Shown here: positions 1 to 64,000 of the stretch, piece by piece | Layout: the number at the start of each line of letters is the position of its first letter | Numbering within the stretch: the stretch's first letter is position 1 | Assembly (NCBI GenBank): GCA_963719505.1 | Contig: CAVRCF010000003.1 | Coordinates: 128,001 to 192,000 of the forward strand | Source: Halobacteriovoraceae bacterium | Lineage (GTDB): Bacteria > Bdellovibrionota > Bacteriovoracia > Bacteriovoracales > Bacteriovoracaceae | Reading direction: 5' to 3' | Length of the DNA stretch: 64,000 nucleotides | Program-made: the position numbers and the translations under genes | Notes under the pieces: model-generated | The model's database searches: none | What the model saw: only the letters and a program-made list of their open reading frames with translations | Told to the model about the DNA's origin: nothing

Positions 1-651
1 CTTGCGGCTTCTGCAGCTCAAATGGTTCATGCCGATGCCCTCATTATTATTACAAGTGCTAAAGGTCTTTACGATAAAGATCCTTTAGAGCAAGGGGCTA
101 AGCTTATTAAAGTCGTTGATTATGGAGACGAGCTTGAACATATCGACATGTCGTCAAAGACGAACGCTGGTCGAGGTGGAATGGAGTCGAAAATTCACGC
201 CGTAATGAAAGTTACACCTCTTGGAATCAAAGCAATTATAAGTTCTAAAGACAATGCAAGGATTGTGCTGGATCCTTTAACCATAGAGACCGGAACAATC
301 TTTGGACCAGAGTCAAACTTCCAGCCAGATCAGAAAAAAGCATGGTTAATTTCCACTAAAAAATTAAATTGTTATATGGAAGTTGATAGAGGGGCTTATG
401 AAGCTCTCTTAGAAGGAAACTCGCTTTTCCCACGTGGAGTTTCTTTCTGTTCCGGACATTTCTTTAAGGGAGATAGTATTGACATTTGCTACCAAGGGCG
501 ACCGTTTGCCGTGGGAATTACAGAATACGATAAAAAAGACGTCGAAAGAATAAAGGACGCGCACAGTGATGAGATCGAAGATATTCTTGGTTATAAAATC
601 TCAAGTGCTGTTGTTTTAACACAAAATTTACTTTTAACAGAGGATACCTAA
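1..651 (+). CDS. proB: Glutamate 5-kinase, 5'-truncated by the window edge
   Basis: Frame is open from base 1; GRGGMESK kinase motif and C-terminal PUA domain (VDRGA..AL..GNSLFPRGV); directly upstream of proA. Confidence 0.93.
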   Translation, partial: LAASAAQMVHADALIIITSAKGLYDKDPLEQGAKLIKVVDYGDELEHIDMSSKTNAGRGGMESKIHAVMKVTPLGIKAIISSKDNARIVLDPLTIETGTIFGPESNFQPDQKKAWLISTKKLNCYMEVDRGAYEALLEGNSLFPRGVSFCSGHFFKGDSIDICYQGRPFAVGITEYDKKDVERIKDAHSDEIEDILGYKISSAVVLTQNLLLTEDT

Positions 652-1890
652 ATGAATAGTTTTGCAAAAAAATCTAAAGAAGCCTCAAAAACTCTCAGGG
701 CCATGACTAATGATGTAAGAAAAGAGATTCTTAACTCTCTTGCCAATAATCTAGAATCTCGCAGTGCCGAGGTTATCGAGGCTAACAAAAAAGATTTGGC
801 CTATGCCGAAGAAATTAATTTAAATCAAGCTTTAAAAGACAGACTTCTTTTAGATGAAGGAAGAATTAAAGATATGGCAAATGGAGTAAGATCTATCGCC
901 AATCAAAAAGAAGTTGTCGGACAGTTTTATCAAGAATTTACCAATGATGAAGGATTGAAGATAAAAAGACAAAGAGTCCCTTTAGGGGTGATTCTCATGA
1001 TATTTGAATCTCGACCAAATGTTGTTATTGATTGTGCTGCTCTTGCTTTGAAATCTTCAAATGCAATTATTTTGAAAGGTGGAAAGGAAGCTAAACATTC
1101 AAACGAAATTCTTGGAACGATTATTCAAGATACGTTGGAAGGGAAGATACCTAAAGAAAGCGTCCAAGTTTTAGCTTCTGATAGCAGGGAAGAAGTTAAC
1201 GCTTTGTTAGAGTTGGATGAGTATATTGATGTTGTTATTCCTCGAGGAGGAGAAAGACTTATTGAGCACGTTTATAAGCATGCAAAAATGCCTGTGATTG
1301 CTCACTTTAAGGGGCTATGTCATATGTATATCGATAAGAAAGCCGACATCGAAAAAGCATACAATCTTGTTTTAAATGCAAAAACTCAAAGAACTGGAGT
1401 TTGTAATGCGATTGAGACTCTTCTTGTTCATGAGGATGTCGTTGCAAAGTTTGCTCCCTCTCTAGTTGCAAAACTAAAAGATAAAAATACGGAGTTAAGA
1501 GTCGACGAGAAATTTGCTACAGCATCTAAAGCTGATCTTAAAAAAGCAACAGACGAAGACTGGAACACCGAATATTTAGAAAATATTTTGTCTATTAAAA
1601 CAGTCAGTTCAATTGACGAGGCCATTAATCACATCGATAAGTATGGAAGTTTTCATACAGAGTGTATTGTTTCAGAAGATGAGCAAGCCCAAAATGAATT
1701 CTTAAATCGAGTCGATGCAAGTTGTATCGCAGTAAACGTATCAACGCGTTTTAATGATGGTGGCCAACTTGGTCTTGGAGCAGAGCTTGGGATATCAACG
1801 ACAAAGTTTCACGCTTATGGACCAATGGGGGCAGAGCAAATGACAACATCACGCTACGTAATCGTTGGTGATGGAAATATTAGAAGTTAA
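652..1890 (+). CDS. proA: Gamma-glutamyl phosphate reductase
   Basis: VPLGVI..IFESRPNV, LKGGKEA, GVCNAIETLLVH, NVSTRFNDGGQLGLGAELGIST. Confidence 0.97.
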   Translation: MNSFAKKSKEASKTLRAMTNDVRKEILNSLANNLESRSAEVIEANKKDLAYAEEINLNQALKDRLLLDEGRIKDMANGVRSIANQKEVVGQFYQEFTNDEGLKIKRQRVPLGVILMIFESRPNVVIDCAALALKSSNAIILKGGKEAKHSNEILGTIIQDTLEGKIPKESVQVLASDSREEVNALLELDEYIDVVIPRGGERLIEHVYKHAKMPVIAHFKGLCHMYIDKKADIEKAYNLVLNAKTQRTGVCNAIETLLVHEDVVAKFAPSLVAKLKDKNTELRVDEKFATASKADLKKATDEDWNTEYLENILSIKTVSSIDEAINHIDKYGSFHTECIVSEDEQAQNEFLNRVDASCIAVNVSTRFNDGGQLGLGAELGISTTKFHAYGPMGAEQMTTSRYVIVGDGNIRS

Positions 1891-1904
1891 TAAAAGGAAT
1901 AAAT

Positions 1905-2714
1905 ATGATTGGAGTAATAGGATGTGGAAATATGGCCCAGGCCATCGTCGAGGGAAGTCATAAAAAAGACAGCACACTGCAGTTTTTGACTTATGATCCA
2001 AACCAACAAAAAGCTGAAGATTTGGCAAAGTCTGTTGGTGGACGAGCGGTAAAAAGTCTCAAAGATCTTAGTGTGGTCGATTCTTTTATGATTGCATGTA
2101 AGCCCCAACAGCTTAGTGAATTAAGTAAGAATTTTAAAGACGATCAAGTTGATCTTGGCGCAAAACATATTATTTCAATTCTTGCTGCTACACCAATTGA
2201 AACCTTAAAAACACAGCTTGGAGCCAAAAGAATTTCGAGAGTGATGCCAAATACACCAGCTCTTGTCGGACAGGGAATGACTCTTTTGATTCACTCTGAT
2301 GAAGTTGACACCTCTGAAAAAGATCTTGTCGCAAAGGTTTTCAATGCTTGTGGTGAAGTTTCACTTATGAGTGACGAAACATTGTTTGACCAAGTAACCA
2401 CTGTCTCCGGTTCTGGACCAGCTTATGTTTTTCTCTTCGCTAAAACTATGGCCGATAAGTTACAGTCTTGGGGCGTTGAAGAAAAAGAAGCAAAGAAAAT
2501 CGCCATTGAACTTTTTAAAGGCAGTTCGGCTTTAATGGGTGATCAAAGCGATATTACTTTAGATGAGCTGATTTCAAAAGTGACATCTAAAGGTGGTGTG
2601 ACAATTGAGGCTGTGAAGAGCTATCAGAATTCAAAACTGCCGCAAATAACATCAGATGCTTTAGATGCGGCATATTCGAGATCTGTTGAAATGACTTCCG
2701 AGTTTAAGAGTTAA
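1905..2714 (+). CDS. proC: Pyrroline-5-carboxylate reductase
   Basis: IGCGNMA Rossmann motif, RVMPNTP, SGSGPAY, VTSKGGVT; operon with proBA. Confidence 0.96.
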   Translation: MIGVIGCGNMAQAIVEGSHKKDSTLQFLTYDPNQQKAEDLAKSVGGRAVKSLKDLSVVDSFMIACKPQQLSELSKNFKDDQVDLGAKHIISILAATPIETLKTQLGAKRISRVMPNTPALVGQGMTLLIHSDEVDTSEKDLVAKVFNACGEVSLMSDETLFDQVTTVSGSGPAYVFLFAKTMADKLQSWGVEEKEAKKIAIELFKGSSALMGDQSDITLDELISKVTSKGGVTIEAVKSYQNSKLPQITSDALDAAYSRSVEMTSEFKS

Positions 2715-3225
2715 CAAACTCTTTAAAACTCTTAGCGTGTTTCTTTAAAAACTCTCTGGTCTCTTGATCTGTTAGCTTTCCGTCTTTGAGTTTGTCCATC
2801 GCTTTACCGATCATAACTTCAGGTCTATTTAAAAATTGAATGTTTAAAAAGACTCCAATTTGACGAAGGTGGTACTGCATCCTTGCAGAGCCAATGGCAC
2901 CTGGACTTGCTCCGATAATAGCGGCTTTTTTTCCAGAAAATGGTTGAGGATCTTGCCGAGAAAGGCAGTCTAGAGTGTTTTTCAAAACTCCAGAAACTGA
3001 ATAGTTATACTCTGGACTAAAAAAGATAACGGCATCTGCATCCTTGATTTTTTCTGCTAGCTTTAAAACGGTCGGTTCATCGTCTTTTCCCTTATACATA
3101 GGAATATCTTCTATTTCACCTTCAACCAACTCAAACTCGTCACTTGATAATTCTTTGTAAGCGTTAAAAATCATTCTGTGAATTGAGTTTTCTCTTATAC
3201 TTCCTACAATACCAATAACTTTCAT
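2704..3225 (-). CDS. NAD(P)H-dependent FMN reductase (ChrR/YieF-like flavodoxin fold)
   Basis: GSIRENS, SPEYNYSVSGVLKN, GASPGAIGSARMQYHLRQ. Confidence 0.92.
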   Translation of the reverse strand: MKVIGIVGSIRENSIHRMIFNAYKELSSDEFELVEGEIEDIPMYKGKDDEPTVLKLAEKIKDADAVIFFSPEYNYSVSGVLKNTLDCLSRQDPQPFSGKKAAIIGASPGAIGSARMQYHLRQIGVFLNIQFLNRPEVMIGKAMDKLKDGKLTDQETREFLKKHAKSFKEFVNS

Positions 3226-3247
3226 TTTATCTCCTTATATTAATGGA

Positions 3248-4117
3248 TTAATTCTCAGGAAGAGGTGTAAATTCCTCTTCATCTATTGTTTTCGGGAAGG
3301 TTTGATTCTTCCACCTTAGTTTTGCTTCTTCAATTTTTTCTTTGCTTGTCGATACAAAGTTCCACCACATATAACGCTTTTCAGGCAATGGGGGGCCTCC
3401 AAAAAACATAAATTCACATCCAGACTCAGAGGTAAATTCAACAAGGCTACCTGGTTCAAAAATGATCATATCAAATCGATTGTAAAAGGTTCCTTCAATA
3501 TCGACTTCACCTTTTATGATATAGATAGCTCCTTCAATTGATTCTTGAAGTTGATAGCTAAAGCACTTGTTCTTTTCTATAGAACCATTGAGATAGAAAA
3601 GGTCTGAATAAACTGGAACGGGTGAGGTTTTATTCTCTATAGTCCCCGCAATGAGTCGCATCGAAGCATCTTTGATATCAACTCTTGGAACATCTTTTTC
3701 TTTGCAGTGATAAAAACTAGCTTCAATATCTTCTTTCTCTTTTGGTAGTGCAAGCCACAGCTGAATGCCTTCTAAATTTATGGGAGTGCTTTCAGAGCGT
3801 GTTCGTTCACTGTGGGTTATTCCACTTCCAGCGGTCATCCAGTTAACTTCTCCTGGACGAATGAGTTGTTTATTTCCAAGGCTATCTCGGTGCATAATTT
3901 CGCCTGAAAAAAGCCAGGTTATAGTCGCTAGTCCAATATGAGGATGAGAGCGAACCTTTAGCTCCTTGTCACCCATTAATTCGACGGGACCCATATGGTC
4001 CCAAAAGACAAAGGGTCCAACAGCTTTGTGTCCAATCGATGGGAGTGATCTTCGAACTTGAAATCCATCTCCCAGCTCTTTTGTTTTCGATGAAATTATT
4101 TTCCTAATAATGCTCAT
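3248..4117 (-). CDS. Pirin family protein
   Basis: GPFVFWDHMGP, HPHIGLAT, HRDSLG, WMTAGSGITHSE, WWNFVS. Confidence 0.95.
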   Translation of the reverse strand: MSIIRKIISSKTKELGDGFQVRRSLPSIGHKAVGPFVFWDHMGPVELMGDKELKVRSHPHIGLATITWLFSGEIMHRDSLGNKQLIRPGEVNWMTAGSGITHSERTRSESTPINLEGIQLWLALPKEKEDIEASFYHCKEKDVPRVDIKDASMRLIAGTIENKTSPVPVYSDLFYLNGSIEKNKCFSYQLQESIEGAIYIIKGEVDIEGTFYNRFDMIIFEPGSLVEFTSESGCEFMFFGGPPLPEKRYMWWNFVSTSKEKIEEAKLRWKNQTFPKTIDEEEFTPLPEN

Positions 4118-4173
4118 TTCTTTTCTCCATAAATCGTATCAATGAGTCTAGGATAAATTTTGATAAAAAACTA

Positions 4174-4188
4174 TAACTCTTAGAGTTA
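4174..4188. promoter_or_regulatory. 7-1-7 inverted repeat TAACTCT-T-AGAGTTA between divergent pirin and katG; candidate operator
   Basis: Perfect 7-bp arms in the intergenic region; regulator not identifiable. Confidence 0.35.
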
Positions 4189-4285
4189 ACTCAGGTACAT
4201 TCACAATATATTCACATAACTTCCAAGAAAATTTTTAAGGTTTAATGTAGAATAGTGTGAATTTTAAATTAATGGAGGAAGTGCA

Positions 4286-6463
4286 ATGGAAGGAAAATGC
4301 CCATTTAGAGGAAATCATCAAAAAGAAGCTGCAGGTGAAGGCAGACAAAATGCTGATTGGTGGCCAAACCAATTAAAGCTTAATATTTTAAGGCAACACT
4401 CTAAGCTGTCAAATCCCATGGGAGAGAATTACAAATATTCCGAAGAATTTAAAAAACTCGATCAAAAAGAATTGAAAAAAGATATGATGAGTTTGATGAA
4501 AGAGTCACAAGACTGGTGGCCAGCTGACTTTGGACACTACGGACCTTTTTTTATTCGACTGTCTTGGCATTCGGCTGGAACCTATAGAGCTGGGGATGGA
4601 CGCGGTGGCGCTGCAACCGGTAATCAGCGGTTTGCTCCACTTAACAGCTGGCCTGACAATGGAAACCTAGATAAAGCTAGACTGCTCTTGTGGCCTCTGA
4701 AGAAAAAGTATGGAAACAAAATTTCATGGGCAGACCTTTTTGTTTTTGCGGGAAATTGCGCCCTTGATTCAATGGGATTAAAAACAGCAGGATTCGCTTT
4801 TGGTAGAGAAGACATTTGGCATCCCGAAGAAGATATTTACTGGGGAAGCGAAACAAAGTGGGAGACAAACGACAAAAGATATAAAGGTGACCGAGAACTT
4901 GAAAATCCTCTTGGTGCTGCTGTTATGGGGCTCATCTACGTGAACCCTCAAGGACCAAACAATGAACCTAACCCTGAAAAGGCAGCTATCGATATCAGAG
5001 AAACATTTGGAAGAATGGCGATGAATGACGAAGAGACTGTTGCTCTTATCGCTGGAGGGCATACCTTTGGTAAGTGTCATGGCGCTGGGCCTGGTAAACA
5101 TGTTGGAGTTGAACCCGAGGGTGGCAAAATTGCTGATCAAGGACAAGGCTGGCTGAGTACTTATAAATCGGGTGTGGCAGGCGATGCTATAACCAGTGGT
5201 CTCGAAGGCGCTTGGACCGAGAACCCAATAAAGTGGGACAATAATTATTTTGAAAATCTTTTTAAATATGAATGGGAACTGACTAAAAGTCCCGCAGGAG
5301 CCCATCAGTGGAAACCAAAAGGATCAACCGGGGACGGCACTGTCATGGATGCTCACGATCCAAATAAAAAAAATGCGCCTATGATGGCCACTACCGATTT
5401 AGCCTTAAAAGTTGATCCCGCTTACGAGAAAATTTCCCGTAAATTTTTTGAAAATCCTAAAGAGCTTGCAACGGCTTTCGCAAATGCCTGGTTCAAACTT
5501 TTACATAGAGATATGGGGCCAACATCAAGATACCTTGGTGAAGACATCCCGAAAAAAGAATTTTTATGGCAAGATCCAATTCCAAAAGCTAACTATCAAA
5601 CGATTGACGAAACAGACATCTATCTTTTAAAGCAAGCCTTCATGGAAAGTGATCTGAGTATTTCAGCATTGGTTTCAACTGCATGGGCTTCTGCTTCAAC
5701 TTATAGAGACTCGGACAAGCGAGGGGGAGCGAACGGTGGAAGAATTAGGCTAGAACCTCAAATCAGTTGGGAAGTTAATAGCTCAAGTGAGATAAAAAAA
5801 GTTTTAGCTGAATGTGAAAAAATTCAAAAAGAATTCAATTCAAGTTCAGAAAAAGCACAGGTTTCTATTGCCGACCTTATTGTCCTTGGAGGATGTGCTG
5901 CTCTTGAAAAAGCATCGGGAAAGAAGGTCCCTTTTACTCCAGGTAGAACAGATGCTTCTCAAAAACAGACAGACATTGATTCGTTTGCCTTCTTAAACCC
6001 ACTTGCAGATGGTTTTAGAAATTATATCAGTTCTGATGTCGATGAAAACTTTGAAGTCTCAGCTGAAGAGCTTCTCATAGACAAGGCAAACCTTTTGACT
6101 TTAACGGCACCTGAGATGACTGTTCTTGTGGGCGGAATGAGAGTTCTTGAGACGAACTATGATCATTCCTCTTTGGGCGTTTTTACTGACTCCAGTGGGA
6201 GACTCAATAACGATTTTTTCAAAAACTTAATAAGTATGGAAACGAAGTGGAGAGAAACAACGGAAAAAGAAGAGCAATTTCTAGGAACAGATAGAAAGAC
6301 CGGAGAAGAAAAATGGAAGGGGTCAAGAGTGGATCTCATCTTTGGCTCAAACTCTGAGCTTCGAGCTCTCAGTGAGGTCTATGCAACAGATGAGTCAAAT
6401 GATAAATTTGTTGGCGATTTTATAAAAGCATGGGATAAAGTGATGAATTTAGATCGCTTCTAA
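4286..6463 (+). CDS. katG: Catalase-peroxidase
   Basis: [39 protein letters not shown]-terminal VMNLDRF; GGAGG RBS. Confidence 0.98.
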
Positions 6464-6471
6464 CCAATAGC

Positions 6472-6500
6472 TCTGGGGGGAGGTATAATCTCCTCTCAGA
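6472..6500 (+). terminator. Hairpin after katG (terminator or transcript-stabilising stem)
   Basis: TCTGGGGGGAG/CTCCTCTCAGA stem with G-U pairs; weak U-tail. Confidence 0.45.
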
Positions 6501-6524
6501 CCTTTAAATTAAAGAAGATTATTT

Positions 6525-8810
6525 ATGAAAAAAGTGCCCATTGCCATCCTGCTTCTGTTAAGTTCAATTTTGGTCTTTTATTCTCTTTATTCGAAAAATA
6601 GAAAAGCGGGCTGGAGCTCCTCTGAGATCCTTGAGAAAGACCATTACTATTCGCAAGCAATTCAGCCAATATTTAATGCAAAATGTATCGCTTGTCATTC
6701 TTGTTATAATTCACCCTGTCAGCTTAATATGACCTCATACTTCTCTACTGTAAGAGGAGCTAATAAAATTAGTATTTATGACTTTCCTAAATTGGAATCT
6801 AGAGAACCGACAAGAATGTTTATTGATGGAGAAGATGAAAAGACTTGGCGAGAGAAAGGTTTTTATAGCGTCCTTTCAAAGGGAAAAGATTCTCTTTTAA
6901 CGTATATGATTACCAACCCCCATGGAATCGAATCAGGAAAGCAAAATAAGTACATCTCTGAAGAGAGTCGAGTCTGTATGAGTTCATTAGAGGAGTCAGA
7001 GGAGTTTACTTCTAAGAATCCTGCTGGAAGAATGCCCTACGGATTTCCAGGCTTAGAAAAATCAGAAATAGAAACACTTATTAAGTGGCAAAGTAGTGGG
7101 GCTCCTGGACCTGTTTTGTTAGAGCAAGAAAGGAAATTGAGCCAGTTGTCTGGTATCGATTCTGAAGTTAAGAAGTGGGAAAAATTCTTTAATCGTCAGT
7201 CGATGAAAGAGAAAATTGCCTCTCGCTATATCTATGAGCATCTGTTTCTAGCGCATATTTATTTTCCATCATATCCAAAAGTGAATTTTCGACTTGTGAG
7301 GTCTAAATCTGAATCGGGAAAAATTAAAGAAATTGGGACACTCTATCCTTTTGATGACCCTAAAGGCGAGTTTTCCTATCGTTTAAGACCAGTAGTTGAA
7401 ACAATTGTTCATAAAAGTCATATTCCTTTCGAGTTTAATGACAAAAAAATGGAAAAATGGGAGAAAAGTTTTTTTAAAAGTTCTTGGATAAACACGCCCA
7501 AAAAGATGCCTGCTTATGGAAGGGAGGGAGCAAATCCTTACAAGACTTTTGAATCAATTCCTGCAGCCGCTCGCTACCAGTTTTTTCTCGATGAATCGAG
7601 CTATCACATTATGACTTTTATAAAAGGTCCCGTATGTCGAGGTCAGACAGCTTTGAATGTTATTAATGATCATTTTTGGGTTTTCTTCATCGATCCAAGT
7701 AAGGATGCATTGGTTAATTCAAAAGAATTTTACTCTCATGCTGCTAAAAAAATGGTTATGCCAGCTCAATTGAAAGATGACTTTAAGCCTCTTAAAGATC
7801 TTAGAAAAAACTATTGGAAAACATTGAATAAAAAGTACGACTATCTTAACTCTCAACTCTTATCAGACGAATGGTTTTGGACGGGAAATAAGGAAGATGA
7901 CGATGCCTCAATAACTGTCTCTAGGCACTTTGATAGTGCTCATGTTATGAAAGGGCTCCAAGGGGAAGTTCCTAAGACAGCTTGGGTTTTAGACTATCAC
8001 GTCTTTGAATCAATCTACTATAATTTGACTGCTGGTTATAATGTCTTTGGACCCATTCTTCATCAGGTAAACTCTAGACTTTTTATGGAAATTTCTAGAA
8101 TTGCCTCTGAGGATCTTTTTATCTCTTTTCTAAAACCTGAACTGAGAACCCATATTCGCAGTGATTGGAATATAGCAGTACCAAAGAGAGACGAATCAAT
8201 GTTAAAGTGGCTCGCTGATACCATTACTCAAGATGCTAGCGAGGAGATGAAGTATACTTATGTCTACCACGGAACAGAGGTTAAAGTTGAAAATGAAGAT
8301 TCCAAAGAGAGTTTGTTAAGGCGTCTAAAAAATAAAATTTTAACAAAAGAACAAATTTTGGCGGGCAAAAAAGAGAAGAGCGAAGACTTAGTCGCTCTAG
8401 CAGGTATAAAGTCAAAAGGTCTTCAGTACCTTCCAGATACTATTATTTTTAGTGTTGATGATGATGTGTACACACTTGTTCATAATAAAGATCACTTTAA
8501 TGTTTCTATGCTCTTTTTTGAGCAAGATAGAAGAAATGTAAAAAAAGACTCTATTGATATTATTCCAGGGATTGTGACTTCGTACGCAAATGCATTTATG
8601 CGACTCAAAAAAGATGATGTCCAAGCTTTTACAAAAGATTTAAAGGCTGCTGAGAGTGAAAAGAAGATATGGGAGCTGATGAAAAAATATATTATCTCTA
8701 GGTCGGATAAAAACTTTTGGTCTCACTATAAGTATTTCTCCGAAAAATCTTATGAAAAAAATACAAATGAGTATGGCTATTTAGATCTTAATCGATACTT
8801 AAATATTTAG
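6525..8810 (+). CDS. cti: Fatty acid cis/trans isomerase (Cti family, cytochrome c-type)
   Basis: CIACHSCYNSPCQL heme-c motif, YIYEHLFLAHIYF, FIKGPVCRGQTALNVINDHFWVFF, C-terminal LDLNRY. Confidence 0.9.
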   Translation: MKKVPIAILLLLSSILVFYSLYSKNRKAGWSSSEILEKDHYYSQAIQPIFNAKCIACHSCYNSPCQLNMTSYFSTVRGANKISIYDFPKLESREPTRMFIDGEDEKTWREKGFYSVLSKGKDSLLTYMITNPHGIESGKQNKYISEESRVCMSSLEESEEFTSKNPAGRMPYGFPGLEKSEIETLIKWQSSGAPGPVLLEQERKLSQLSGIDSEVKKWEKFFNRQSMKEKIASRYIYEHLFLAHIYFPSYPKVNFRLVRSKSESGKIKEIGTLYPFDDPKGEFSYRLRPVVETIVHKSHIPFEFNDKKMEKWEKSFFKSSWINTPKKMPAYGREGANPYKTFESIPAAARYQFFLDESSYHIMTFIKGPVCRGQTALNVINDHFWVFFIDPSKDALVNSKEFYSHAAKKMVMPAQLKDDFKPLKDLRKNYWKTLNKKYDYLNSQLLSDEWFWTGNKEDDDASITVSRHFDSAHVMKGLQGEVPKTAWVLDYHVFESIYYNLTAGYNVFGPILHQVNSRLFMEISRIASEDLFISFLKPELRTHIRSDWNIAVPKRDESMLKWLADTITQDASEEMKYTYVYHGTEVKVENEDSKESLLRRLKNKILTKEQILAGKKEKSEDLVALAGIKSKGLQYLPDTIIFSVDDDVYTLVHNKDHFNVSMLFFEQDRRNVKKDSIDIIPGIVTSYANAFMRLKKDDVQAFTKDLKAAESEKKIWELMKKYIISRSDKNFWSHYKYFSEKSYEKNTNEYGYLDLNRYLNI

Positions 8811-8813
8811 AAT

Positions 8814-8840
8814 AAAAAAAGCCCTATCATTTGATAGGGC
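8814..8840 (-). terminator. Rho-independent terminator between convergent cti and the collagen-like gene
   Basis: GCCCTATCA-TT-TGATAGGGC perfect stem; A7 run gives a U-tail on the minus strand. Confidence 0.8.
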
Positions 8841-8855
8841 CCTCTCTCTTATCTT

Positions 8856-9608
8856 TTAAAACTCAACCTCTCCATCTTTTGTGATTTTAAAGCGACAGCC
8901 TGTTCCGTCAGAAGTGACATAGGATTTATTTTTCTTCAATATTGTCAAAAACTTGTTATCCCCATTTTCAAAGTAAGCTAGAACATCGCCACTTTGAAGT
9001 ACAAGGAGGACTTCGTCCTGACCTTGAGAGCTCTCTTGGCCACAAGGATCAACTATTCTTTGAACGAAATCTAACCCGTCTTGACCGTCTTCTCCGTCTT
9101 CGCCGTCTTCACCATCTTGACCGTCTTCTCCGTCTTCGCCGTCTTCACCATCTTGACCGTCTTCGCCGTCTTCGCCGTCTTGACCGTCTTCGCCGTCTTG
9201 ACCATTTCTTATAAACGCTGTTGTTCCATCAGCGCATGAAATAAGTGCACCTAAACTATTGTCTGCTTCTGCTACTGAACAGGCACTTCCGTCTTGTCCA
9301 TCCTTTCCATTCTTAATGAAGGCTTTGGTGTCTCCGCAAGAAATCATGGCACCACCATCCATCTCTTTTATAGAACATGAAACTCCATCCTCTCCATCTT
9401 GACCATCAATTCCATTTCTTATTCTCTGTTGTGTTCCATCTGGACAACTAATAACGACTTCTTGAGTTTCGTCATCTTTTGTGACTGAACAATTTGCTAC
9501 TAGATTTTCGGTTAGAGTGACACCTTCGTCATCGTTTGCATCCGTGTGAGGACCTCTGCCACAGGAAAATAAAGTTAAAGATAAAGCTAATAATAAAGTG
9601 ATTTTCAA
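8856..9608 (-). CDS. Collagen-like (acidic G-X-D repeat) lipoprotein
   Basis: Likely TTG start at 9608 behind an AAGGAG RBS; lipobox LFSC; 15 consecutive G-[QEL]-D triplets; Cys-paired CS[VI]...ISC repeats; C-terminal DPCG...DEVLL...YVTSDGTGC domain. Confidence 0.8.
   Translation of the reverse strand: MKITLLLALSLTLFSCGRGPHTDANDDEGVTLTENLVANCSVTKDDETQEVVISCPDGTQQRIRNGIDGQDGEDGVSCSIKEMDGGAMISCGDTKAFIKNGKDGQDGSACSVAEADNSLGALISCADGTTAFIRNGQDGEDGQDGEDGEDGQDGEDGEDGEDGQDGEDGEDGEDGQDGLDFVQRIVDPCGQESSQGQDEVLLVLQSGDVLAYFENGDNKFLTILKKNKSYVTSDGTGCRFKITKDGEVEF
9070..9204. repeat. 9-bp-unit tandem repeat encoding (G-X-D)15, with an exact 36-bp duplication (9079-9114 / 9115-9150)
   Basis: Units such as ccgtcttcg, ccgtcttct, ccatcttga read directly from the sequence. 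Confidence 0.9.
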
Positions 9609-9645
9609 TGCGAACTCCTTTTCTTGACTGCACACCTTATAAATA

Positions 9646-9661
9646 AGCAAAAGGGATGCCA
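9646..9661 (-). promoter_or_regulatory. Sigma-54 (-24/-12) promoter of the collagen-like lipoprotein
   Basis: Minus strand TGGCATCCCTTTTGCT = GG-N10-GC, matching TGGCAY-N5-TTGCW, about 40 bp before the start. Confidence 0.75.
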
Positions 9662-9879
9662 TTGTAAGATACCGAAATCACGAGTGTACAAGCCCGATGG
9701 TGCATGATGGGCCTAGTAGGTGGTATCAGTTCTTCACTTTTCTTCATGAGTACGTGTAAGTCCACAGAATCATTATGAAGAAGATCTCACTGAAAACACT
9801 AAAAATTATACAATTTAGCTACGAACTCAATTTTTTGAGTGATAGAAAGCCATGTTATTGAATTTTACACGGTGGTCTC

Positions 9880-11229
9880 ATGAAGCTTTTTATCACAGCT
9901 ATTAGTATGACATTTCTTCTTTCCTCTTTTGCCTCTCAAAAAATTGAGAAAGTCTTTGAGGATGAAAGTCTGATGAAGGGGCACGTGACTTTATTTTTAA
10001 GTGATGGAGAAATCGTTCACTTTAAAAAAGAGAATGTAGATCTTTTGAATAAAGTAAAGACTGCTTTTAAAACCTCTTCTAGCATTCTTATGACTAAGAG
10101 GGGACAGGTCTCAAGTAATACTGCGGATAAAATTGAATCAATAACATTGTTAGAAAAGTCAGAGTCACACAAGGGGATAGCAAACTTTTCGAAAAAAAGA
10201 TTATTTAGCGATCCTCTTGATAGTGGAAATCTCACGACACTAAATAGTTACAATGCAGCTCAAAGTTTGATGGATAGTTTTAATGGTAAAACGGATGATG
10301 ATTCACAGTGCTACAATCGTGCTCATATGTGGACCTATGAAGCGTCATTTGAAAAAACGATTAACATGGGAAAACTTTGGATATTTTTTACTCATAAGTA
10401 CATTAGAGACTTTGAATACAAATGGTGGTTTCACGTTTCTCCCTATGCTAATGTCGACGATTCAAATGGAAAATATATTCTCGACAGAGGATTCACTCAG
10501 GTTCCTTTTAGTGTAACGAATTGGAAAAATATATTCATTCAAAATGAAGCGAATTGTCCTGTTGTGACAGACTATAGGCAATATGAAAATAATCAAGAAG
10601 AACAGTACTGTTACTTAATTTACTCTCATCAACATTTTTGGCAACCATATCAATTGAAAAATTTCTCAAGCACAGGCTTAATGCCAACGAAATATAATGA
10701 CTCTGATTTAAAGATTGCCTACAAGGACGCACTTATTTCTTGGGATGGGTTAATTCCAGGTGTGGATACAACGAATTCACCTAACAGTGATAATGAAGAG
10801 AATTACTCAGATGATTATCCAACAAATAATAGTTCCACGACACCAGGTTCTGGTACGGCATCAGTACCTGATGTGACAATTCCATCGACAAGTCATGAAC
10901 CAACCTCCTCGTGGGTTAAAGTTGGTGAATCTGTTATTAATAGCAATGGCTTTGAGGGTAGAGTTACAGGCGTTCTTAGTGAGACAAAGGTACTCGTTCT
11001 CTTTGCAAACTCATACCAGTCAGTCTCAGTCGAGACAAGATACTTGGCCGTAAAGTATGGATCTTCCCAGGGATTTTCAGTTGGTGATTATGTCAAAAAT
11101 AACTATGGCGAAAAAGGTAAGGTTACAGGTATCTTCCAAGATGGTGGTGTGACAGTAAAGTTTAGAGGCGCAAGCAAACATATCTGGCAAAATCCATTAA
11201 ATCTTTCCCGGAGATTAATGTATAAATGA
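9880..11229 (+). CDS. Secreted protein-glutaminase-domain protein with low-complexity linker and two C-terminal SH3/KOW-like repeats
   Basis: Signal peptide; QCYNRAH...WWFHVSP...YILD Cys-His-Asp pattern; repeats VKVGESV..NG.EGRVTGV and FSVGDYV...GEKGKVTGI. Confidence 0.75.
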   Translation: MKLFITAISMTFLLSSFASQKIEKVFEDESLMKGHVTLFLSDGEIVHFKKENVDLLNKVKTAFKTSSSILMTKRGQVSSNTADKIESITLLEKSESHKGIANFSKKRLFSDPLDSGNLTTLNSYNAAQSLMDSFNGKTDDDSQCYNRAHMWTYEASFEKTINMGKLWIFFTHKYIRDFEYKWWFHVSPYANVDDSNGKYILDRGFTQVPFSVTNWKNIFIQNEANCPVVTDYRQYENNQEEQYCYLIYSHQHFWQPYQLKNFSSTGLMPTKYNDSDLKIAYKDALISWDGLIPGVDTTNSPNSDNEENYSDDYPTNNSSTTPGSGTASVPDVTIPSTSHEPTSSWVKVGESVINSNGFEGRVTGVLSETKVLVLFANSYQSVSVETRYLAVKYGSSQGFSVGDYVKNNYGEKGKVTGIFQDGGVTVKFRGASKHIWQNPLNLSRRLMYK

Positions 11230-12350
11230 AAGCGCTCGTCTTTGGTCACAGATTAGGTATCGCAAGATCTCTTGAAAGAAAGGGGATTCCTTATGTTCTT
11301 TGGTCCACAAAAGAAGTAAAAAATAAATTATTAGCTGAACAAATTGTTATTGGACCGTACCCGGAATCACCGCTAACACTTTGTGAAAAAATAGAGAAAT
11401 TTGCCGATATTACTCATATTATTGCTGGAGTTGAAAATTCTGTCATTACAGCTTCTAAAGCAAGAGCTTGGCTGGATCTCAGAAGAAATCCCCATAGTGT
11501 TATCTTAATATGTACTGATAAATTGAAAATGAAAAAATTCTTGGCCAACAAGGGAATTCCGACAACACGTTTTGTTCCTTCTTTAAACAAAGGGGTTGAA
11601 GAGATAGTTGAAAAACTTGGTCTTCCTGTTGTTTGTAAAGAGAAGCTAAGTTCTGGTGGTAGAGGCGTGGAGTTTTTAAGGACTAAGGACGAAATTAGCG
11701 ATCGTTTAGGTAAGGAAAATCTCTATTTTGAAAAAGCAATTGTCGGTACTGAAGGAAGTATTGAATCTTTTATTTGTGATCGAAAAATTCTTTTTACAAG
11801 TACCACTGAATATTACAAGCATGGCCTTTGTAATAAAGTACCAGCTCGGTATACAGAAGAAATCAAAAATAAAATTAAAGAGTTAAACCAAAATGTAATC
11901 TCTGCAATGAGTATAAAGTGGGGAATGACTCATCTTGAATACTATATTACTGAAGATGAGATACTCTTTGGTGAGGTTGCCCTGAGGCCTCCAGGAGGAT
12001 ATCTCATGGACACACTTGCTCTTTGTTATGAAGAGAACTTCTGGGATAAATTCGTTGAAATAGAAACGGGTTCTAAAACAGTTCAGTTTAACAATCTCAA
12101 AAACTTCTCTTCCTCCATTATTATTTATCCAAAAGAGGGGACAATAAAAACTATTGAAGGGTTAGATAAGATTGAGAAACTTTCAAGTCTTAAGCATATG
12201 AAGATTAATCTCAAGGTCGGCCAAAAAATTCTTCAAAGAGAGGGTGTTGGTCAAGATTTTGGACATGTCTTTTTGTCAAATTCCAGTGAGAGTGGACTTG
12301 ATCAGGATGTCGATCGATTTTATTCTGAATTAGTCATTGAAAATGAATGA
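11226..12350 (+). CDS. ATP-grasp domain protein (L-amino-acid ligase-like)
   Basis: TDKLKMK, PVVCKEKLSSGGRGV, THLEY, GEVALRPPGG; ATGA overlap with the upstream gene. Confidence 0.85.
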   Translation: MKALVFGHRLGIARSLERKGIPYVLWSTKEVKNKLLAEQIVIGPYPESPLTLCEKIEKFADITHIIAGVENSVITASKARAWLDLRRNPHSVILICTDKLKMKKFLANKGIPTTRFVPSLNKGVEEIVEKLGLPVVCKEKLSSGGRGVEFLRTKDEISDRLGKENLYFEKAIVGTEGSIESFICDRKILFTSTTEYYKHGLCNKVPARYTEEIKNKIKELNQNVISAMSIKWGMTHLEYYITEDEILFGEVALRPPGGYLMDTLALCYEENFWDKFVEIETGSKTVQFNNLKNFSSSIIIYPKEGTIKTIEGLDKIEKLSSLKHMKINLKVGQKILQREGVGQDFGHVFLSNSSESGLDQDVDRFYSELVIENE

Positions 12351-12401
12351 ACGAATCTCGCCGCGAACTCTTTACCTTAAACAATATTAAGAATTAATTT
12401 A

Positions 12402-12428
12402 TAAAGTAACACTTAATTATACCGATAG
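12402..12428 (+). promoter_or_regulatory. Sigma-28 (FliA) promoter
   Basis: TAAA-N15-ACCGATAG versus consensus TAAA-N15-GCCGATAA, followed by a GAGGAG RBS. Confidence 0.65.
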
Positions 12429-12465
12429 GGGTGGTCTAACTACTAATTAAGAGGAGCTTAACTCT

Positions 12466-12828
12466 ATGAGCACAAGAACCATCAAAAACAAAAATGTATT
12501 TTTAGTCTACTTCTTTTCGATAATTACTTTTGGTATTTATTGGACTGTTTGGACTGTAAAATCAAAACGAGACATGAATGCACTGGGTGCTGACATTCCT
12601 ACCTCTTGGTTACTCATTGTGCCGATCGCAAATTTTTACTACATGTACAAATATTGTGAAGGATTTTCTGAGACCGTTAAGAAGGATAATCATACTGTCC
12701 TTTGGTGTGTTGTTTCATTTTTTGCAGGAATCTTCATGCCATTTTTTGTTCAAACCGAACTAAATAAACATGCGACTCAACCTCCAGCATCAGTTGATGC
12801 AAACGAAAACATTAAAATCGCTGCGTAG
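12466..12828 (+). CDS. DUF4234-like membrane protein
   Basis: SIITFGIYWTVW motif, 3-4 TM segments, VQTELN. Confidence 0.75.
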   Translation: MSTRTIKNKNVFLVYFFSIITFGIYWTVWTVKSKRDMNALGADIPTSWLLIVPIANFYYMYKYCEGFSETVKKDNHTVLWCVVSFFAGIFMPFFVQTELNKHATQPPASVDANENIKIAA

Positions 12829-12833
12829 GAAAT

Positions 12834-13202
12834 ATGAAGAAAATAGAAGAGATCAATATTGTATTATATATTCTTTTAACGATTATAACTTTTGGTCTTT
12901 TCTATTTTTATTGGCAATACCGTCAAATGCAACAATGTAATATTTTGCTAGAATCCAAAGAGCATGGATTTTTAAAATGGTTTTTTCTCTCTCTTATAAC
13001 TTTTGGAATCTATCATTTTTATCATGAATATTTAATGAGTAAAGACATCATTCTGCTTCAAGAAAAGTATGAATTAAAAGTGAATAGTCAGGATTATCCA
13101 ATTTTATGTTTAATTATCAGTGTTTTTGGATTTATTCTCATCAGCGACTTTATCCATCAAGACGATTTAAATAAGATCATTAGAAAACTCAATAAGTTCT
13201 AG
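12834..13202 (+). CDS. DUF4234-like membrane protein
   Basis: Duplicated IITFGLFYFYW / LITFGIYHFYH motif, HQDDLN. Confidence 0.75.
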   Translation: MKKIEEINIVLYILLTIITFGLFYFYWQYRQMQQCNILLESKEHGFLKWFFLSLITFGIYHFYHEYLMSKDIILLQEKYELKVNSQDYPILCLIISVFGFILISDFIHQDDLNKIIRKLNKF

Positions 13203-14086
13203 GGAATAAGTTCTTTTAGATAATTCAGTCCACCGACGATTGCAGCAACCTGGGCCTCATTGCATTGTTTATCTGTGACCTTTTTGCTGTCTGGATAAAC
13301 CTCTGTTGTTGTCACATACTTGGCATCTGTTAACCCAGCACAAAGAAAAAGCTTTTTCACATCATAGTTGATGACACCTTTACTTGAAACACTCTCTCCG
13401 ATGATTTTACCCTCCTTATCGGCTGGAGCAATATGAGTTACTTTTTCTACCTCATTGATAATAGCTTGTTGAAACTGATTTTCAACACGGCCAGTATCTC
13501 CCACAAGATAAAAGCCGTCTGGTATATCCCAAACTTCTTGTGGTATTCCATCACGTTTTTCAATTAAGGGACGAAAAACTGTGTTATCAGTGTCAGTCGT
13601 TTCATGAAGATCAAAGTGAGCAAGGAATGTCAGATTTTTTTCTTCTAACAATTTAAAGATAAGCTCACACTCTTTTGCTGGACTATCTTTAAAGAAATTT
13701 CTATTGGGATCCAACGCTTTTGGGTTCCAACGATTAATTGTCTCATAACCCCAAGGACTGATGCATGGGGCACAAAATAAGTTAAAGTGACTTGAGTACT
13801 CAGCAGCATGCTCTTTCATAAAGAGTAAGGCTCCATGAGCACCGCTTGTCTCATATCCATGAACGCCGCCAGTAATGAGGATGTTTGGCTTGGTCTTATC
13901 AATCATCTTGGACTGAAGAAAGAAAACGGGGTAGTCGACATGGGATTCGGTGAGTGTTCCGTACTGTTGAACTTTGAAAAGACTATCTAAATTTTCAATC
14001 TGAGAGAGAATATCTTCTTTATAAGAACGTTGAACCTTTTGTTCATTTTTCCAGTTCAATTTATCTTGTTGGCTCCACTTATTCAT
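13199..14086 (-). CDS. M14-family metallocarboxypeptidase / deacylase (AstE/AspA-like)
   Basis: GGVHGYETSG, DPNRNF, DLHETTDTD, TTTEVYPD; ATG at 14086 avoids overlap with the upstream gene. Confidence 0.88.
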   Translation of the reverse strand: MNKWSQQDKLNWKNEQKVQRSYKEDILSQIENLDSLFKVQQYGTLTESHVDYPVFFLQSKMIDKTKPNILITGGVHGYETSGAHGALLFMKEHAAEYSSHFNLFCAPCISPWGYETINRWNPKALDPNRNFFKDSPAKECELIFKLLEEKNLTFLAHFDLHETTDTDNTVFRPLIEKRDGIPQEVWDIPDGFYLVGDTGRVENQFQQAIINEVEKVTHIAPADKEGKIIGESVSSKGVINYDVKKLFLCAGLTDAKYVTTTEVYPDSKKVTDKQCNEAQVAAIVGGLNYLKELIP

Positions 14087-14097
14087 GATTTCTTCCT

Positions 14098-15225
14098 TTA
14101 TTTTTTTGATGTCCTCATGACCTGAAAAAGCTCCATGCCTTGTTGAATAGCACTTGAAGGACATTTATTAATAAGTATACCATCAAAATCGGAAATAATT
14201 GGGGTTGAGTATTTTGATGAATCAGTTCGGTCTAGGTTTTGTAGTTGGTAAATCGTGCCAAGAACCTCACCTTTTTTAAAAGGTTTTCCAAGTTCATGTT
14301 GGTAATCGATAAGCCCAGAGATGGGGCTATAGATCGTTATATAGTCGCTCAGGTGCTCTAGAATAAGAGCTTTTTTAGTGGCTTTGCCTGTTAGAACTTT
14401 TTTGTGTCTTAAATAATTTAAGACTTTTTCTTTTTGCTTTTTTGCCATCGTGATTGAAAAACCTTCCTCACTTTCAAGTTCCAAAGTAAAAGAGTGAAAG
14501 TCCATGTTTAAATGACGACCCTGTTTTTCGAATTCTTCTTCAAGATGAACCCAAGGCATGAAAGTGGCTTCATCCATAGCTCCTGCGAACTCGTGATCAA
14601 CTTCTAGAACATGCTTAAAGTGCAAAAAGCTTACTTCTTTAAGTGAGCGAGTTGCGCTGTATAGGTACTCTGTTGCGCTTGGTCCGGTGTGAAGATCCAG
14701 GACAATATCAGCTGTCGAAGCCAATTTTTGTAACATGAGATTGAGCTTATTATTATCGTGAAGCTGATTTTCTTTGGATAGTCTGGATTCAAGTTTTTTG
14801 ATCTCTTTTTCTAAGAGTCGTTGGTATTTCTCTCTAATAACTTGTTCGGGTTCATTAATATTTTTCTGACTAAACTTTTTTAAATCTACTTTTTGAGCTT
14901 TTATAATATCAATGAAATTTCTATTCCAATTATCACCTGTATTAGGATTGAACCTTCCAAATGTGTACTTACCCAGTTTATTATTTGTCGCATAGGGATT
15001 AGATAAAGGAACAAAGGTGATGGTTCCATTAAATGAAATATCCTTTAAATGTTCGATAAGAGCAAGTATGAGAGCATTCCCTTGAAGTTCTCCGCCATGT
15101 AAACTTGCTTGAATATAAACTTTGGGTCCAGGTTGCGTGCCTGTTAGTGTGTATTTATAAAGAGAGTACTGAGCACCACCAATGAGTTCTTTAATTGGGA
15201 TGATCTCTTTTTTTAGTTTATTCAT
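14098..15225 (-). CDS. Succinylglutamate desuccinylase/aspartoacylase family (M14) protein
   Basis: QASLHGGELQG, NWNRNF, LDLHTG, FTLELESE, C-terminal hybrid barrel; likely start 15225. Confidence 0.88.
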   Translation of the reverse strand: MNKLKKEIIPIKELIGGAQYSLYKYTLTGTQPGPKVYIQASLHGGELQGNALILALIEHLKDISFNGTITFVPLSNPYATNNKLGKYTFGRFNPNTGDNWNRNFIDIIKAQKVDLKKFSQKNINEPEQVIREKYQRLLEKEIKKLESRLSKENQLHDNNKLNLMLQKLASTADIVLDLHTGPSATEYLYSATRSLKEVSFLHFKHVLEVDHEFAGAMDEATFMPWVHLEEEFEKQGRHLNMDFHSFTLELESEEGFSITMAKKQKEKVLNYLRHKKVLTGKATKKALILEHLSDYITIYSPISGLIDYQHELGKPFKKGEVLGTIYQLQNLDRTDSSKYSTPIISDFDGILINKCPSSAIQQGMELFQVMRTSKK

Positions 15226-15226
15226 T

Positions 15227-16729
15227 CTATACCTGTGAGGGATGTTTTTTAGCTTCAATTTGTTTTATAAACCAGTCTACAATTGTGTCGTAGAGTTTAG
15301 TCTTTAAAATGAGGTCTTCAATTCCATCATCGATATTTGGATTATCATTTATCTCAACGACATAGACGTTTCCGTCTGCATCTTCTTTTAGATCTACGCC
15401 GTAGAGACCCTTTCCAATACTGTTGGCGGCCTTTATTGCTGTGTTCATAACTTTCTTTGGAACATCTGAAATTTCTAAAGTTTGAGAGTCGCCGCTAAAT
15501 TCATCATCACTTTGATCTTTTTTGTGATTGTAGATTTGCCAGTGATCATTACTCATAAAGTACTTACACGCATATAAGCCTTTTTGATCAAAAACTCCGA
15601 TCCTCCAGTCAAACTTTGTATAAACAAATTTTTGAATGAGAATAAGATCACTTTTTTTAAGCATTATTTCGAGAATTGAAATTAACTCCTGTCTATCTTC
15701 AGCTTTCTTTACACCAATGCTAAATGATCCGTCAGGTATCTTTACTACCATTGGATATCCAAACTCTTTTTCTAGTGAGTCGAGAGTCTCCTTCGTTGAA
15801 GACGAGACAAAGGAGCTTGGTATATTGGCCACACCAATTCTGTCCATAAGTTCAGCTACAAATACTTTGTTCGTGCACTTGAGCATGGAGTCGGCATCGT
15901 CGATAACAACGAGACCTTCAGATTCAGCTTTCTTCGCAAATCTATAGGTGTGATTGCTAATAGATGTTGTTTCACGAATAAAAAGAGCATCGAATTCATT
16001 AATTCTCGACAGATCCTTTTTCGTAATAAATTCACAATAGATAGATTTTGATTCACATGACTTTTTAAATTTCTCTAAAGCTTTTGGATTACTTGGAGAT
16101 AATTCTTCGTCTGGATCATGTAAAACGGCGATATCATAAATATACTGTTTATGCTCTTTTGGAAGACGCCAAATTCTATTGCTATATTTTTCCAGTGCCT
16201 TTCCAAAAAAATCTTCATCACCTTCTTTTAATTCGCCTAATGATGAAGGGATAATAGAATTGATCTTCCAAACTTTATCAAAGACGAGTCTTACTTCTAA
16301 AATGGGAACAGGGTAGTAGGTGTAAATGTCAGAAGCTAATTTTTTAAACTCAGAAATCTTTGATTGCCCAAAGTAGACTTTAAAGGCGATCATGACGACA
16401 TTATCTTTTATATTTTGATACTTTTTTAACATGTCCTCAGAAACGAGCTGGAGTTCATCAATATCACTGATGTAAATTCTTTTTTTACTCAAGTCATTTA
16501 TTGTTTTTAAGTTCGGAATAATCCTATGATTTCTAGCTTCGGCAAGAAGGGAACAATAGTAACCCGAAGAGAGGTACTTATATTTTTTAGAGAGATTAAT
16601 AATCCTTAGATTTTTTATCTCTTGGTATTTCTTGTTAAAAAGATAGTCTTTGGCCGTAACCAATGATTCCGTTGGGTAGTAGGGTTGCCAGTCTGAAATT
16701 TTATCGACTATTACAATAAAGTCATCCAC
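15227..16729 (-). CDS. RimK-family ATP-grasp ligase with N-terminal RLAN domain
   Basis: YLSSGYYCSLLAEARNH (RLAN), DALFIRETT, KIPDGSFSIGV, DWRIGV, GVDLKE, EINDNPNID. Confidence 0.92.
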   Translation of the reverse strand: MDDFIVIVDKISDWQPYYPTESLVTAKDYLFNKKYQEIKNLRIINLSKKYKYLSSGYYCSLLAEARNHRIIPNLKTINDLSKKRIYISDIDELQLVSEDMLKKYQNIKDNVVMIAFKVYFGQSKISEFKKLASDIYTYYPVPILEVRLVFDKVWKINSIIPSSLGELKEGDEDFFGKALEKYSNRIWRLPKEHKQYIYDIAVLHDPDEELSPSNPKALEKFKKSCESKSIYCEFITKKDLSRINEFDALFIRETTSISNHTYRFAKKAESEGLVVIDDADSMLKCTNKVFVAELMDRIGVANIPSSFVSSSTKETLDSLEKEFGYPMVVKIPDGSFSIGVKKAEDRQELISILEIMLKKSDLILIQKFVYTKFDWRIGVFDQKGLYACKYFMSNDHWQIYNHKKDQSDDEFSGDSQTLEISDVPKKVMNTAIKAANSIGKGLYGVDLKEDADGNVYVVEINDNPNIDDGIEDLILKTKLYDTIVDWFIKQIEAKKHPSQV

Positions 16730-16780
16730 ATTTAGTCCTTTTTCTAATACTATGAGTATATTAGCCTAAAGGAAGATTAA

Positions 16781-17896
16781 GTGAAGAAAAATATCAAATA
16801 TCGGTTAGCAAAGTTGGATGATGTTGCACAGTTAGTGGAACTTGAAAACTTGTGCTTTGACTATGATGCTTTGGGATCTAGAAATTTTAGGTATTTTATC
16901 AATAAAGGCCATGATGATCTCGTTGTGCAGCTCATTGAAAAAGAAATTGTCGGCTACGGGCTATTACTTTACAGAAAAGGTACCTCTCTTTGCCGTCTTT
17001 ACTCAATAGCCGTATCTCCTGAGCATACAGGCAAGTCTTTAGGTAAAGATCTAATGTTAAAGTTAGAAGACTATGCCCAAAAAAGAGACTCAAGTTATAT
17101 TAGACTTGAGGTTAAAAAATCAAATGCTCGGGCATTAAAGCTCTACGATAAAATTGGTTATAAAGAATTCTCGGTAAAGCACGAGTATTATGAGGATCAG
17201 GAAGATGCGATTTGCATGGAGAAAAAGGTCCAAAAAATCTCTAAAAAAGATGATACTTTAAGCGTACCTTTTTACAAACAGACCACAGAATTTACCTGTG
17301 GTCCGTCAAGCCTTATGATGGCGATGAAGTCAATTGACCCCAAAAAGAAGATCTCCCGGACCCAAGAAATTCAGATTTGGAGAGAGGCGACGACCATCTT
17401 TATGACCTCCGGACATGGGGGATGTGGCCCCCACGGTTTGGCACTGGCCGCACACAAAAGAGGTTTTGACGTTGAGCTTTATCTCAATACTAAAGACCTT
17501 CTCTTTGTCAGTGGAGTCCGGCAAAAACACAAAAAAGAGATTATAAAGATTGTTCAAGAACAGTTTGACCGTGAGATTAAGCATCATAAAATTCCTGTAA
17601 AATACGGAAAAATCAACTGGAGTGAGCTGACGCAAATTATTTCTAATGGAGGAGTCCCTCTGGTTTTAATAAGTTCCTATCGTTTGACTGAAACAAAGAC
17701 CCCCCACTGGATTGTCATTACGGGAATGAATGAAGACTTTGTCTTCTTTAATGACCCGGACCTTGGAGATGACGATGAGGCTTTTGACAATATTAATATA
17801 CCGGTTCGAAAAGACGAGTTTGAACTCATGGCTAAGTTTGGCTCTTCCCAAATTCAGTCTATGCTTATTTTAACCAATAAAAGAGAGATTGCTTAG
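16781..17896 (+). CDS. GNAT (RimI-like) acetyltransferase fused to a C39-like (DUF3335) peptidase
   Basis: LYSIAVSP..GKSLGK, RLEVKKSN; FYKQTTEFTCGP, WREATTIFMTSGHGGC, PHW, NDPD. Confidence 0.9.
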   Translation: MKKNIKYRLAKLDDVAQLVELENLCFDYDALGSRNFRYFINKGHDDLVVQLIEKEIVGYGLLLYRKGTSLCRLYSIAVSPEHTGKSLGKDLMLKLEDYAQKRDSSYIRLEVKKSNARALKLYDKIGYKEFSVKHEYYEDQEDAICMEKKVQKISKKDDTLSVPFYKQTTEFTCGPSSLMMAMKSIDPKKKISRTQEIQIWREATTIFMTSGHGGCGPHGLALAAHKRGFDVELYLNTKDLLFVSGVRQKHKKEIIKIVQEQFDREIKHHKIPVKYGKINWSELTQIISNGGVPLVLISSYRLTETKTPHWIVITGMNEDFVFFNDPDLGDDDEAFDNINIPVRKDEFELMAKFGSSQIQSMLILTNKREIA

Positions 17897-18009
17897 TCTC
17901 TCTCTTAGCAATATCCTCATACTCTTTCACATTTTTCTTGCTCAATTTAAAACTTAATATATTATCTGATTAAAGAGATCACTTCATATCCCTGGTCTCG
18001 AGAGAATAT

Positions 18010-18771
18010 ATGAAATGTCACGGCTATCTCCTTTGCGAGTCTATCGATATCGACCTTATCAAGAGTGAAGCAAAGTACAAGCAAGCGGCAGTCCTTACTT
18101 ATGGTGAGAGTATCTGCTTTATCTTTCCTTACGGAGCTTTAATTATTTGGGGAAGTGGAGATCTTTTTCACTTCGAATCCCAGGTTGAGAGTCTTATGAA
18201 GGGAAAGTTCTCGGCCGCTGAGAGGCTTGTCGATGAGTTCGAAGTTGCAACAACAGAACTTTTAAAACTCATCCATGAGGATACGATCTATCTCTCCCAA
18301 AATAGTATGGAGATTAAATTTTCCATCTCTCACGCCATTGCACAGTCATTGAGGCTCTCCCATATTGAGGATGATGTTCTTAAACTGATGAAGGTTAACC
18401 GACAGGTGCCGCTAGATCTGGCTCAAACGGGAAAAGTTAAAAAGTCCAAGAAGGAAATTTCTAAACTTCAAGGAGAGCTGTATTTGAAGAAAACGAAAAT
18501 GAGCTTTGAATACTCCATCCTTGATAAGCCAGAATTCTTTTGGGTCTACCCAGAATTCGATAGTTTCTATTCTAAAACGACTGAGTATCTCGAGCTTCAT
18601 CCAAGGATCGATATTCTTTCTAAAAAAATTCAAACAATTGATGAGATTCTCTCTATCTTGTCTAGTGAGCTTAACCACCGCCATTCAAGTAGGCTGGAGT
18701 GGATTATTATTATTTTAATTCTTATTGAGATCGTGATCTTCTTTTTGCAAGATGTTTTTAAATTAATCTAG
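18010..18771 (+). CDS. RMD1/DUF155 family protein
   Basis: FPYGALIIW, SHAIAQSLRL, LDKPEFFW, HSSRLEWIIIILI. Confidence 0.88.
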   Translation: MKCHGYLLCESIDIDLIKSEAKYKQAAVLTYGESICFIFPYGALIIWGSGDLFHFESQVESLMKGKFSAAERLVDEFEVATTELLKLIHEDTIYLSQNSMEIKFSISHAIAQSLRLSHIEDDVLKLMKVNRQVPLDLAQTGKVKKSKKEISKLQGELYLKKTKMSFEYSILDKPEFFWVYPEFDSFYSKTTEYLELHPRIDILSKKIQTIDEILSILSSELNHRHSSRLEWIIIILILIEIVIFFLQDVFKLI

Positions 18772-18867
18772 GGGAATAATCTTCTTTTCCCCCCTTGGGC
18801 TTTTCTCTTTGTTCCTGTAAGATACGACTGCGATCAATTTAAAAATAGTGAAGGTTTCCCAGCTTAG

Positions 18868-20547
18868 ATGAAAGCAAGAATTAAAGGCATATTATTTAGC
18901 ACAAATGTAAAGGTGACCTTTGCCTCTCTTGTCATAGGTATCGGCGGTGGGATTTTCTCTTATGCCCTCCATAATATCGTTCATGATCTGAGTTCACTCT
19001 TACAAACAAACCAAGCTTTTACCCTTTACACTCTTTTGGTATCTGGCTGTTTGGCAGCTTTGTCCTTATTCTTAAGCAAAACTATCTTTAAGGACACTCA
19101 AGGTTCTGGAATTCCACAAGTGAAGTTAGCACTGGTTGTTCATAAAGGAAGATTTCCAAAGAGAATGCCATTTGGGAAATTTATTGTCTCTTGTTTGACT
19201 TTGGTCTCTGGAATGACCTTTGGGAAAGAGGGACCACTTGTAACCATCAATGCTGCATGGGCTCATCTCGTGTCTCATGTCCTCAAGTTAAACCAACAAT
19301 TGACAAGGGTATTAGTCGCCTCCGGGGCAGCTGCGGGTCTCGCATCAGCATTTAATACACCGATCGCAGCCGTGATCTTTACCATTGAAGAGATTTTGGG
19401 AGAATTAAAGACAAAGTATTTGGGATTTGTCATTTTAACGGCCGTTATTGGATCTGTAACCGCTTTCAAACTTAATGGGAATATCTCAACATTTACTCCT
19501 GTTCACTATAAATTTAAAATTGAATGGCACCTCATTTTCTATTTTGCTCTTGGACTGATAATGGCGTTAAAGGGTGTCTACTTTATTCGTTTAATTATTT
19601 TCTTTAAAGACTTTAAAAAGAAGTATTTTAAAAATGAATACCTCTATATTTTCTTTGTGCTGACCTTGATTGCCCTTGCGAGTAATTTTACTGTTGAGGT
19701 TCTTGGGGATGGTGTCGATACCATTAATCGTCTACTACTAGGCTCGGAGATGTTAAATGCTAAAAGTTTGATTCTTCTTTTGATACTCAGGTTTTTCTTT
19801 TCAACGACTTCATACAGTACTGGCCTAAGTGGAGGTCTTTTTATGCCCGTGCTGCTTCTAGGGGCCCTAGGGGGAAATCTGATTGGACTTTTATTAGTTC
19901 AGTTAGGGGTGGAAGGAGTGCAAGTTGGAGCCTTTACTTTATTGGGAATGACATCTTTATTAGTTGCGGTCATTAGAACTCCTTTTACAGCCTTTGTTCT
20001 TTTATTTGAAATGACCTTGGATTATGAGCTGATTCTTCCTTTGATGGTATCCAGTATTTCGGCATTTTGGATTGCAAGTAAGCTTTCTCCAAGTTCTGTT
20101 TATGAGAAAGTATCTGCTTATGAAGGAGTCCATCTGCCTACAGCTGCTGACAGTGAAATCATGGATGAAATGAGTGTTGAAGAGTGTATGGTGACAAATG
20201 TTAAATCCTTAGATGGAAATAAAACAATAGAAGAAAACTATAAAGAGGTTGAAGACTTGGAGTATCAAGGCTTTCCTATTCTCATCAATGGAAGATACTT
20301 TGGTGTCATCAATATTTTTAATCTAAAAAAGGAATTTGAAGAAAACCCAAAACGGCTCACAAAAGAAGTTAAGCAGTTCTCTGTGGCTTACGTTTTCCCC
20401 GACCAAAGTTTATTAGTAGCGATGGATAAAATGAAAAAAGCTAATCTGGGAAGACTTCCAGTGGTTAACCGTTTCAACCAATCTCAGTTGGTTGGTATCA
20501 TTACTCCGGAAGATATCGTGAGCTATTTGGGTATTACTAAAGAGTGA
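18868..20547 (+). CDS. ClC-family chloride/proton transporter with CBS domains
   Basis: GSGIP, GKEGP, AFNTPIA..FTIEE, GGLFMP; two C-terminal CBS domains. Confidence 0.93.
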   Translation: MKARIKGILFSTNVKVTFASLVIGIGGGIFSYALHNIVHDLSSLLQTNQAFTLYTLLVSGCLAALSLFLSKTIFKDTQGSGIPQVKLALVVHKGRFPKRMPFGKFIVSCLTLVSGMTFGKEGPLVTINAAWAHLVSHVLKLNQQLTRVLVASGAAAGLASAFNTPIAAVIFTIEEILGELKTKYLGFVILTAVIGSVTAFKLNGNISTFTPVHYKFKIEWHLIFYFALGLIMALKGVYFIRLIIFFKDFKKKYFKNEYLYIFFVLTLIALASNFTVEVLGDGVDTINRLLLGSEMLNAKSLILLLILRFFFSTTSYSTGLSGGLFMPVLLLGALGGNLIGLLLVQLGVEGVQVGAFTLLGMTSLLVAVIRTPFTAFVLLFEMTLDYELILPLMVSSISAFWIASKLSPSSVYEKVSAYEGVHLPTAADSEIMDEMSVEECMVTNVKSLDGNKTIEENYKEVEDLEYQGFPILINGRYFGVINIFNLKKEFEENPKRLTKEVKQFSVAYVFPDQSLLVAMDKMKKANLGRLPVVNRFNQSQLVGIITPEDIVSYLGITKE

Positions 20548-20607
20548 CAGATGAGCGGCTTTTGAAAAACCTGTTGTATAATGAATAAATAAATGGCTTA
20601 ATATTAT

Positions 20608-21180
20608 ATGTCCTATCCACTATCGATTACTAAAGAAGAAATAAATCAATTACCTCCTTTCAAGTTTGAAGGAGAAATCCATTTAGTTGAGACTGAAAAA
20701 GATGCCTTAAATGCCGCTCAAAAGCTTCAACAAGAAAATGAGTTAGGCTTTGATACCGAAACAAGAGCTGCTTTTAAAAAAGGCGAAAGCTATGATATTT
20801 CGCTTCTTCAGTTGGCAACGGGCTCTGATGCCTATCTGTTTAGAATCAATAAATTTAAAGTCCCCCAAGAGATTGCCGATATTTTAGAAAACCCAAATAT
20901 TGTGAAAGCTGGGGTTGCTATTCGAGATGATATCAAAGGTTTGCAGAAGATCTTTTCATTTTCACAGGAAAACTTTATCGATTTAGCAGATATTGCAAAA
21001 GAGAAAAAATATAAAAACTTCGGCTTAAGAGCTCTCACGGCAATTTTCTTAAAAAAGAAGTTATCTAAAAAAGCAAAAATATCCAATTGGAATAGGGTGG
21101 ATTTGACTCCTGAACAAGTGAACTATGCAGCCTCAGATGCTGTTGTTGGGTATGAGATTTATCAGCGTCTTATGAAATAA
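20608..21180 (+). CDS. 3'-5' exonuclease (DEDDy, WRN/RNase D-like)
   Basis: GFDTET, LLQLAT, SNW..LT..Q..YAASDA. Confidence 0.9.
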   Translation: MSYPLSITKEEINQLPPFKFEGEIHLVETEKDALNAAQKLQQENELGFDTETRAAFKKGESYDISLLQLATGSDAYLFRINKFKVPQEIADILENPNIVKAGVAIRDDIKGLQKIFSFSQENFIDLADIAKEKKYKNFGLRALTAIFLKKKLSKKAKISNWNRVDLTPEQVNYAASDAVVGYEIYQRLMK

Positions 21181-21194
21181 CTAACAAGCTTTTG

Positions 21195-22604
21195 TTAAAA
21201 GGCGGCTATGTTCTTAAGAAATTGAGCTTTAAGAATTAAGTAGTTTAACTTTGAGTTTACAAGCTGCCTTTTGGTATCCAAGAATAAATTTTGAGCATCA
21301 AGTTCTGCCAAGAAGTCAGTAACGCCCGAATCAAATCTTTTTTGACTTTTACTGTAGTAAGATTGGGCTTGAAGAGAAATTCTGTTTTGTATCTTTAAAA
21401 TCTCTTGGGCGTTTTTCAGAGCAGTTGCAGTATTTGAAGCCTCAATAAAAGCAGTCTCAATAGTCTTTTCATAATTAATAACACTCTTCTCCTTTCTGAC
21501 TTTAGCAAGCTCTAATTGTGCTGAAAGCTTTCCCCCGGTAAAGATTGGTAAATTTATTTGAGGATTAAAGCTCCAAGATCTAGAGTCCGGATCTATAAGA
21601 GTATTGATATCAGAAGAGAGATAGCCAATACTTCCCGTTAGAATAATAGATGGAAAAAATGCTGCTCTGGCGGCTCCTATATTGGCGTTAGATGCCAAAA
21701 GGTTCAATTCTGCGGCCATAATGTCTGGCCTTTTTAAAATCACATTGGAAGAGAGATTCGTTGCAAGCTTATTTGTGCTATTGATTAGTTTATCGAGAGA
21801 ATTATTAAAGAAATTCATTTTTATATTGGTTTGGCATAAAAAGTTGATCATGTTGAGCTGTTCTCTTTTTTCAGTGTCTAAATTTTTTAACTGAACTTTT
21901 AATTTATCGACCTCTATTTGTTCTCTATCAATGATCAGGCGAGAGATGACACCAGCTTTCAATCTTTTATTAAAAATCTTTATTCTGTCTTCGTAAATTC
22001 TAAGAATATCGTTAAAAATGGCTTCAGACTCCTTCAGGGAGATAATTTTGTAATAGGATAAGACGACTTTGTGAATCGTTGTGAGCCTTATGTACTGCTG
22101 GGTCTGGATTGTTGAGAGGAAAGTGTACTTCGCTTTATCTTTTAAGCTTCTCAGTTTTCCAAAAAAATCGAGCTCATAGGATGCAATCCCAATATTTAAG
22201 CTCGCTTGTTTTTGAGTAAATCCTTCTGTTGCTCCAGCAGCCTGAGGACCAAAACCACCTCCACCAACAAAGTTAGGTGGAAGAAACCTTTTTTGAGTAC
22301 CACCACTTAAGCCTACATTGGGAATGAGCTTAGCATATTCGATATCATAGGCTTTCTCTAACTCTTTAACACTAAGTTTACTAATCTTGAGATCAAAATT
22401 TTTCTTAAGAGCTTTGTTGATAAGAAAGCGTAAATCTTTTTGTGGGAAAACTTTTGCCCAATTTGTCTTCATAAACTCTTTTTGTGTTTCATTCGAGTAC
22501 ATGAGAAGTTTGGGAGGAATATCTATTTTCGGTTTTTCATAATCAGGAGCGAGTGTACAACCAGTTAAGAGAAACATGAGAAATATCATTGTAATTTGTC
22601 TCAT
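21195..22604 (-). CDS. RND efflux outer-membrane lipoprotein (OprM/NodT family)
   Basis: Lipobox LTGC-TLAPDY, SYELDFFG, RPDIMAAE..L..ANANIGAARAAFFPSI. Confidence 0.93.
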   Translation of the reverse strand: MRQITMIFLMFLLTGCTLAPDYEKPKIDIPPKLLMYSNETQKEFMKTNWAKVFPQKDLRFLINKALKKNFDLKISKLSVKELEKAYDIEYAKLIPNVGLSGGTQKRFLPPNFVGGGGFGPQAAGATEGFTQKQASLNIGIASYELDFFGKLRSLKDKAKYTFLSTIQTQQYIRLTTIHKVVLSYYKIISLKESEAIFNDILRIYEDRIKIFNKRLKAGVISRLIIDREQIEVDKLKVQLKNLDTEKREQLNMINFLCQTNIKMNFFNNSLDKLINSTNKLATNLSSNVILKRPDIMAAELNLLASNANIGAARAAFFPSIILTGSIGYLSSDINTLIDPDSRSWSFNPQINLPIFTGGKLSAQLELAKVRKEKSVINYEKTIETAFIEASNTATALKNAQEILKIQNRISLQAQSYYSKSQKRFDSGVTDFLAELDAQNLFLDTKRQLVNSKLNYLILKAQFLKNIAAF

Positions 22605-25600
22605 TTCTTTCTCCTAAGTTTCATAATTGCGATGAAAAAAAGTGGTGAAAAATAAATAACGAGAAATGTTATCGCAATTATCCCACCGACAAGACCTGCT
22701 CCAATTGAGTTTTGGGCTCCACTCCCAGGACCGCTGGAGAAGACGAGAGGAATAATTCCAAGAAAGAATGTAAGGGAGGTCATGAGAATTGGTCTAAACC
22801 TTTCTTTACAGGCCTTAACAACGGCATCTTTTAGATCCTCTCCATCATCTACAAGTGATCTTGCAAACTCTACAATCAGGATGGCATTCTTCGCTGTAAG
22901 GGCCAAGGTAAGGAGTATCCCGACTTTAAAATAGACGTCATTTGCCTCGCCGGCGAGCCAAGTGGATAAACTTGCTCCAAGAATACCCAAAGGAAGCACA
23001 AGGAGAATTGAGAAGGGAATAGTCCAACTTTCATAAAGGGCGGCAAGACTTAAAAAGATCGCTACAATGGCCAAAGAGTAGAGGATGACCACCTGACTAC
23101 CAGAGGCTTTCTCTTCAAAAGATAAGCCGGTCCATTCAATATCGAAGCCTCGAGGAAGCTTCTCTTTTAATTTCATTATTTTATTCATGATGGTATCGGT
23201 CGTTACACCAGGTGAAGCTTGTCCTTGAATCTCAATTGATGAGTTTCCATTGAACCTTTGCAACTGGGGCGCACCATAGCTCCAGGCACCACTGGTAACA
23301 TCACCCAGTGAAATCATTTTTCCCTGGGTGTTCCTGACGTACCAAAGTGAGACATCATCTGGCTTCATTCTATATTCTTTATCTCCTTGTATAAAAACTC
23401 TTTTAACTCTTCCATCTTCTATGAAGTCATTAACATAGCTTCCCCCCCATGCAGAACTGAGAGTTGTGTTAAGCTCTGCGATTGGTATTTTATAGGCTAA
23501 AGCTCTTCTCTCATCTAAATTTAATTTGTATTGCGGGTTACTGGGAAGAGCATTTGCTCTGGCACTTGCGAACTGATTATCTTTACTCGTTAAGCCTAAA
23601 AATTGATTTTTTGCATCGACTAACTTGTCGTAACCCAACCCGGCTGAATCAACCAATTGAAACTTAAATCCATTCGCGTTTCCCAACTGGGATATTGGTG
23701 GTGGGACGAGAACAAAAACTCTAGCATCTTCAATTTTGGCAAATTCTTTATTGGCTCTTTTGGCGATACTAAAAACTGAATTTACGTCATCGCTCCTTTT
23801 ATCGTAGTCTTTGAAATTAACGAACCCTATAGCCGTATTTTGCCCTTGCCCACTAAAGCTAAATCCAATGACGGTAAAGATATCTTTAATTGCGTCTTTA
23901 GAGTCTTCCAAAAAAAACTTTTCCACCTTTTTTATTACAGGAAGCATTCTGTTAAAGGTTGCATTTTGAGGACCTTGAACTAATGTGAAAACACGTCCTT
24001 GATCTTCGTCAGGTAAAAAGGTTCCTGGTATTTTGTAAAAGAGAAAGCCAGTAACCAAGAGAAGGCCTACAAAGAGAACAAAAGAAGTCTTCGTTTTTGA
24101 TAGGAATGAATTGAGGCTTGATTCATACTTATTTTGAGTCTTATCGAAAAACAAATTAAATTTTCTAAAAAAGAAATTCTCTTGAGTTCCTTTTTTAACC
24201 AGAGATCGGCATAAAGAGGGAGCTAAGGTTAATGCTATAAAGAGAGACAGGGTCATCGCAGCTAAAATTGTGATCGAGAAGTTTTTATAAATGACGCCAG
24301 AGGATCCAGAGAAAAAGAGCATAGGTGTAAAAACGGCCCAAACCACCATCGTGGTACCAATCAATGCTCCAGACAATTGTTTCATTGTCTCTTTCGCCGC
24401 TTTTTCAGGTTCTATGTCCTTGTTATTTTCAAGACGAGACTTAAAGTTTTCAGTTACAACAATTACGTCATCAACCAGCATCCCGATCGATAGGACACAG
24501 GCAAATAAGGTTAGAACATTTATAGAGAATCCACTTGCGAGCATGATGGCAAAAGTTCCAAGTAAGACAACTGGTATTGAAATAACAGGGATAAGGGTGG
24601 CGGTGAAACTTTGTAAAAATAGGTACATCACTAAAACAACGAGAATCATCGCAATAGCTAAAGTCTGAATAACACCAGCAATAGAAGTCTTGATAAAGGG
24701 GGAGGCATCTACTGGGAAGCTCACCTCAACACCTGGTGGAAAACTAGGCTCAAGCTTTTTTAGTTCTTTCTTGACAAGCTCAATAGTATCGAGAGCATTG
24801 GCTCCAGCGGAGAGATACATCCCAAAACCTGCTGCATTTTTTCCCTTGTACCGTTTTACGGTATTGTAACTTTCCGATCCAATTTCTACTCTTGCAATAT
24901 CCTTAAGCAGAAGTCTTGAGCCATCAGGAAGAACTTTTAGAAAAATATTTTGAAAGTCCTCTACTTTTGTGTAGAGCCCTTTGGCGATTATCGTCGCGTT
25001 CAATTGTTGTGCATCTATTGAGGGTGCGCCACCGATTTGCCCTGAAGAGAGCTGCTTGTTTTGATTTCCAATTTGTGCAAAAACATCACTTGCAGTGATT
25101 TGATAGAAGTTCATTTTTTTAGGATTGAGCCATATTCTCATGGCATTTTGTGGTCCAAAAACTTGCACTCTACCGACACCACGAATTCGCTCAATAGGCT
25201 CTGAAATTCTAGTTGTGATGAAGTCTGATATCTCTTGTTGGGAAACTTTTCCATCCGAAGAGTAGAAGGATGTGACGAGTTGAAAATTTCCTATTGATTT
25301 GTTGACCTTAATTCCCAATTGTTGAACTTGAGAAGGAAGTGATGGAACAGCTTCGGAGAGTTTATTTTGAACCTGTATCTGCGCGATGTCTGGTTCGGTA
25401 CCAATTTCAAATGTAAGCGTGATGGATGCCGTTCCGTTGGAGTTACTTCGTGAACTAAAGTAGCGTAGGTTTTGTAAACCAGTCATTTTTTGTTCTATGA
25501 CTTGAGTCACTGTTTTTTCTAATGTTTCTGCTGAGGCACCGGGGTAGACGGTGTTGATAACAACTTCAGGGGGAGCGACCTGTGGATACTGCTGAATAGG

Positions 25601-25693
25601 GAGCTCCATTACAGCAATAACACCAGCGATGGTGATGAGGATAGCTATGACCCCTGCAAAGACGGGGCGTTTTATAAAAAAACTCGAAATCAT
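22601..25693 (-). CDS. RND efflux permease (AcrB/MexB family)
   Basis: FFIKRPVFA, QYPQVAPP, GMLVDDVIVV, AKNAILIVEFA, RFRPILMTSL. Confidence 0.96.
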   Translation of the reverse strand: MISSFFIKRPVFAGVIAILITIAGVIAVMELPIQQYPQVAPPEVVINTVYPGASAETLEKTVTQVIEQKMTGLQNLRYFSSRSNSNGTASITLTFEIGTEPDIAQIQVQNKLSEAVPSLPSQVQQLGIKVNKSIGNFQLVTSFYSSDGKVSQQEISDFITTRISEPIERIRGVGRVQVFGPQNAMRIWLNPKKMNFYQITASDVFAQIGNQNKQLSSGQIGGAPSIDAQQLNATIIAKGLYTKVEDFQNIFLKVLPDGSRLLLKDIARVEIGSESYNTVKRYKGKNAAGFGMYLSAGANALDTIELVKKELKKLEPSFPPGVEVSFPVDASPFIKTSIAGVIQTLAIAMILVVLVMYLFLQSFTATLIPVISIPVVLLGTFAIMLASGFSINVLTLFACVLSIGMLVDDVIVVTENFKSRLENNKDIEPEKAAKETMKQLSGALIGTTMVVWAVFTPMLFFSGSSGVIYKNFSITILAAMTLSLFIALTLAPSLCRSLVKKGTQENFFFRKFNLFFDKTQNKYESSLNSFLSKTKTSFVLFVGLLLVTGFLFYKIPGTFLPDEDQGRVFTLVQGPQNATFNRMLPVIKKVEKFFLEDSKDAIKDIFTVIGFSFSGQGQNTAIGFVNFKDYDKRSDDVNSVFSIAKRANKEFAKIEDARVFVLVPPPISQLGNANGFKFQLVDSAGLGYDKLVDAKNQFLGLTSKDNQFASARANALPSNPQYKLNLDERRALAYKIPIAELNTTLSSAWGGSYVNDFIEDGRVKRVFIQGDKEYRMKPDDVSLWYVRNTQGKMISLGDVTSGAWSYGAPQLQRFNGNSSIEIQGQASPGVTTDTIMNKIMKLKEKLPRGFDIEWTGLSFEEKASGSQVVILYSLAIVAIFLSLAALYESWTIPFSILLVLPLGILGASLSTWLAGEANDVYFKVGILLTLALTAKNAILIVEFARSLVDDGEDLKDAVVKACKERFRPILMTSLTFFLGIIPLVFSSGPGSGAQNSIGAGLVGGIIAITFLVIYFSPLFFIAIMKLRRKK

Positions 25694-25706
25694 TTTTCTC
25701 CCACCT

Positions 25707-26792
25707 TTATTCTGATTTGGGCTTTTTGATTTGAATTGGTGTTCCCGCTTTTCTTATCTTCATAAGATTTGAGACAATGACTTTATCATTTTCTTTAAGT
25801 CCCTCTTTGACAATCCATCTCTTTTTTAGCATTTTGCCCATCTGTATCTTTTGACTTTTTGCTTTCCCATCTTTAGGCATCCAAACTTGTGCTTGTCCAG
25901 CTGGAGTCATCTGTACTGCTCTTTGGGGAATCATTATTTCATTTTGGTAGCTGATGTTAGAGATCAAAGCCTCAACATACATTGCCGGGATCAAGAGTCC
26001 CTCTTTATTTTTTACAAGTGCTCGCGCCGTAAGTGTACCAGTCGATTTTCCAAGACTTCTTTCGACAGAGACTATCTTGCCTCGAATTGGTGCAGCATCT
26101 TCTTGGATAAAAACTTCAATTTCTTGGTCCCTAAAGGAGTTTAAGGGAATAGACTTTATCTGAGATAGTGGCATGCTGAGGTCAACATAAACGTTTTCTG
26201 TATTGTAAATTTCCGCTAAAGATTCCAGCTGACCTTTTTGAACCAATTCTCCTACTGTAAAATTCGTTTTTCCAATATAACCACTAATGGGAGCTTTAAT
26301 ATAGGCGTCATCTACAATCACTTCAGCTTGTGAGATCTTAGACTTAGCTAAATTTACGGCAGATTGAATTTCACTAACTTTATTCTTGGCGCTGATATAT
26401 TCTTGCTCAGATATGGCCTGTGCCCTTTTAAGCTCTTTATACCTATTGTAGAGTGAAGTCGCTGTTTTTAGCTGAGACTGAACTCTGGAAAGTTCAGCTT
26501 GAGAACTTTCCAGTTGGGCTTCATAAGTTTTTGGTTCTATCTCATAAAGAACTTCGCCTTGATTAATAAAGCGCCCTTGCTCAAAAAGCCTTTTCTTGAT
26601 CACGCCAGTGACCTGTGGCCTGATTTTAGAGGATTTTGTGGCAACCACTCGTCCCAGAAACTTGTTTGTGACAACAACTCTTTCTTTTTTTATTGTTAGC
26701 ACTTCAACCACCACTGGTGGTGGTGCTTTTTTGGGAGCATCTTGTTCGCTGCATGAGATGATTGCTAAAATGAGAATTGGTAGTAAATTCAT
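25707..26792 (-). CDS. RND periplasmic adaptor (AcrA/MexA family)
   Basis: Lipoprotein signal, IRPQVTGVI, IKAPISGYIG, IPQRAV. Confidence 0.93.
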   Translation of the reverse strand: MNLLPILILAIISCSEQDAPKKAPPPVVVEVLTIKKERVVVTNKFLGRVVATKSSKIRPQVTGVIKKRLFEQGRFINQGEVLYEIEPKTYEAQLESSQAELSRVQSQLKTATSLYNRYKELKRAQAISEQEYISAKNKVSEIQSAVNLAKSKISQAEVIVDDAYIKAPISGYIGKTNFTVGELVQKGQLESLAEIYNTENVYVDLSMPLSQIKSIPLNSFRDQEIEVFIQEDAAPIRGKIVSVERSLGKSTGTLTARALVKNKEGLLIPAMYVEALISNISYQNEIMIPQRAVQMTPAGQAQVWMPKDGKAKSQKIQMGKMLKKRWIVKEGLKENDKVIVSNLMKIRKAGTPIQIKKPKSE

Positions 26793-26846
26793 TGTTTTTG
26801 ATTATGTGTGATACTGAGGTAAAAAGGATCGCTAAGTTTTCTTGAA

Positions 26847-26868
26847 AATGTGATTATTTCTTCACATT
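26847..26868. promoter_or_regulatory. Inverted repeat AATGTGA-N8-TCACATT upstream of the RND operon
   Basis: Perfect 7-bp arms in the divergent intergenic region. Confidence 0.4.
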
Positions 26869-27029
26869 ATTCATGTGTCAAGGCCATGCCTTGGCTTTTA
26901 TGAGTTGATTCATTAAAGTCTAATTCAATCCTCACTTTTTATAAAAAAGACAAACTATCCATTAGTTAAGACGTGGCTCTTTGGTCTATAATGCTTGGGA
27001 ATAATGAACCCAACCATAAAGAGAGTCCT

Positions 27030-27548
27030 ATGAACAAATTTTTTATTTTAGTCTTGAGCCTATTCCTATTCACAGCGGCCAAAAATATAGGTGAAGTAAA
27101 ACTTGAAACTACAGAGGGTGAGGTTATCACTTTATCGAAGTATAAAAATAAACCCGTACTCATTGTCAATATTGCGACTCGCTGTGGTTACACAGGACAA
27201 TTAGATGACCTTGAAAAAATTTATAAAAACTACAGCTCCCGTGGACTGGTGGTTTTAGGTTTACCGTCAAACGATTTTGGCAGTCAGACACCTGAAGAAA
27301 ATAAAGAGGTGGCAAAATTTTGTCGTTTAAAGTACGGAACGACTTTTCCTATTTTAAAAAAATCGAAGGTCACTGGAGAAAATAAGCATCCCATCATCAC
27401 TGAGCTTTTATTGAAAACGAATAAAGAAGAAATTTCTTGGAATTTTGAAAAGTTTCTTATTAAAAAAGATGGCTCGGTTACTCGCTTTGCCTCCAACGTG
27501 AATCCAAGTTCTAAAGAGTTTAAGCAAGCTATAGAAAGTGCTCTATGA
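27030..27548 (+). CDS. Glutathione peroxidase (Cys-type) with signal peptide
   Basis: VNIATRCGYTGQ, LGLPSNDFG.Q, SWNFEKFL; likely start 27030. Confidence 0.93.
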   Translation: MNKFFILVLSLFLFTAAKNIGEVKLETTEGEVITLSKYKNKPVLIVNIATRCGYTGQLDDLEKIYKNYSSRGLVVLGLPSNDFGSQTPEENKEVAKFCRLKYGTTFPILKKSKVTGENKHPIITELLLKTNKEEISWNFEKFLIKKDGSVTRFASNVNPSSKEFKQAIESAL

Positions 27549-27584
27549 TAATTAGTTGTTGATTAAAGCTCACATCAAGATAAA

Positions 27585-28319
27585 ATGAAATTCAATTTTT
27601 ATTTTGTGAGTTTGCCTATAAAAGGGATTTTACTTCTTTTTATCTGTGTCCCCTTTATTTGTGCGGCAGGAGATTTTTCAACTGGAATAGGTTATATCAA
27701 GCCGGGTGATTATAGGGTTGATAATGAAATTAACCCGCTTCCTCTGGGTATAAGTCTTTTACCCATTATCGCGTATCGTGGGGAAAGGTTAAATGTTCTT
27801 GGACCCAATATCTCTTATAAACTCATAAAAGGAGCCATTGCTTTTGATTTAAGATTAAATGCAGCAGGCGATAGGTACAAAGCCTACGAGGTAAAACAAA
27901 AAGGAGGAACCTTAAATACAGGGTTCCTTTTGAGGATCTTCTTTTTAAGCCTTCAGCACGGAGTGGATTTCTTTAACGTTTACCAAGGCCAAACTTCAAA
28001 TATTTTTCTTTCCAAACCCTTTTTCCTGAGTAAAAAGCTTATGATAATACCTCGGATTGGAAAAGAGTACTTAAGTTCTCAGTACACTAATTTTTATTAT
28101 GGAGTCTCTAGCGAGGAGACTGGATTCTTCAAGGAATATGAGATGAAAAGTGCTGCTAATGATTTCTATAATGTCTCAGTGAACTATATCCTCTCTAAAA
28201 ATCAATCCTTAAATCTATCCTATAGCTATAAGCGTTTTGATCAAGTAATAGCAGAATCTCCCACTATAAGTGAGAATGGTTTTTCAACTTTAGCGCTATT
28301 TTGGAATTTTGGGCTGTAA
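27585..28319 (+). CDS. MipA/OmpV family outer-membrane protein
   Basis: LPIIAYRGERL, YTNFYYGV, IAESPTI, alternating beta-strand pattern. Confidence 0.78.
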   Translation: MKFNFYFVSLPIKGILLLFICVPFICAAGDFSTGIGYIKPGDYRVDNEINPLPLGISLLPIIAYRGERLNVLGPNISYKLIKGAIAFDLRLNAAGDRYKAYEVKQKGGTLNTGFLLRIFFLSLQHGVDFFNVYQGQTSNIFLSKPFFLSKKLMIIPRIGKEYLSSQYTNFYYGVSSEETGFFKEYEMKSAANDFYNVSVNYILSKNQSLNLSYSYKRFDQVIAESPTISENGFSTLALFWNFGL

Positions 28320-28379
28320 GTACCTGTTTTGTTCAGATTAAGATGGGGGACTTCAGGCTTCTTAATTTGTTACCGCTCA

Positions 28380-28407
28380 TTGACAATATTTTGAATGCCT
28401 TTAAACT
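28380..28407 (+). promoter_or_regulatory. Candidate sigma-70 promoter of the two-component operon
   Basis: TTGACA-N16-TAAACT, upstream of a GGAGG RBS. Confidence 0.45.
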
Positions 28408-28479
28408 AGGGGGATTAGCAATAGAATGTATAAAATGTAGGTTTCCATCATAGCTGTAGAAGATGGAGGAGATTTATTT

Positions 28480-30354
28480 GTGACACCAACCAGAGCTTCA
28501 ACATTTGAAGTCATCAAAAGTTTAAACCCAGATTCGATGGTGTTAGACGACAACTATCGGTTGATTACCGTTTTTGGAAAAGCGAAGATTCTTCTTGTTG
28601 ATTCTCAAGACCACATTAATAAAGACATTTCTGATTGCGTTTCACCGGCTTTTAATATTATTTTTAAAAAAAATCTCTCACGTGCAAAAAATGAAGGAAC
28701 TAGAAATTTTTCCGAAAAAATAATATCTCAAATTAACGGCGTAAAAATAGAAGGTGTTTTAAAGTTTACTTATGTTGAAAATAAACTCGACCACGACTTT
28801 TATATTGTATCTTTGCTTCCTATCCCTTTTGCGCCTCAAGATTTTACAAAAGACTTATTTTTAAAAGAGATTCAGCAGTTAGAGTCTGTTGGCAGTTTTT
28901 ATCATGACCTTAAAGAGTATAAGACTTATATTAGCTCCGAAATTAGCAAAATTTTTGAATTAGAGTCAGATAAAAATTTTAATATTTTGTTTAACTCAAA
29001 GTATTTTGACGAACATTCCAATAAAGAAATAGCTAGTAACCTGTTGACTCTAAAGTCTAGTGGTGAACAATTTCAAGGGGCCTACACAATTAACACTGAG
29101 CTTGGCAAGACCAAGCTCATAAAGCTTCAAGTAAAAGCCATCGACCTTGATCACAACGGAGAGATCTCCGGCTATGTCGGCACCATTAAGGATTCGACTC
29201 AACAAAACCTAGCGCAGGAGCGAACCAAACTTGCTCTCTCTGCTTCAGGAGCTTCATTTTGGGAATGGGATATTGAAACTAATGAAGTCTTTTTTGACGA
29301 AAAACTACTTGCGCTTTATGAGTTTCCAAGTGGGATTGAGCCCACAAAGTTATTCGAAACCTGGGCGGAGACTTTAGTGGGAGATGATAGAGCCATGGCA
29401 ACACAAGCGCTTAAAGACGCTGTCACTGGAAAAAAAGAATATAACCTTTATTTTAGAATAAAAACTCCCTCTGGTGTCATAAAATACATCCATGCAACAG
29501 GAAAGGTAATAAAAGATCGCAATGGAATAGGCGTTAGGATGCTTGGTGCTAAAATTGATGTCACAGATATCCTTAAAAAAGAAGAGCTCATAAAAGAGCA
29601 AAGACGGGTTGCTGACGTGTCTGTGAGAATGGCGCAGCTGGGAGAGCTAAGCATGGAATTGGGCCATGAGATAAACAATCCGCTGACGATCTGTATGAGT
29701 AGCGTCTCACTGCTTAAGATAAATCTCAAAGAGGTGGAGCTAAATGAGAAAAGTCATCGAAGTTTAGAGCTTCTTACAAAGGGTTTAGACCGTATAAATT
29801 CTTTGGTTAAGAATTTAAGGAACTATTTAAATTCTAGCAACGGCGATATTTTGAAAGAAATTGATGTAAACAATGCTATTAGAGAAAACTGTTCTTTGGT
29901 TGAAAACCTCACAAATAAATCAAAAGCGACCTTTGAACTGGATCTATGTTCCTCTCTCTTTATTGAATGTGACTCTGTTAAAATAAGTCAGGTTTTATTT
30001 AATCTTTTGTCGAATGCGATTTATGCTGTCAAAAATTCAGAGCAAAAAATTATACGTGTCTCGACTTTTACTCAAGAAGGTAGGGCGCTAGTAAAGGTTG
30101 ACGACTCGGGGTGTGGCATTTCTCTGGAGCACCAAGAGAAAATCTTTGAAAAATTTTTTACGACCAAGGGATTGCACGATGGAACAGGGATTGGGCTCAG
30201 CCTTTGTCGAGAAATAATTGAAAATATGGGAGGAACTATTAATTATGTCCCTTCCTCACTTGGGGGAGCATGCTTTTTAATCTCACTCAATCAATCACAA
30301 AAAAAGAAAAATATTAAACGCATAGAAGTAACAGCTAAAGAGCGTGCTTCTTAA
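28480..30354 (+). CDS. Cytoplasmic multi-PAS sensor histidine kinase
   Basis: PAS repeats (WEWDI...), H-box GHEINNPL, NLLSNA, DDSGCGI, FFTTK, GTGIGL; no TM segment. Confidence 0.92.
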   Translation: MTPTRASTFEVIKSLNPDSMVLDDNYRLITVFGKAKILLVDSQDHINKDISDCVSPAFNIIFKKNLSRAKNEGTRNFSEKIISQINGVKIEGVLKFTYVENKLDHDFYIVSLLPIPFAPQDFTKDLFLKEIQQLESVGSFYHDLKEYKTYISSEISKIFELESDKNFNILFNSKYFDEHSNKEIASNLLTLKSSGEQFQGAYTINTELGKTKLIKLQVKAIDLDHNGEISGYVGTIKDSTQQNLAQERTKLALSASGASFWEWDIETNEVFFDEKLLALYEFPSGIEPTKLFETWAETLVGDDRAMATQALKDAVTGKKEYNLYFRIKTPSGVIKYIHATGKVIKDRNGIGVRMLGAKIDVTDILKKEELIKEQRRVADVSVRMAQLGELSMELGHEINNPLTICMSSVSLLKINLKEVELNEKSHRSLELLTKGLDRINSLVKNLRNYLNSSNGDILKEIDVNNAIRENCSLVENLTNKSKATFELDLCSSLFIECDSVKISQVLFNLLSNAIYAVKNSEQKIIRVSTFTQEGRALVKVDDSGCGISLEHQEKIFEKFFTTKGLHDGTGIGLSLCREIIENMGGTINYVPSSLGGACFLISLNQSQKKKNIKRIEVTAKERAS

Positions 30355-30434
30355 AAAAGACAAATATCAAAGCTGCTCTGGATGAACTTCCTGCTTTTTA
30401 CAAAAATTAATAAAAAGAAAAGGAAGACATAACT

Positions 30435-30881
30435 ATGAAAAAAAATATTTTGATCGTAGATGACGAAGAATTTATAGTTGAAAACCTAGCCGCTCTATTG
30501 GAAGGTGTCGTTGATAAAGCCTTTACAGCCTTCAATGGAAAAGAAGCTCTCGAGATCATAAAGTCAAATGACATTGTTTGCATTATTAGTGATATAAAAA
30601 TGCCACAGATGGATGGTGTCGAGCTTATTAAGGAAGTAAGAGCTCTAGGAGATGAAACCCCTTTTATCTTCTTTACTGCCCACGGTAACGATGAACTTAT
30701 GAAAGAGGTCGCAAAGCATGGAGCCTTTGATTTTATCGATAAGCCAGACTTTCAAGGTTTAGAGGAGATGATTACACGGGGACTTGTTAGGGGATTTGAT
30801 TTAGCGATTAAAACCGAAGCTAAAAAGAAAAGTTCTGAACAAATAACAAAAGAGTATAATGACCTTCTTGAAAAAAAATGA
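30435..30881 (+). CDS. Single-domain response regulator
   Basis: ILIVDDE, SDIKMPQMDG, FTAHG, DKP. Confidence 0.93.
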   Translation: MKKNILIVDDEEFIVENLAALLEGVVDKAFTAFNGKEALEIIKSNDIVCIISDIKMPQMDGVELIKEVRALGDETPFIFFTAHGNDELMKEVAKHGAFDFIDKPDFQGLEEMITRGLVRGFDLAIKTEAKKKSSEQITKEYNDLLEKK

Positions 30882-32419
30882 CTATGGGGAGCCCTTTGCC
30901 TAAATTTTTACCAACTGACAAAGATAAGATTCACCTCGCTGAAGTTCTTGACCGATCTCTTTCTGAGGTCTTCGCTTTTGACGCCCAAAACTTTAAATTT
31001 TTGTATGTCAACCAAGGTGCTATTTCAAACCTAGGCTATGATGCATTCGAGTTGCAAGAGATGACACCTTGGGATCTTAAACCCCTAAACATACGAGAGT
31101 TTAAGAGTTTAATTGAACCGCTGGCAAAAGACGAAATTAAAAAACTTGAGTTTGAAACAAAACATATTCGGAAAAATGGATCGTCATATGACGTCCAGGT
31201 GTCGTTAGAAAAAGGAAGCTTCGGAGCAAAAGACTGCTTCTATGCGAATATTCTCGACATTAGCACCAGAAAAAATCTCTTAAATGATTTATTAATGTCT
31301 TCGCGGTTGAATACAATTGGAGAGATCGCTCAAAGTGTAGGTCACGAAATTAATAATCCACTTATGATTATTGAAATGGCGCTAAATAAGCTTGAAGATT
31401 CACTTATGGACAATCAACACTCAAGTGAAGGTGCAATCAATAAAAACTTAGGTCGAATTAAAAATGCATCCAAGAGAATTAAAAAAATAGCAGGAAGTTT
31501 GAGAAGCTTCTCAACGATTGAAAATTTCAGCAAGTCGGTTTGCAATTTAAAAGAGATGGTTCAAAAAGCTGTAGACTCTTATGCTGAAGTCTTGAGAGTC
31601 GAAAATATTCAACTCATCACAGATTTTAAGGAAGATGACTTCTATCTCTACTGTCATCCAGATGCCTTTAACGAAATCATCATTCACCTTTTAAGTAATG
31701 CTAAGGATGCATTGAGATCAAATAGTCGTCCAAAGATTATAACGATTGAAGTGCATTCGCTTGAAGATAAAATAAGTCTAAGTGTTACTGATAATGGACC
31801 AGGAATAGAGTCAGAAGTTTCACAAACACTTTTCCAAACATTTGTGACAACAAAAGCCAATTCTGGCGGAGCCGGTCTTGGTTTGTCCATTGCTAGGCAT
31901 ATCGCTTGCGAGTTTGGCGGCTCTCTTCAATACGATGCCTCATCAAGCGGTGGTAGCTGTTTTACCCTAGAGTTTCCTAAAGCACAAAAATCTCCTTTAC
32001 AACAAAAACAGAATCCAAAATCAAATCAATGTGAGGCTAAAGTCGCCCTAATTGAGGACGAAGAGCTCTTGAGTGAAATGATTATTGACTACTTAGAGGA
32101 TTGTGGTTTTGAAACAAAAGCGTATAGAAATGTAGATGATTTTCTTGAGGCCTTAAATGAAACTCAATTTGATCTCATTGTCTCTGATATAAATTTGCCG
32201 AAAAAAACTGGTTTTGATCTTATGAAGCATATGGCGGAAAATGCTCCACAAATTTTGCAGCGACTTCTGTTTATTACTGGTGGCTCGTTAGAAGTTTTAG
32301 ATCCAGAGGGTAAAGACCTTATCACTAAAAATAATATAAAAATTCTTTTCAAACCTTTTGTTTTGAGTCAGCTTCATGAATTGATAGACGATGTTTTAGC
32401 TTCTGTTGATCGAAAATAG
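30878..32419 (+). CDS. Hybrid PAS histidine kinase / response regulator
   Basis: PAS, GHEINNPL, DNGPGI, GAGLGL, C-terminal REC (LIEDE, SDINLP, KPF). Confidence 0.92.
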   Translation: MTMGSPLPKFLPTDKDKIHLAEVLDRSLSEVFAFDAQNFKFLYVNQGAISNLGYDAFELQEMTPWDLKPLNIREFKSLIEPLAKDEIKKLEFETKHIRKNGSSYDVQVSLEKGSFGAKDCFYANILDISTRKNLLNDLLMSSRLNTIGEIAQSVGHEINNPLMIIEMALNKLEDSLMDNQHSSEGAINKNLGRIKNASKRIKKIAGSLRSFSTIENFSKSVCNLKEMVQKAVDSYAEVLRVENIQLITDFKEDDFYLYCHPDAFNEIIIHLLSNAKDALRSNSRPKIITIEVHSLEDKISLSVTDNGPGIESEVSQTLFQTFVTTKANSGGAGLGLSIARHIACEFGGSLQYDASSSGGSCFTLEFPKAQKSPLQQKQNPKSNQCEAKVALIEDEELLSEMIIDYLEDCGFETKAYRNVDDFLEALNETQFDLIVSDINLPKKTGFDLMKHMAENAPQILQRLLFITGGSLEVLDPEGKDLITKNNIKILFKPFVLSQLHELIDDVLASVDRK

Positions 32420-32545
32420 CCATTACAGTATAAGAATTTTTTGAATTTCTTCTTTGTCGACAAAAATCACAAATTTGCAAATTTACTATGTCTATGTTTT
32501 ATTAGTTGATAATCCGCCTAATAATTTATCCAAGGATCATCGTTT

Positions 32546-33955
32546 ATGAATATGGTTGCCTACAGTTTTATCGGTTTTCTCGTTCTTTTCATACTCATTG
32601 GTGTCTCTTCAGTTTTAAAAAGTCAGAAAAGTAACTCAGACTATCTTCTTGCCGGACAGGGAGTTGCTCCTTGGTTAGCCGCTTTATCTGCCGTTGCCAC
32701 GAATAACTCAGGCTATATGTTTATAGGATTGATAGGTTTTACTTATACTTCCGGTTTGCAATCAGTTTGGATCATGTTTGGTTGGATTTTAGGTGACTAT
32801 GTTATTTCTAAATTTGTTCATTTGAAACTCAGAGAAAATACTCAAGAACAAAAGCTATTAAGCTTTGGTGGTGTTCTCGGACGTTGGTACGGGGGGAAAT
32901 TCACTAAGCTTCGAAAGATAGTAGGTGTTGTCACTTTTGTCTTTTTAGGCATTTATGCAGCCGCTCAATTTAAAGCTGGTTCAAAAGCGCTTTATGTTCT
33001 TTTTGGATGGGATTATTCAACGGGGGCTATCATTGGTGCAATTATTGTTTTCCTTTATTGTCTCTCGGGTGGAATAAGAGCTTCTATTTGGACTGATGCA
33101 GCTCAATCTTTTGTCATGATTATCTCTATGGGTCTGCTTTACTACTTTGGTATTAAAGAAGTAGGAGGAGTTGAAAGTTTAGTTAGTAAACTCGATGCGG
33201 TCTCTCCTGAATATTTAAGCTTAATGCCTTCTGGCTTACAAATGGATAACGGACTTGGTGTGTTTTTCTTTATCTTAGGGTGGCTATTTGCAGGTTTTGG
33301 TGTCATTGGGCAGCCCCATATTATGATCCGTTTTATGTCTATTGATGACTCAAAAAATATGAAGAAAACTCAGAGATATTATTATTTATTCTTCGTTGTG
33401 TTCACATTTTTGACCTACGGAGTTGGGCTTATATCAAGAGTAATCCTTCCTGGAACTGAGAGCTTTGATGCGGAACTAGCACTGCCTCTCATGAGTCAAA
33501 AGCTTTTACCAGAGTTTCTTATTGGAATGGTCTTAGCGGGTCTGTTCTCTGCCACGATGTCTACTGCAGACTCTCAGGTTCTAAGTTGCTCAGCGGCTTT
33601 TACTAGAGACATCTTTCCAGGAAAAAAAGATAATCTTTTATATACAAAAATTGCAACAGGATCAGTGACAGTTCTTGCTCTTCTCGTTGCTTTATATGGT
33701 GGATCAAATGTTTTTGAGTTAGTTGTTTTCTCATGGAGTGTTTTAGCCGCAGCATTTGCGCCGCTACTCTTTCTCTATACCATTGGAAATAAAGTTACCG
33801 AAAATGTAGGGATCATTGTTATTCTCTCTGGAATGGGAATGGCATTTCTGTGGAAGATTTTAGGTCTATCGGGTGTGATTTATGAAGTCGCTCCTGGCAT
33901 GATGACGGGTCTTATTGTTTATTACCTAATCAGAAAGAAGTCTGACGAAGTTTAG
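32546..33955 (+). CDS. Sodium:solute symporter, PutP-like (Na+/proline)
   Basis: ALSAVATNNSGYMFIG, GGIRASIWTDAAQS, GQPHIMIRFM, ATMSTADSQ. Confidence 0.88.
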   Translation: MNMVAYSFIGFLVLFILIGVSSVLKSQKSNSDYLLAGQGVAPWLAALSAVATNNSGYMFIGLIGFTYTSGLQSVWIMFGWILGDYVISKFVHLKLRENTQEQKLLSFGGVLGRWYGGKFTKLRKIVGVVTFVFLGIYAAAQFKAGSKALYVLFGWDYSTGAIIGAIIVFLYCLSGGIRASIWTDAAQSFVMIISMGLLYYFGIKEVGGVESLVSKLDAVSPEYLSLMPSGLQMDNGLGVFFFILGWLFAGFGVIGQPHIMIRFMSIDDSKNMKKTQRYYYLFFVVFTFLTYGVGLISRVILPGTESFDAELALPLMSQKLLPEFLIGMVLAGLFSATMSTADSQVLSCSAAFTRDIFPGKKDNLLYTKIATGSVTVLALLVALYGGSNVFELVVFSWSVLAAAFAPLLFLYTIGNKVTENVGIIVILSGMGMAFLWKILGLSGVIYEVAPGMMTGLIVYYLIRKKSDEV

Positions 33956-33986
33956 AGCTTAGGACCTTTTTGATGGCGCGCACTTT

Positions 33987-35243
33987 TTAAGCAGCTTTTA
34001 GGGATAGTTTTCTAGAGTAGTGACTATCCACGCTTCCCAGATCAATTTTGTTCAAAAGGTTAGAGAAGGCCATCTTGCCTGCAAGGAGATCAATATCTTG
34101 ATACCATTTTGGTAAAAATTTGGGCTCTGTTATATTCATAGATTTGTATGCATCATTAAGAAGAAATACATCATTAATATCGACTTTTCCGCAAAAAAGC
34201 AGATGAGTAAGTTCTAAATTTTTTGTTCGAAAGGCCCATCTAAAAAAGCTGTGAACTCTAATCAATCCTTCAAGATAGGTTCCATCTTTTGTAAAAACAA
34301 TTCCTCCTTGAGCTCCACCTCCTCTGAAAATTCTTGAACTTGACAGATAGCTCTCGTGTTCAGACTGATCATTTGCAATAAAAAAATGGTAGAGGTCATA
34401 GAAGTCGGCTCCTCTTAGCGCCATATCAATAGCAATAACTCTTAATGCGAGCCTTTTTAATCTGGCAAGGTCCATAGTTCCCGTAATAACTTCAGCAAAG
34501 GTTGCTAGACCCTCTTGTGTTTTTGTTGTTCGAGGAGCTCCTTGGCCCATTATGGTTAAATTTTTTTGAAGACTTCCGTTTATGCCTGTTAGTGAGTGAG
34601 TCATGACCTCATGGACAAGTAGCTGATCAAAGTCATACTTAGTAAACTGCGCCTCTTTTCGAATTTTTATTTTGGTTTTGCTCGCAGATGCTTTTGCCGT
34701 CATCTTTTCTGTAATTTCAAACTTAGGCCCTTGATCTTGAAATACCTTCTTGGACTCCTCTTTGAGATACTTCCTTAAGTCTGCGCTGCTAAACCTTTGT
34801 GGAGAGTCTACTAAATAGGGGGGAGCGTATTCTTGATGGGCCAGTAATATCTTATTGGCGGTATCAAGATGTGAGTAGTTACTTCCAAAGAGCTTGTGAT
34901 CAGGTCGACCATACTCTCTAATACTAAGATCTTGAAAATTGGAACTTCCCGCAGCATCAACTAACTCGATTGCATTAAGATAGCTTCTAATCATTGAAGA
35001 AGTATAGATGTGTAAGGGATCGTTGGCAGAGAGCTGCCTCTCTAGTTTTCCGAGTGCTAGTTTGGCGTCAGTAAAGTCAGCCTTTTTGTATTTAAAACTT
35101 AAGCTAGGTCTTTGACCTTTTTTCATTTGACTAAAAAAAGAACTCTCTAAGTGACTAGGCCAGCTTATATGTTCGAGTATTCGAATACTCTTTACTACTT
35201 CGACAGCCTTATTATTTATATTCATTAATTTTAGATTCTTCAT
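33987..35243 (-). CDS. QEGLA-motif / DUF1704 metallopeptidase
   Basis: HEVMTH zinc motif, TTKTQEGLATFAE, RIFRGG, FTKDGTYLEG. Confidence 0.88.
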   Translation of the reverse strand: MKNLKLMNINNKAVEVVKSIRILEHISWPSHLESSFFSQMKKGQRPSLSFKYKKADFTDAKLALGKLERQLSANDPLHIYTSSMIRSYLNAIELVDAAGSSNFQDLSIREYGRPDHKLFGSNYSHLDTANKILLAHQEYAPPYLVDSPQRFSSADLRKYLKEESKKVFQDQGPKFEITEKMTAKASASKTKIKIRKEAQFTKYDFDQLLVHEVMTHSLTGINGSLQKNLTIMGQGAPRTTKTQEGLATFAEVITGTMDLARLKRLALRVIAIDMALRGADFYDLYHFFIANDQSEHESYLSSSRIFRGGGAQGGIVFTKDGTYLEGLIRVHSFFRWAFRTKNLELTHLLFCGKVDINDVFLLNDAYKSMNITEPKFLPKWYQDIDLLAGKMAFSNLLNKIDLGSVDSHYSRKLSLKAA

Positions 35244-35451
35244 CTCCCTCTGATCGACCTTTTTATGATTTAAGCTGAGTTTTATTTAAAGGATGTAAGT
35301 CGTTGAAAATACGTGGTTAATGTCAAGAACGTGTTAAATTTTTGCCTTCTAATTTACTTTAAACCCATAGAATTATAAACAGTTGGGATAAAAGTTTTCG
35401 TTGATACAAAATATATCTAAAAGAGAAAACGCATGTTAAGGCGGACCTATA

Positions 35452-36603
35452 ATGTTACAAAAAATCTCGACTCTCTTCTTTCTCTCACTTTTATTTCTTT
35501 CAAATGGATATTCAAAAGAGTACGGCTGGGGCACGATTATTGAAGATGAAAAAAGTAAACTAAAAATTGGAGGAAGACTCCAGGTCATCTTAGAACAAGA
35601 CTCCGATACAGAAGCTCAAGATTTTTATTTGAGAAGAACCAGGTTAAATCTTGAATATAAACCTTGGGAGGGACACACCTTTGTCTACGATATTCGAAAT
35701 GATGGAGCAAATAAAGCTGATAAGGGTGAGGAAACTTTCAATATTGGTGATGCTTATTGGAAAATTGATATCAATGAGAACACAGTAAACAATATAAAAC
35801 TTTTTAGAGCGAAAGTGGATGTTTCATACTCGCAAACTTCCAGTTCCAAAAACCTTTTTAATCCTCAAAGAGCTGAGGTGTCAGAGCATGCTTCAGACTT
35901 TGTCGTTCATAATAGGCGAGCTGTGAATGCACAAGTTAATGGGAATATTCAAAATTTGGCTTACCAAGTGGCTTTGTCTGATGGCGTGAACTCTGAAGAT
36001 TTAAGTGATCTCGATGCTAAAGAAGTAAAAAAAGTAAATTATCAAAAGCTCACTTACGGCGCAAAATTGAGGTACTTCTTTGTGGGAGATGCAAAGAAAA
36101 ATAAATCACAAGACACTTTTTATGGTCTGAGTGAGTCCTTTTCTATTGGATTAGGTTACTTTGCTAATGATAAAATTAATATCGATAACTCAAATAACTC
36201 AGCTTCTTTGCAGGAGTTTTCCTTCAGAAGAAGTCTGACAAATATTGATTTTTCATACTCAGGTCAAAATATTCGATTTCTTGCAGAATACTTTGAATTT
36301 ACTGGAGACTTGCTTGATTTGAGTGCGAACTCTAAAGCAGATGCCCTAGGAGATTCTGGCGGATACTACGCTCAGCTAGAATATGTTTTTAATAAATGGG
36401 CTCCTTATATTATCTATGAAAATTTTGATAAAAATAAAGATGAAAGTCAGAGTGAACAATCAGTGAAAACTGTTGGGATAAATTTTTGTCAAAGACTTGA
36501 AGCTACGCGCTTTGGTATTGCCCACAAAGAAATTCAAAATCAAAGGCGAGTGGGAGATAATAACGAAGAACTTCTCTATGCTTACTTCATGTTGAATTTT
36601 TAA
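35452..36603 (+). CDS. Outer-membrane porin (OprO/OprP-like)
   Basis: Signal peptide, KIGGRLQ..F.LRRTRL, GYYAQLEY, C-terminal Phe. Confidence 0.75.
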   Translation: MLQKISTLFFLSLLFLSNGYSKEYGWGTIIEDEKSKLKIGGRLQVILEQDSDTEAQDFYLRRTRLNLEYKPWEGHTFVYDIRNDGANKADKGEETFNIGDAYWKIDINENTVNNIKLFRAKVDVSYSQTSSSKNLFNPQRAEVSEHASDFVVHNRRAVNAQVNGNIQNLAYQVALSDGVNSEDLSDLDAKEVKKVNYQKLTYGAKLRYFFVGDAKKNKSQDTFYGLSESFSIGLGYFANDKINIDNSNNSASLQEFSFRRSLTNIDFSYSGQNIRFLAEYFEFTGDLLDLSANSKADALGDSGGYYAQLEYVFNKWAPYIIYENFDKNKDESQSEQSVKTVGINFCQRLEATRFGIAHKEIQNQRRVGDNNEELLYAYFMLNF

Positions 36604-36671
36604 GACCTATTCTTTTATCCATATTCACAAAATATTTTGAACTTTATAAACTATCAAAGTATATTATTCAG

Positions 36672-37313
36672 ATGAATGAGACATATGAGTCTTGGAAAAA
36701 AGGTAATATTACAGATTCTCGCATGGCCTTGATTTACTTTATCAATCGCTTTGCTGTTGATTTTGATGATCAAAGGCTTATGAAGCTTATTGGACATATT
36801 CCCTATGAAAAGATCCTTGATAACTACCAATTTAAAAAAATAAAAGGTAAAGCCATTATCTGCCTGAAAAAATGGGTTAGTGGTGAATGGGATCTCACTC
36901 TTTGTGAGAAAATATTTACGCCCTTTGAGGTACTCTCTTTTCAGGCCAGAGGCATTCGGCCTGTTACAATGAGATATAATAATGAAAACTTGCCTGTTCT
37001 ACATCGAAAGAACTCTCTGGATTTCTTCGTTCATGATCTGGAACACGGGTATATGTTTTTTCACGATGAAGATTTAAAACAGATGCAAAAACAATTCTTT
37101 ACCAAAATCGAAAGGTCCTTGTCTTGCGGCCTATGGACAGAAAAATTGGAGGATAAAGTCTTTAAAGAAAAATTCTATTATATGATAAGTGATATGAATT
37201 CCCATAAAGAGCATTACAGAGCTTATCTTCAATCAATGCTTTCGTTAAATGAGTTTAGAGAGTTTGAATTTTTATTTGATGAAAAAGAAAGTAGCGACCA
37301 AACAAATGTCTGA
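36672..37313 (+). CDS. Hypothetical protein with HDLEH motif
   Basis: 213-aa ORF; FFVHDLEH and ISDMNSH could supply metal ligands. Confidence 0.6.
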   Translation: MNETYESWKKGNITDSRMALIYFINRFAVDFDDQRLMKLIGHIPYEKILDNYQFKKIKGKAIICLKKWVSGEWDLTLCEKIFTPFEVLSFQARGIRPVTMRYNNENLPVLHRKNSLDFFVHDLEHGYMFFHDEDLKQMQKQFFTKIERSLSCGLWTEKLEDKVFKEKFYYMISDMNSHKEHYRAYLQSMLSLNEFREFEFLFDEKESSDQTNV

Positions 37314-37317
37314 TCGC
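37294..37317 (-). terminator. Rho-independent terminator for 37328..38110
   Basis: Minus strand GCGATCAGAC-ATTT-GTTTGGTCGC followed by TACTTTCTTTTT. Confidence 0.65.
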
Positions 37318-37327
37318 CAAAAAATAT

Positions 37328-38110
37328 TTAAGCGCTCAATGAGACAATAATAAGAAGACTAAGTCCTGTTCCAATAGTCGCTGGTAAAAGGATTGCTGCA
37401 GTACTCGCACCAGTTATGAGAAGAATTGCGAGAATCACCAAAAGGATGGCAGTGGTCATTATTAAAGCTAATATTCCAACTGTAAGCCAAATGGCCATTG
37501 CGATTTCATCTAAGATGCCACTTTTTAAAGATTTACTATTAGAGTTTTGAGTAAAGCTCTCAATGCTTGAAAGGTAGTCTTGATAACTCATGCTTATAAG
37601 TTTATCTAATCTGCTCTTTAGGACGAACTCAAAGCCCCCAGCTTGACGAGCTTGGCTTAGAAGGTTCTGAGCTGTTTCTTCCTCAGATTCAGTCGTAGCA
37701 GATTGTTCTAGTTTATTTTTGAGATCCTTTACAGTCAAACCGCTTTTAGAAGCGAGTTTTCTCAAAAGGCTTCCTCTGCGAAGTATCTTGGAAGAAACTT
37801 TTCTAACCTTTCTAAAGTCTTCACTGTTTTGACTTAAAAGGTATTCTTCTTGTTCAACAAGACTTAGGCTTTCCATTTTAGAAATTTTTTGAGTCGTCTT
37901 TTTGATGAACTTTCTTTTATTGCGTTCAAATTTCTTAAGAGACATCGGGGAAGAGGTTGCTGACTTACTGATAGTTGAGTTTGCGTCAATCATCTTTGTG
38001 ACTTCGTCGAGAGCTTGGGCAATCTGTCTGTCTTCAACGCCTGGTGTGTAGGCAAGGGCTTGACCTGATGAAAAGGCGATAAGAACTAGATTTAAGATAA
38101 AATTTTTCAT
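37328..38110 (-). CDS. Exported helical hypothetical protein with C-terminal hydrophobic hairpin
   Basis: Signal peptide (..GQALA), Lys-rich helical body, ~55-aa hydrophobic C-terminus; GGAG RBS. Confidence 0.7.
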   Translation of the reverse strand: MKNFILNLVLIAFSSGQALAYTPGVEDRQIAQALDEVTKMIDANSTISKSATSSPMSLKKFERNKRKFIKKTTQKISKMESLSLVEQEEYLLSQNSEDFRKVRKVSSKILRRGSLLRKLASKSGLTVKDLKNKLEQSATTESEEETAQNLLSQARQAGGFEFVLKSRLDKLISMSYQDYLSSIESFTQNSNSKSLKSGILDEIAMAIWLTVGILALIMTTAILLVILAILLITGASTAAILLPATIGTGLSLLIIVSLSA

Positions 38111-38263
38111 TTATTCTCCTGTTTTTTACTTTGTTGTCGTATTTATTAATGCGAATATAGAGATGGTTTTAGGGTTTTGATAGCTTAAGGGGAAACAGAA
38201 GCGAAGGTATATGTCACTTTGCCACAAGAGTTATTAAACGATGTATTTTTAGGAAATCAGTAT

Positions 38264-38836
38264 ATGGAGTCAAAACAAGAGAAATTTCAACAAGTTATCG
38301 ATACAGCCTTTAGCCTTTTAGAACAAAGAGGGATTAAAGGGGTGAGTATAAGCTTAATTTCCCAAAGGTCTAAAATATCTAGGGGCTGGATTTATAAGTA
38401 TATAGCCAGTGATATTGATGGTGTGCTTAGGTTTTGTCTTAAAGCGTATGCTGATGAATTTGCTCGTTTTGCTGACCTCAAAACTTGTGTGAATGCTGAG
38501 GAACTTAAAGTTTCGATTCTTAGCTTCACCTCACTGATGGTTGATAGGGTTTGTGAGAATCAATCGATTCTGTCTCTTTATTTTTCTCATATTGGGGCGA
38601 AAAATCTAGTTGGGGATATTGTCCGAGAGACTGACCAGCGCTATTTGCAACATATTGCCAATAACTTTGAACTCGTTTTTAAAGACACTAAGAAAAGAGC
38701 TTTTGTAAAAGCCGAAGTTTTTCATTCTATGCGCATGGGGGGACTCTTAGTTTTCACAAAACCTGGAGATAAAGATATAGCCGGCTTGAAAAAAGAATAT
38801 CTATCTCATCTTGAGATCCTTTTAAAATCTCTATAA
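38264..38836 (+). CDS. TetR/AcrR family transcriptional regulator
   Basis: N-terminal HTH A..LL..RGI..VSI..I..RS.ISRGWIYKY; likely start 38264. Confidence 0.85.
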   Translation: MESKQEKFQQVIDTAFSLLEQRGIKGVSISLISQRSKISRGWIYKYIASDIDGVLRFCLKAYADEFARFADLKTCVNAEELKVSILSFTSLMVDRVCENQSILSLYFSHIGAKNLVGDIVRETDQRYLQHIANNFELVFKDTKKRAFVKAEVFHSMRMGGLLVFTKPGDKDIAGLKKEYLSHLEILLKSL

Positions 38837-38913
38837 AACCTTTATGCATAAATAGTTTACCAATAACTTGAAATACATTTGTCATTTCCAATCAATAGGA
38901 TTTAGAATCTGAA

Positions 38914-40221
38914 ATGATCAAATTTTCCGTCATTCTTATTGCACTTTCGACCATTATTTATCTACAGGTAAAGCGAACAAATGAGCAGTCCATTGCCAGT
39001 TTATGTGAGCTGACAACAGATATTCGGCAATGTCCTGAAAATCTAGGAAGTCTTTTTCTTCCCCGAACATACTCTGCAAGGGCCATATATGTTGGCTTTT
39101 CTAGAGACCAAATTCATGTCGATTTCTTGTATTCCCTTATTGATGAGGTGTCTAAACTTGATGTGGCTCCCAAGGTAAATATTTTGATCCCCAGTCTAGA
39201 AGAATACGAAGCTCATAAAGTTTTAAAGAAGTACTTTGGCAAAGAGGATTATAGCTTTATCAATCTTATTCCGACAGCTTCAAAGGATGCTGTTTGGGCC
39301 CAAGACTATTTAGAAATTCTTTTTAATACCAAAACAGGACAAAGCGAGATCGTCGACTTGCCTTATTATGAAAGAGAAGGGGAGGACCTTCCTGCATCAG
39401 TAGCACTTGTGTGCCAAAAAGAGTTAAAACCTCAAGCTGAATTTACGACAGAATACAAGCCAGGAAGTGGAGATTATGGAGGAAATATAGAAGCTATTAC
39501 CACCAAGATTTTAACTGTAGGAACAAATCTCTCTGATGAAACATATAAGGTCCTAAAAAGCTTAACCTCACAGGAAATAACAGAACTTAATGTCGACTGG
39601 TTAGAGACAGGTCATGTGGATGAGTTAATTACAACACTTCCGTTTAAGAAAAATGCCGAGCCTTGTGAACAGGCCCTCCTTATCGCATCTCCAAAACTGG
39701 CATATGACACTATTGCTGCAACTCCTATAGATCTTAAAGAACAGAAAAATCCCAATAGCCCATTTTTTGATAATGAAGATGTGTGGGTTGATCATTTTCA
39801 CTGCCTCTTTAGGAAAAACTCCAAAAGATCAGATTGCTTAGAATTAGAAAAAGCAAATTTAGTGTACCAAAGTATTATTGATCAAGGTGTTGCAACTATT
39901 CAGACTCTTATTGAGAAACATCATGGATGTCGTCTCAAAGAAGAGAGATTCCCTCAACTCTTTGTCCCTTTAAAGTATAGAGATAAGTATGGAACTTTGG
40001 ACGATAGAGCAGTTTCTTTGAATCCAAATAGTGTTAATAATATTTTCTTCTTTCCCAATCTAATCTTGGCAAAGCAGTCTTTTGAACCTTTTCAAAAAAC
40101 AGTTGATAAGGTCTTACTCAACTTTCCTTTTAAAGCGATTTATATCGATGATAAGTTTGCCCACGAACTCAATGGTGGGATTCATTGTGCGACAAATATC
40201 TCCTATGGCTGTGCCCCGTAA
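38914..40221 (+). CDS. Protein-arginine deiminase (PAD) family catalytic-domain protein with signal anchor
   Basis: VWAQD, DYGGNIE, DWLETGHVDE, GGIHCATN: Asp/His-x-Asp/Cys catalytic set of PADs. Confidence 0.82.
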   Translation: MIKFSVILIALSTIIYLQVKRTNEQSIASLCELTTDIRQCPENLGSLFLPRTYSARAIYVGFSRDQIHVDFLYSLIDEVSKLDVAPKVNILIPSLEEYEAHKVLKKYFGKEDYSFINLIPTASKDAVWAQDYLEILFNTKTGQSEIVDLPYYEREGEDLPASVALVCQKELKPQAEFTTEYKPGSGDYGGNIEAITTKILTVGTNLSDETYKVLKSLTSQEITELNVDWLETGHVDELITTLPFKKNAEPCEQALLIASPKLAYDTIAATPIDLKEQKNPNSPFFDNEDVWVDHFHCLFRKNSKRSDCLELEKANLVYQSIIDQGVATIQTLIEKHHGCRLKEERFPQLFVPLKYRDKYGTLDDRAVSLNPNSVNNIFFFPNLILAKQSFEPFQKTVDKVLLNFPFKAIYIDDKFAHELNGGIHCATNISYGCAP

Positions 40222-40243
40222 TGAAGTCTAAGGGAAATGTTTT

Positions 40244-40272
40244 TTGACAATCTTTTTACGATATCGTAATTA
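40244..40272 (+). promoter_or_regulatory. Promoter with a perfect 14-bp palindrome TTACGATATCGTAA (40256-40269), likely PadR operator
   Basis: TTGACA at 40244, palindrome in the spacer/-10 region, GTG start at 40279 with no SD. Confidence 0.7.
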
Positions 40273-40278
40273 GTAATA

Positions 40279-40578
40279 GTGAAAATAAACGACTTCTTTT
40301 CAAGTTTCATCAAGATTCATATCCTTCACCACTGTGATAAGGAAGAGGTTTTTGGTTCGTGGATGATTCAAGAGCTCCAGGAACACGGTTACACCATTAG
40401 CCCTGGATCCCTCTATCCACTTTTTAAATCCCTTGAAAAAAAAGGCCTTTTATTGTCTCGAGTCGAGCAAGATGGAAAAACTAGAAGACGCCTTTATAAG
40501 ATTACGACAAAAGGAAGAAAAGAGCTCAAAGAAGCAAAAGTTAAACTGAGAGAACTCATTGGTGAGATTTTAGAATAG
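40279..40578 (+). CDS. PadR family transcriptional regulator
   Basis: IHILHH...FGSWMIQEL.EHGY.ISPGSLYP, RRLYKITTKG. Confidence 0.92.
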   Translation: MKINDFFSSFIKIHILHHCDKEEVFGSWMIQELQEHGYTISPGSLYPLFKSLEKKGLLLSRVEQDGKTRRRLYKITTKGRKELKEAKVKLRELIGEILE

Positions 40579-40599
40579 TATCACTATGAGAGGAACAAA

Positions 40600-41889
40600 A
40601 TGAAAAAGATTACGACTAAAGAACTTTTTAAAGTCTGGGGGCATGTAGCCGCTCATAGCTTTGGAGGACCAGCAGGGCAGATTGCTGTTATTCATAAACT
40701 TGTTGTTGAAGACAAAAAACTCATTTCAGAAGAAAGATTCTTACACGCTTTAAATTTTTGCATGTTACTTCCAGGTCCAGAGGCACAACAACTCGCGACT
40801 TATATGGGCTTTCTTATGAGTAAGTGGAAAGGCGGCCTCATCGCTGGTGGATTATTTATACTCCCGGGGTTTCTCTCCATCCTTGCTCTTTCGTATTTAT
40901 ACGTTCTTTTTAATGATGTCAGTATCGTTCAAGGCCTCTTCTATGGTATTAAGCCTGCTATTATTGCAATTGTTCTGGCAGCTCTTTATAAAATCTCTAA
41001 AAAATCTTTGAAGACATCTTTTCATTGGGTTTTAGCTAGTCTGGCTTTTATCTCGCTTTTCTTTTTAAACCTTCCTTTTCCTCTCGTTGTTATAAGCTCT
41101 GGTCTTCTTGGTATCATCTATGGAAAATTTGTGGCGAATCACGAGTTGAAAGATATTGAAGATCTTGAAAAGCCCTCCGCAAAGCAGACCATATTTACAG
41201 TCGTGGTTTGGGCAATTGTCTGGTTTGTACCAATCGTGCTTACTTTAATTATTATGGGGCCAAACTCGACACTGCATACGTTAAATCTATATTTTAGTAA
41301 AATGTCATTAGTGACTTTCGGTGGCGCCTATGCGGCTTTAAGTTACGTCGCCCAACAAGCGGTCGAAGTCTATGGTTGGCTGCAAGGGACTGAGATGTTG
41401 GATGGTTTGGCGCTTGCTGAAACAACTCCTGGTCCTCTTATTCAAGTCGTCCAATACGTCGGCTTTATGGGGGCTTATCGATTTCCAGATGCCATGAATC
41501 CTCTTTTTAGTGCCTTTATAGGGTCAGTGTTAACAACGTGGATGACTTTTGTTCCCTGCTTTCTCCTTATTTTTACTTTCGCGCCCTATATCGAATTTAT
41601 TAGAGGCCAAAAAATATTTTCTGATGCTCTCTCTGCTATTACGGCGTCAATCGTTGGTGTTATTTTTAATCTTTCTTTATGGTTCGTTTTAAAAGCACTC
41701 TTTCTTAGATCAAAAGAATTTGAAAATAGTCTCCTAGACTTTGAATATCCATTAATTTCATCAATTGATTTTTACGCTGTAGGTATTTGTTTAGTGGCGC
41801 TTATTATGCAGTTTAAGTTCAAAAACGGACTTTTTACAATTTTGGCCGTAAGCACCAGTTTGGGAATACTGGTTAAGGTATTAATCTAA
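40600..41889 (+). CDS. chrA: Chromate efflux transporter (CHR family)
   Basis: SFGGPAGQIA, LLPGPEAQQLA, TFGGAYA, ETTPGPLI. Confidence 0.93.
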   Translation: MKKITTKELFKVWGHVAAHSFGGPAGQIAVIHKLVVEDKKLISEERFLHALNFCMLLPGPEAQQLATYMGFLMSKWKGGLIAGGLFILPGFLSILALSYLYVLFNDVSIVQGLFYGIKPAIIAIVLAALYKISKKSLKTSFHWVLASLAFISLFFLNLPFPLVVISSGLLGIIYGKFVANHELKDIEDLEKPSAKQTIFTVVVWAIVWFVPIVLTLIIMGPNSTLHTLNLYFSKMSLVTFGGAYAALSYVAQQAVEVYGWLQGTEMLDGLALAETTPGPLIQVVQYVGFMGAYRFPDAMNPLFSAFIGSVLTTWMTFVPCFLLIFTFAPYIEFIRGQKIFSDALSAITASIVGVIFNLSLWFVLKALFLRSKEFENSLLDFEYPLISSIDFYAVGICLVALIMQFKFKNGLFTILAVSTSLGILVKVLI

Positions 41890-42029
41890 TATTCTGGCTT
41901 TATTTTATCGACAAAAAATGAGCATAGAGTCATTTGTGAAGAATTGTAAAAATATCTATATATAGGCTTATTAGCATCAACATGTAATGACACTCTTTAA
42001 AAGCTATCATTTAGCTAAAGGAGGGTGTT

Positions 42030-42266
42030 ATGAACATCGAAAAATTAGTTAGTCAGCCATCACAAAACTATGAAGTTCCAGATCAAATTTTAGTAGATAG
42101 CCACCTAGAAATTGATCAAAAAATTAAGGCTTTGGAAAATTGGAAGCAGCAGTGCTCTCATTTGCAAGAAAGCTCGGGTGAGGGGATGGAAAACGGATCG
42201 GAGAATCAATTGCAAGCTGTGTCAAAAGCTCTCATTGAAGCTCGAGAAATAAAAAAGAGTAGATAA
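42030..42266 (+). CDS. Small hypothetical protein
   Basis: GGAGG RBS; P..Y..P..IL.D..L....K..AL..W pattern. Confidence 0.65.
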   Translation: MNIEKLVSQPSQNYEVPDQILVDSHLEIDQKIKALENWKQQCSHLQESSGEGMENGSENQLQAVSKALIEAREIKKSR

Positions 42267-42372
42267 CTCTTTTTCTAAAATTGAAAAATGCCACTGCATT
42301 CACTTCTTGAATGTTTCCAGTGGTGTAGTAAACTATCTTCACTTAACTCAATAAACAAAGGTAAATTTAAAG

Positions 42373-44724
42373 ATGAAGATTGATAAAAAAGGACTACCTC
42401 CGGCTCTGAAAACTTTAGTCAATAGAACAGTCGCCATTTTAGGTGATGTCATCAAAGAGGAAGGCGGGGAACAAATTTTTAAAACTGTCGATTCGATAAG
42501 AAAAGAGATGGTGAAGTACAGGTCTTCACCCAATACTCAAAAAGATAAACTCCTTCAAAGTCTTTACACCCGACTTGAAAAAGAGCCAAAAGAAAATAAG
42601 CATAAGATTGCTCACTCTTACACGTTAATGTTGGAGCTTATCAATGTTTGTGAAGCAGCTTTTCGAACCTACAAGCTAAGATCACAAGAAGAGCCATTAT
42701 CTGGTTTTTCAAAACAATCCAGTACGATGGTTTATGTTTTAACCGCTCATCCAACGGAAGCCAGAACACCAGAGAACATTGAACTCTTCTCTAGGATTCA
42801 GAAGATACTTGTGGATATTTTAGAAAAAACGGCAGAACAAGACTATTTAGAGTCAATTATAAAACACAACTTAAAGATGGCTTGGTTACTTCCCGTAACG
42901 AAACATCAAAAACCTGAAGTTCTCGATGAGGCAAAGCACCTTTTTTCAATCGTTTTTAGAACTGATATTTTTGATACGCTTTTGAGGGCCGACAGAGATT
43001 TAGGAAAAATAAGAGTTCGAACTTGGGTTGGTGGCGATAAAGATGGTCATCCTGGAGTGGATGAAAAAGTAATGTTAAAATGTTTACAGGCTTCGAGAGA
43101 CTACTTTATAAAAGCTTTGGATAGCATAATAGGTAAGTTGAGGGAAGATGTTGACATGCTTGGGAATAAGCAACTAAGTCAAACTGCTCACGATCTGCCA
43201 AAGGTTTTAAAAACAATAGCAAAGATTAAACCAGCAGATTCGCAAAAGCTCTCATCACTACATCATCAATTAAATGACCTCAGCTTAGCATATGAGAAGA
43301 TCGTAGGAGCAAAGAGTCCAAGACTTTTAAAGTTAGACGCCATCTTTAATATGTTTCCAGGTCTCGTTATTCCAATTGAGATAAGAGAAGATAGCGAGGT
43401 TATCGCAGAAGCTCTAAAATCAAGTAAACCACTGGCCATTGAAAGAATGCTTGTGTCTCTGTCTCAAATTGCAAAAGGAAAAGCAATCCGTCACTATGCT
43501 CAAGGTCTTATTATAAGCATGTGTCACTCTTATAACGATATAGAGAATACAATAGAGCTAAGCAAAAAGACTATTGGAGACCTTCGTATCCCTGTTATTC
43601 CTCTTTTTGAAACATCACAAGCTTTAGAAGACTCTTCGGACATCGTCTCTCGTCTTTTAAAAAATAAAGAATACATTCGCAATGTAAAAAAGAGTTGGGA
43701 TAACAAATTAGAGGTCATGCTGGGGTATTCAGATTCCTCTAAAGGAATGGGGGTTCTGCCAAGTAGAATCGCAATTGCAAAGACTATGAGAGGACTTGAT
43801 GAGCTCATTAGTAAAAATGGGCTAACTCCTGTTTTCTTTCACGGCTCAGGGGGATCTGTTGATAGAGGTGGTGGAAGCATTAAAGAGCAAACAGCTTGGT
43901 GGCCAAAGTCAGCTCTGAGTTTATATAAGGCCACAATACAAGGTGAGATGGTTGAACGAACCTTTACCTCATCAGAGGTAACTCTCTCCGGTATCGATAA
44001 GGTTATGACTAACTTTAAAAAAGCGAAGTCGAAAAAAGGATTAATTAAAGTTAATAGAAGTGTAGAAATCTTTGCAGAGGAAGTCGCAAAAAACTACAAA
44101 AAGAAAATAGCAGAAGAAAAGTTTTTTGAGATGGTTGGGGCTGCAACACCTTACTCGTATCTCAATGTTTTAAAACTTGGATCAAGACCAACGAAAAGAG
44201 CATCTGAGAAAACTCAAACTCTAGACTTTAATTCCATAAGAGCAATTCCTTGGATATTGTGCTGGACTCAAACGAGAATACTTTTTCCATCGTGGTGGGG
44301 TGTCGGGAGTGCATGGTCTCAAATTAAAGATGACGACAAAAAGTCTAGTGCACTCAAGAAATCCTATGAAACAAGTAATCTCTTTGCTTCTTATGTGAGA
44401 ACTCTGGGGTTTACTTTGAGTAAGGTCGACCTTTCAATTTTCAAACTCTATCTGTCAAAGAGTAGGCTCTCTAAAGTTGAGCAAGAAAATGTCTTCGAGG
44501 AATTTAAGGTCGAGTACTTATTAGTTGAAAAGTTTTTAAAATCAATAACGGGTCATAAAAACCTTCTTTGGGATAAACCTTGGCTTGCCGATTCAATAAA
44601 ACTAAGGTCTTCAATGATTCATCCATTGAATGTGCTACAAATTCAGGGAAATAATGATTCTGATGAAAGTCTGGTGCGTAAAACAGTCGCGGGTATATCT
44701 TCAGGAATGATGACAACAGGTTGA
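42373..44724 (+). CDS. ppc: Phosphoenolpyruvate carboxylase, short and divergent
   Basis: VLTAHPTEA, WVGGDKDGHP, IPLFET, VMLGYSDSSK, FHGSGGSVDRGG, QGE, LGSRP, RAIPW, C-terminal GMMTTG. Confidence 0.9.
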   Translation: MKIDKKGLPPALKTLVNRTVAILGDVIKEEGGEQIFKTVDSIRKEMVKYRSSPNTQKDKLLQSLYTRLEKEPKENKHKIAHSYTLMLELINVCEAAFRTYKLRSQEEPLSGFSKQSSTMVYVLTAHPTEARTPENIELFSRIQKILVDILEKTAEQDYLESIIKHNLKMAWLLPVTKHQKPEVLDEAKHLFSIVFRTDIFDTLLRADRDLGKIRVRTWVGGDKDGHPGVDEKVMLKCLQASRDYFIKALDSIIGKLREDVDMLGNKQLSQTAHDLPKVLKTIAKIKPADSQKLSSLHHQLNDLSLAYEKIVGAKSPRLLKLDAIFNMFPGLVIPIEIREDSEVIAEALKSSKPLAIERMLVSLSQIAKGKAIRHYAQGLIISMCHSYNDIENTIELSKKTIGDLRIPVIPLFETSQALEDSSDIVSRLLKNKEYIRNVKKSWDNKLEVMLGYSDSSKGMGVLPSRIAIAKTMRGLDELISKNGLTPVFFHGSGGSVDRGGGSIKEQTAWWPKSALSLYKATIQGEMVERTFTSSEVTLSGIDKVMTNFKKAKSKKGLIKVNRSVEIFAEEVAKNYKKKIAEEKFFEMVGAATPYSYLNVLKLGSRPTKRASEKTQTLDFNSIRAIPWILCWTQTRILFPSWWGVGSAWSQIKDDDKKSSALKKSYETSNLFASYVRTLGFTLSKVDLSIFKLYLSKSRLSKVEQENVFEEFKVEYLLVEKFLKSITGHKNLLWDKPWLADSIKLRSSMIHPLNVLQIQGNNDSDESLVRKTVAGISSGMMTTG

Positions 44725-44783
44725 TCCGATATCTTTTAAGCGAAAAGTCTATTGAGAGAGAATATATTTTACTTTATTTAGAG

Positions 44784-44816
44784 GGAGGATTGGATCTGTA
44801 AAAAAGATCCCCCTCC
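44784..44816. terminator. Hairpin between convergent ppc and the hairpin-module operon
   Basis: GGAGG..GGATCT/AGATCC..CCTCC bulged stem. Confidence 0.45.
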
Positions 44817-44846
44817 AGCTCTAACTTTTCTTTTACACGAAAAAAG

Positions 44847-45077
44847 CTAATCTTCTTTTAAACCTATTTTATCATCAACATAGATGACTTTCTTTTTTAC
44901 CTTGTAGCGAAATTCATATGAAGGTCGAAAGCGTATTCTTGCGAGCCCTGGGATCGACAAACTGGCTGAACCTCTCTCCCTATAGTCTATTTGTTTTAGG
45001 TAAAACCCTTTCTTAGGAGGCTCATCTTTTGCGTATGAAGAAGTTAAACAAATTAAAATGACTAGTATTGCTTTCAT
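44847..45077 (-). CDS. Small secreted protein with one beta-hairpin module
   Basis: Signal peptide MKAILVILICLTSSYA; GFYLKQI...YEFRYK module shared with neighbours. Confidence 0.7.
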   Translation of the reverse strand: MKAILVILICLTSSYAKDEPPKKGFYLKQIDYRERGSASLSIPGLARIRFRPSYEFRYKVKKKVIYVDDKIGLKED

Positions 45078-45079
45078 AT

Positions 45080-46162
45080 TTACCTTTTGTAATGAAACTC
45101 TAAGGTCGAGGACTTCTCAACAGTTAAAACTTTAAATCCGACACCTTTATCAAGAGAGTACTTCACTCTTATTTGATGAAGGCTCAATTCTGAATTTGTA
45201 TCCGTGTAGGACTTATTATCAAAATAATGAATGATGGCTTCATTAAAGGTTCTAATGGGGTAGTAAATCTTACTTAAACTGTTAAAGTTGAGCCCAGGGA
45301 TATCAAGTCTTATATCATCTATAGCTTTCTTGTATTCAATTTGAACCCCTTTCGTAAAAGAAGAGCTAAATACAGCGAGGTCAAGACCTGCTGTTAAGGA
45401 ATGGATGGCGAAGACTCTTTCGAGACTAAATTGCTGAAAAAGATTATTACGAGCTGATAGGGCATTAAAGTTTTCCATCATTTTTTTTAATCGTTTTTGT
45501 CCAGAAGTTAGATGGTCCCCATGAGAGAGGATATATGGTCTATTTTTTACTTTAAATCTAAATCGAACTCTTTTACTTTTGCCTAAAGAGACAGCTCCTA
45601 GCGACACGCCAGTGTTGAAGGAATAATTTTTGAAAAAACCGCCCACATACCAATTTCCAATCCTTGGCATGAGAACAAGGTTACGAATTAAAAGAGATAT
45701 TTTTTGAGCATCAGAGCGCAGCACCTTAATGATTTTATTTCTTTTCCTTTTTTTTATCTTTTGGAAGTTAAGAAAATTATCTAACTCTTTATAGAGGTGA
45801 GAGTAGACTTGCTCTTGCGTCATGAGGTCAACTTCAGCATCAACTTGTTCCAAAGTAGGCTCTTCTTCGTTTATGTCATCTCCAGGGAGCCCTTCTGGTA
45901 GGTTTTTTTGCCAGACAAATTCAGCAGCGGCACCTCCAGAGAAAGAGAGTAAGCCCACATCTCCTGAAGCAGTTACTCCAACCTGCATATCAAAACGTTC
46001 TAATTCAACTTTCTCGCTGAAGAATTTAGAGAGTGAGTTTGATATTATTTTCCCGTGTGTATCGGCAACACTTCCAATTCTGTTGACGAGCATAGAGTCT
46101 CGAAAGTTATTGCTGGCCAAAGTAGTTATGGAATATAAAAGGATGAAGATGAATTTATTCAT
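45080..46162 (-). CDS. Secreted protein with four helix plus beta-hairpin modules
   Basis: Signal peptide; four ungapped 35-aa repeats ending EFVWQK, RFRFK, QIEYK, EFHYKR. Confidence 0.75.
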   Translation of the reverse strand: MNKFIFILLYSITTLASNNFRDSMLVNRIGSVADTHGKIISNSLSKFFSEKVELERFDMQVGVTASGDVGLLSFSGGAAAEFVWQKNLPEGLPGDDINEEEPTLEQVDAEVDLMTQEQVYSHLYKELDNFLNFQKIKKRKRNKIIKVLRSDAQKISLLIRNLVLMPRIGNWYVGGFFKNYSFNTGVSLGAVSLGKSKRVRFRFKVKNRPYILSHGDHLTSGQKRLKKMMENFNALSARNNLFQQFSLERVFAIHSLTAGLDLAVFSSSFTKGVQIEYKKAIDDIRLDIPGLNFNSLSKIYYPIRTFNEAIIHYFDNKSYTDTNSELSLHQIRVKYSLDKGVGFKVLTVEKSSTLEFHYKR

Positions 46163-46490
46163 AAGACTTTACCTTTAAATGATATTCTACCGCAGAGCTC
46201 GAAGATAGATTCCAACTAAAAAAGCCAACTCTGACATCGGTACTCATCCCTATAACTAAATAATCAAGATCAAAGTCTTTAGAGGGTCTTTTAAATTGTT
46301 TCTTCCTTAAAGCTCTCTTTAAAGAATTATTTAAAAAAGAGCTATAACGTTTTTCACTGATGTTTATTTTTTTAATGTTGTTTTGCTGAGACTTGGTATT
46401 TTCATGGAGCACCAGTATGGAAATTTCCTCGGCAAAGACAACTGCTGGTTGGAAAAATGATAATAGTGTCAATAATAGTAAAAGCTTCAT
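46155..46490 (-). CDS. Small secreted protein with one helix plus beta-hairpin module
   Basis: Signal peptide, GGAG RBS, DFDLDYL...VEYHLK module; 8-bp overlap with the next gene. Confidence 0.72.
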   Translation of the reverse strand: MKLLLLLTLLSFFQPAVVFAEEISILVLHENTKSQQNNIKKINISEKRYSSFLNNSLKRALRKKQFKRPSKDFDLDYLVIGMSTDVRVGFFSWNLSSSSAVEYHLKVKSYE

Positions 46491-46505
46491 ATCTACTCCA
46501 CGGAT

Positions 46506-46540
46506 AAAAAGCAGTGAAGGCTTTATTCTCCTTCACTGCT
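46506..46540 (-). terminator. Rho-independent terminator after the COG4337-like gene
   Basis: AGCAGTGAAGG-N9-CCTTCACTGCT perfect 11-bp stem with U-run on the minus strand. Confidence 0.8.
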
Positions 46541-46551
46541 GTTAAATTCTT

Positions 46552-47076
46552 TTAGCCACCGTATGGAAGCGAAGAGTCTTGAATCGTGATTTTGATGTCA
46601 TTACCTCTTTTGATAAAACCTAAAGTGTATTCCACTTTAATTTCATTACCGTCAAGTTTAGTGAAATAGTAGTGGCCCATAGCAATAGCTTTCATTCCAT
46701 AAGTTATGATATTATGGTTATCAAAACGGACATTTGTATAGGGTGCAATTGCAAAACCGTTGTCTTCAGGAAACTTTGTATTCCCACCAACAAAATATGA
46801 AAGAGCCCCTTCTACACTTGGTCTAAATGGGATTTGAGCTGCAAGAGTTGGTTTAAAAAGAACAACCCCATCGTTGTAGTCATAGAGATCAAGAATATGA
46901 TCTAAAGCTTCTTGTTTGTAATCACCCTTACTCATGAAGACATCGCCAATTCTTACGATACCAGCACCCCACTTTTCTTGTGTTTGCTTTACTTCATCAA
47001 TTGTTATTCCATATTGAGCAAAACAAGTAGCACTAAACATAAGTGTTAGTGAAAGAACTAAGTTTTTAAATTTCAT
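46552..47076 (-). CDS. Secreted COG4337-like (NTF2-fold, iota-type carbonic anhydrase-like) protein
   Basis: Signal peptide; VLFKPTLA, GALSYFVGG..FPEDNGFA, AMGHYYFT, VEYTLG; terminal QDSSLPY where the family normally has HHSSLPY. Confidence 0.7.
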   Translation of the reverse strand: MKFKNLVLSLTLMFSATCFAQYGITIDEVKQTQEKWGAGIVRIGDVFMSKGDYKQEALDHILDLYDYNDGVVLFKPTLAAQIPFRPSVEGALSYFVGGNTKFPEDNGFAIAPYTNVRFDNHNIITYGMKAIAMGHYYFTKLDGNEIKVEYTLGFIKRGNDIKITIQDSSLPYGG

Positions 47077-47161
47077 AATTTCTCCTTGAGAGTGTTAATG
47101 TTGCAGAAGAAACATATTCTGGATGGAAAAATAATGAAATTACAATAAAGCATAAAAATTG

Positions 47162-47176
47162 ATCGATTTAATCGAT
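47162..47176. promoter_or_regulatory. Palindrome ATCGATT-T-AATCGAT with T-N11-A; candidate LysR-type site
   Basis: Perfect arms about 90 bp upstream of the COG4337-like gene. Confidence 0.45.
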
Positions 47177-47491
47177 TTATACCTTTATCTATTTGAAAAT
47201 TAGGAATAGAAATTGTCTTCGTATATATTATCGCCAGGTAAATCTAATTGATGTCGAAGAATTTTTGCGCGGAAGGATCTTGTCAGCGGTTGAAGGTAGA
47301 CAGCATGGATTGGTTTATCGGAGTAAATAAATTTCTATTCTCGCTTAAATATCTACTTATAAGTGATGTTTACGCACATAGCCTTAAAAAAATATCACAT
47401 TTATCTCCTTTATCTATCAAAATTCGTTCCTGTCCAGATGTAAAAACGTCTTTGTAGTGGCACAATTATTCAAAAACGAGGAGAGCGTCAT

Positions 47492-48004
47492 ATGCCGTTT
47501 TGGATGATTGTTGTAGAGTGGTCAGCACGACTTATTTTATTAATTTTGATTGGACTATCAATATGGTCGGTAGCGATAATATTAGACAGAAAAAAATACT
47601 TAAAATCTTTTGATCTTGAAAAAGAATTTCTAGATATAGAGAGACAAGCTCATAAGCTTTCAAAAGAAAATATTCAGATTGGTCTTACGAGGCACTTTTA
47701 TCAGCTTCAGATTCGATTACAAAAAGGATTAGGTGTTCTTGGAACCTTGGGGTCCACGACTCCGTTTATTGGATTGCTTGGAACTATCCTTGGTATCATT
47801 GTCGCTTTTGGTGAGTTGTCTTCCGGTAGCGGAGGAACAAATGCCATAATGTTTGCCCTAGCGGAAGCATTAATTCTAACGGCTGTGGGTTTGTTTGTCG
47901 CTATCCCAGCTGTTATAGCTTTTAATATCTTCTCTAAAAAATCGAAACATCTTATCTCTGATCTTCAAAGTAGACTTGATGAGTTTGTGGCAAGGGAGAA
48001 ATAG
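47492..48004 (+). CDS. exbB: MotA/TolQ/ExbB proton channel
   Basis: LGTLGSTTPFIGLLGTILGI, AEALILTAVGLFVAIPA; short cytoplasmic loop. Confidence 0.88.
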   Translation: MPFWMIVVEWSARLILLILIGLSIWSVAIILDRKKYLKSFDLEKEFLDIERQAHKLSKENIQIGLTRHFYQLQIRLQKGLGVLGTLGSTTPFIGLLGTILGIIVAFGELSSGSGGTNAIMFALAEALILTAVGLFVAIPAVIAFNIFSKKSKHLISDLQSRLDEFVAREK

Positions 48005-48421
48005 ATGGCTTCAAGTTTTGATCCCAATGAAAGCGATGGAATAAACGAAATCAATATCACGCCATTCGTTGATGTTGTTCTTGTTCTTCTTGTGATCTTT
48101 ATGGTTACTGCTCCTATGATGGTTAAAGAGACGATGAATATCAAGCTTCCAAAAGGCAAGAGTACCCAAAAAAGTGAAATAAAAACTTTTGCCGTGGCTA
48201 TCTCAAAAAATGGTCAGGTCCTTTTTGACGGTGAAATTATAGAAATGAGTCTTCTTTATGATAAAGCTGTCAGGCTAAAAAATGAAAACCCCGAAATTCA
48301 ACTTCTTATCTCAGCCGATAAAGAAGCTATGCACGGAGAGGTGATAAAAGTTTTAGATCAAGTTAAACTCGCCGGAGTTACAAATTTCGCCTTTCAAATT
48401 GAAAAAATCATAGAGCAGTAG
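48005..48421 (+). CDS. exbD: Biopolymer transporter ExbD
   Basis: EINITPFVDVVLVLLVIFMVTAP, ISADK. Confidence 0.92.
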   Translation: MASSFDPNESDGINEINITPFVDVVLVLLVIFMVTAPMMVKETMNIKLPKGKSTQKSEIKTFAVAISKNGQVLFDGEIIEMSLLYDKAVRLKNENPEIQLLISADKEAMHGEVIKVLDQVKLAGVTNFAFQIEKIIEQ

Positions 48422-48422
48422 A

Positions 48423-49058
48423 ATGAATAAGACTCTATCTCAATCTCTTCTTCTTCACAGTTTCTTTGTCATTGTATTCTTCGTTCTAATGCAGATGAGT
48501 GAAAGAAAGGTGATTGAAACTTTCAGCTTCGATATTGTTGAAAAGCAAGCTGTCGAAATTAAAAGAAACCAAAAAGTTGTTATCAATGCCAAGCCTTCTG
48601 AAGTTATTAAACGGAAAGAGGCCCCAAAAACTAGAGAAGTCTTCGGAGTAAAGAGAAAGACTCTGACCAGTGAGAAGGGAAGCGTTGTTGCAAAGGTTGG
48701 GAATACTGTGACAAAGAAAGAAGACGATAAAGTCTTACGTGATGATGAATCAGACTCACTACCTGAACCAGCAGAAGAATTTCTTATCACCTCTATGCCC
48801 AGAGCAATAAATGAAATCAGACCCGTCTATCCCAAATGGGCAAAAGAGCAGAAAATATCGGGTTCTGTTATATTTGAAATTTTAATTGATCAAAAGGGAG
48901 ACGTAAGACAAGCAAAGATATTGCGTGGCCTTCATCCTAAATTAGATAAACTAGCAAAAGATGCGATAATGAAATTTAAATTTAAGCCGGCATTTATAGA
49001 AAAAAAACCGGCACCAGCGAGAATAAAATATGCGATTAAATATTTACTTGAGTCTTAG
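48423..49058 (+). CDS. tonB: Energy transducer TonB
   Basis: N-terminal TM with SLLLH; C-terminal PVYP..A....ISG.V...ILID..G.V, FKPA. Confidence 0.9.
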   Translation: MNKTLSQSLLLHSFFVIVFFVLMQMSERKVIETFSFDIVEKQAVEIKRNQKVVINAKPSEVIKRKEAPKTREVFGVKRKTLTSEKGSVVAKVGNTVTKKEDDKVLRDDESDSLPEPAEEFLITSMPRAINEIRPVYPKWAKEQKISGSVIFEILIDQKGDVRQAKILRGLHPKLDKLAKDAIMKFKFKPAFIEKKPAPARIKYAIKYLLES

Positions 49059-51240
49059 TCTCTTTCTCATAGGCACTTGTTATGCACAAACAGCAATTAA
49101 AGGTATCCTTTTGGAAAAGGGAACAAAGGCTGTTCTTGCAGATACGAATGTCTATATTATGCCTTACAAACTAAAGGCGACCACAGATACCCAAGGGAAA
49201 TTTTTCTTCCCCGATGTCCCAAAAGGGGACTTTGAGTTTCTTGTTAATAAAAGCGGATATCTTAGACTAACTGTCGAATCAAGTACTAGTGACCTCAACT
49301 CAGATCTATATTTAGAAAAAGAATTCTACGATGTTTTTGAGACAGTTGTTACTGGTAAAGAGATCAAAAAAGATATCGCTAAAAAAAGTCTTTCTCAAAA
49401 AGACTTTTTAAAAGCTCCAGGAGCTCAAGAAGATCCAGTTCGAGCTGTGCAGAATTTACCAGGGGTAGCGAACCAAACCTTTAGCTCTCAGATTGTCATC
49501 CAAGGAAGTGAACCTGATGATACTCGCTATACTATCAACGGGCATGAAATCCCTTTAATTTTTCACTTTGGTGGACTAACTTCAGTTGTAACTCCTACTG
49601 CAGTAAAAGATGTTGAGTTTTTGGCAGCTGGCTTTGGACCCGAATATGGGCGAGCGCTCGGTGGTATTATTAACCTCAATACCAGACAAGCTAGAACTGA
49701 CCGATGGCGTGGTGAAGGTTTTGTTGATATCACAAAGCTTGGAGCTTTAACAGAAGGTCCGCTGTCTGAGAAGTCGTCTCTTGTGGCCAGTGCCAGGATA
49801 AGTTATTTTGGGAAAATCTTTGAAAAGGTTGCCGAAGAGATGGATGACTTTGCTGTAACAGCGGCTCCAGAATTTCAAGATTATTACGTCAACTATGATT
49901 ACGATATCTCAAAAGATGAAAGATTTTCTCTCATCGCTCTGTCTAGTAAAGACACCTTAGAGCTCATTATTAAAGAGGGAGACAACCCTAATATAGAAGG
50001 AGATATATCGAATGAAACAACTTTTAGTCGAGTTATTCCACGGTATATAAGACGCATCAATGACAAGACAAAATTGGATGTTTCCCTCGCTGTTGGTAAG
50101 GATAATTTAAACTTCTCCTTGGGAGATCGATTTTTTGATTTAGATGCAACTACCGTGACACAAAGAGGTGAAGTTGAGTATAAGTATAGTGACAAACTTA
50201 CCAACTATTTCGGAACAGATATTCAGTGGAGAAAATTTGAGTTAGATTTACTTCTGCCAAGTCGCTCCAGTGGTGGAGGAGTCAATACTGCGGGAAGCAC
50301 TTCCACATTTGCTCGAATTGAAGATGAAAATACTGAGTCGGCAATCTACCTGAGAAATATTTATAAGTTTAATGAAAAGCTTACGCTTTCACCAAATCTT
50401 AGAGCAGAATACTTCTCGACCACTGAAGACTCCTATCTTATGCCTCGTTTGAACGCAACCTACGCTTTGAGTCCGTCTTTATCTTTGAACTTTGCAACGG
50501 GTCTTTATTATCAAGCACCACAAAATGGTGAAAATAGTGAAGACTTTGGAAACCCAGATGTTAAAGCTGAAAAAGCCACTCATTATCTTTTTTCTGTGGT
50601 TAAAGATTTTAGAGGGGGCTCTAACAAAGGGTTAACTATTGATGTAGGAGCTTTCTATAAGGAGCTCGATGATTTAATTGTCTCAACAAGCGAGAAGCGC
50701 TCGGATGGGACAAGCATAAGAAATGATAACGGTGGAGAAGGCTCGGTTCAAGGCGTCCAATTTCAAGGAAGTTATAAAATTGCAGAATACACTTTGCTTA
50801 CGTCCTACACCTACCTTAACTCTAGAAGAAAAGATCCTGAAAGCGGAGAGTACCCATCACAATTTGATCAAACTCATAATCTTAACCTTATTGGGATTTA
50901 TGAGCGCTCTCGCTGGTCTTTTTCTACACGAGTTCGTTTTGTCTCTGGTGGTCCCTATACTCCGATTGAGGGAAGCATCTATGATAGTGATGTTGACGTT
51001 TATCTACCAACGAGAGGATCGTTCTATTCACAGAGATTTGATGACTTTTTCCAACTCGATTTCAGAGTCGATAGAAAGTTTATTTATCAGACTTGGATTC
51101 TCTCAGCTTATCTTGATATACAAAATCTAACCAATGCAAATAACGGTCAAGGGATCTCTTACAGCTATGATTACAGTCAAAGTGAAAAAGCCGCAGGGAC
51201 ACCAATCTTACCAATAATCGGCCTAAGAGGAGAGTTTTAG
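49030..51240 (+). CDS. TonB-dependent receptor with N-terminal carboxypeptidase-regulatory-like domain
   Basis: Signal peptide, ETVVTG TonB box, DPVRAVQNLPGV plug, YGRALGGIIN, GNPDVKAE, C-terminal GLRGEF. Confidence 0.92.
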   Translation: MRLNIYLSLSLFLIGTCYAQTAIKGILLEKGTKAVLADTNVYIMPYKLKATTDTQGKFFFPDVPKGDFEFLVNKSGYLRLTVESSTSDLNSDLYLEKEFYDVFETVVTGKEIKKDIAKKSLSQKDFLKAPGAQEDPVRAVQNLPGVANQTFSSQIVIQGSEPDDTRYTINGHEIPLIFHFGGLTSVVTPTAVKDVEFLAAGFGPEYGRALGGIINLNTRQARTDRWRGEGFVDITKLGALTEGPLSEKSSLVASARISYFGKIFEKVAEEMDDFAVTAAPEFQDYYVNYDYDISKDERFSLIALSSKDTLELIIKEGDNPNIEGDISNETTFSRVIPRYIRRINDKTKLDVSLAVGKDNLNFSLGDRFFDLDATTVTQRGEVEYKYSDKLTNYFGTDIQWRKFELDLLLPSRSSGGGVNTAGSTSTFARIEDENTESAIYLRNIYKFNEKLTLSPNLRAEYFSTTEDSYLMPRLNATYALSPSLSLNFATGLYYQAPQNGENSEDFGNPDVKAEKATHYLFSVVKDFRGGSNKGLTIDVGAFYKELDDLIVSTSEKRSDGTSIRNDNGGEGSVQGVQFQGSYKIAEYTLLTSYTYLNSRRKDPESGEYPSQFDQTHNLNLIGIYERSRWSFSTRVRFVSGGPYTPIEGSIYDSDVDVYLPTRGSFYSQRFDDFFQLDFRVDRKFIYQTWILSAYLDIQNLTNANNGQGISYSYDYSQSEKAAGTPILPIIGLRGEF

Positions 51241-52086
51241 ATGAATAAAAAGATTAATTTTTTTCTGTTACTCGTTTTATGTTTTTCACTTTTTTCTTGT
51301 GGAGATGATGACTTCCCTGAAGCTTCTGAGCTTGGAGACTTAAGGGTACTTGCCATCACAGCTGATACGCCTCAGATTAACTCTGCCGGAACAGTAACCC
51401 TTACACCTCTTATAAGTTTTGTAAAAGGTGCTGGTTCAACTGTTGATTTTTCCTGGGAAGCCTGCCCAGATCCTGGTATTGACTTTGGTGCTGACCTGAA
51501 CTGTGATTCATCACTTGCAGCTTTTAAACTTAGCGGAAACGGGACATTTAACACAAATACTCTCTCGGGAAGCTTCTTTACTGGGGTTACCCCGAATATC
51601 AGCTTAACCATTCCAGGTGTAGTCTTTACTAATTACTTTAATGCTCTGAATGAGGATCTTAAATTTAACGGTGTCGATTATATTTTCATTATTAAATACA
51701 CTGATCAAAGTACCGAGGCCAAAGCCACGGCGATTAAACGAATAAGTCTCACCTCAAAATCTAATGCTGATCTCAATACAAATCCTACAGCGGGTAATAT
51801 TCTTTTTAATGGTAGTGTGTTAGCCGCTTATCCACAAAGTGAAGGAGTTATTACTTTGGCGTCGCCCTCTGCCGCTCAGACTTTCACTCAAAGAACTAAT
51901 ATTGGTTTAAAAAGCTTTCCAGAGGATATGTATACTAGCTGGTACTCAAGTTCTGGTGAATACCTTTTTAATAGAACGGATATTGATGAAGATAATACTT
52001 TTACGCCCAGTGGATCAAGTGGGGTCTTTGTCAGTGTCTATAGGGATGGTAGAGGCGGAGTCTTTACAAATATTATAAGCTTTTAA
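51241..52086 (+). CDS. TBDR-associated lipoprotein
   Basis: Lipobox LFSC; LRVLAITADTP and RDGRGG motifs; starts immediately after the TBDR stop. Confidence 0.75.
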   Translation: MNKKINFFLLLVLCFSLFSCGDDDFPEASELGDLRVLAITADTPQINSAGTVTLTPLISFVKGAGSTVDFSWEACPDPGIDFGADLNCDSSLAAFKLSGNGTFNTNTLSGSFFTGVTPNISLTIPGVVFTNYFNALNEDLKFNGVDYIFIIKYTDQSTEAKATAIKRISLTSKSNADLNTNPTAGNILFNGSVLAAYPQSEGVITLASPSAAQTFTQRTNIGLKSFPEDMYTSWYSSSGEYLFNRTDIDEDNTFTPSGSSGVFVSVYRDGRGGVFTNIISF

Positions 52087-52100
52087 TGAAAGAGAAATAA

Positions 52101-54044
52101 ATGATGCAAATACTTATTGTGGGACTTATTGTTATGGGCTTTTTTTCAATTACTGGAGACGACTTGAAGACCAATTCAGCTGTACAGAAAGATTCAAAGA
52201 TCGAAGCAAAAATTGAAGAAATTGTCGGTGAGATGACTCTCGAGGAAAAGGTTGCCCAAATAATTCAGGCAGAAATTAAGTTCATCTCCCCAAAAGATAT
52301 TGAGAGCTATCCGCTGGGTTCAATCTTAAATGGTGGAGGCTCTTTTCCAAATAATGACAAGCAAGCAAAAGCGAGTGACTGGGTTTCATTAGCTGAATCA
52401 TTTCATAGTGAGTCTTTAAAGCACGGCATGAAGATTCCGATCATTTGGGGAACAGATGCCGTGCACGGACATAATAATGTCCACGGCGCTACTTTATTTC
52501 CTCACAATATTGGTCTTGGTGCAGCTCAAAACCCAAAACTGATTGAACAGATTGGGCGTGCGACAGCGAAGGAAGTTCTCGCAACGGGAATTGATTGGAT
52601 TTTTGCACCAACTGTAGCTGTGGTGAGAAACGATAGATGGGGGCGAACTTATGAAAGTTACTCAGAGGATCCTAAGATTGTTAAGTCTTATGCCGCTAGC
52701 ATGGTATACGGTCTTCAGGGTAGAGGAGATGAAATTCTTAGTCGAGATCATGTCATTGCCACGGCCAAACATTTTATTGGCGATGGTGGAACTCAAGACG
52801 GAGTGGATCAGGGTGACACAATTGTCAGTGAGCAAGAGCTACTAAGTCTTCATGCTCAAGGTTATATAAGTGCTATCAATGCTGGAGTTCAAACGGTAAT
52901 GGCCAGCTTTAATAGTTGGAACGGTTTAAAGATGCATGGGCATAAATATCTTTTAACGGATGTCTTAAAAGGTAAAATGAAATTTGATGGCTTCGTTATC
53001 GGTGACTGGAATGGACATGGGCAAGTAAAAGGGTGTCGAAATGATTCTTGTGCTGAGGCCATTAACGCTGGAGTTGATATGCTTATGGCACCAGAAGATT
53101 GGAAGGCTCTCTATCACAATACACTTGCTCAAGTTAAAAATGGAGAAATCCCTCAGACGCGTTTAAATGATGCAGTTACTCGCATTCTTAGAGTCAAAAT
53201 GCGTTATGGTGCTTTTGAGCTTGAGGCACCTTCAAAAAGAAGGCATGCAGGAAAATCTAAAATTATTGGATCAGTTGAGCATAAAGCCCTAGCAAGACAA
53301 GCCGTTAGAGAGTCTTTAGTTCTTTTAAAAAATAAAAATAATATCCTTCCTCTTTCAGCGAATACCAATGTTTTAGTCGCTGGCAGTGGAGCTCATAATA
53401 TAGGTAAACAAAGTGGCGGCTGGAGTCTTAGTTGGCAAGGAACGGGAAATACAAACGATGATTTTCCTGAGGCCACTTCAGTTTATGATGGATTTAAAAA
53501 GACTCTTCTAAAAGGCGGAGGCAAAGCGGCTTTAAGTGTTAATGGAGAGTTTGAAGATAAGCCTGATGTTGCTGTGGTCGTTTTTGGTGAAGAGCCATAT
53601 GCCGAAGGACAAGGGGATATTGAGAATCTTTACTATGGAAGCCGATACCAAGGAGATCTCAAACTTCTTAAAAAGCTAAGGTCACAAAACATTCCGATTA
53701 TAAGCATTTTTTTAACGGGGAGACCACTTTGGATTAACCCTGAATTAAATGCCAGTGATGCTTTCGTTGTAGCCTGGCTTCCGGGAACGGAAGCAAATGG
53801 GATTGCGGATGTCCTGATTAAAGATGCGAATGGAAATATAGATTTTGATTTTAAAGGTAAGCTCTCTTTCTCGTGGCCAAGTCACGCCAATCAAGTCTCA
53901 ATAAATATTGGAGATAAAGATTATCAGCCGCTATTTCCCTATGGCTTTGGCTTAACCTATGCCGACAAAGATAAGTTAGGAGATAACCTTTCTGAAAACC
54001 CTTTTCCCAACAATGATGGCCCAGGTGACTTAAAAAACTCTTGA
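52101..54044 (+). CDS. GH3 beta-glucosidase / exo-beta-glucanase (ExoP-like), ending early at a frameshift
   Basis: WGTDAVHGH, RWGRTYESYSED, AKHFIGDGGT, IGDWNG (nucleophile), GEEPYAEG, PLFPYGFGL. Confidence 0.93.
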   Translation: MMQILIVGLIVMGFFSITGDDLKTNSAVQKDSKIEAKIEEIVGEMTLEEKVAQIIQAEIKFISPKDIESYPLGSILNGGGSFPNNDKQAKASDWVSLAESFHSESLKHGMKIPIIWGTDAVHGHNNVHGATLFPHNIGLGAAQNPKLIEQIGRATAKEVLATGIDWIFAPTVAVVRNDRWGRTYESYSEDPKIVKSYAASMVYGLQGRGDEILSRDHVIATAKHFIGDGGTQDGVDQGDTIVSEQELLSLHAQGYISAINAGVQTVMASFNSWNGLKMHGHKYLLTDVLKGKMKFDGFVIGDWNGHGQVKGCRNDSCAEAINAGVDMLMAPEDWKALYHNTLAQVKNGEIPQTRLNDAVTRILRVKMRYGAFELEAPSKRRHAGKSKIIGSVEHKALARQAVRESLVLLKNKNNILPLSANTNVLVAGSGAHNIGKQSGGWSLSWQGTGNTNDDFPEATSVYDGFKKTLLKGGGKAALSVNGEFEDKPDVAVVVFGEEPYAEGQGDIENLYYGSRYQGDLKLLKKLRSQNIPIISIFLTGRPLWINPELNASDAFVVAWLPGTEANGIADVLIKDANGNIDFDFKGKLSFSWPSHANQVSINIGDKDYQPLFPYGFGLTYADKDKLGDNLSENPFPNNDGPGDLKNS

Positions 54045-54561
54045 AATATTCGATAAACGTCCCAGTAATCCTTTTAAAAATTTTCTAGCAGATTCAATCA
54101 ATCAAAAAAAAGAACTACCAGCGGGTATTGGCACTAGTGCAGATCAGTCGGTTAGGGTTATTGCCATTGATAAAGAACTTCAAGAAGATGCTCGCCAAAT
54201 TTCTTTTCTGGGTTCAAAAGAGAAGTCCTACTTCTTTGAATCCTCTTACACTTTGGACCTTTCTAAATACCTTAAAACAAATGGATCACTCTCTTTTGAT
54301 ATAAGACAAGATGTCAAAGCATCCAAAGAAATTTATTTAAAAATTGAACAGACAAAGATTAAATTTAGCGAAAAGTATAATCAACTCGGAAACGGAAAAT
54401 GGACGACAATTGAAATTCCCTTAGATTGTTTTGTGTCCGAAGGTTTAGACTTAGCTTCAGTGACTAGGGCTTTTGAGGTCAGTAGCAAGGGCTCGGTAAC
54501 TTTCTCCCTTGCTAATTTAAAGCTTAATCAGAAAGCAATCAGCGGCAGTTGTCTTCGGTAA
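54034..54561 (+). pseudogene. Out-of-frame C-terminal beta-sandwich domain of the GH3 enzyme
   Basis: +1 frame is open from 54034: KTLEIFDKRP...IDKELQEDARQ...LDLSKY..NGSLSFDI...WTTIEIPLDCF; deleting one A from the A6 run (54032-54037) fuses it to GH3. Confidence 0.8.
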
Positions 54562-54721
54562 AGCTTTAGCAGCTTAATGACTTTAAAATTTACGCCTCAA
54601 AGCTAGATTGCCAATAAATTAGGTAGGAAATAATTGAAAAAATGTAAATTCTTACCTTTTTACACTAATCTAGAGCTAATTATTTTAGCTACTTAGCTCT
54701 TTAGATATCGTAAGTATCAAT

Positions 54722-54755
54722 TTGTCTTAGACAATTAGCTGTTGTCTGCTATCAT
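54722..54755 (+). promoter_or_regulatory. Promoter/operator of the precursor gene
   Basis: TTGTCT-T-AGACAA palindrome over a TAGACA -35, third half-site TTGTCT at 54742, extended -10 TGcTATCAT ending at 54755, ATG at 54762, no SD. Confidence 0.55.
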
Positions 54756-54761
54756 TATATT

Positions 54762-54944
54762 ATGAAAAATTATAAATTTAGTCTTCCTGAAAAAATCAGC
54801 TTCGAGGACTTGGCCCAAGAGATTGTGCCAAACTACGATGAATTATCAACCGAAACTCAAGAGAACACTTTGAGTGCATTTGCAGCTTATGGCTGCTTTG
54901 GTTCTCCTTACTTTGACATATCATTTTGTGGGGAGTCTTCTTGA
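54762..54944 (+). CDS. Putative RiPP precursor peptide (60 aa)
   Basis: N-terminal YKFSLPEKI (RRE-binding-like), acidic leader, Cys/Gly/Ser/aromatic core GCFGSPYFDISFCGESS; stop overlaps the PqqD start. Confidence 0.7.
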   Translation: MKNYKFSLPEKISFEDLAQEIVPNYDELSTETQENTLSAFAAYGCFGSPYFDISFCGESS

Positions 54945-55210
54945 GACTCAAGTCAAATATTATTATTAAAAGATATAATGACGAAAGCTGCTACTTGATT
55001 GATTTAGAAAGTGAAGAAGAAAATTTTTATAAATGTGAGGATGTAACATCGCTGCTGGTAAATTATATCAATGATAAGGATACATTTGATAAAGAAGACC
55101 TCATTAATATTTTAAAGTCTGTTTATCGTGACGTAAAGAGTGACCAAATTGAAAATGATGTGACAGAGTTTATCAATTACATGAAAGAGCAGAATTTTGT
55201 TGCTGAATAA
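54941..55210 (+). CDS. PqqD-family RiPP recognition element (stand-alone RRE)
   Basis: ~89 aa; three strands (IIIKR / YLID / FYKC) then helices, ending Y.DV..DQIENDV.EFI..M.EQNFV; TTGA start/stop overlap with the precursor. Confidence 0.82.
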   Translation: MRLKSNIIIKRYNDESCYLIDLESEEENFYKCEDVTSLLVNYINDKDTFDKEDLINILKSVYRDVKSDQIENDVTEFINYMKEQNFVAE

Positions 55211-56321
55211 ATGCACGAAAGCTTTGATTGCGATTAGTATCTCCAAAGTTTGCTGACTTAATCGCATTTAGTGAAATCTCATCAAGTTTACTCGTTTCCA
55301 TCTGTTTTAATTCCTCAAAAATTAAAATCCAATCTTCAGATTCCATATCAACTAAAAATCCATTGATGCCATGAGTGATTTGTTCCTCATGACCCGAGTT
55401 ATTCTTATGACATATACATATCGCTCCAAGGCTTAAAGCTTCTTGAAGCGCCAATCCAAAAGGTTCATAGATTGAAGGAAAAAGTATAAATCTTGAAGAT
55501 AAGATGTCTCTTTCAAGCTGGCTTTGACTATTGGTCCAGTTTAGATTTGTTATATTTTTTTGAGCGAGAAAAGCTTCACCTTCTGATGTTAGGAGGTTGA
55601 TATCTAAGCCACGAATAGTGAGGCCCGTTTTAGACCAGTCATTATTGAGGATAAAGTGAAACCCTTTTTGTGGGTGAACGCGAGCAAAAGTATAAATATC
55701 ATACTTAAACTTTCTTTGTGAGTATTCACTAAGATCTTTCTTCTCAGCTGCACCTGGAAGAGGGATGTGAAATATAGTTTTATTTTCTATTTGATCTTTA
55801 TAGTACTTTTTTAAATGTTCGGATGTGATTTTTGAATTCGTTACATAGGCGCCACTTACCTTTATCCAGCTATTTTCAAACCTTAGAAAGGAAAAACTCA
55901 TAAGATCAATCATGCTGGTAATGGCATTTTTAAAGAAAACGCCATCAAATTTTTGAAGCTTAGATGTCTTAAGTATTGAATCATGAAGGGGCTTACCCAG
56001 AATATGAGTGTCATAAACAGTGGGAATTTTGATGAAGTCGATATAAGCCAAGGTCATATAATCGGCAATTTTGAAACTAAATTTTCTGTGGCCCAGTTGT
56101 GTCTTTAGGGTTGCCTGATACTTTGCAATGACTTCCTCTGTAAATGTATTATTGAATTCATCCATCTGTACATGCATTAAATTTTTATTAGTTTTGATTT
56201 TATCAGGTGAAAAAATAACAAAGAAAACATCATCAAACTCCTCGGAGTACCTCATTGTCCACTGTGCAATTCTTCTCATTCCTCCATTGTTAATAACACA
56301 GCTAAAGAGAGCTTGAGTCAT
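55173..56321 (-). CDS. Glycosyltransferase family 4
   Basis: ARVHPQKG, FPSIYEPFGLALQEA, ITHGINGFLV. Confidence 0.88.
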   Translation of the reverse strand: MTQALFSCVINNGGMRRIAQWTMRYSEEFDDVFFVIFSPDKIKTNKNLMHVQMDEFNNTFTEEVIAKYQATLKTQLGHRKFSFKIADYMTLAYIDFIKIPTVYDTHILGKPLHDSILKTSKLQKFDGVFFKNAITSMIDLMSFSFLRFENSWIKVSGAYVTNSKITSEHLKKYYKDQIENKTIFHIPLPGAAEKKDLSEYSQRKFKYDIYTFARVHPQKGFHFILNNDWSKTGLTIRGLDINLLTSEGEAFLAQKNITNLNWTNSQSQLERDILSSRFILFPSIYEPFGLALQEALSLGAICICHKNNSGHEEQITHGINGFLVDMESEDWILIFEELKQMETSKLDEISLNAIKSANFGDTNRNQSFRAFIQQQNSALSCN

Positions 56322-57718
56322 AGGTACCTCTGCATATAGTTGAATATGGTTTTGAAATTTTTAATAGCTTCATCTACATCAAAACCTTTAGAAGTAGGGT
56401 AGAGAATGACCTCTAATTTATTTAAGAGATCGACTTTGTTTGCCTTGATGTCATCCTGTGAGGTTGAAAAAGTGTAGACTGTTCCATCTATTTCTGGAAG
56501 ATAGAAATGATCAACAAAAAAATAGTCAGCATAGTGTTCTTGGACATCTTTTGATATTAAAGACATTTTCTTCTTTAATGGAAGAAGCTCACTTTCTTTA
56601 TATGAATCAAAATGAGAGATGGGCCTAAAGGATTCTGAGTCAATGCCTCTAATCATATCTTCAATGAAAGAATTCATTTTGAAATCCTCATTCCATATTG
56701 AGTTATAGACATGTTGAGTCATAAGACATATCAACCTTAGATCGTGTGCCCAACTTGAGAAAAAATTGATATCTCTGTCGGTCTCTAGATCCATAAGCTT
56801 AAAGAGTTGGCCTCTGATATTATCTAGAGGAAGTCCCTTGATAAAAAGTTTAATATATTGAGGTGCACATTCAGGCTTTTTTGTGAAATCAATGGATTCA
56901 GTGTCTATAAAACGGCCATCAATCAATAAGTTATCGTAGCTTATTGACTTGTGAACGATTCCTTTTTTGAAAGCATTAATATAATGATGAAATAAAGTTT
57001 TTAGTATTTCTGATGGGGGAGAGTTAAATTTATTTTTAATGAAGTTTTGCGCTTTGATCTTATCTTCTTCACTGAGAAGGCAAGGGTGTAATTGGGCTAA
57101 GCGATATGTTTTGGCATCTCTTACTTGAAGAGTATTATGCATTTGATTAAAAGTTTTTTCTTTGTATAAGAATGATCCTAAAATCTCCAGTGAACCAAGA
57201 TTTGATCTCTGATTTACAACGATAGAGGAGATAATCGAGTTTAAGCAGTCTCTGGCCAAATAACCGCCCCAGCGGTGGTGGAAGTCTGGAGTTATCGCCA
57301 AAGAGTTTTTTCCGCAACCCTTCAATTGGGTATCATATAGTAAAACATGGCGAGAAGAGCCTATGGATTGATAATCAGGAGCAAAAAATCTTTCAGTGTT
57401 CAATGTCAAGTCGGCTTCTTTGTAAAAATTCTCGCTAGATTCTTTACTTTCAAAGCCACCTGAGTTGAAGGCCTTTGTAGCAAGACCAAATTGTGTCAAA
57501 TCTGTTTTTGTTTTATCAAAGATCATATGTTCACAGGCTTCTTGAACATCTTTAACATGCCATGATTTAAGTTGATGCGGGTAACTAGCTTTTAGCTGCT
57601 TAATATACTCAGCATTCATTTCCAATCTTTCTAAGCAGTCAGGGTTGATAACCCATGGCATAACTTCTTTTTCTTTCAAATAAACAGATGTATACTTTCT
57701 AAGATCTAAGTCTTTCAT
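56318..57718 (-). CDS. SelO/YdiU-like (MchC-like) kinase-fold protein
   Basis: WVINP, TQLKGCGKNSL, QVRDAKTYRL, GIVHKSISYDNLLIDGRFIDTES parallel the SelO motifs QLKGxG and GFxHGVMNTDN...G..IDY. Confidence 0.65.
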   Translation of the reverse strand: MKDLDLRKYTSVYLKEKEVMPWVINPDCLERLEMNAEYIKQLKASYPHQLKSWHVKDVQEACEHMIFDKTKTDLTQFGLATKAFNSGGFESKESSENFYKEADLTLNTERFFAPDYQSIGSSRHVLLYDTQLKGCGKNSLAITPDFHHRWGGYLARDCLNSIISSIVVNQRSNLGSLEILGSFLYKEKTFNQMHNTLQVRDAKTYRLAQLHPCLLSEEDKIKAQNFIKNKFNSPPSEILKTLFHHYINAFKKGIVHKSISYDNLLIDGRFIDTESIDFTKKPECAPQYIKLFIKGLPLDNIRGQLFKLMDLETDRDINFFSSWAHDLRLICLMTQHVYNSIWNEDFKMNSFIEDMIRGIDSESFRPISHFDSYKESELLPLKKKMSLISKDVQEHYADYFFVDHFYLPEIDGTVYTFSTSQDDIKANKVDLLNKLEVILYPTSKGFDVDEAIKNFKTIFNYMQRYL

Positions 57719-57746
57719 CTAAAAAGCTTACAGGTAGATCTGGGAT

Positions 57747-58871
57747 ATGAAAATGACAAAGTATTTGTGGATTCAGCTTGAAGGAAAGGACCATTGGAAA
57801 AGTTCGAGAGTCCTTGTTGAATCATGGAAACGTGCCTACCAGAGTCGAGCCGACATCGATTTTCAGGAAGTCTCTACAATTAATAACAAAGAGGAAATCT
57901 TAGCTTGGTTTAAAAATATTAACTTCAATCCAGACGTAATTGTGGTGGCCGATCCAAGAGTCAATATTGTGCTTCTCAAGTCAATCTTTAAAGAAAAATT
58001 CTTTTTTATCCATATTCTTGGAGACCCTATTAGGAAACTTTTAGATATCCATCAACAGGCACTTTTTGTAGATAAAACAAACCTCATTGTTGGAAGCTTA
58101 GCTAATTATAAAATATTATCAAAAATCGTTTCTCAAAATATAATTAAATATTTCCCTTTTAATCCTCCAGTTGAGACCCAAGCCCATTTTTCGAAGAAAA
58201 GAAAAAAATTTCTTTATATGGGGCGCATCGCTTATTTTAAGAATGTCCATCATCTCATAAACCTTTTTGATGAATTTTGTAAGTTAAACTCTGAGCAGAT
58301 TGAACTCACTATCGCTGGTTGTCCAAGTAACGTTAATCTTCCAGCCGAGCCAATGGGACATTATATAGGATATCCCGCTGAAATTTTTTTAAATGCACTC
58401 GAAAAAGAAAAAAACTCCAATCTTACTGTAAACTATCTTGGAGGTTTGGATGAAGACTCTCTAAAGAAAGAGGTGGAAAAGGCTGACGTCCTGGTGAGTT
58501 TGTCCACAGCTCCAGAAGAAGATTTTGGATTAAGTGTTCTCGAGGCTCTCGGCTTCGGTAAACCTTGTATTTTGACTCGCTGGGGAGGGTATCGTGAATT
58601 TGAAGGTCTCGAGGGAGTTAGCTTCGTCCCCGTCGACAAAGTTGATAATGGTCTTGTTCTCGATAAGAGGCGCTTCTTTGAGCTTATAAAAAAAGGATGC
58701 CTATTGAGTAAATTGACACTTATCGAATGGCAAAATAAAAGGGATGAAGTCCTGATGTCGACTAGCCTTAAACCAAGAGACGAAGAACTTAAGAAGAACG
58801 ATGAATTTAAAGTGAAATTTGGAGATTTTTATAATGCCTACGAGCGATATGTATCCCCTTACTGGGATTAG
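57747..58871 (+). CDS. Glycosyltransferase family 4
   Basis: LYMGRIAYFKNV, ADVLVSLST..EEDFGLSVLEALGFGKPCILTRWGG. Confidence 0.88.
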   Translation: MKMTKYLWIQLEGKDHWKSSRVLVESWKRAYQSRADIDFQEVSTINNKEEILAWFKNINFNPDVIVVADPRVNIVLLKSIFKEKFFFIHILGDPIRKLLDIHQQALFVDKTNLIVGSLANYKILSKIVSQNIIKYFPFNPPVETQAHFSKKRKKFLYMGRIAYFKNVHHLINLFDEFCKLNSEQIELTIAGCPSNVNLPAEPMGHYIGYPAEIFLNALEKEKNSNLTVNYLGGLDEDSLKKEVEKADVLVSLSTAPEEDFGLSVLEALGFGKPCILTRWGGYREFEGLEGVSFVPVDKVDNGLVLDKRRFFELIKKGCLLSKLTLIEWQNKRDEVLMSTSLKPRDEELKKNDEFKVKFGDFYNAYERYVSPYWD

Positions 58872-59481
58872 AGAAGACGAAAATTGGATCGTGACTCATA
58901 AGAAAAGATTGGATTTATCCTTTTCTACAAAAGAGAAACCTGTTTTCTTGAGTGCGAGTCTTCCTGTCATTATTCAATCAGATCAATTGCCACTTGCCTG
59001 GTTAAAAAGTGATCCAGGATTTAAAATCTTGCTCAGAGATAAAGCTGCTAACATTGAGAGAGATTGGATCTACCATCCAATGACCTCTCATAATAAAAGA
59101 AAATACCAACTACGACAAAAGCCAATTAAAGAGGTGATGCGAGTGTTAGTTGTTCTCGATTCAAACTCCTCACAATCTCAGCTCGCCGCATTTATTGAAG
59201 AGTCAAAAAAAAGATGGGACAAAGCTGATGTTTTATTTATTGGGTTTAGGCATTTATTACCGAAACTCAATACAGTATTAGTTGACCCTTACTTGTTTTG
59301 TTTTCAGTCCTCTTGGAGTCCAGATTTGATCATCTTTGATAATGGAGAAATCGACTTCTCTCCTTTCGTCCTGCACGGTCTTCATCTTGGGGGCAAGCTC
59401 GCTGATACTGCTCTGAGGGATGGTCAAAAGCCTAGTGAAGTTATAACAAGGTGGTATGGAGACTGGGAGCTTTATGATTAA
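58819..59481 (+). CDS. Hypothetical protein (start uncertain, possibly 58834 or 58849)
   Basis: Overlaps both neighbours in operon fashion; alpha/beta C-terminal half; no recognised motif. Confidence 0.6.
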   Translation: MEIFIMPTSDMYPLTGIREDENWIVTHKKRLDLSFSTKEKPVFLSASLPVIIQSDQLPLAWLKSDPGFKILLRDKAANIERDWIYHPMTSHNKRKYQLRQKPIKEVMRVLVVLDSNSSQSQLAAFIEESKKRWDKADVLFIGFRHLLPKLNTVLVDPYLFCFQSSWSPDLIIFDNGEIDFSPFVLHGLHLGGKLADTALRDGQKPSEVITRWYGDWELYD

Positions 59482-60073
59482 TGATATTATTATCGTCGAC
59501 GATTTTTTACCTAGTGAACTCCTTAAAACTTTTATGGATAAGAATAGGGAGTACAGCGCTATAGATAAGGTTTATTACGCAGGAGAGACTAACTTTCCAA
59601 CGTCTGGCGAGGTAAAAAAGCTTGGTCAATTTCTAAAAGAAAAAAAGATATTTGAATTTAAAGACTTTGAAATGAGGTTACGCAGAACATCTCCTCAGAA
59701 TAGTAACGATTTTAAAAGCTTTATTCACGTTGATACTTTCTGTGAATTTTCAGGAATTATTTATTTAAACTCTTCTCAAGATCGTAAAGATCCAACGGGA
59801 ACATATTTTTGGCAACATAAAGTTACAGGAAGAAAAATGTCACGTTTAGATAGCTTAAAAAATCAATTTATTGATAATGCTATTGTCGAGTCGAAGTCAA
59901 AAGATTTCTCGAGCTGGGATTGTTGGAAAAAAATTGAGTTCGTGAGTAATAGGGCCATCTTTTTTCCAGCAAACTTTTTTCATTCACCAGTTCCACCGGA
60001 TATTTTCTCAGGAGATAGACTTACTATAGATTTGTTTTTTAACAAGTTGAGTGACTTTAAGTTTCGAGAGTAA
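59474..60073 (+). CDS. 2OG-Fe(II) oxygenase (DUF6445-like)
   Basis: IIIVDDFL, FIHVD, GIIYLN, GTYFWQH, NRAIFFPANFFHS, RLT: HxD...H triad plus 2OG Arg. Confidence 0.8.
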   Translation: MINDIIIVDDFLPSELLKTFMDKNREYSAIDKVYYAGETNFPTSGEVKKLGQFLKEKKIFEFKDFEMRLRRTSPQNSNDFKSFIHVDTFCEFSGIIYLNSSQDRKDPTGTYFWQHKVTGRKMSRLDSLKNQFIDNAIVESKSKDFSSWDCWKKIEFVSNRAIFFPANFFHSPVPPDIFSGDRLTIDLFFNKLSDFKFRE

Positions 60074-60136
60074 GGATAATCTAACGAGGTGCCGGTCTTG
60101 CATCTTAACTTGTTAACTGTATGCCTTAGGACTCTT

Positions 60137-61018
60137 TCATGAGCTTTCTTCTTTGTGATAAACTTCTTTGTTGGTACAAACCTTTATCTCATCAGCTCCA
60201 AAACACTCATTTAATGTTTCCATAAAGTTGTCGAGCTTATCAAATTGAATTTTTGCAGTTTCTTGGTGGGAATTTACAACTAATGTAAGGTCTTTTTGTT
60301 GCGAGTATCGCTCCTTGATTTCATCAATTAGACTGGATATAGTACTTTTCTTCCAGTAATCAATTGCACCCAAATTGTTTGGAATTTCCATGATTTTTCC
60401 AGAGTTAGTTTCCAGTAGGAAAGGAGAAGTTGTGCATTCAACACCATCCCATAGAAGATTTAGGTAACGCTGCAGGTTGTCACCTTCCCAGCCACTTCCG
60501 TCGAGGAGACTTGGATTCGTAGCAGAACTTTCAACCTTTAGTCCACAATCAATAAGCGACTCACAGACTCGTTCATCAGCCATCCAGCCACCGGCGCGAA
60601 AAGATGTTATTCCTTTGAAGCCGCGAGACTTTAGTTTTTTTAATGAGTAGTCGATAAGCTCTCTTATTTCGGATTTGTCATAAGACAATAGCATGACCTC
60701 TTGACCTTTCATTTCTCCTTGATTGTAGTCACCGTCAATACTAAAACATGGACCTTGACGGGGTGTTACTCCTGCAGCATGCACAAGGTGATGAGGTGTA
60801 TGCAGGTGAAGTCCTATCTCATCATCTTGAGCTAAAACCGAGTCTATCTTCTCATCGACTTCTTCAGATGAAAAGCTAGACTTCGTATAGTAGGCGGGGT
60901 TCATAAAGTGTACCACAGGGACTTGCCAGCGCTTTTTAAATTGCCGTATTCGTCCAAGGTTTTCCTCTCTGAGTGATGTTCCTTCCCAATCGACACTGAG
61001 TATTAGGCTAATGCTCAT
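60137..61018 (-). CDS. Polysaccharide deacetylase-like (NodB/CE4-type barrel)
   Basis: LSVDWEG, DEIGLHLH, SFRAGGW, MEIP. Confidence 0.78.
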   Translation of the reverse strand: MSISLILSVDWEGTSLREENLGRIRQFKKRWQVPVVHFMNPAYYTKSSFSSEEVDEKIDSVLAQDDEIGLHLHTPHHLVHAAGVTPRQGPCFSIDGDYNQGEMKGQEVMLLSYDKSEIRELIDYSLKKLKSRGFKGITSFRAGGWMADERVCESLIDCGLKVESSATNPSLLDGSGWEGDNLQRYLNLLWDGVECTTSPFLLETNSGKIMEIPNNLGAIDYWKKSTISSLIDEIKERYSQQKDLTLVVNSHQETAKIQFDKLDNFMETLNECFGADEIKVCTNKEVYHKEESS

Positions 61019-61065
61019 TGATATCTCTCCACACTTTAGAGCTATTTACCTATCATGGGGGATAT

Positions 61066-61470
61066 ATGAACTTATTTAAAGCAGGAGGATTAAGACAGAA
61101 AAATTTGCGTTATTTCTTTAAGGGACTTAAATCACTGATGTTTAAAAAAGAGTTTAATCAACTCTCAGATGATACAAGGTTAAATATTCGAAAATCTTTC
61201 CTGGCCGTCTTTTCTTGGGTCATAATGATCGTTCTTTCAGTCATTATTGTGAGCTATTTTTCAACAGGTGAAGATTCCACTCATTCAGTTTTCTTTAATG
61301 TTGTGTCTGCCTTAACCAATTGCGGTTTAAGTCTTGGTACTCTAGATCAAACATTACCACTTGTTTCAAAGTTTATTTTTATCTTCTTAATGTCCGTAGG
61401 AAGGATTAATATTTCAGTGATGATTATGGTCTTTTTTCTCTTCGTCTCTAAAGTCAGTAAGATTAAATAG
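61066..61470 (+). CDS. Single-module TrkH/KtrB-like K+ transporter unit
   Basis: AGGLR remnant, TM, pore loop VSALTNCGLSLG, TM with LMSVGRI; likely ATG at 61066 behind GGGGGA. Confidence 0.65.
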   Translation: MNLFKAGGLRQKNLRYFFKGLKSLMFKKEFNQLSDDTRLNIRKSFLAVFSWVIMIVLSVIIVSYFSTGEDSTHSVFFNVVSALTNCGLSLGTLDQTLPLVSKFIFIFLMSVGRINISVMIMVFFLFVSKVSKIK

Positions 61471-61529
61471 TCGAGTTCTTATTTGGAACTGAAATCCATC
61501 TTTCATAGGTGAAGAAGTATTTTTCTGTC

Positions 61530-61892
61530 TTAAGGCAATATAAGAAAACCGTAAATAACAAATATTATGACACCAATCAAATGCGTTAAAGATGTCTTTT
61601 TACTCCCGTTTTTATAGACAACAATAAAGTCGATTAAAGCCACAGCTGAGATCATGAAACTTGTGTAGGCGATCATTTTCCAAGCTTCATTGAAATAGAG
61701 CATTAACATAACAAAGCCTATGAAGATATCCCTTACACCTAGACTCGATACATAAGCGGAGGCGATGCCGCTTACTGGAATCCCAAAGCCCTCAGACATT
61801 TTTGTAGGAAGTATTAGTGCAACTGTGCCGAGTAATACTGCAAGTACCCCGGTTATTAGGGCTACGTATTGTAATAAGTTCAGAATATTCAT
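61530..61892 (-). CDS. DUF4267-like membrane protein
   Basis: P...SEGFGIP, LGVRDIFIG, IDFIVV, THL; four TM segments. Confidence 0.72.
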   Translation of the reverse strand: MNILNLLQYVALITGVLAVLLGTVALILPTKMSEGFGIPVSGIASAYVSSLGVRDIFIGFVMLMLYFNEAWKMIAYTSFMISAVALIDFIVVYKNGSKKTSLTHLIGVIIFVIYGFLILP

Positions 61893-62261
61893 CTAGGGCC
61901 TTCTTTATATAATTATTTTTATTTATAAACTGTAACACGACTTAATCATACAGAACTTTCTTTTGAGCCTCAAAAATAAAAATCTTAAATCGTGTATGTG
62001 ATGCTATATTTTGAATTAAATATTATCCAGTAGCAAAAACATTAACTCTATTGATCGTAATTACGGTCGTTTAAATGGTGAAAAGTGGGGAAAGCAGCTA
62101 TTTTCGCCCCTTATGAAATCTAAAACACACTTCCTTAAATTTCTTTATAGGTTGTACATGTTTTTGCTGTCCAAAATGGCATATTTTTTAAAAAAGTATT
62201 AAATGTAAGCTTTTTTTTCTCCGAAAAGTAACTAAACCTCAATTTATATTTGGAGTAAAAC

Positions 62262-63944
62262 TTGAATTATCAAAAGCTTCTAATTATTTTAACTCTCTCA
62301 TTTATTAGCAGTTGTGCGTCAGTCGACCCACAAAAAGAGACCGTTTATGTCAAACAATTAGCTTGGGAAAACTATAAAGGGTGTAAAAACAAATTTAATA
62401 GATATTATCAAAGAGAGGATGCTAAGGAGGTTCTTGTATGTTCTGTAAAATATATGAGGGGAATGCCCAAGCATCATGCACAGTGGGAGGAAGGTAAAGA
62501 GTATATGGCATTCGCGACTAAAGATCGTGAATTTCAGCTTGAGCCAATTTACGATCAAATATACGCTCCTGAGCCAACCTATAGATCAGACCCTCCTTTA
62601 AAAGTCTTTCTGTACAGAAAGAAAAAAGGAGATTTCTTTATTCGTTATGATTTACGCACTAATACAGAAAAAGTAACTCCAATTGATCATTTAGAGCTAG
62701 GAAAAACTTTTTACCGAGCAACTTCATTCGATAAAGTTAGAAAAGACAAACGACTTTATTCAGGAGCATTTTCAGATAATATGCAGGCTTATTATTTTTT
62801 AGATAATGAGTTCAATATTATAAAAAAAATTGAAAATGTTGATAATGATATTAAAAGAAAACTGCTTTTTCCTCCAGTTCATTCACTTCGCTTAACTTTT
62901 CATGTTTCAGCAAAAAATGAAACTCGAATGATAAGACATAACCTTAAAGGGAGAGTGTTTTATCAAGTCTACGACCCGCAAGGAAATAAGCTTGGTGATG
63001 AGATCGACTTCAAAAAAGTAGTCTATTTTTATCAAAAGACGAGTCGAAATGTAAAAGACGCTACTTATGATGTAAGACCTTGGGTTGCTAAGGGAGGTGG
63101 CGTTTATATGCCAATTATTCATCATGGAAGCAATATCTTCTTTGATGGGACTAAAGATTATGGGGATTTCTTAGGTCAATATATATTGCCGGTAAAAGAG
63201 GACCATAGAAATAAAGTTTTTGTTGGATATCAAGAAGCTAAAGGGGAAAAAATTCAGAAAAGCACAGCAGGACCTATCGTTTTTAAAGATGACAAGGGCA
63301 TTTATTTTACAAAGTTAAACTATGATTTTCATGGAGCAGCCAAAGCTCCAATGGGAACTGTTAATTATCTGAAAAAAAAGCCTGAAAGTTTCTATCGAGA
63401 AGTTTTAGAGTTGCCATTTTACCCAGGTACTTTAACTTCTACAGGTGACTTAGTAATAGATGAAATTGAAGTCTATAGAGAACTAGATGATAGCTATTCG
63501 ATTGAAAAAAATGCATTCATCAAACGCAAGATGTCATCAATACATCCTGTAAATCAGTTTAAATCAATTGAAGAAGTTGAAAGAACACTTATAAAAGTTC
63601 AAGAAGATCTAATTGCAAAAGCTAAGATTAGAGCAGAGAAAGATAGAGAGAAAAGAGAATACCAAGAATCTTTAGCAGCAGCGAGAGCTAGAACTGATGA
63701 CATCATGGCCAATAGCAGATCTGCTCGTGACGAGAGACAAAAGAATCACTCAGCCAAAATGGCGATTAAAGATCACAATAAAAAATATGAAAAACCAAAC
63801 CCCTTGTTTAATCTAGATTTACATAAAATCATGGATTCTGCTGGGGCGAAAAGAAAAGCAGCTTGTTACAAAAAAATGAGCGATTCAAAAAAGAAATACT
63901 TAAGCGGATCTCAAGGGTGGTATCTTCAAGGAAAATGTAAGTAA
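62262..63944 (+). CDS. Hypothetical lipoprotein with C-terminal coiled coil
   Basis: TTG start after GGAG; lipobox ISSC; charged helical tail; terminal Cys pair. Confidence 0.7.
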   Translation: MNYQKLLIILTLSFISSCASVDPQKETVYVKQLAWENYKGCKNKFNRYYQREDAKEVLVCSVKYMRGMPKHHAQWEEGKEYMAFATKDREFQLEPIYDQIYAPEPTYRSDPPLKVFLYRKKKGDFFIRYDLRTNTEKVTPIDHLELGKTFYRATSFDKVRKDKRLYSGAFSDNMQAYYFLDNEFNIIKKIENVDNDIKRKLLFPPVHSLRLTFHVSAKNETRMIRHNLKGRVFYQVYDPQGNKLGDEIDFKKVVYFYQKTSRNVKDATYDVRPWVAKGGGVYMPIIHHGSNIFFDGTKDYGDFLGQYILPVKEDHRNKVFVGYQEAKGEKIQKSTAGPIVFKDDKGIYFTKLNYDFHGAAKAPMGTVNYLKKKPESFYREVLELPFYPGTLTSTGDLVIDEIEVYRELDDSYSIEKNAFIKRKMSSIHPVNQFKSIEEVERTLIKVQEDLIAKAKIRAEKDREKREYQESLAAARARTDDIMANSRSARDERQKNHSAKMAIKDHNKKYEKPNPLFNLDLHKIMDSAGAKRKAACYKKMSDSKKKYLSGSQGWYLQGKCK

Positions 63945-64000
63945 TGGAGAAACTCGTTCATAAAACTTGGCTACTTGATGGGATGTTCCATAGTGCTCCT

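Follow-up and report, generated by a model that had tools for sequence, protein, structure and literature searches.

Three adjacent genes, called A, B and C here, encode proteins with signal-peptide-like N-termini that together carry six copies of one hairpin module of about 35 aa, distributed 1+4+1, and sequence profiles relate this module to the Pepco family. There is, in our judgement, about an even chance that A, B and C form an exported heteromeric composite barrel of the Pepco type. The genes lie in the window, that is, the whole stretch of 64,000 nucleotides that was analysed (contig CAVRCF010000003.1, positions 128,001-192,000, forward strand; assembly GCA_963719505.1, Halobacteriovoraceae bacterium). 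Their parts are as follows.

46155..46490, minus strand: gene A, 111 aa (open reading frame), with a signal peptide, a basic amphipathic helix and a single C-terminal hairpin module
46431..46490, minus strand: signal peptide of A, residues 1-20, a hydrophobic N-terminus after Lys, with a cleavage site predicted from the sequence
46299..46355, minus strand: amphipathic helix of A, about residues 46-64 (muH 0.47, net charge +6), which aligns with the helix of module 4 of B
46173..46277, minus strand: hairpin module of A, residues 72-106 (self-scan, hhalign, module HMM, hydropathy)
45080..46162, minus strand: gene B, 360 aa (open reading frame), with a signal peptide and four tandem helix-plus-hairpin (Pepco-like) modules
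45908..46012, minus strand: hairpin 1 of B, residues 51-85, the portion touching Pfam Pepco
45551..45655, minus strand: hairpin 2 of B, residues 170-204 (AF2, hhalign, module HMM)
45329..45433, minus strand: hairpin 3 of B, residues 244-278 (AF2, hhalign, module HMM)
45086..45190, minus strand: hairpin 4 of B, residues 325-359, the nearest relative of the hairpin of A (self-scan, AF2, hhalign, module HMM)
44847..45077, minus strand: gene C, 76 aa (open reading frame, family alignments), with a signal peptide, one hairpin without a preceding helix and a charged 17-aa tail
44901..45008, minus strand: hairpin of C, residues 24-59 (hhalign to B4 directly and through intermediates)
44850..44900, minus strand: charged C-terminal tail of C, residues 60-76, missing from natural B-C fusions

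The three reading frames, all on the minus strand, lie exactly where a sequence-only reading of the same DNA had placed them, and they abut or overlap as that reading described: the stop of A and the start of B overlap by 8 nt, and the stop of B lies 2 nt ahead of the ATG of C. Mature A, of about 91 aa, consists of the helix and the hairpin. The tail of C has 9 charged residues among its 17; in our own reading of the alignments of close relatives, a short basic run is followed by conserved I/V residues. The signal peptides claimed for A, B and C were recovered as signal-peptide-like N-termini by our own heuristic, which is not SignalP. The same heuristic called such N-termini in 27 of 28 A-like, 21 of 22 C-like and 27 of 29 B-like proteins of the related loci, and a lipobox in 8/28 A-like proteins.

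Repetition of the module was analysed by a de novo ungapped 35-aa self-scan of A, B and C, expressed as coordinates only, and by profile comparison. The self-scan found modules at A72, B51/54, B170, B244 and B325, and weakly at C~24-29. In the mature proteins the best pair was A against B4, whose score of 47 stood above 200/200 residue shuffles, while the pairs ranked 2-6 were matched by only 0-3 of 200 shuffles. With hhalign, the modules of B aligned in register (B3-B4, P=4.6e-6; B2-B4, 4.4e-5; B2-B3, 8.6e-5; B1-B4, 1.4e-3; B1-B2, 0.043; B1-B3, 0.1), and A aligned with B4 over 56 columns covering both helix and hairpin (P=1.2e-8). C aligned directly with B4 at P=0.009 only, and was connected through intermediates: the close C profile matched distant C-like proteins (8.1e-10), and these matched distant A-like proteins (5.6e-9) and B4 (9.9e-6). 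All six tested pairs exceeded 25/25 column shuffles and the reversed profile, with small margins for C-B4 (17.5 versus a shuffle maximum of 15.7) and B1-B4 (20.1 versus 16.6 for the reversed profile). A module HMM seeded without C gave one match in A and four in B (i-E 4e-9 to 8e-13 in B), none in C and none among about 488 unrelated ORFs; it matched 9/25 A-like and 1/20 C-like proteins.

All six copies have one alternating hydrophobic/polar pattern in common, in line with the shared hydropathy noted from the sequence. Five of them follow an amphipathic helix, as had been proposed, the hairpin of C being the one without; the helices of B are basic as well as amphipathic (muH 0.42-0.50). Judged by these comparisons, the copies in A and B1-B4 are homologous, and C joins them through the intermediates and through natural fusions, so that the claim of six copies of one hairpin holds with this qualification for C.

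The suspected likeness to Trypco1/Pepco turned out to reflect true homology, since relatives of B pass the Pfam cut-off for Pepco. B of the window itself scores 16.7 bits against Pepco (PF24393; E 0.011, residues 49-80), below the 27-bit cut-off, and the Pfam scan found no Pepco match for A and C, nor any at E<=0.05 for 45 small A-like/C-like proteins. Pepco was the sole Pfam family matched repeatedly. At E<=0.01 it was found in 8/35 close relatives, where no other family was matched, and in 10/19 distant B-like proteins from the same family, where it was the main family (best 3.5e-14). The A1 profile reached 163 representative clusters at E<=1e-3; 28 of the 32 distant representatives scanned matched Pepco at E<=0.01, and 15 of the 32 exceeded 27 bits, with a maximum of 52.4. 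One protein, P0049, matched both the B profile (E=9.3e-20) and Pepco (49.2 bits). A Pepco family search of the own genome gave nothing over the cut-off, the top match being B itself with 17 bits, and NCBIfam gave nothing for A, B or C. On these scores, the window proteins are divergent Pepco relatives rather than formal members of PF24393.

Pepco corresponds to Trypco1/Trypco2 (Pfam PF24393/PF19493; 10.1101/2025.11.14.688446; PMC7159879). As a 2025 preprint describes it, Pepco builds SDS-resistant 9-10-mer beta-barrel pores that are hydrophobic outside and charged in the lumen and for which an amphipathic helix at the base is essential, SsPepco-SsAvs4 of Streptomyces subrutilus being an example (Evans et al., bioRxiv 10.1101/2025.11.14.688446). 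The canonical protein is described there as a homo-oligomerizing single domain of about 117 aa, encoded next to a trypsin/caspase sensor protease and activated in phage defence when its charged C-terminal tail is cut off behind a conserved Ile; from the assays in the same paper we infer that it is cytoplasmic (10.1101/2025.11.14.688446).

The proteins of the window resemble Pepco in their unit, in which an amphipathic helix is joined to a long hairpin that is likewise amphipathic, in a hydrophobic/polar alternation fit for a barrel that is hydrophobic outside, and in the charged tail that C carries behind its hairpin. In contrast to single-domain Pepco, the 360 aa of B contain four modules in tandem, and two more modules lie on separate small chains; the format of a single small helix-hairpin-tail protein fits A, whereas B is fourfold and C has no helix. 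Also unlike Pepco, all three chains carry export signals, the A-like protein often being a lipoprotein, and the cassette stands by itself in Bacteriovoracia, with no protease as a partner. The scores under the Pfam cut-off further set the window proteins apart from formal Pepco members. Full-text searches of the literature returned no description of a Pepco with a signal peptide or with several modules.

The AF2 model of B (pLDDT 71, pTM 0.74) shows four units of a helix plus a long hairpin, that is, 8 long strands with helices in between. The strands are 14-17 residues long, with strict hydrophobic/polar alternation (AF2, hydropathy). The shared helix and long hairpin expected from the sequence thus appear four times in B. 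A B-C fusion encoded in the own genome was predicted with a pLDDT of 45 and used for secondary structure only. Structure searches matched no solved fold, known barrel or pore fold, the PDB sequence search with the B profile gave 0 matches, and the best ESM Atlas value, 0.83, was uninformative. Alternating amphipathic strands and amphipathic helices could also form a soluble alpha/beta protein.

The small-large-small cassette recurs across Bacteriovoracia with many divergent paralogues. In the synteny survey the A-B-C order was conserved, which agrees with the proposal that the three genes co-occur elsewhere: an A-like gene lies upstream in 27/28 distinct B-like loci, and the remaining one is at a contig end. 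The same 28 loci contain 21 separate downstream C-like genes and 4 C hairpins fused to B; the other 3 comprise one contig cut, one short B and one locus with no recognisable C. Fusions with the C hairpin at the C-terminus of a B-like protein were found in 7 representative clusters (i-E 1e-14 to 1e-4) and also in L020/L023 (i-E 2e-12), and a single A-B fusion, P0046 (i-E 1.2e-5), has no internal signal peptide. Because these natural fusions fix the order, the modules are arranged as A, B1-B4, C. Close and distant clades agree in having exactly four modules in the large subunit (P 3.3e-8 to 7.4e-5; fifth match 0.59). Occurrence is patchy, with 21/101 genomes of the same family and 23/301 genomes of a phylum sample, and as many as 3 matching places, divergent in sequence, occur in some genomes. 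Homologue searches with A and C returned only 2 relatives and only 1, respectively, and viral contigs contained no relative of the close family.

The neighbours of the cassette in the window are PEP carboxylase, ExbB/ExbD/TonB and the following gene.

46552..47076, minus strand: secreted iota-carbonic-anhydrase-like gene upstream of A (NCBIfam NF047901 2e-28, below cut-off; PDB 7c5v 4.7e-24)

This gene was considered as a fourth subunit and rejected. It occurs upstream in the close clade only, in the window and in 3 distinct loci (L004, L005, L008), it is separated from A by a stem-loop, and it is absent beside the paralogue and the distant cassettes. It is probably not a subunit.

In the reading that we favour, the three translationally coupled genes would supply the subunits of one exported assembly, with six Pepco-type protomer equivalents split 1+4+1. 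After Sec export each hairpin would pair with its neighbours in the succession A, B1-B4, C, and the hairpins would close into a composite beta-barrel with a polar lumen, a hydrophobic exterior and basic amphipathic helices at its base, after the model of the homo-oligomeric Pepco barrel. A barrel would be the expected behaviour of such hairpins because the homologous Pepco forms beta-barrel pores. One A:B:C set would give 12 strands, and larger sets would be possible: A:B2:C would provide 10 hairpins, the native Pepco ring size. The conserved A-B-C gene order and the natural B-C and A-B fusions support co-assembly of the three chains. The assembly would most likely act as an envelope channel or pore, and we lean towards the outer membrane of the producer because about one quarter of the cassettes have a lipoprotein as their A subunit. 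Points counted against the barrel are the scores of the window proteins under the Pepco cut-off, the lack of Pepco matches among the small A-like and C-like proteins, the indirect link of C, the low-confidence AF2 prediction of the B-C fusion, the possible soluble fold, the non-aromatic C-termini and the calling of signal peptides by a heuristic.

It is rather improbable, though a serious alternative, that no pore is formed. A, B and C would then be soluble or peripheral periplasmic alpha/beta repeat proteins, with the hairpin sheet packed on the amphipathic helices; their role may be that of a scaffold in the envelope, a protein that binds a lipid or ligand, or a chaperone-like factor, with or without contact between the chains. 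AF2 folds B alone, without partners, and the absence of a match to known barrel or pore folds points the same way. Outer-membrane proteins assembled by BAM typically end in an aromatic residue. No such terminal beta-signal is read from the sequences of A, B and C; with these non-aromatic C-termini and the helices between its 8 strands, B departs from a monomeric BAM-type barrel, and no outer-membrane-protein family of Pfam was matched. However, the module is homologous to one that builds barrels, and long strands with strict alternation also argue against a soluble protein. In addition, independent soluble proteins would not readily account for the fixed 1+4+1 count or for fusions in which the hairpins stay in series.

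We also regard as unlikely that the same heteromeric barrel is a prey-directed weapon, released or presented at predator-prey contact to permeabilise the membrane of the prey. This alternative differs from the favoured one in the target membrane alone. Relatives of the cassette belong to Bacteriovoracia, Bacteriovoracaceae and Halobacteriovoraceae, whose cultured members are predators. Its patchy occurrence and its presence at several divergent places per genome, which is common for conflict genes, would fit such a role, as would the killing pore formed by canonical Pepco (10.1101/2025.11.14.688446). Against it, the lipobox of some A-like subunits argues for retention in the envelope of the producer, the export signals are of the Sec type only, and no secretion-system gene is linked among 50 flanking ORFs. 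Moreover, the cassette was not found in about three quarters of the family genomes searched and hence does not belong to the core predation machinery.

That the genes encode the canonical defence module of Pepco and a protease, in which a latent pore in the cytoplasm is released through cleavage by a sensor-linked trypsin or caspase, is very improbable. The homology to Pepco would favour it, and the charged tail after the hairpin, found in C alone, is distantly reminiscent of the tail that is cleaved in Pepco. This explanation is nevertheless contradicted by several results. In agreement with the sequence-only reading, which saw no adjacent protease, no trypsin, caspase or STAND gene was found in the window neighbourhood or among the 50 flanking ORFs from 26 loci. 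These ORFs are varied housekeeping genes; a Peptidase_C92 amidase occurs in one genus pair and an Rce1-like gene once. PADLOC gave 0 matches, all three proteins have export signals, and the natural B-C fusions have no tail. Having no protease partner and a predicted extracytoplasmic location, the cassette therefore does not appear to be the phage-defence module.

Finally, a chance or compositional similarity of amphipathic beta-hairpins without common origin is hardly credible: direct comparisons of C-B4, B1-B2 and B1-B3 are weak (P 0.009-0.1) and the simple module HMM misses C, but shuffled single sequences, shuffled columns and reversed profiles were all exceeded, which contradicts it for A and B1-B4, the HMM had no match among the unrelated ORFs, and the A-B4 alignment extends over the helix.

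The composite barrel that we favour can be compared with other barrels built from several chains. Leukocidin and gamma-haemolysin are bicomponent beta-barrel pore-forming toxins whose subunits have large cap and rim domains and contribute a single hairpin each. As in these toxins, neighbouring genes code for homologous secreted subunits that would all contribute to a mixed barrel, but B alone would supply four hairpins. No leukocidin/haemolysin fold was detected and Pfam gave Pepco only, so that the resemblance involves no relation of sequence or fold. TolC (3x4 strands) and CsgG (9x4 strands) are composite outer-membrane barrels of several chains. The proposed barrel would share with them an envelope barrel wall made from several polypeptides, and CsgG is a lipoprotein, like some A-like subunits. 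PopA of Bdellovibrio is an unusual oligomeric outer-membrane protein reported to enter the prey inner membrane, and its pentamer consists of porin-like barrels (Parr et al. 2025, PMC12228718), in contrast to a ring of hairpins. TolC, CsgG and PopA are homo-oligomers of larger protomers, and structure and PDB sequence searches detected no homology between them and the cassette proteins.

A mixed-subunit barrel from an exported Pepco-like cassette would probably be new in form. Pepco ranks with the most abundant defence effectors linked to proteases, and an exported, protease-free, tandem-fused and heteromeric version would show that it is a general barrel-building block, open both to concatenation and to distribution over several chains. 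Such a version would also supply a natural 'single-chain' form for structural work on Pepco barrels. A bolder and doubtful view is that the Pepco suicide pore has been turned outward in predators, being exported, fused, split 1+4+1 and inserted as a hetero-oligomeric barrel into prey membranes without a protease trigger; if true, it would be a bacterial counterpart of the membrane-attack complex, with several paralogous cassettes for different prey. In Bacteriovoracia, the cassette would be a candidate for a pore in the envelope or one directed at prey, and so would be relevant to the old question of how predators of this group break through or tap the membranes of their prey.

Open reading frames were found on the minus strand at exactly the coordinates that the sequence-only reading had assigned to three genes sharing a hairpin repeat, here called the A-B-C cassette.

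Cassette features in the window and in the same genome
44847-45077, minus strand: gene C, 76 aa
45080-46162, minus strand: gene B, 360 aa
46155-46490, minus strand: gene A, 111 aa
46491-46551, minus strand: stem-loop of ~11 bp followed by a T-run, read from the sequence of the 61 nt that separate A from the upstream gene
Contig G000:C2 of the same genome, locus L002, 1180-2657, minus strand: second cassette, in which an A-like gene (93 aa) overlaps a natural B-C fusion (399 aa)

As had been noted, the genes overlap or abut: the stop of A overlaps the start of B by 8 nt, and the stop of B lies 2 nt from the ATG of C. An inverted repeat lies 3' of C. The stem-loop ahead of A looks like a terminator or attenuator; it was not among the results of the consensus scan, probably because of its loop length. 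Given this overlap, the 2-nt spacing and the two flanking hairpin elements, A-B-C has the look of an operon of three tightly coupled genes.

The six proposed copies of a 35-aa repeat were recovered by a de novo scan of ungapped 35-aa window pairs, at A72, B51/54, B170, B244, B325 and, weakly, at C ~24-29, and the single hydrophobic/polar alternation ascribed to them is common to 6/6. With the mature proteins as input, A against B4 (the last of the four B modules, B1-B4) came out as the top pair with a score of 47, more than any of 200 shuffles (200/200), while pairs ranked 2-6 were equalled by 0-3 of 200. Sub-alignments were cut per module from an alignment of 11 B homologues (A1; 36-69% identity) and compared with hhalign: the four modules align mutually in register (P values of 4.6e-6 for B3-B4, 4.4e-5 for B2-B4, 8.6e-5 for B2-B3, 1.4e-3 for B1-B4, 0.043 for B1-B2 and 0.1 for B1-B3). 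Between the A family (9 sequences) and B4 the alignment (P=1.2e-8) spans 56 columns and takes in the helix as well as the hairpin. For the close C family, 7 sequences, direct comparison with B4 yields only P=0.009. Profile comparison links it to 15 distant C-like proteins (8.1e-10), and these to 19 distant A-like proteins (5.6e-9) and to B4 (9.9e-6), so that C is tied to the other modules through distant C-like and A-like intermediates. Observed scores exceeded 25/25 column-shuffled profiles and the reversed profile in 6/6 pairs tested, with narrow margins for C-B4 (17.5 vs 15.7) and B1-B4 (20.1 vs 16.6 reversed). A module HMM seeded without C found one module in A, four in B and none among ~488 unrelated ORFs from the fetched loci; it failed on C, on 19/20 C-like and on 16/25 A-like proteins. 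Chance similarity of the copies is contradicted by the data.

Relatives sit in Bacteriovoracia, in Bacteriovoracaceae and Halobacteriovoraceae MAGs. The B profile matched 21/101 sampled genomes of the window's family and 23/301 of the phylum (16/67 from the same family, plus 6 genomes from four other families); these are counts within genome samples, the cassette being not found in the remaining genomes searched rather than absent. In several genomes the profile matches at two or three places, where the sequences are divergent, and two cassettes are present in the genome of the window itself. An A-like gene lies directly upstream in 27 of 28 distinct B-like loci, the last locus ending at a contig edge; a separate C-like gene lies directly downstream in 21, the C hairpin is joined to the end of B in 4, and 3 were assigned to neither class. 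One further metagenome fragment carries B then C. Among the representative clusters, 7 contain B-C fusions, which are also seen independently in a distant clade (L020/L023); in the representative P0046, A and B are fused with no internal signal peptide. The module count of the large subunit is exactly four in close and distant clades alike. Thus the order A, B1-B4, C and the 1+4+1 layout are conserved down to ~20% identity. The second cassette of the genome is neighboured by a gene for an APP1-type phosphatidate phosphatase and by an ORF of 306 aa without a Pfam match.

A likeness to Trypco1/Pepco modules had also been suspected, and it became clear in the relatives. Among the window proteins Pfam suggested Pepco (PF24393) alone, at B residues 49-80 (16.7 bits vs a 27-bit cut-off). 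Searched with a profile, 1.84 billion representatives yielded 163 clusters at E<=1e-3, of which 38 at E<=1e-30; when 32 of these, chosen from among the more distant or the longer, were scanned, Pepco was found at E<=0.01 in 28 and above the cut-off in 15 (top 52 bits), with weak Trypco1 matches besides in 2. It was the sole Pfam family matched in the close set (8/35 proteins) and was detected in 10/19 distant B-like proteins of the same taxonomic family (best 3.5e-14); the small A-like and C-like proteins taken alone never reached it at E<=0.05 (0/45). On these matches, the repeat belongs to the Pepco superfamily as one of its divergent branches. According to Kaur et al. 2020 (PMC7159879), Pepco (alias Trypco1/2) takes its name from being linked to peptidases of the trypsin type in conflict systems. 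In a 2025 preprint (10.1101/2025.11.14.688446), the 117-aa protein is described as forming 9-10-mer beta-barrels resistant to heat and SDS, with a charged lumen and a hydrophobic exterior; toxicity requires the basal amphipathic helix, and the pore is switched on when a linked protease cuts off a charged C-terminal tail.

The AlphaFold2 model of B, computed from a 12-row alignment, shows one unit four times over, an amphipathic helix and then a hairpin with 10-17-residue strands (pLDDT 71, pTM 0.74). The amphipathicity of the module helices is muH 0.42-0.50, and most of them are basic. No solved structure matched the model, no PDB sequence matched B, and a B-C fusion was modelled with low confidence. 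The signal peptides reported for all three proteins are predicted family-wide by our simple heuristic (A-like 27/28, C-like 21/22, B-like 27/29; cleavage positions are putative), and 8/28 A-like proteins carry a lipobox. Short conserved motifs directly follow the signal peptides of A-like and B-like proteins in L009-L030: Pro-x-Ser/Asp-Trp in the B-like proteins, and an Ile-Pro-x-Ile-Gly-Leu-Asp-x-x-Gly strand in distant A-like proteins. Neither is present in the window's A, B and C. Many distant C-like proteins end in a Pro-x-Gly-Tyr...Tyr-Lys-Pro tail.

From the homologous modules, export signals, translational coupling, conserved order and count, serial-hairpin fusions and canonical Pepco behaviour, we infer that mature A, B and C may co-assemble, their hairpins pairing laterally into a single composite barrel that would have the amphipathic helices at the base. 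Within a Pepco ring, the hairpin of each protomer finishes at the base, beside the helix of the next, which makes concatenation topologically simple. B would supply four protomers joined in one chain and A a fifth; the sixth, C, would lack the helix and be the sole carrier of a post-hairpin tail, and one idea is that this tail is regulatory. One A:B:C set would give 12 strands and A:B2:C ten hairpins, the native Pepco ring size; we state no preference. We put a closed barrel or pore at about an even chance, and lean towards the producer's outer membrane as its site because of the lipoprotein A subunits. We consider the main rival, a non-pore periplasmic alpha/beta repeat protein, unlikely, and the bolder reading of a barrel directed at prey about equally so. 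A canonical protease-gated Pepco defence module is contradicted by the data: as first read from the window's neighbours, no protease partner adjoins the cassette, and trypsin, caspase and STAND proteins number 0 among 50 flanking ORFs of 26 loci, which are unrelated housekeeping genes.

Neighbouring features in the window
38914-40221, plus strand: protein of 435 aa; its N-terminus is hydrophobic, and it carries a protein-arginine deiminase (PAD) domain (E 2.2e-12), a family uncommon in bacteria
42373-44724, plus strand: bicarbonate-using PEP carboxylase, convergent, on the cassette's other side
46552-47076, minus strand: secreted iota-carbonic-anhydrase-like protein, 174 aa (E 4.7e-24 to PDB 7c5v; 99 bits to NCBIfam NF047901, under its 350-bit cut-off)
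47492-51240, plus strand: divergent from the cassette side, ExbB-ExbD-TonB operon and then a TonB-dependent receptor whose N-terminal domain is CarboxypepD_reg-like

The iota-carbonic-anhydrase-like gene lies directly upstream of the cassette in the window and in close loci L004, L005 and L008, and is not found upstream of the own-genome paralogue or of distant cassettes.

A full-text literature search, with preprint supplements outside its reach, found one functional study of Pepco and no exported or multi-module form. The module itself is already known; what is new is the architecture in these predatory bacteria, in which it is exported, fused, spread over three chains and free of a protease.

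Follow-up and report, generated by a model that had tools for sequence, protein, structure and literature searches.

The analysed window, a stretch of 64,000 nucleotides, contains a gene cluster that probably represents an undescribed family of ribosomally synthesised and modified peptides (RiPPs), which occurs patchily in a few predatory bacteria of the Bdellovibrionota. A SelO-like enzyme, guided by a chaperone, would nucleotidylate the peptide, and GT4 glycosyltransferases would glycosylate it. A literature search found no described RiPP class that matches the cluster, in agreement with an earlier sequence-only reading that could assign it to none. The core set consists of the precursor, the PqqD-type protein, the SelO-like enzyme, two glycosyltransferases (GT4-A and GT4-B) and a small cluster-specific protein. 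The features of the block are:

54728..54755, + strand: promoter-like site TAGACA-16-TATCAT with a TG extension (consensus scan)
54762..54944, + strand: precursor peptide gene, 60 aa (ORF, codon comparison, homologue alignment)
54941..55210, + strand: stand-alone PqqD-type RiPP recognition element (RRE), 89 aa (Pfam PqqD; profile against PDB)
55173..56321, - strand: GT4-A glycosyltransferase, 382 aa (Glycos_transf_1, E 1.3e-13, above cut-off)
56318..57718, - strand: SelO-superfamily kinase-fold enzyme, 466 aa, as assigned by AF2 model, Foldseek, VIA and hhalign
57747..58871, + strand: GT4-B glycosyltransferase, 374 aa (Glycos_transf_1, E 3e-19, above cut-off)
58819..59481, + strand: cluster-specific protein of unknown fold, 210-220 aa (ORF; no family match)
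59456..60073, + strand: 2OG/Fe(II)-oxygenase-like protein, DUF6445-like, 205 aa (23.4 bits, just below the cut-off of 24)
60137..61018, - strand: 293-aa ORF, earlier called deacetylase-like (ESM-Atlas lead only)

All of the ORFs from which the sequence-only reading was built are present where it placed them, but they do not form a single co-directional run, as the strands are mixed: the precursor and PqqD genes point forward, the GT4-A and SelO-like genes in reverse, the GT4-B, cluster-specific and oxygenase-like genes forward again, and the 293-aa ORF in reverse. Pfam and NCBIfam searches of the block bear out the absence of a radical SAM enzyme, YcaO, LanM, lasso cyclase, protease and ABC exporter. 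The surroundings of the cluster hold carbohydrate-related genes, a TonB-dependent receptor gene and a GH3 gene.

Precursor peptide and recognition element

The precursor gene, present in single copy in its own genome, encodes an acidic leader (net charge -5 over the first 35 residues) and a core (approximately residues 38-60) with two Cys, four Tyr and GESS at the C-terminus. Comparison with L004, an 87%-related cluster, identified 24 differing codons, of which 22 are synonymous and two nonsynonymous; this, together with the 15 homologues that a search of 5.8 billion proteins returned, each 57-68 aa long, indicates that the small ORF is a real gene, and the codon pattern points to strong purifying selection. 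The precursor is also the most conserved protein of the cluster relative to L004, with 97% identity against 73-87% for the enzymes. The promoter-like site matches 10 of 12 consensus positions and ends 6 nt upstream of the precursor ATG, but is weak evidence, because shuffled sequence yielded at least as many sites in the scan. No Shine-Dalgarno sequence precedes this ATG, and the transcript may therefore be leaderless or carry a very short leader.

The TTG start of the PqqD gene at 54941 overlaps the TGA stop of the precursor (cTTGA), an arrangement that couples the two genes translationally, and an SD-like GGGGAG lies 6 nt upstream of this start. The stand-alone RRE proposed here by the sequence-only reading is confirmed by a Pfam PqqD match above cut-off (E 3.4e-7; 30.9 bits against 23.4), and this gene is the sole PqqD-family match in its own genome. 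In profile comparison the best PDB matches are TbiB1 (E 0.0019), LppB (9X8Z, E 0.003) and TfuB1 (E 0.12), while PqqD itself is matched only at E 1.7; by this measure the closest counterparts of the RRE are recognition proteins of the lasso and LPP types. Such RREs recognise [Y/W]xxP leaders, according to the available text of the LPP paper (PMC13381572). In the alignment of 17 precursors, leader Pro9 is invariant, Tyr4 is nearly so and residue 6 is Phe or Tyr in every sequence, giving an [F/Y]xxP motif. It is suggested that the 60-aa precursor is co-translated with its lasso/LPP-type PqqD chaperone, which would bind the aromatic-x-x-Pro of the leader and hand the Tyr/Gly/Ser-rich core to the divergent SelO-superfamily enzyme.

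Within the core, Tyr50 is nearly invariant (Trp or ambiguous in one of the 17), and Ser or Thr occurs among the last four residues of all 17, with the C-terminal E-[S/T] present in 13 and absent from GENT, CIPT and two TPIG sequences. The acceptor residue is uncertain, since neither Tyr50 nor E-[S/T] is fully invariant. Two Cys are found in 15 precursors and none in the remaining two; the disulfide bridge predicted earlier is thus possible in most members, but cannot define the class. Within the Bdellovibrio-type group, about 10 sequences have different leaders but almost the same core of roughly 21 residues, VYAYDCFDYAGNGNYFAYPDC, which suggests that the whole core matters. This bears on a quite improbable alternative, in which the product is a small molecule or cofactor in the style of PQQ or mycofactocin: one or two residues (Tyr or the C-terminus) would end up in a glycosylated product and the rest would serve as scaffold. 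The PqqD chaperone, the single conserved Tyr and a core set without dedicated protease or exporter would suit this, as would the glycosyltransferases, which are also part of the mycofactocin pathway. However, Pfam and NCBIfam identified no radical SAM or other cross-linking enzyme, the near-identical cores speak against a mere scaffold, and some relatives encode a peptidase and an exporter.

In each of the seven distinct loci whose flanks are long enough (the window, the L004 type, L002, L003, L023, L024 and L025), the precursor, PqqD and SelO-like genes occur together, and the first two overlap, are contiguous or are separated by 28 nt at most. The sequence-only reading had named, as an outcome that would count against it, a small ORF not conserved beside RRE homologues; the reverse was found. 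Gene order and strand differ between clades, and the flanking genes are wholly different between the window cluster and its 87%-related counterpart. In two metagenome copies a gene is split (the SelO-like gene in L007, GT4-B in L006), which may reflect assembly error or decay. It is conceivable that there is no peptide pathway, and that the glycosyltransferases and SelO-like enzyme decorate a glycan or protein with the small ORF and PqqD as bystanders, given that GT4s are typical of polysaccharide loci and that the cluster adjoins the carbohydrate-related, TonB-dependent receptor and GH3 genes mentioned above. However, this is very improbable for three reasons: first, none of these flanks is retained in the 87%-related cluster; second, precursor and PqqD accompany the enzymes in 7/7 loci; third, the precursor appears to be under strong purifying selection. 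The 22 of 24 synonymous changes and the constant proximity of precursor and PqqD indicate that the cluster is more than a chance arrangement.

The SelO-like enzyme and its predicted chemistry

The 466-aa protein has no match in Pfam or NCBIfam, and none to Pfam SelO at E <= 0.1. Its AF2 model (pLDDT 93.7, pTM 0.93) nevertheless returned SelO/YdiU structures as the top eight Foldseek matches. In VIA such structures scored Z 18.3-19.6, with alignments of 296-305 residues that extend across the entire model, whereas the next match reached 11.0. Alignment to canonical SelO by hhalign gave a probability of 97.2% and E 3e-11 with about 165 of 466 columns aligned, pairing GSSRH with GDGRA, QLKG with QLKG, the two Arg, and N263/D272 with the NTDN...IDYG loop. 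On the modelled fold the protein belongs to the SelO/YdiU superfamily, and the earlier label 'SelO/MchC-like' is correct at that level, as indicated by the structure match, hhalign and the two of 81 distant family members scanned that pass the Pfam SelO cut-off. R123, K133, R200, N263 and D272 are invariant, and R206 nearly so, in the conserved columns of 62 sequences; K133, R200, R206, N263 and D272 correspond to SelO K113, R176, R183, N253 and D262, described in the available text of PMC8097203 as binding the gamma-phosphate and Mg of a flipped ATP. The host genome also encodes a canonical SelO at another site. The SelO-like gene, which the sequence-only reading under-weighted, is the most distinctive of the cluster and the most constantly linked to the RRE.

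Given that the SelO residues for flipped ATP are retained, NMP transfer is the most likely activity: the enzyme would transfer AMP or UMP to a core hydroxyl, for which the best candidates are Tyr50 or the Ser/Thr within the last four residues. It is not assured, since SelO relatives perform other chemistry, such as ester formation by MceIJ. This raises the possibility, albeit an unlikely one, that adenylation by the enzyme takes place on the C-terminal carboxylate of the peptide, to which a GT4-made sugar or oligosaccharide is then joined as a C-terminal glyco-ester. According to the available text of Dudkiewicz et al. 2012 (PMC3281104), MchC/MceJ alone among SelO-family proteins is known to take part in peptide maturation, acting at the microcin C-terminus; the conserved terminal Ser/Thr and E-[S/T] would be consistent with this, and the third-best structural neighbour (Z 11.0) is SbnC, a carboxylate-adenylating NIS synthetase. 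However, Pfam and NCBIfam identified neither an HlyC-type acyltransferase (MceI/MchD) nor an IroB-like glycosyltransferase in the cluster, and the final residue of the precursors varies (S, V, F, I, M, T, G).

Phosphorylation in the manner of LPP and paeninodin, with the gamma-phosphate passed to Ser, Thr or Tyr and sugars then placed on the phosphate or nearby, is a doubtful alternative. It would fit an RRE closest to those of lasso peptides and LPP, as well as the LPP clusters described in the available text of PMC13381572, which combine RRE, kinase, SpI-like peptidase, NTP transferase and exporter amid glycosyltransferases; L023 similarly encodes an S24/S26-like peptidase, NTP_transf_2 and an ABC exporter. 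However, the enzyme resembles SelO rather than HprK, Ser stands in place of the HRD Asp (S258, invariant among the nine closest relatives), and the conserved residues bury the gamma-phosphate in SelO, which argues for transfer of NMP over phosphate.

Glycosyltransferases and accessory genes

Both glycosyltransferases carry an E-x7-E motif (at residue 286 in GT4-A and 258 in GT4-B), and the nearest named relatives of both in NCBIfam score far under their cut-offs, that of GT4-A being the protein O-glycosyltransferase SdgA. Lipids and glycans are common GT4 acceptors. The GT4-A gene and the stop of the SelO-like gene share 4 nt, whereas a 28-nt spacer separates the divergent GT4-B and SelO-like genes. 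GT4-A is present in all seven loci with its side available, its homologues adjoining the SelO-like gene in the L004 type, L002, L008, L023, L024 and L025; GT4-B is present in seven loci, with homologues in L001, L002, L003, the L004 type, L024 and L025, and was not detected in L023. In agreement with the sequence-only reading, neighbourhood comparison thus places the SelO-like gene and both GT4 genes with the peptide and RRE rather than in LPS/EPS loci.

The cluster-specific gene overlaps the end of GT4-B and is always placed after it; its likely start is the ATG at 58849 (Met11, 210 aa), the choice of gene callers elsewhere. The protein has no match in Pfam, NCBIfam, PADLOC, PDB or ESM-Atlas, only nine relatives among 5.8 billion proteins and no catalytic-looking conserved residues in its alignment. 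It is present in six loci and was not detected in L023 or L025. In an order of steps that we infer, the two GT4s, GT4-B together with the 210-aa protein, would put sugars on the peptide or on the group already installed.

The oxygenase-like protein retains H91-x-D93...H176 in 4/4 homologues. Homologues in an adjacent position are limited to those of L001 and L004/5/7, plus a weak one in L026. The gene is accessory and restricted to a single clade (the window, the L004 type and L001), where its product would make a further modification; the gene proposed earlier is present, but hydroxylation is therefore optional rather than general. The 293-aa protein has no Pfam or NCBIfam match and was rejected as a cluster member: its gene is absent from every related locus, and in a 401-genome sample the 13 other genomes that carry it and the six others with the SelO-like gene do not overlap. 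The supposed deacetylase is thus a mere neighbour, which leaves no ground for a de-N-acetylated sugar. The window cluster encodes neither leader removal nor export; among relatives, an S24/S26-like peptidase is encoded in L023 and L024, and further accessory genes include an ABC-2 exporter, NTP_transf_2, JmjC, an FkbM methyltransferase and a carbamoyltransferase, which fit a secreted, sugar-tailored peptide.

Comparison with known systems

The LPP (lppA-K-B-S-D-N) and paeninodin-type tailored lasso peptides of the Bacillota, as far as the available text of Popov et al. (Nat Commun 2026, PMC13381572) describes them, share with this cluster a linear peptide served by a discrete lasso-type RRE (LppB being the second-best PDB match), an aromatic-x-x-Pro leader, a kinase-fold or phosphotransfer-type primary modifier, associated glycosyltransferases and a patchy distribution, and some relatives of the window cluster add the S24/S26-type peptidase, NTP transferase and exporter. 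They differ in that their modifier is an HprK-like kinase and not of the SelO superfamily, and that here, in Bdellovibrionota, two GT4s and the 210-aa protein are core genes while peptidase, NTP transferase and exporter are all missing from the window copy; that text makes no mention of SelO, GT4 or Bdellovibrio.

MchC/MceJ, a distant SelO subfamily that matures the siderophore-microcins H47 and E492 (available text of PMC3281104), is likewise a very divergent SelO-family protein serving a ribosomal peptide, compared here by description and at superfamily level, with a glycosyltransferase in the cluster and a Ser-containing peptide C-terminus. However, MchC partners the HlyC-like acyltransferase MchD/MceI, for which Pfam and NCBIfam found no counterpart here, and its system attaches a glycosylated catecholate siderophore without an RRE, where this cluster has a PqqD RRE and GT4s.

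The SelO/YdiU AMPylases and UMPylases (PDB 6EAC, 6K20, 6LNA, 9JYM) share the whole-length fold (Z 18.3-19.6) and the Lys, two Arg, Asn and Asp for flipped ATP and Mg. Identity is nevertheless about 12%, with no Pfam SelO match, and those enzymes act on housekeeping proteins whereas this one shares its cluster with genes for a peptide and a chaperone.

Glycocins of the sublancin/SunS type are also ribosomal peptides with two Cys and, as predicted here, glycosylation. They employ a GT2 SunS-type S/O-glycosyltransferase and a C39-ABC exporter without an RRE, whereas this cluster, by Pfam, NCBIfam and structure, combines GT4s with a PqqD protein and a SelO-like enzyme.

Gene content of the cluster

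The cluster probably encodes an RRE-dependent RiPP pathway in which a 466-aa kinase-fold protein resembling SelO would be a new signature enzyme; the RRE (RiPP recognition element) is here a stand-alone PqqD-type protein. The underlying observation was confirmed, and the interpretation offered by the sequence-only reading, a candidate glyco-RiPP cluster, is partly supported. The gene list of that reading agrees with the ORF listing and family scans, which gave the following genes.

Genes of the cluster (window coordinates, strand, product)
54762-54944, +, precursor ORF of 60 aa, from the ORF listing
TTG start at 54941, +, PqqD-family protein (Pfam PqqD, 30.9 bits, cut-off 23.4)
55173-56321, -, GT4-A (Glycos_transf_1)
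56318-57718, -, SelO-like protein of 466 aa, without Pfam or NCBIfam match
57747-58871, +, GT4-B (Glycos_transf_1)
58819-59481, +, cluster-specific protein of 210-220 aa, without family match
59456-60073, +, DUF6445-like, oxygenase-like protein (DUF6445 near cut-off)
60137-61018, -, 293-aa protein, without Pfam or NCBIfam match

The TTG start of the PqqD gene overlaps the TGA stop of the 60-aa ORF and is preceded by GGGGAG. The block had been described as tightly packed and the packing is indeed tight, but the genes form three transcription units and not a single run. GC content is 33-37% in the block vs approximately 40% just upstream. The GH3 beta-glucosidase gene directly upstream of the cluster (52101-54561) has a 3' end that looks broken: its N- and C-terminal domains stop at 54044 and Exop_C is a separate ORF of 102 aa in another frame (54253-54561). 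Directly after the 293-aa gene, a 150-aa ORF (61018-61470) corresponds to just the final ~90 positions of TrkH, and together the TrkH remnant and the broken GH3 gene suggest that the region around the cluster has been rearranged or inserted. Elsewhere, the window holds two peptide-ligase-like groups, one with Gln_deamidase_2, ATP-grasp and two DUF4234 proteins (9880-13199) and one with an AstE/AspA-like protein, a RimK-like ATP-grasp with RLAN domain and a GNAT fused to a C39-like DUF3335 (14101-17893), as well as a MATCAP-family protein (tyrosine carboxypeptidase-like, E 7e-101) and a PAD-like protein-arginine deiminase homologue (33990-35243 and 38914-40218).

Both glycosyltransferases match Glycos_transf_1 (51.3 and 69.6 bits, cut-off 26.4), which upholds their assignment to GT4 rather than to the SunS-type GT2 enzymes, and both carry an E-x7-E motif (EPFGLALQE and EDFGLSVLE); phmmer searches of the two against the PDB returned zero matches and one uninformative match. 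Weak GT4-conflict Pfam matches (28.9 and 24.1 bits, cut-off 26) raised the possibility of a defence or conflict system. This scenario was rejected, given the presence of a precursor and an RRE and the lack of a PADLOC match, PADLOC having returned nothing beyond a chance-level AbiEii match on the PqqD protein. For the cluster-specific protein following GT4-B, ESM Atlas gave no usable match to the 220-aa sequence and its profile matched nothing in the PDB.

The membership of the last two genes differs from what had been proposed. The oxygenase-like protein falls just below the DUF6445 cut-off (23.4 bits, cut-off 24) and its H91-x-D93...H176 residues are invariant in 4/4 homologues. The gene is adjacent only in the window, in the L004 type and in L001 (L numbers denote related loci on other genome or metagenome contigs, L004-L007 forming one type), and other relatives carry different accessory enzymes in its place. 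The deacetylase, on the other hand, is not sustained as a cluster member: the 293-aa protein lacks a family match, the label stems solely from an ESM-Atlas lead, a high-scoring DUF2334/Polysacc_deac_1 neighbour cluster, and no homologue is present in any of the related loci examined. In a sample of 401 genomes, homologues occur in 13 besides its own, none of them among the six other genomes with a SelO-like match, and the genomes holding the two genes are thus disjoint apart from G000, the genome from which the window comes. The 293-aa protein has its own patchy spread in Bdellovibrionota (14/401 genomes), unrelated to the cluster.

Precursor, chaperone and conservation of the cassette

The loci compared here came from scans of genome and metagenome contigs, from a 401-genome sample of the phylum and from wider stretches of those genomes. 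Duplicates were counted once (L040 and L042 repeat L002, and L012 repeats L003), and L001 and L008 lack the length needed to count for the linkage of precursor and PqqD genes, leaving seven distinct loci with sufficient flanks: the window, the L004 type, L002, L003, L023, L024 and L025. In all seven, a short precursor gene and the PqqD gene overlap, adjoin or are separated by no more than 28 nt, near the SelO-like gene, as expected of a precursor that is co-conserved with its modifying genes, and the joint conservation of precursor, RRE and SelO-like genes that had been proposed as a check is therefore found in 7/7 loci. The codon changes point the same way for the view of the small ORF as a precursor-type gene. 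In the four metagenome contigs of the L004 type, the enzymes are 73-87% identical to those of the window and the 60-aa product 97%; of the 24 codons that differ between the precursor and that of L004, 22 are synonymous and two nonsynonymous, while the PqqD gene in the same comparison has 21 synonymous vs 14 nonsynonymous changes.

Among 5.8 billion proteins, a profile search recovered 15 precursor relatives, all of 57-68 aa. All 17 sequences of the precursor alignment have Pro9 and carry F or Y at position 6, giving [F/Y]-x-x-Pro at leader residues 6-9, and Tyr4 and Tyr50 are close to invariant. The N-terminal half forms a common leader, and at least four core types can be told apart in the C-terminal 20-28 residues, an arrangement of conserved leader motif and variable core that is characteristic of RiPP precursors; one core type, VYAYDCFDYAGNGNYFAYPDC, is almost constant in ~10 precursors despite differing leaders. 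Two Cys are found in 15/17 precursors and none in the remaining two, and the last four residues contain Ser or Thr in 17/17, with E-[S/T] there in 13. A less likely rival reading is that the product is a small molecule derived from the peptide rather than a modified peptide as such.

The PqqD-family match lies above the family cut-off and the closest PDB matches of its profile are the lasso RRE TbiB1 over its full length (E 0.0019), then LppB (9X8Z, E 0.003) and TfuB1 (E 0.12), with PqqD itself far behind (E 1.7). The claim of a stand-alone RRE is borne out by the Pfam and PDB matches. PMC13381572 shows that RREs of the lasso and LPP type bind leaders with a [Y/W]xxP motif, and that LPPs (linear polyphosphorylated peptides, lppA-K-B-S-D-N) are linear and kinase-modified, are processed by an enzyme resembling signal peptidases and have their genes amid those of glycosyltransferases.

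The remaining genes accompany this core to differing extents. GT4-A is present wherever its side of the locus is available (window, L004 type, L002, L008, L023, L024 and L025); GT4-B is found in the window, L004 type, L001, L002, L003, L024 and L025 and was not detected in L023; the cluster-specific protein follows GT4-B in six loci and was not detected in L023 or L025. Gene order varies: the six genes of L002 are co-directional, those of the window are split into three units, and L024 has its PqqD gene ahead of the precursor. Around the 87%-related cluster the flanks show no relation to those of the window, toxin-antitoxin-like pairs lie near that cluster and near the L002 cluster, and among three further genomes from the window's genus one carries the cluster. 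Given this co-occurrence despite changed order and flanks, the pattern is that of a mobile accessory cassette whose genes are functionally linked. Judged from their sequences, the toxin-antitoxin-like pairs at L004 3944-4514 and L002 12772-13280 are HigB/HigA-like and BrnT/BrnA-like.

Accessory genes of the other relatives encode JmjC proteins, an FkbM methyltransferase, a carbamoyltransferase, an acyltransferase-3, a GNAT and an extra GT4. Among the relatives, an ABC-2 exporter and an NTP_transf_2 protein occur only in L023, which also has an S24/S26-like peptidase with a homologue in L024 (E 6e-15). Longer SelO-like genes (555-561 aa) adjoin small PqqD-like genes in L026 (3660-17745, also with GT4s, a 2OG oxygenase and a carbamoyltransferase) and L042 (3957-6038), an arrangement suggestive of a sister cassette family. 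Frameshifts split the SelO-like gene of L007 (8001-9402) and GT4-B of L006 (417-1477), two of four near-identical metagenome copies, which may reflect assembly error or decay.

The SelO-like enzyme

Pfam and NCBIfam scans gave no match for the 466-aa protein (Pfam at E <= 0.1), the gene is missed when its genome is searched with PF02696 at E <= 0.001, and only 2/81 scanned distant relatives pass the Pfam SelO threshold. The relationship appears at the level of structure and of alignments. A single-sequence AF2 model of low confidence (pLDDT 32.1) was discarded for one built from a 62-sequence alignment (pLDDT 93.7, pTM 0.93), whose eight best Foldseek matches in the PDB are all SelO/YdiU. VIA-align superposes the model (range 1-466) on SelO/YdiU with Z 18.3-19.6 over 296-305 residues at rmsd 4.0-4.5, followed by SbnC at Z 11.0 and ordinary kinases at 8.5 or below, and a SelO-type kinase fold is thus predicted to span the whole protein. 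Aligned with hhalign against 11 canonical SelO proteins of related genomes, the family gives a probability of 97.2% (E 3e-11); a SelO alignment is required for this, single SelO sequences yielding just 0.7% and 4.8%, and a profile of the nine closest relatives matched only kinase catalytic loops among PDB sequences, at E ~1.

The hhalign pairs include GSSRH with GDGRA, QLKG with QLKG, R200 and R206 with two SelO arginines, and N263...D272 with the NTDN...IDYG of SelO at an identical 9-residue spacing. R123, K133, R200, N263 and D272 are invariant in the 62 sequences and R206 nearly so, and K133, R200, R206, N263 and D272 align to SelO K113, R176, R183, N253 and D262. According to the review PMC8097203, the equivalent SelO residues hold Mg and the gamma-phosphate of ATP bound in flipped orientation, and it is for this reason that SelO transfers AMP and not phosphate. 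Phosphate transfer, as in LPP, is a rival for an enzyme of kinase fold; given the conserved residues, NMP transfer to a hydroxyl would be the likeliest chemistry. The earlier label, SelO/MchC-like, holds as a superfamily assignment.

Only nine close relatives were found in a word-indexed database, while an exhaustive profile search gave 162 at E <= 0.001 and 44 at E <= 1e-30; in the 401-genome sample, seven genomes have a match at E <= 1e-5, five of them of the close type. In a FastTree phylogeny rooted on canonical SelO, the 430-485-aa cluster type appears nested in a wider radiation that includes forms of 540-620 aa. A canonical SelO gene is present elsewhere in the window's own genome, which indicates that the cluster enzyme is a dedicated, paralogue-like branch. 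A third SelO-related gene, of 605 aa, lies on the same contig as the window (L010, 1192-3009; 29 bits vs Pfam SelO); its catalytic loop aligns with that of the cluster enzyme and no PqqD-like neighbour was seen.

Proposed chemistry and comparison with known systems

Each RiPP class is defined by its signature enzyme, and no described class was found that pairs a SelO-type enzyme with an RRE. Central to the proposed pathway, the SelO-like enzyme would modify the precursor core under guidance of the RRE, and GT4-A and GT4-B would add sugars, GT4-B with its constant 210-aa companion. In full, it is tentatively proposed, as a reading that we hold to be possible rather than probable, that the SelO-superfamily enzyme is an RRE-guided, class-defining maturase that nucleotidylates the conserved Tyr or the C-terminal Ser/Thr, after which the two GT4s add sugar on or beside the nucleotide or phosphate handle to give a nucleotidyl- or phosphoglycosyl-peptide of predatory bacteria. 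If so, the SelO fold would gain a new job and the linkage would be one not seen before in peptide natural products. With only six genes and a substrate of 60 aa, the cassette would be tractable for probing the scope of a SelO-like enzyme on a defined peptide, the way in which a kinase fold came to employ a lasso-type chaperone and the role of GT4 enzymes in peptide biosynthesis, and Bdellovibrionota, predators with little-known secreted chemistry, would gain a first natural-product family.

To our knowledge, MchC/MceJ is the sole precedent for SelO in peptide maturation, and its chemistry is poorly understood. Carboxylate activation, as by MceJ, is a less likely rival for the SelO-like enzyme; the siderophore-microcins, however, rely on an HlyC-like acyltransferase (MchD/MceI) and siderophore glycosylation genes, none of which is among the cluster's Pfam or NCBIfam matches. 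In a literature search confined largely to papers outside subscription journals, no paper was found linking SelO with RREs or RiPPs; among the listed papers on biosynthetic gene clusters in Bdellovibrio none concerns such a cluster, judged by title or abstract, and for RREs combined with GT4 glycosyltransferases only irrelevant genome reports were retrieved.

The earlier statement that the cluster fits no nameable RiPP class holds for the described classes considered here. Lasso peptides require an Asn-synthetase-like cyclase and a B2 cysteine protease, neither of which is matched in the block, and glycocins use SunS-type GT2 enzymes, whereas both glycosyltransferases here are GT4. In LPP and paeninodin pathways an HprK-like kinase is the primary modifier, whereas the window's cluster lacks an HprK-type match and its kinase-fold protein is SelO-like; the SpI-like leader peptidase, NTP transferase and exporter of LPP are likewise absent from its Pfam and NCBIfam matches. 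Although the cluster lacks defining features of both the LPP/paeninodin and the MchC/MceJ systems, it would by analogy work most like the LPP or paeninodin-type pathways and the MchC/MceJ step of siderophore-microcins (PMC3281104).
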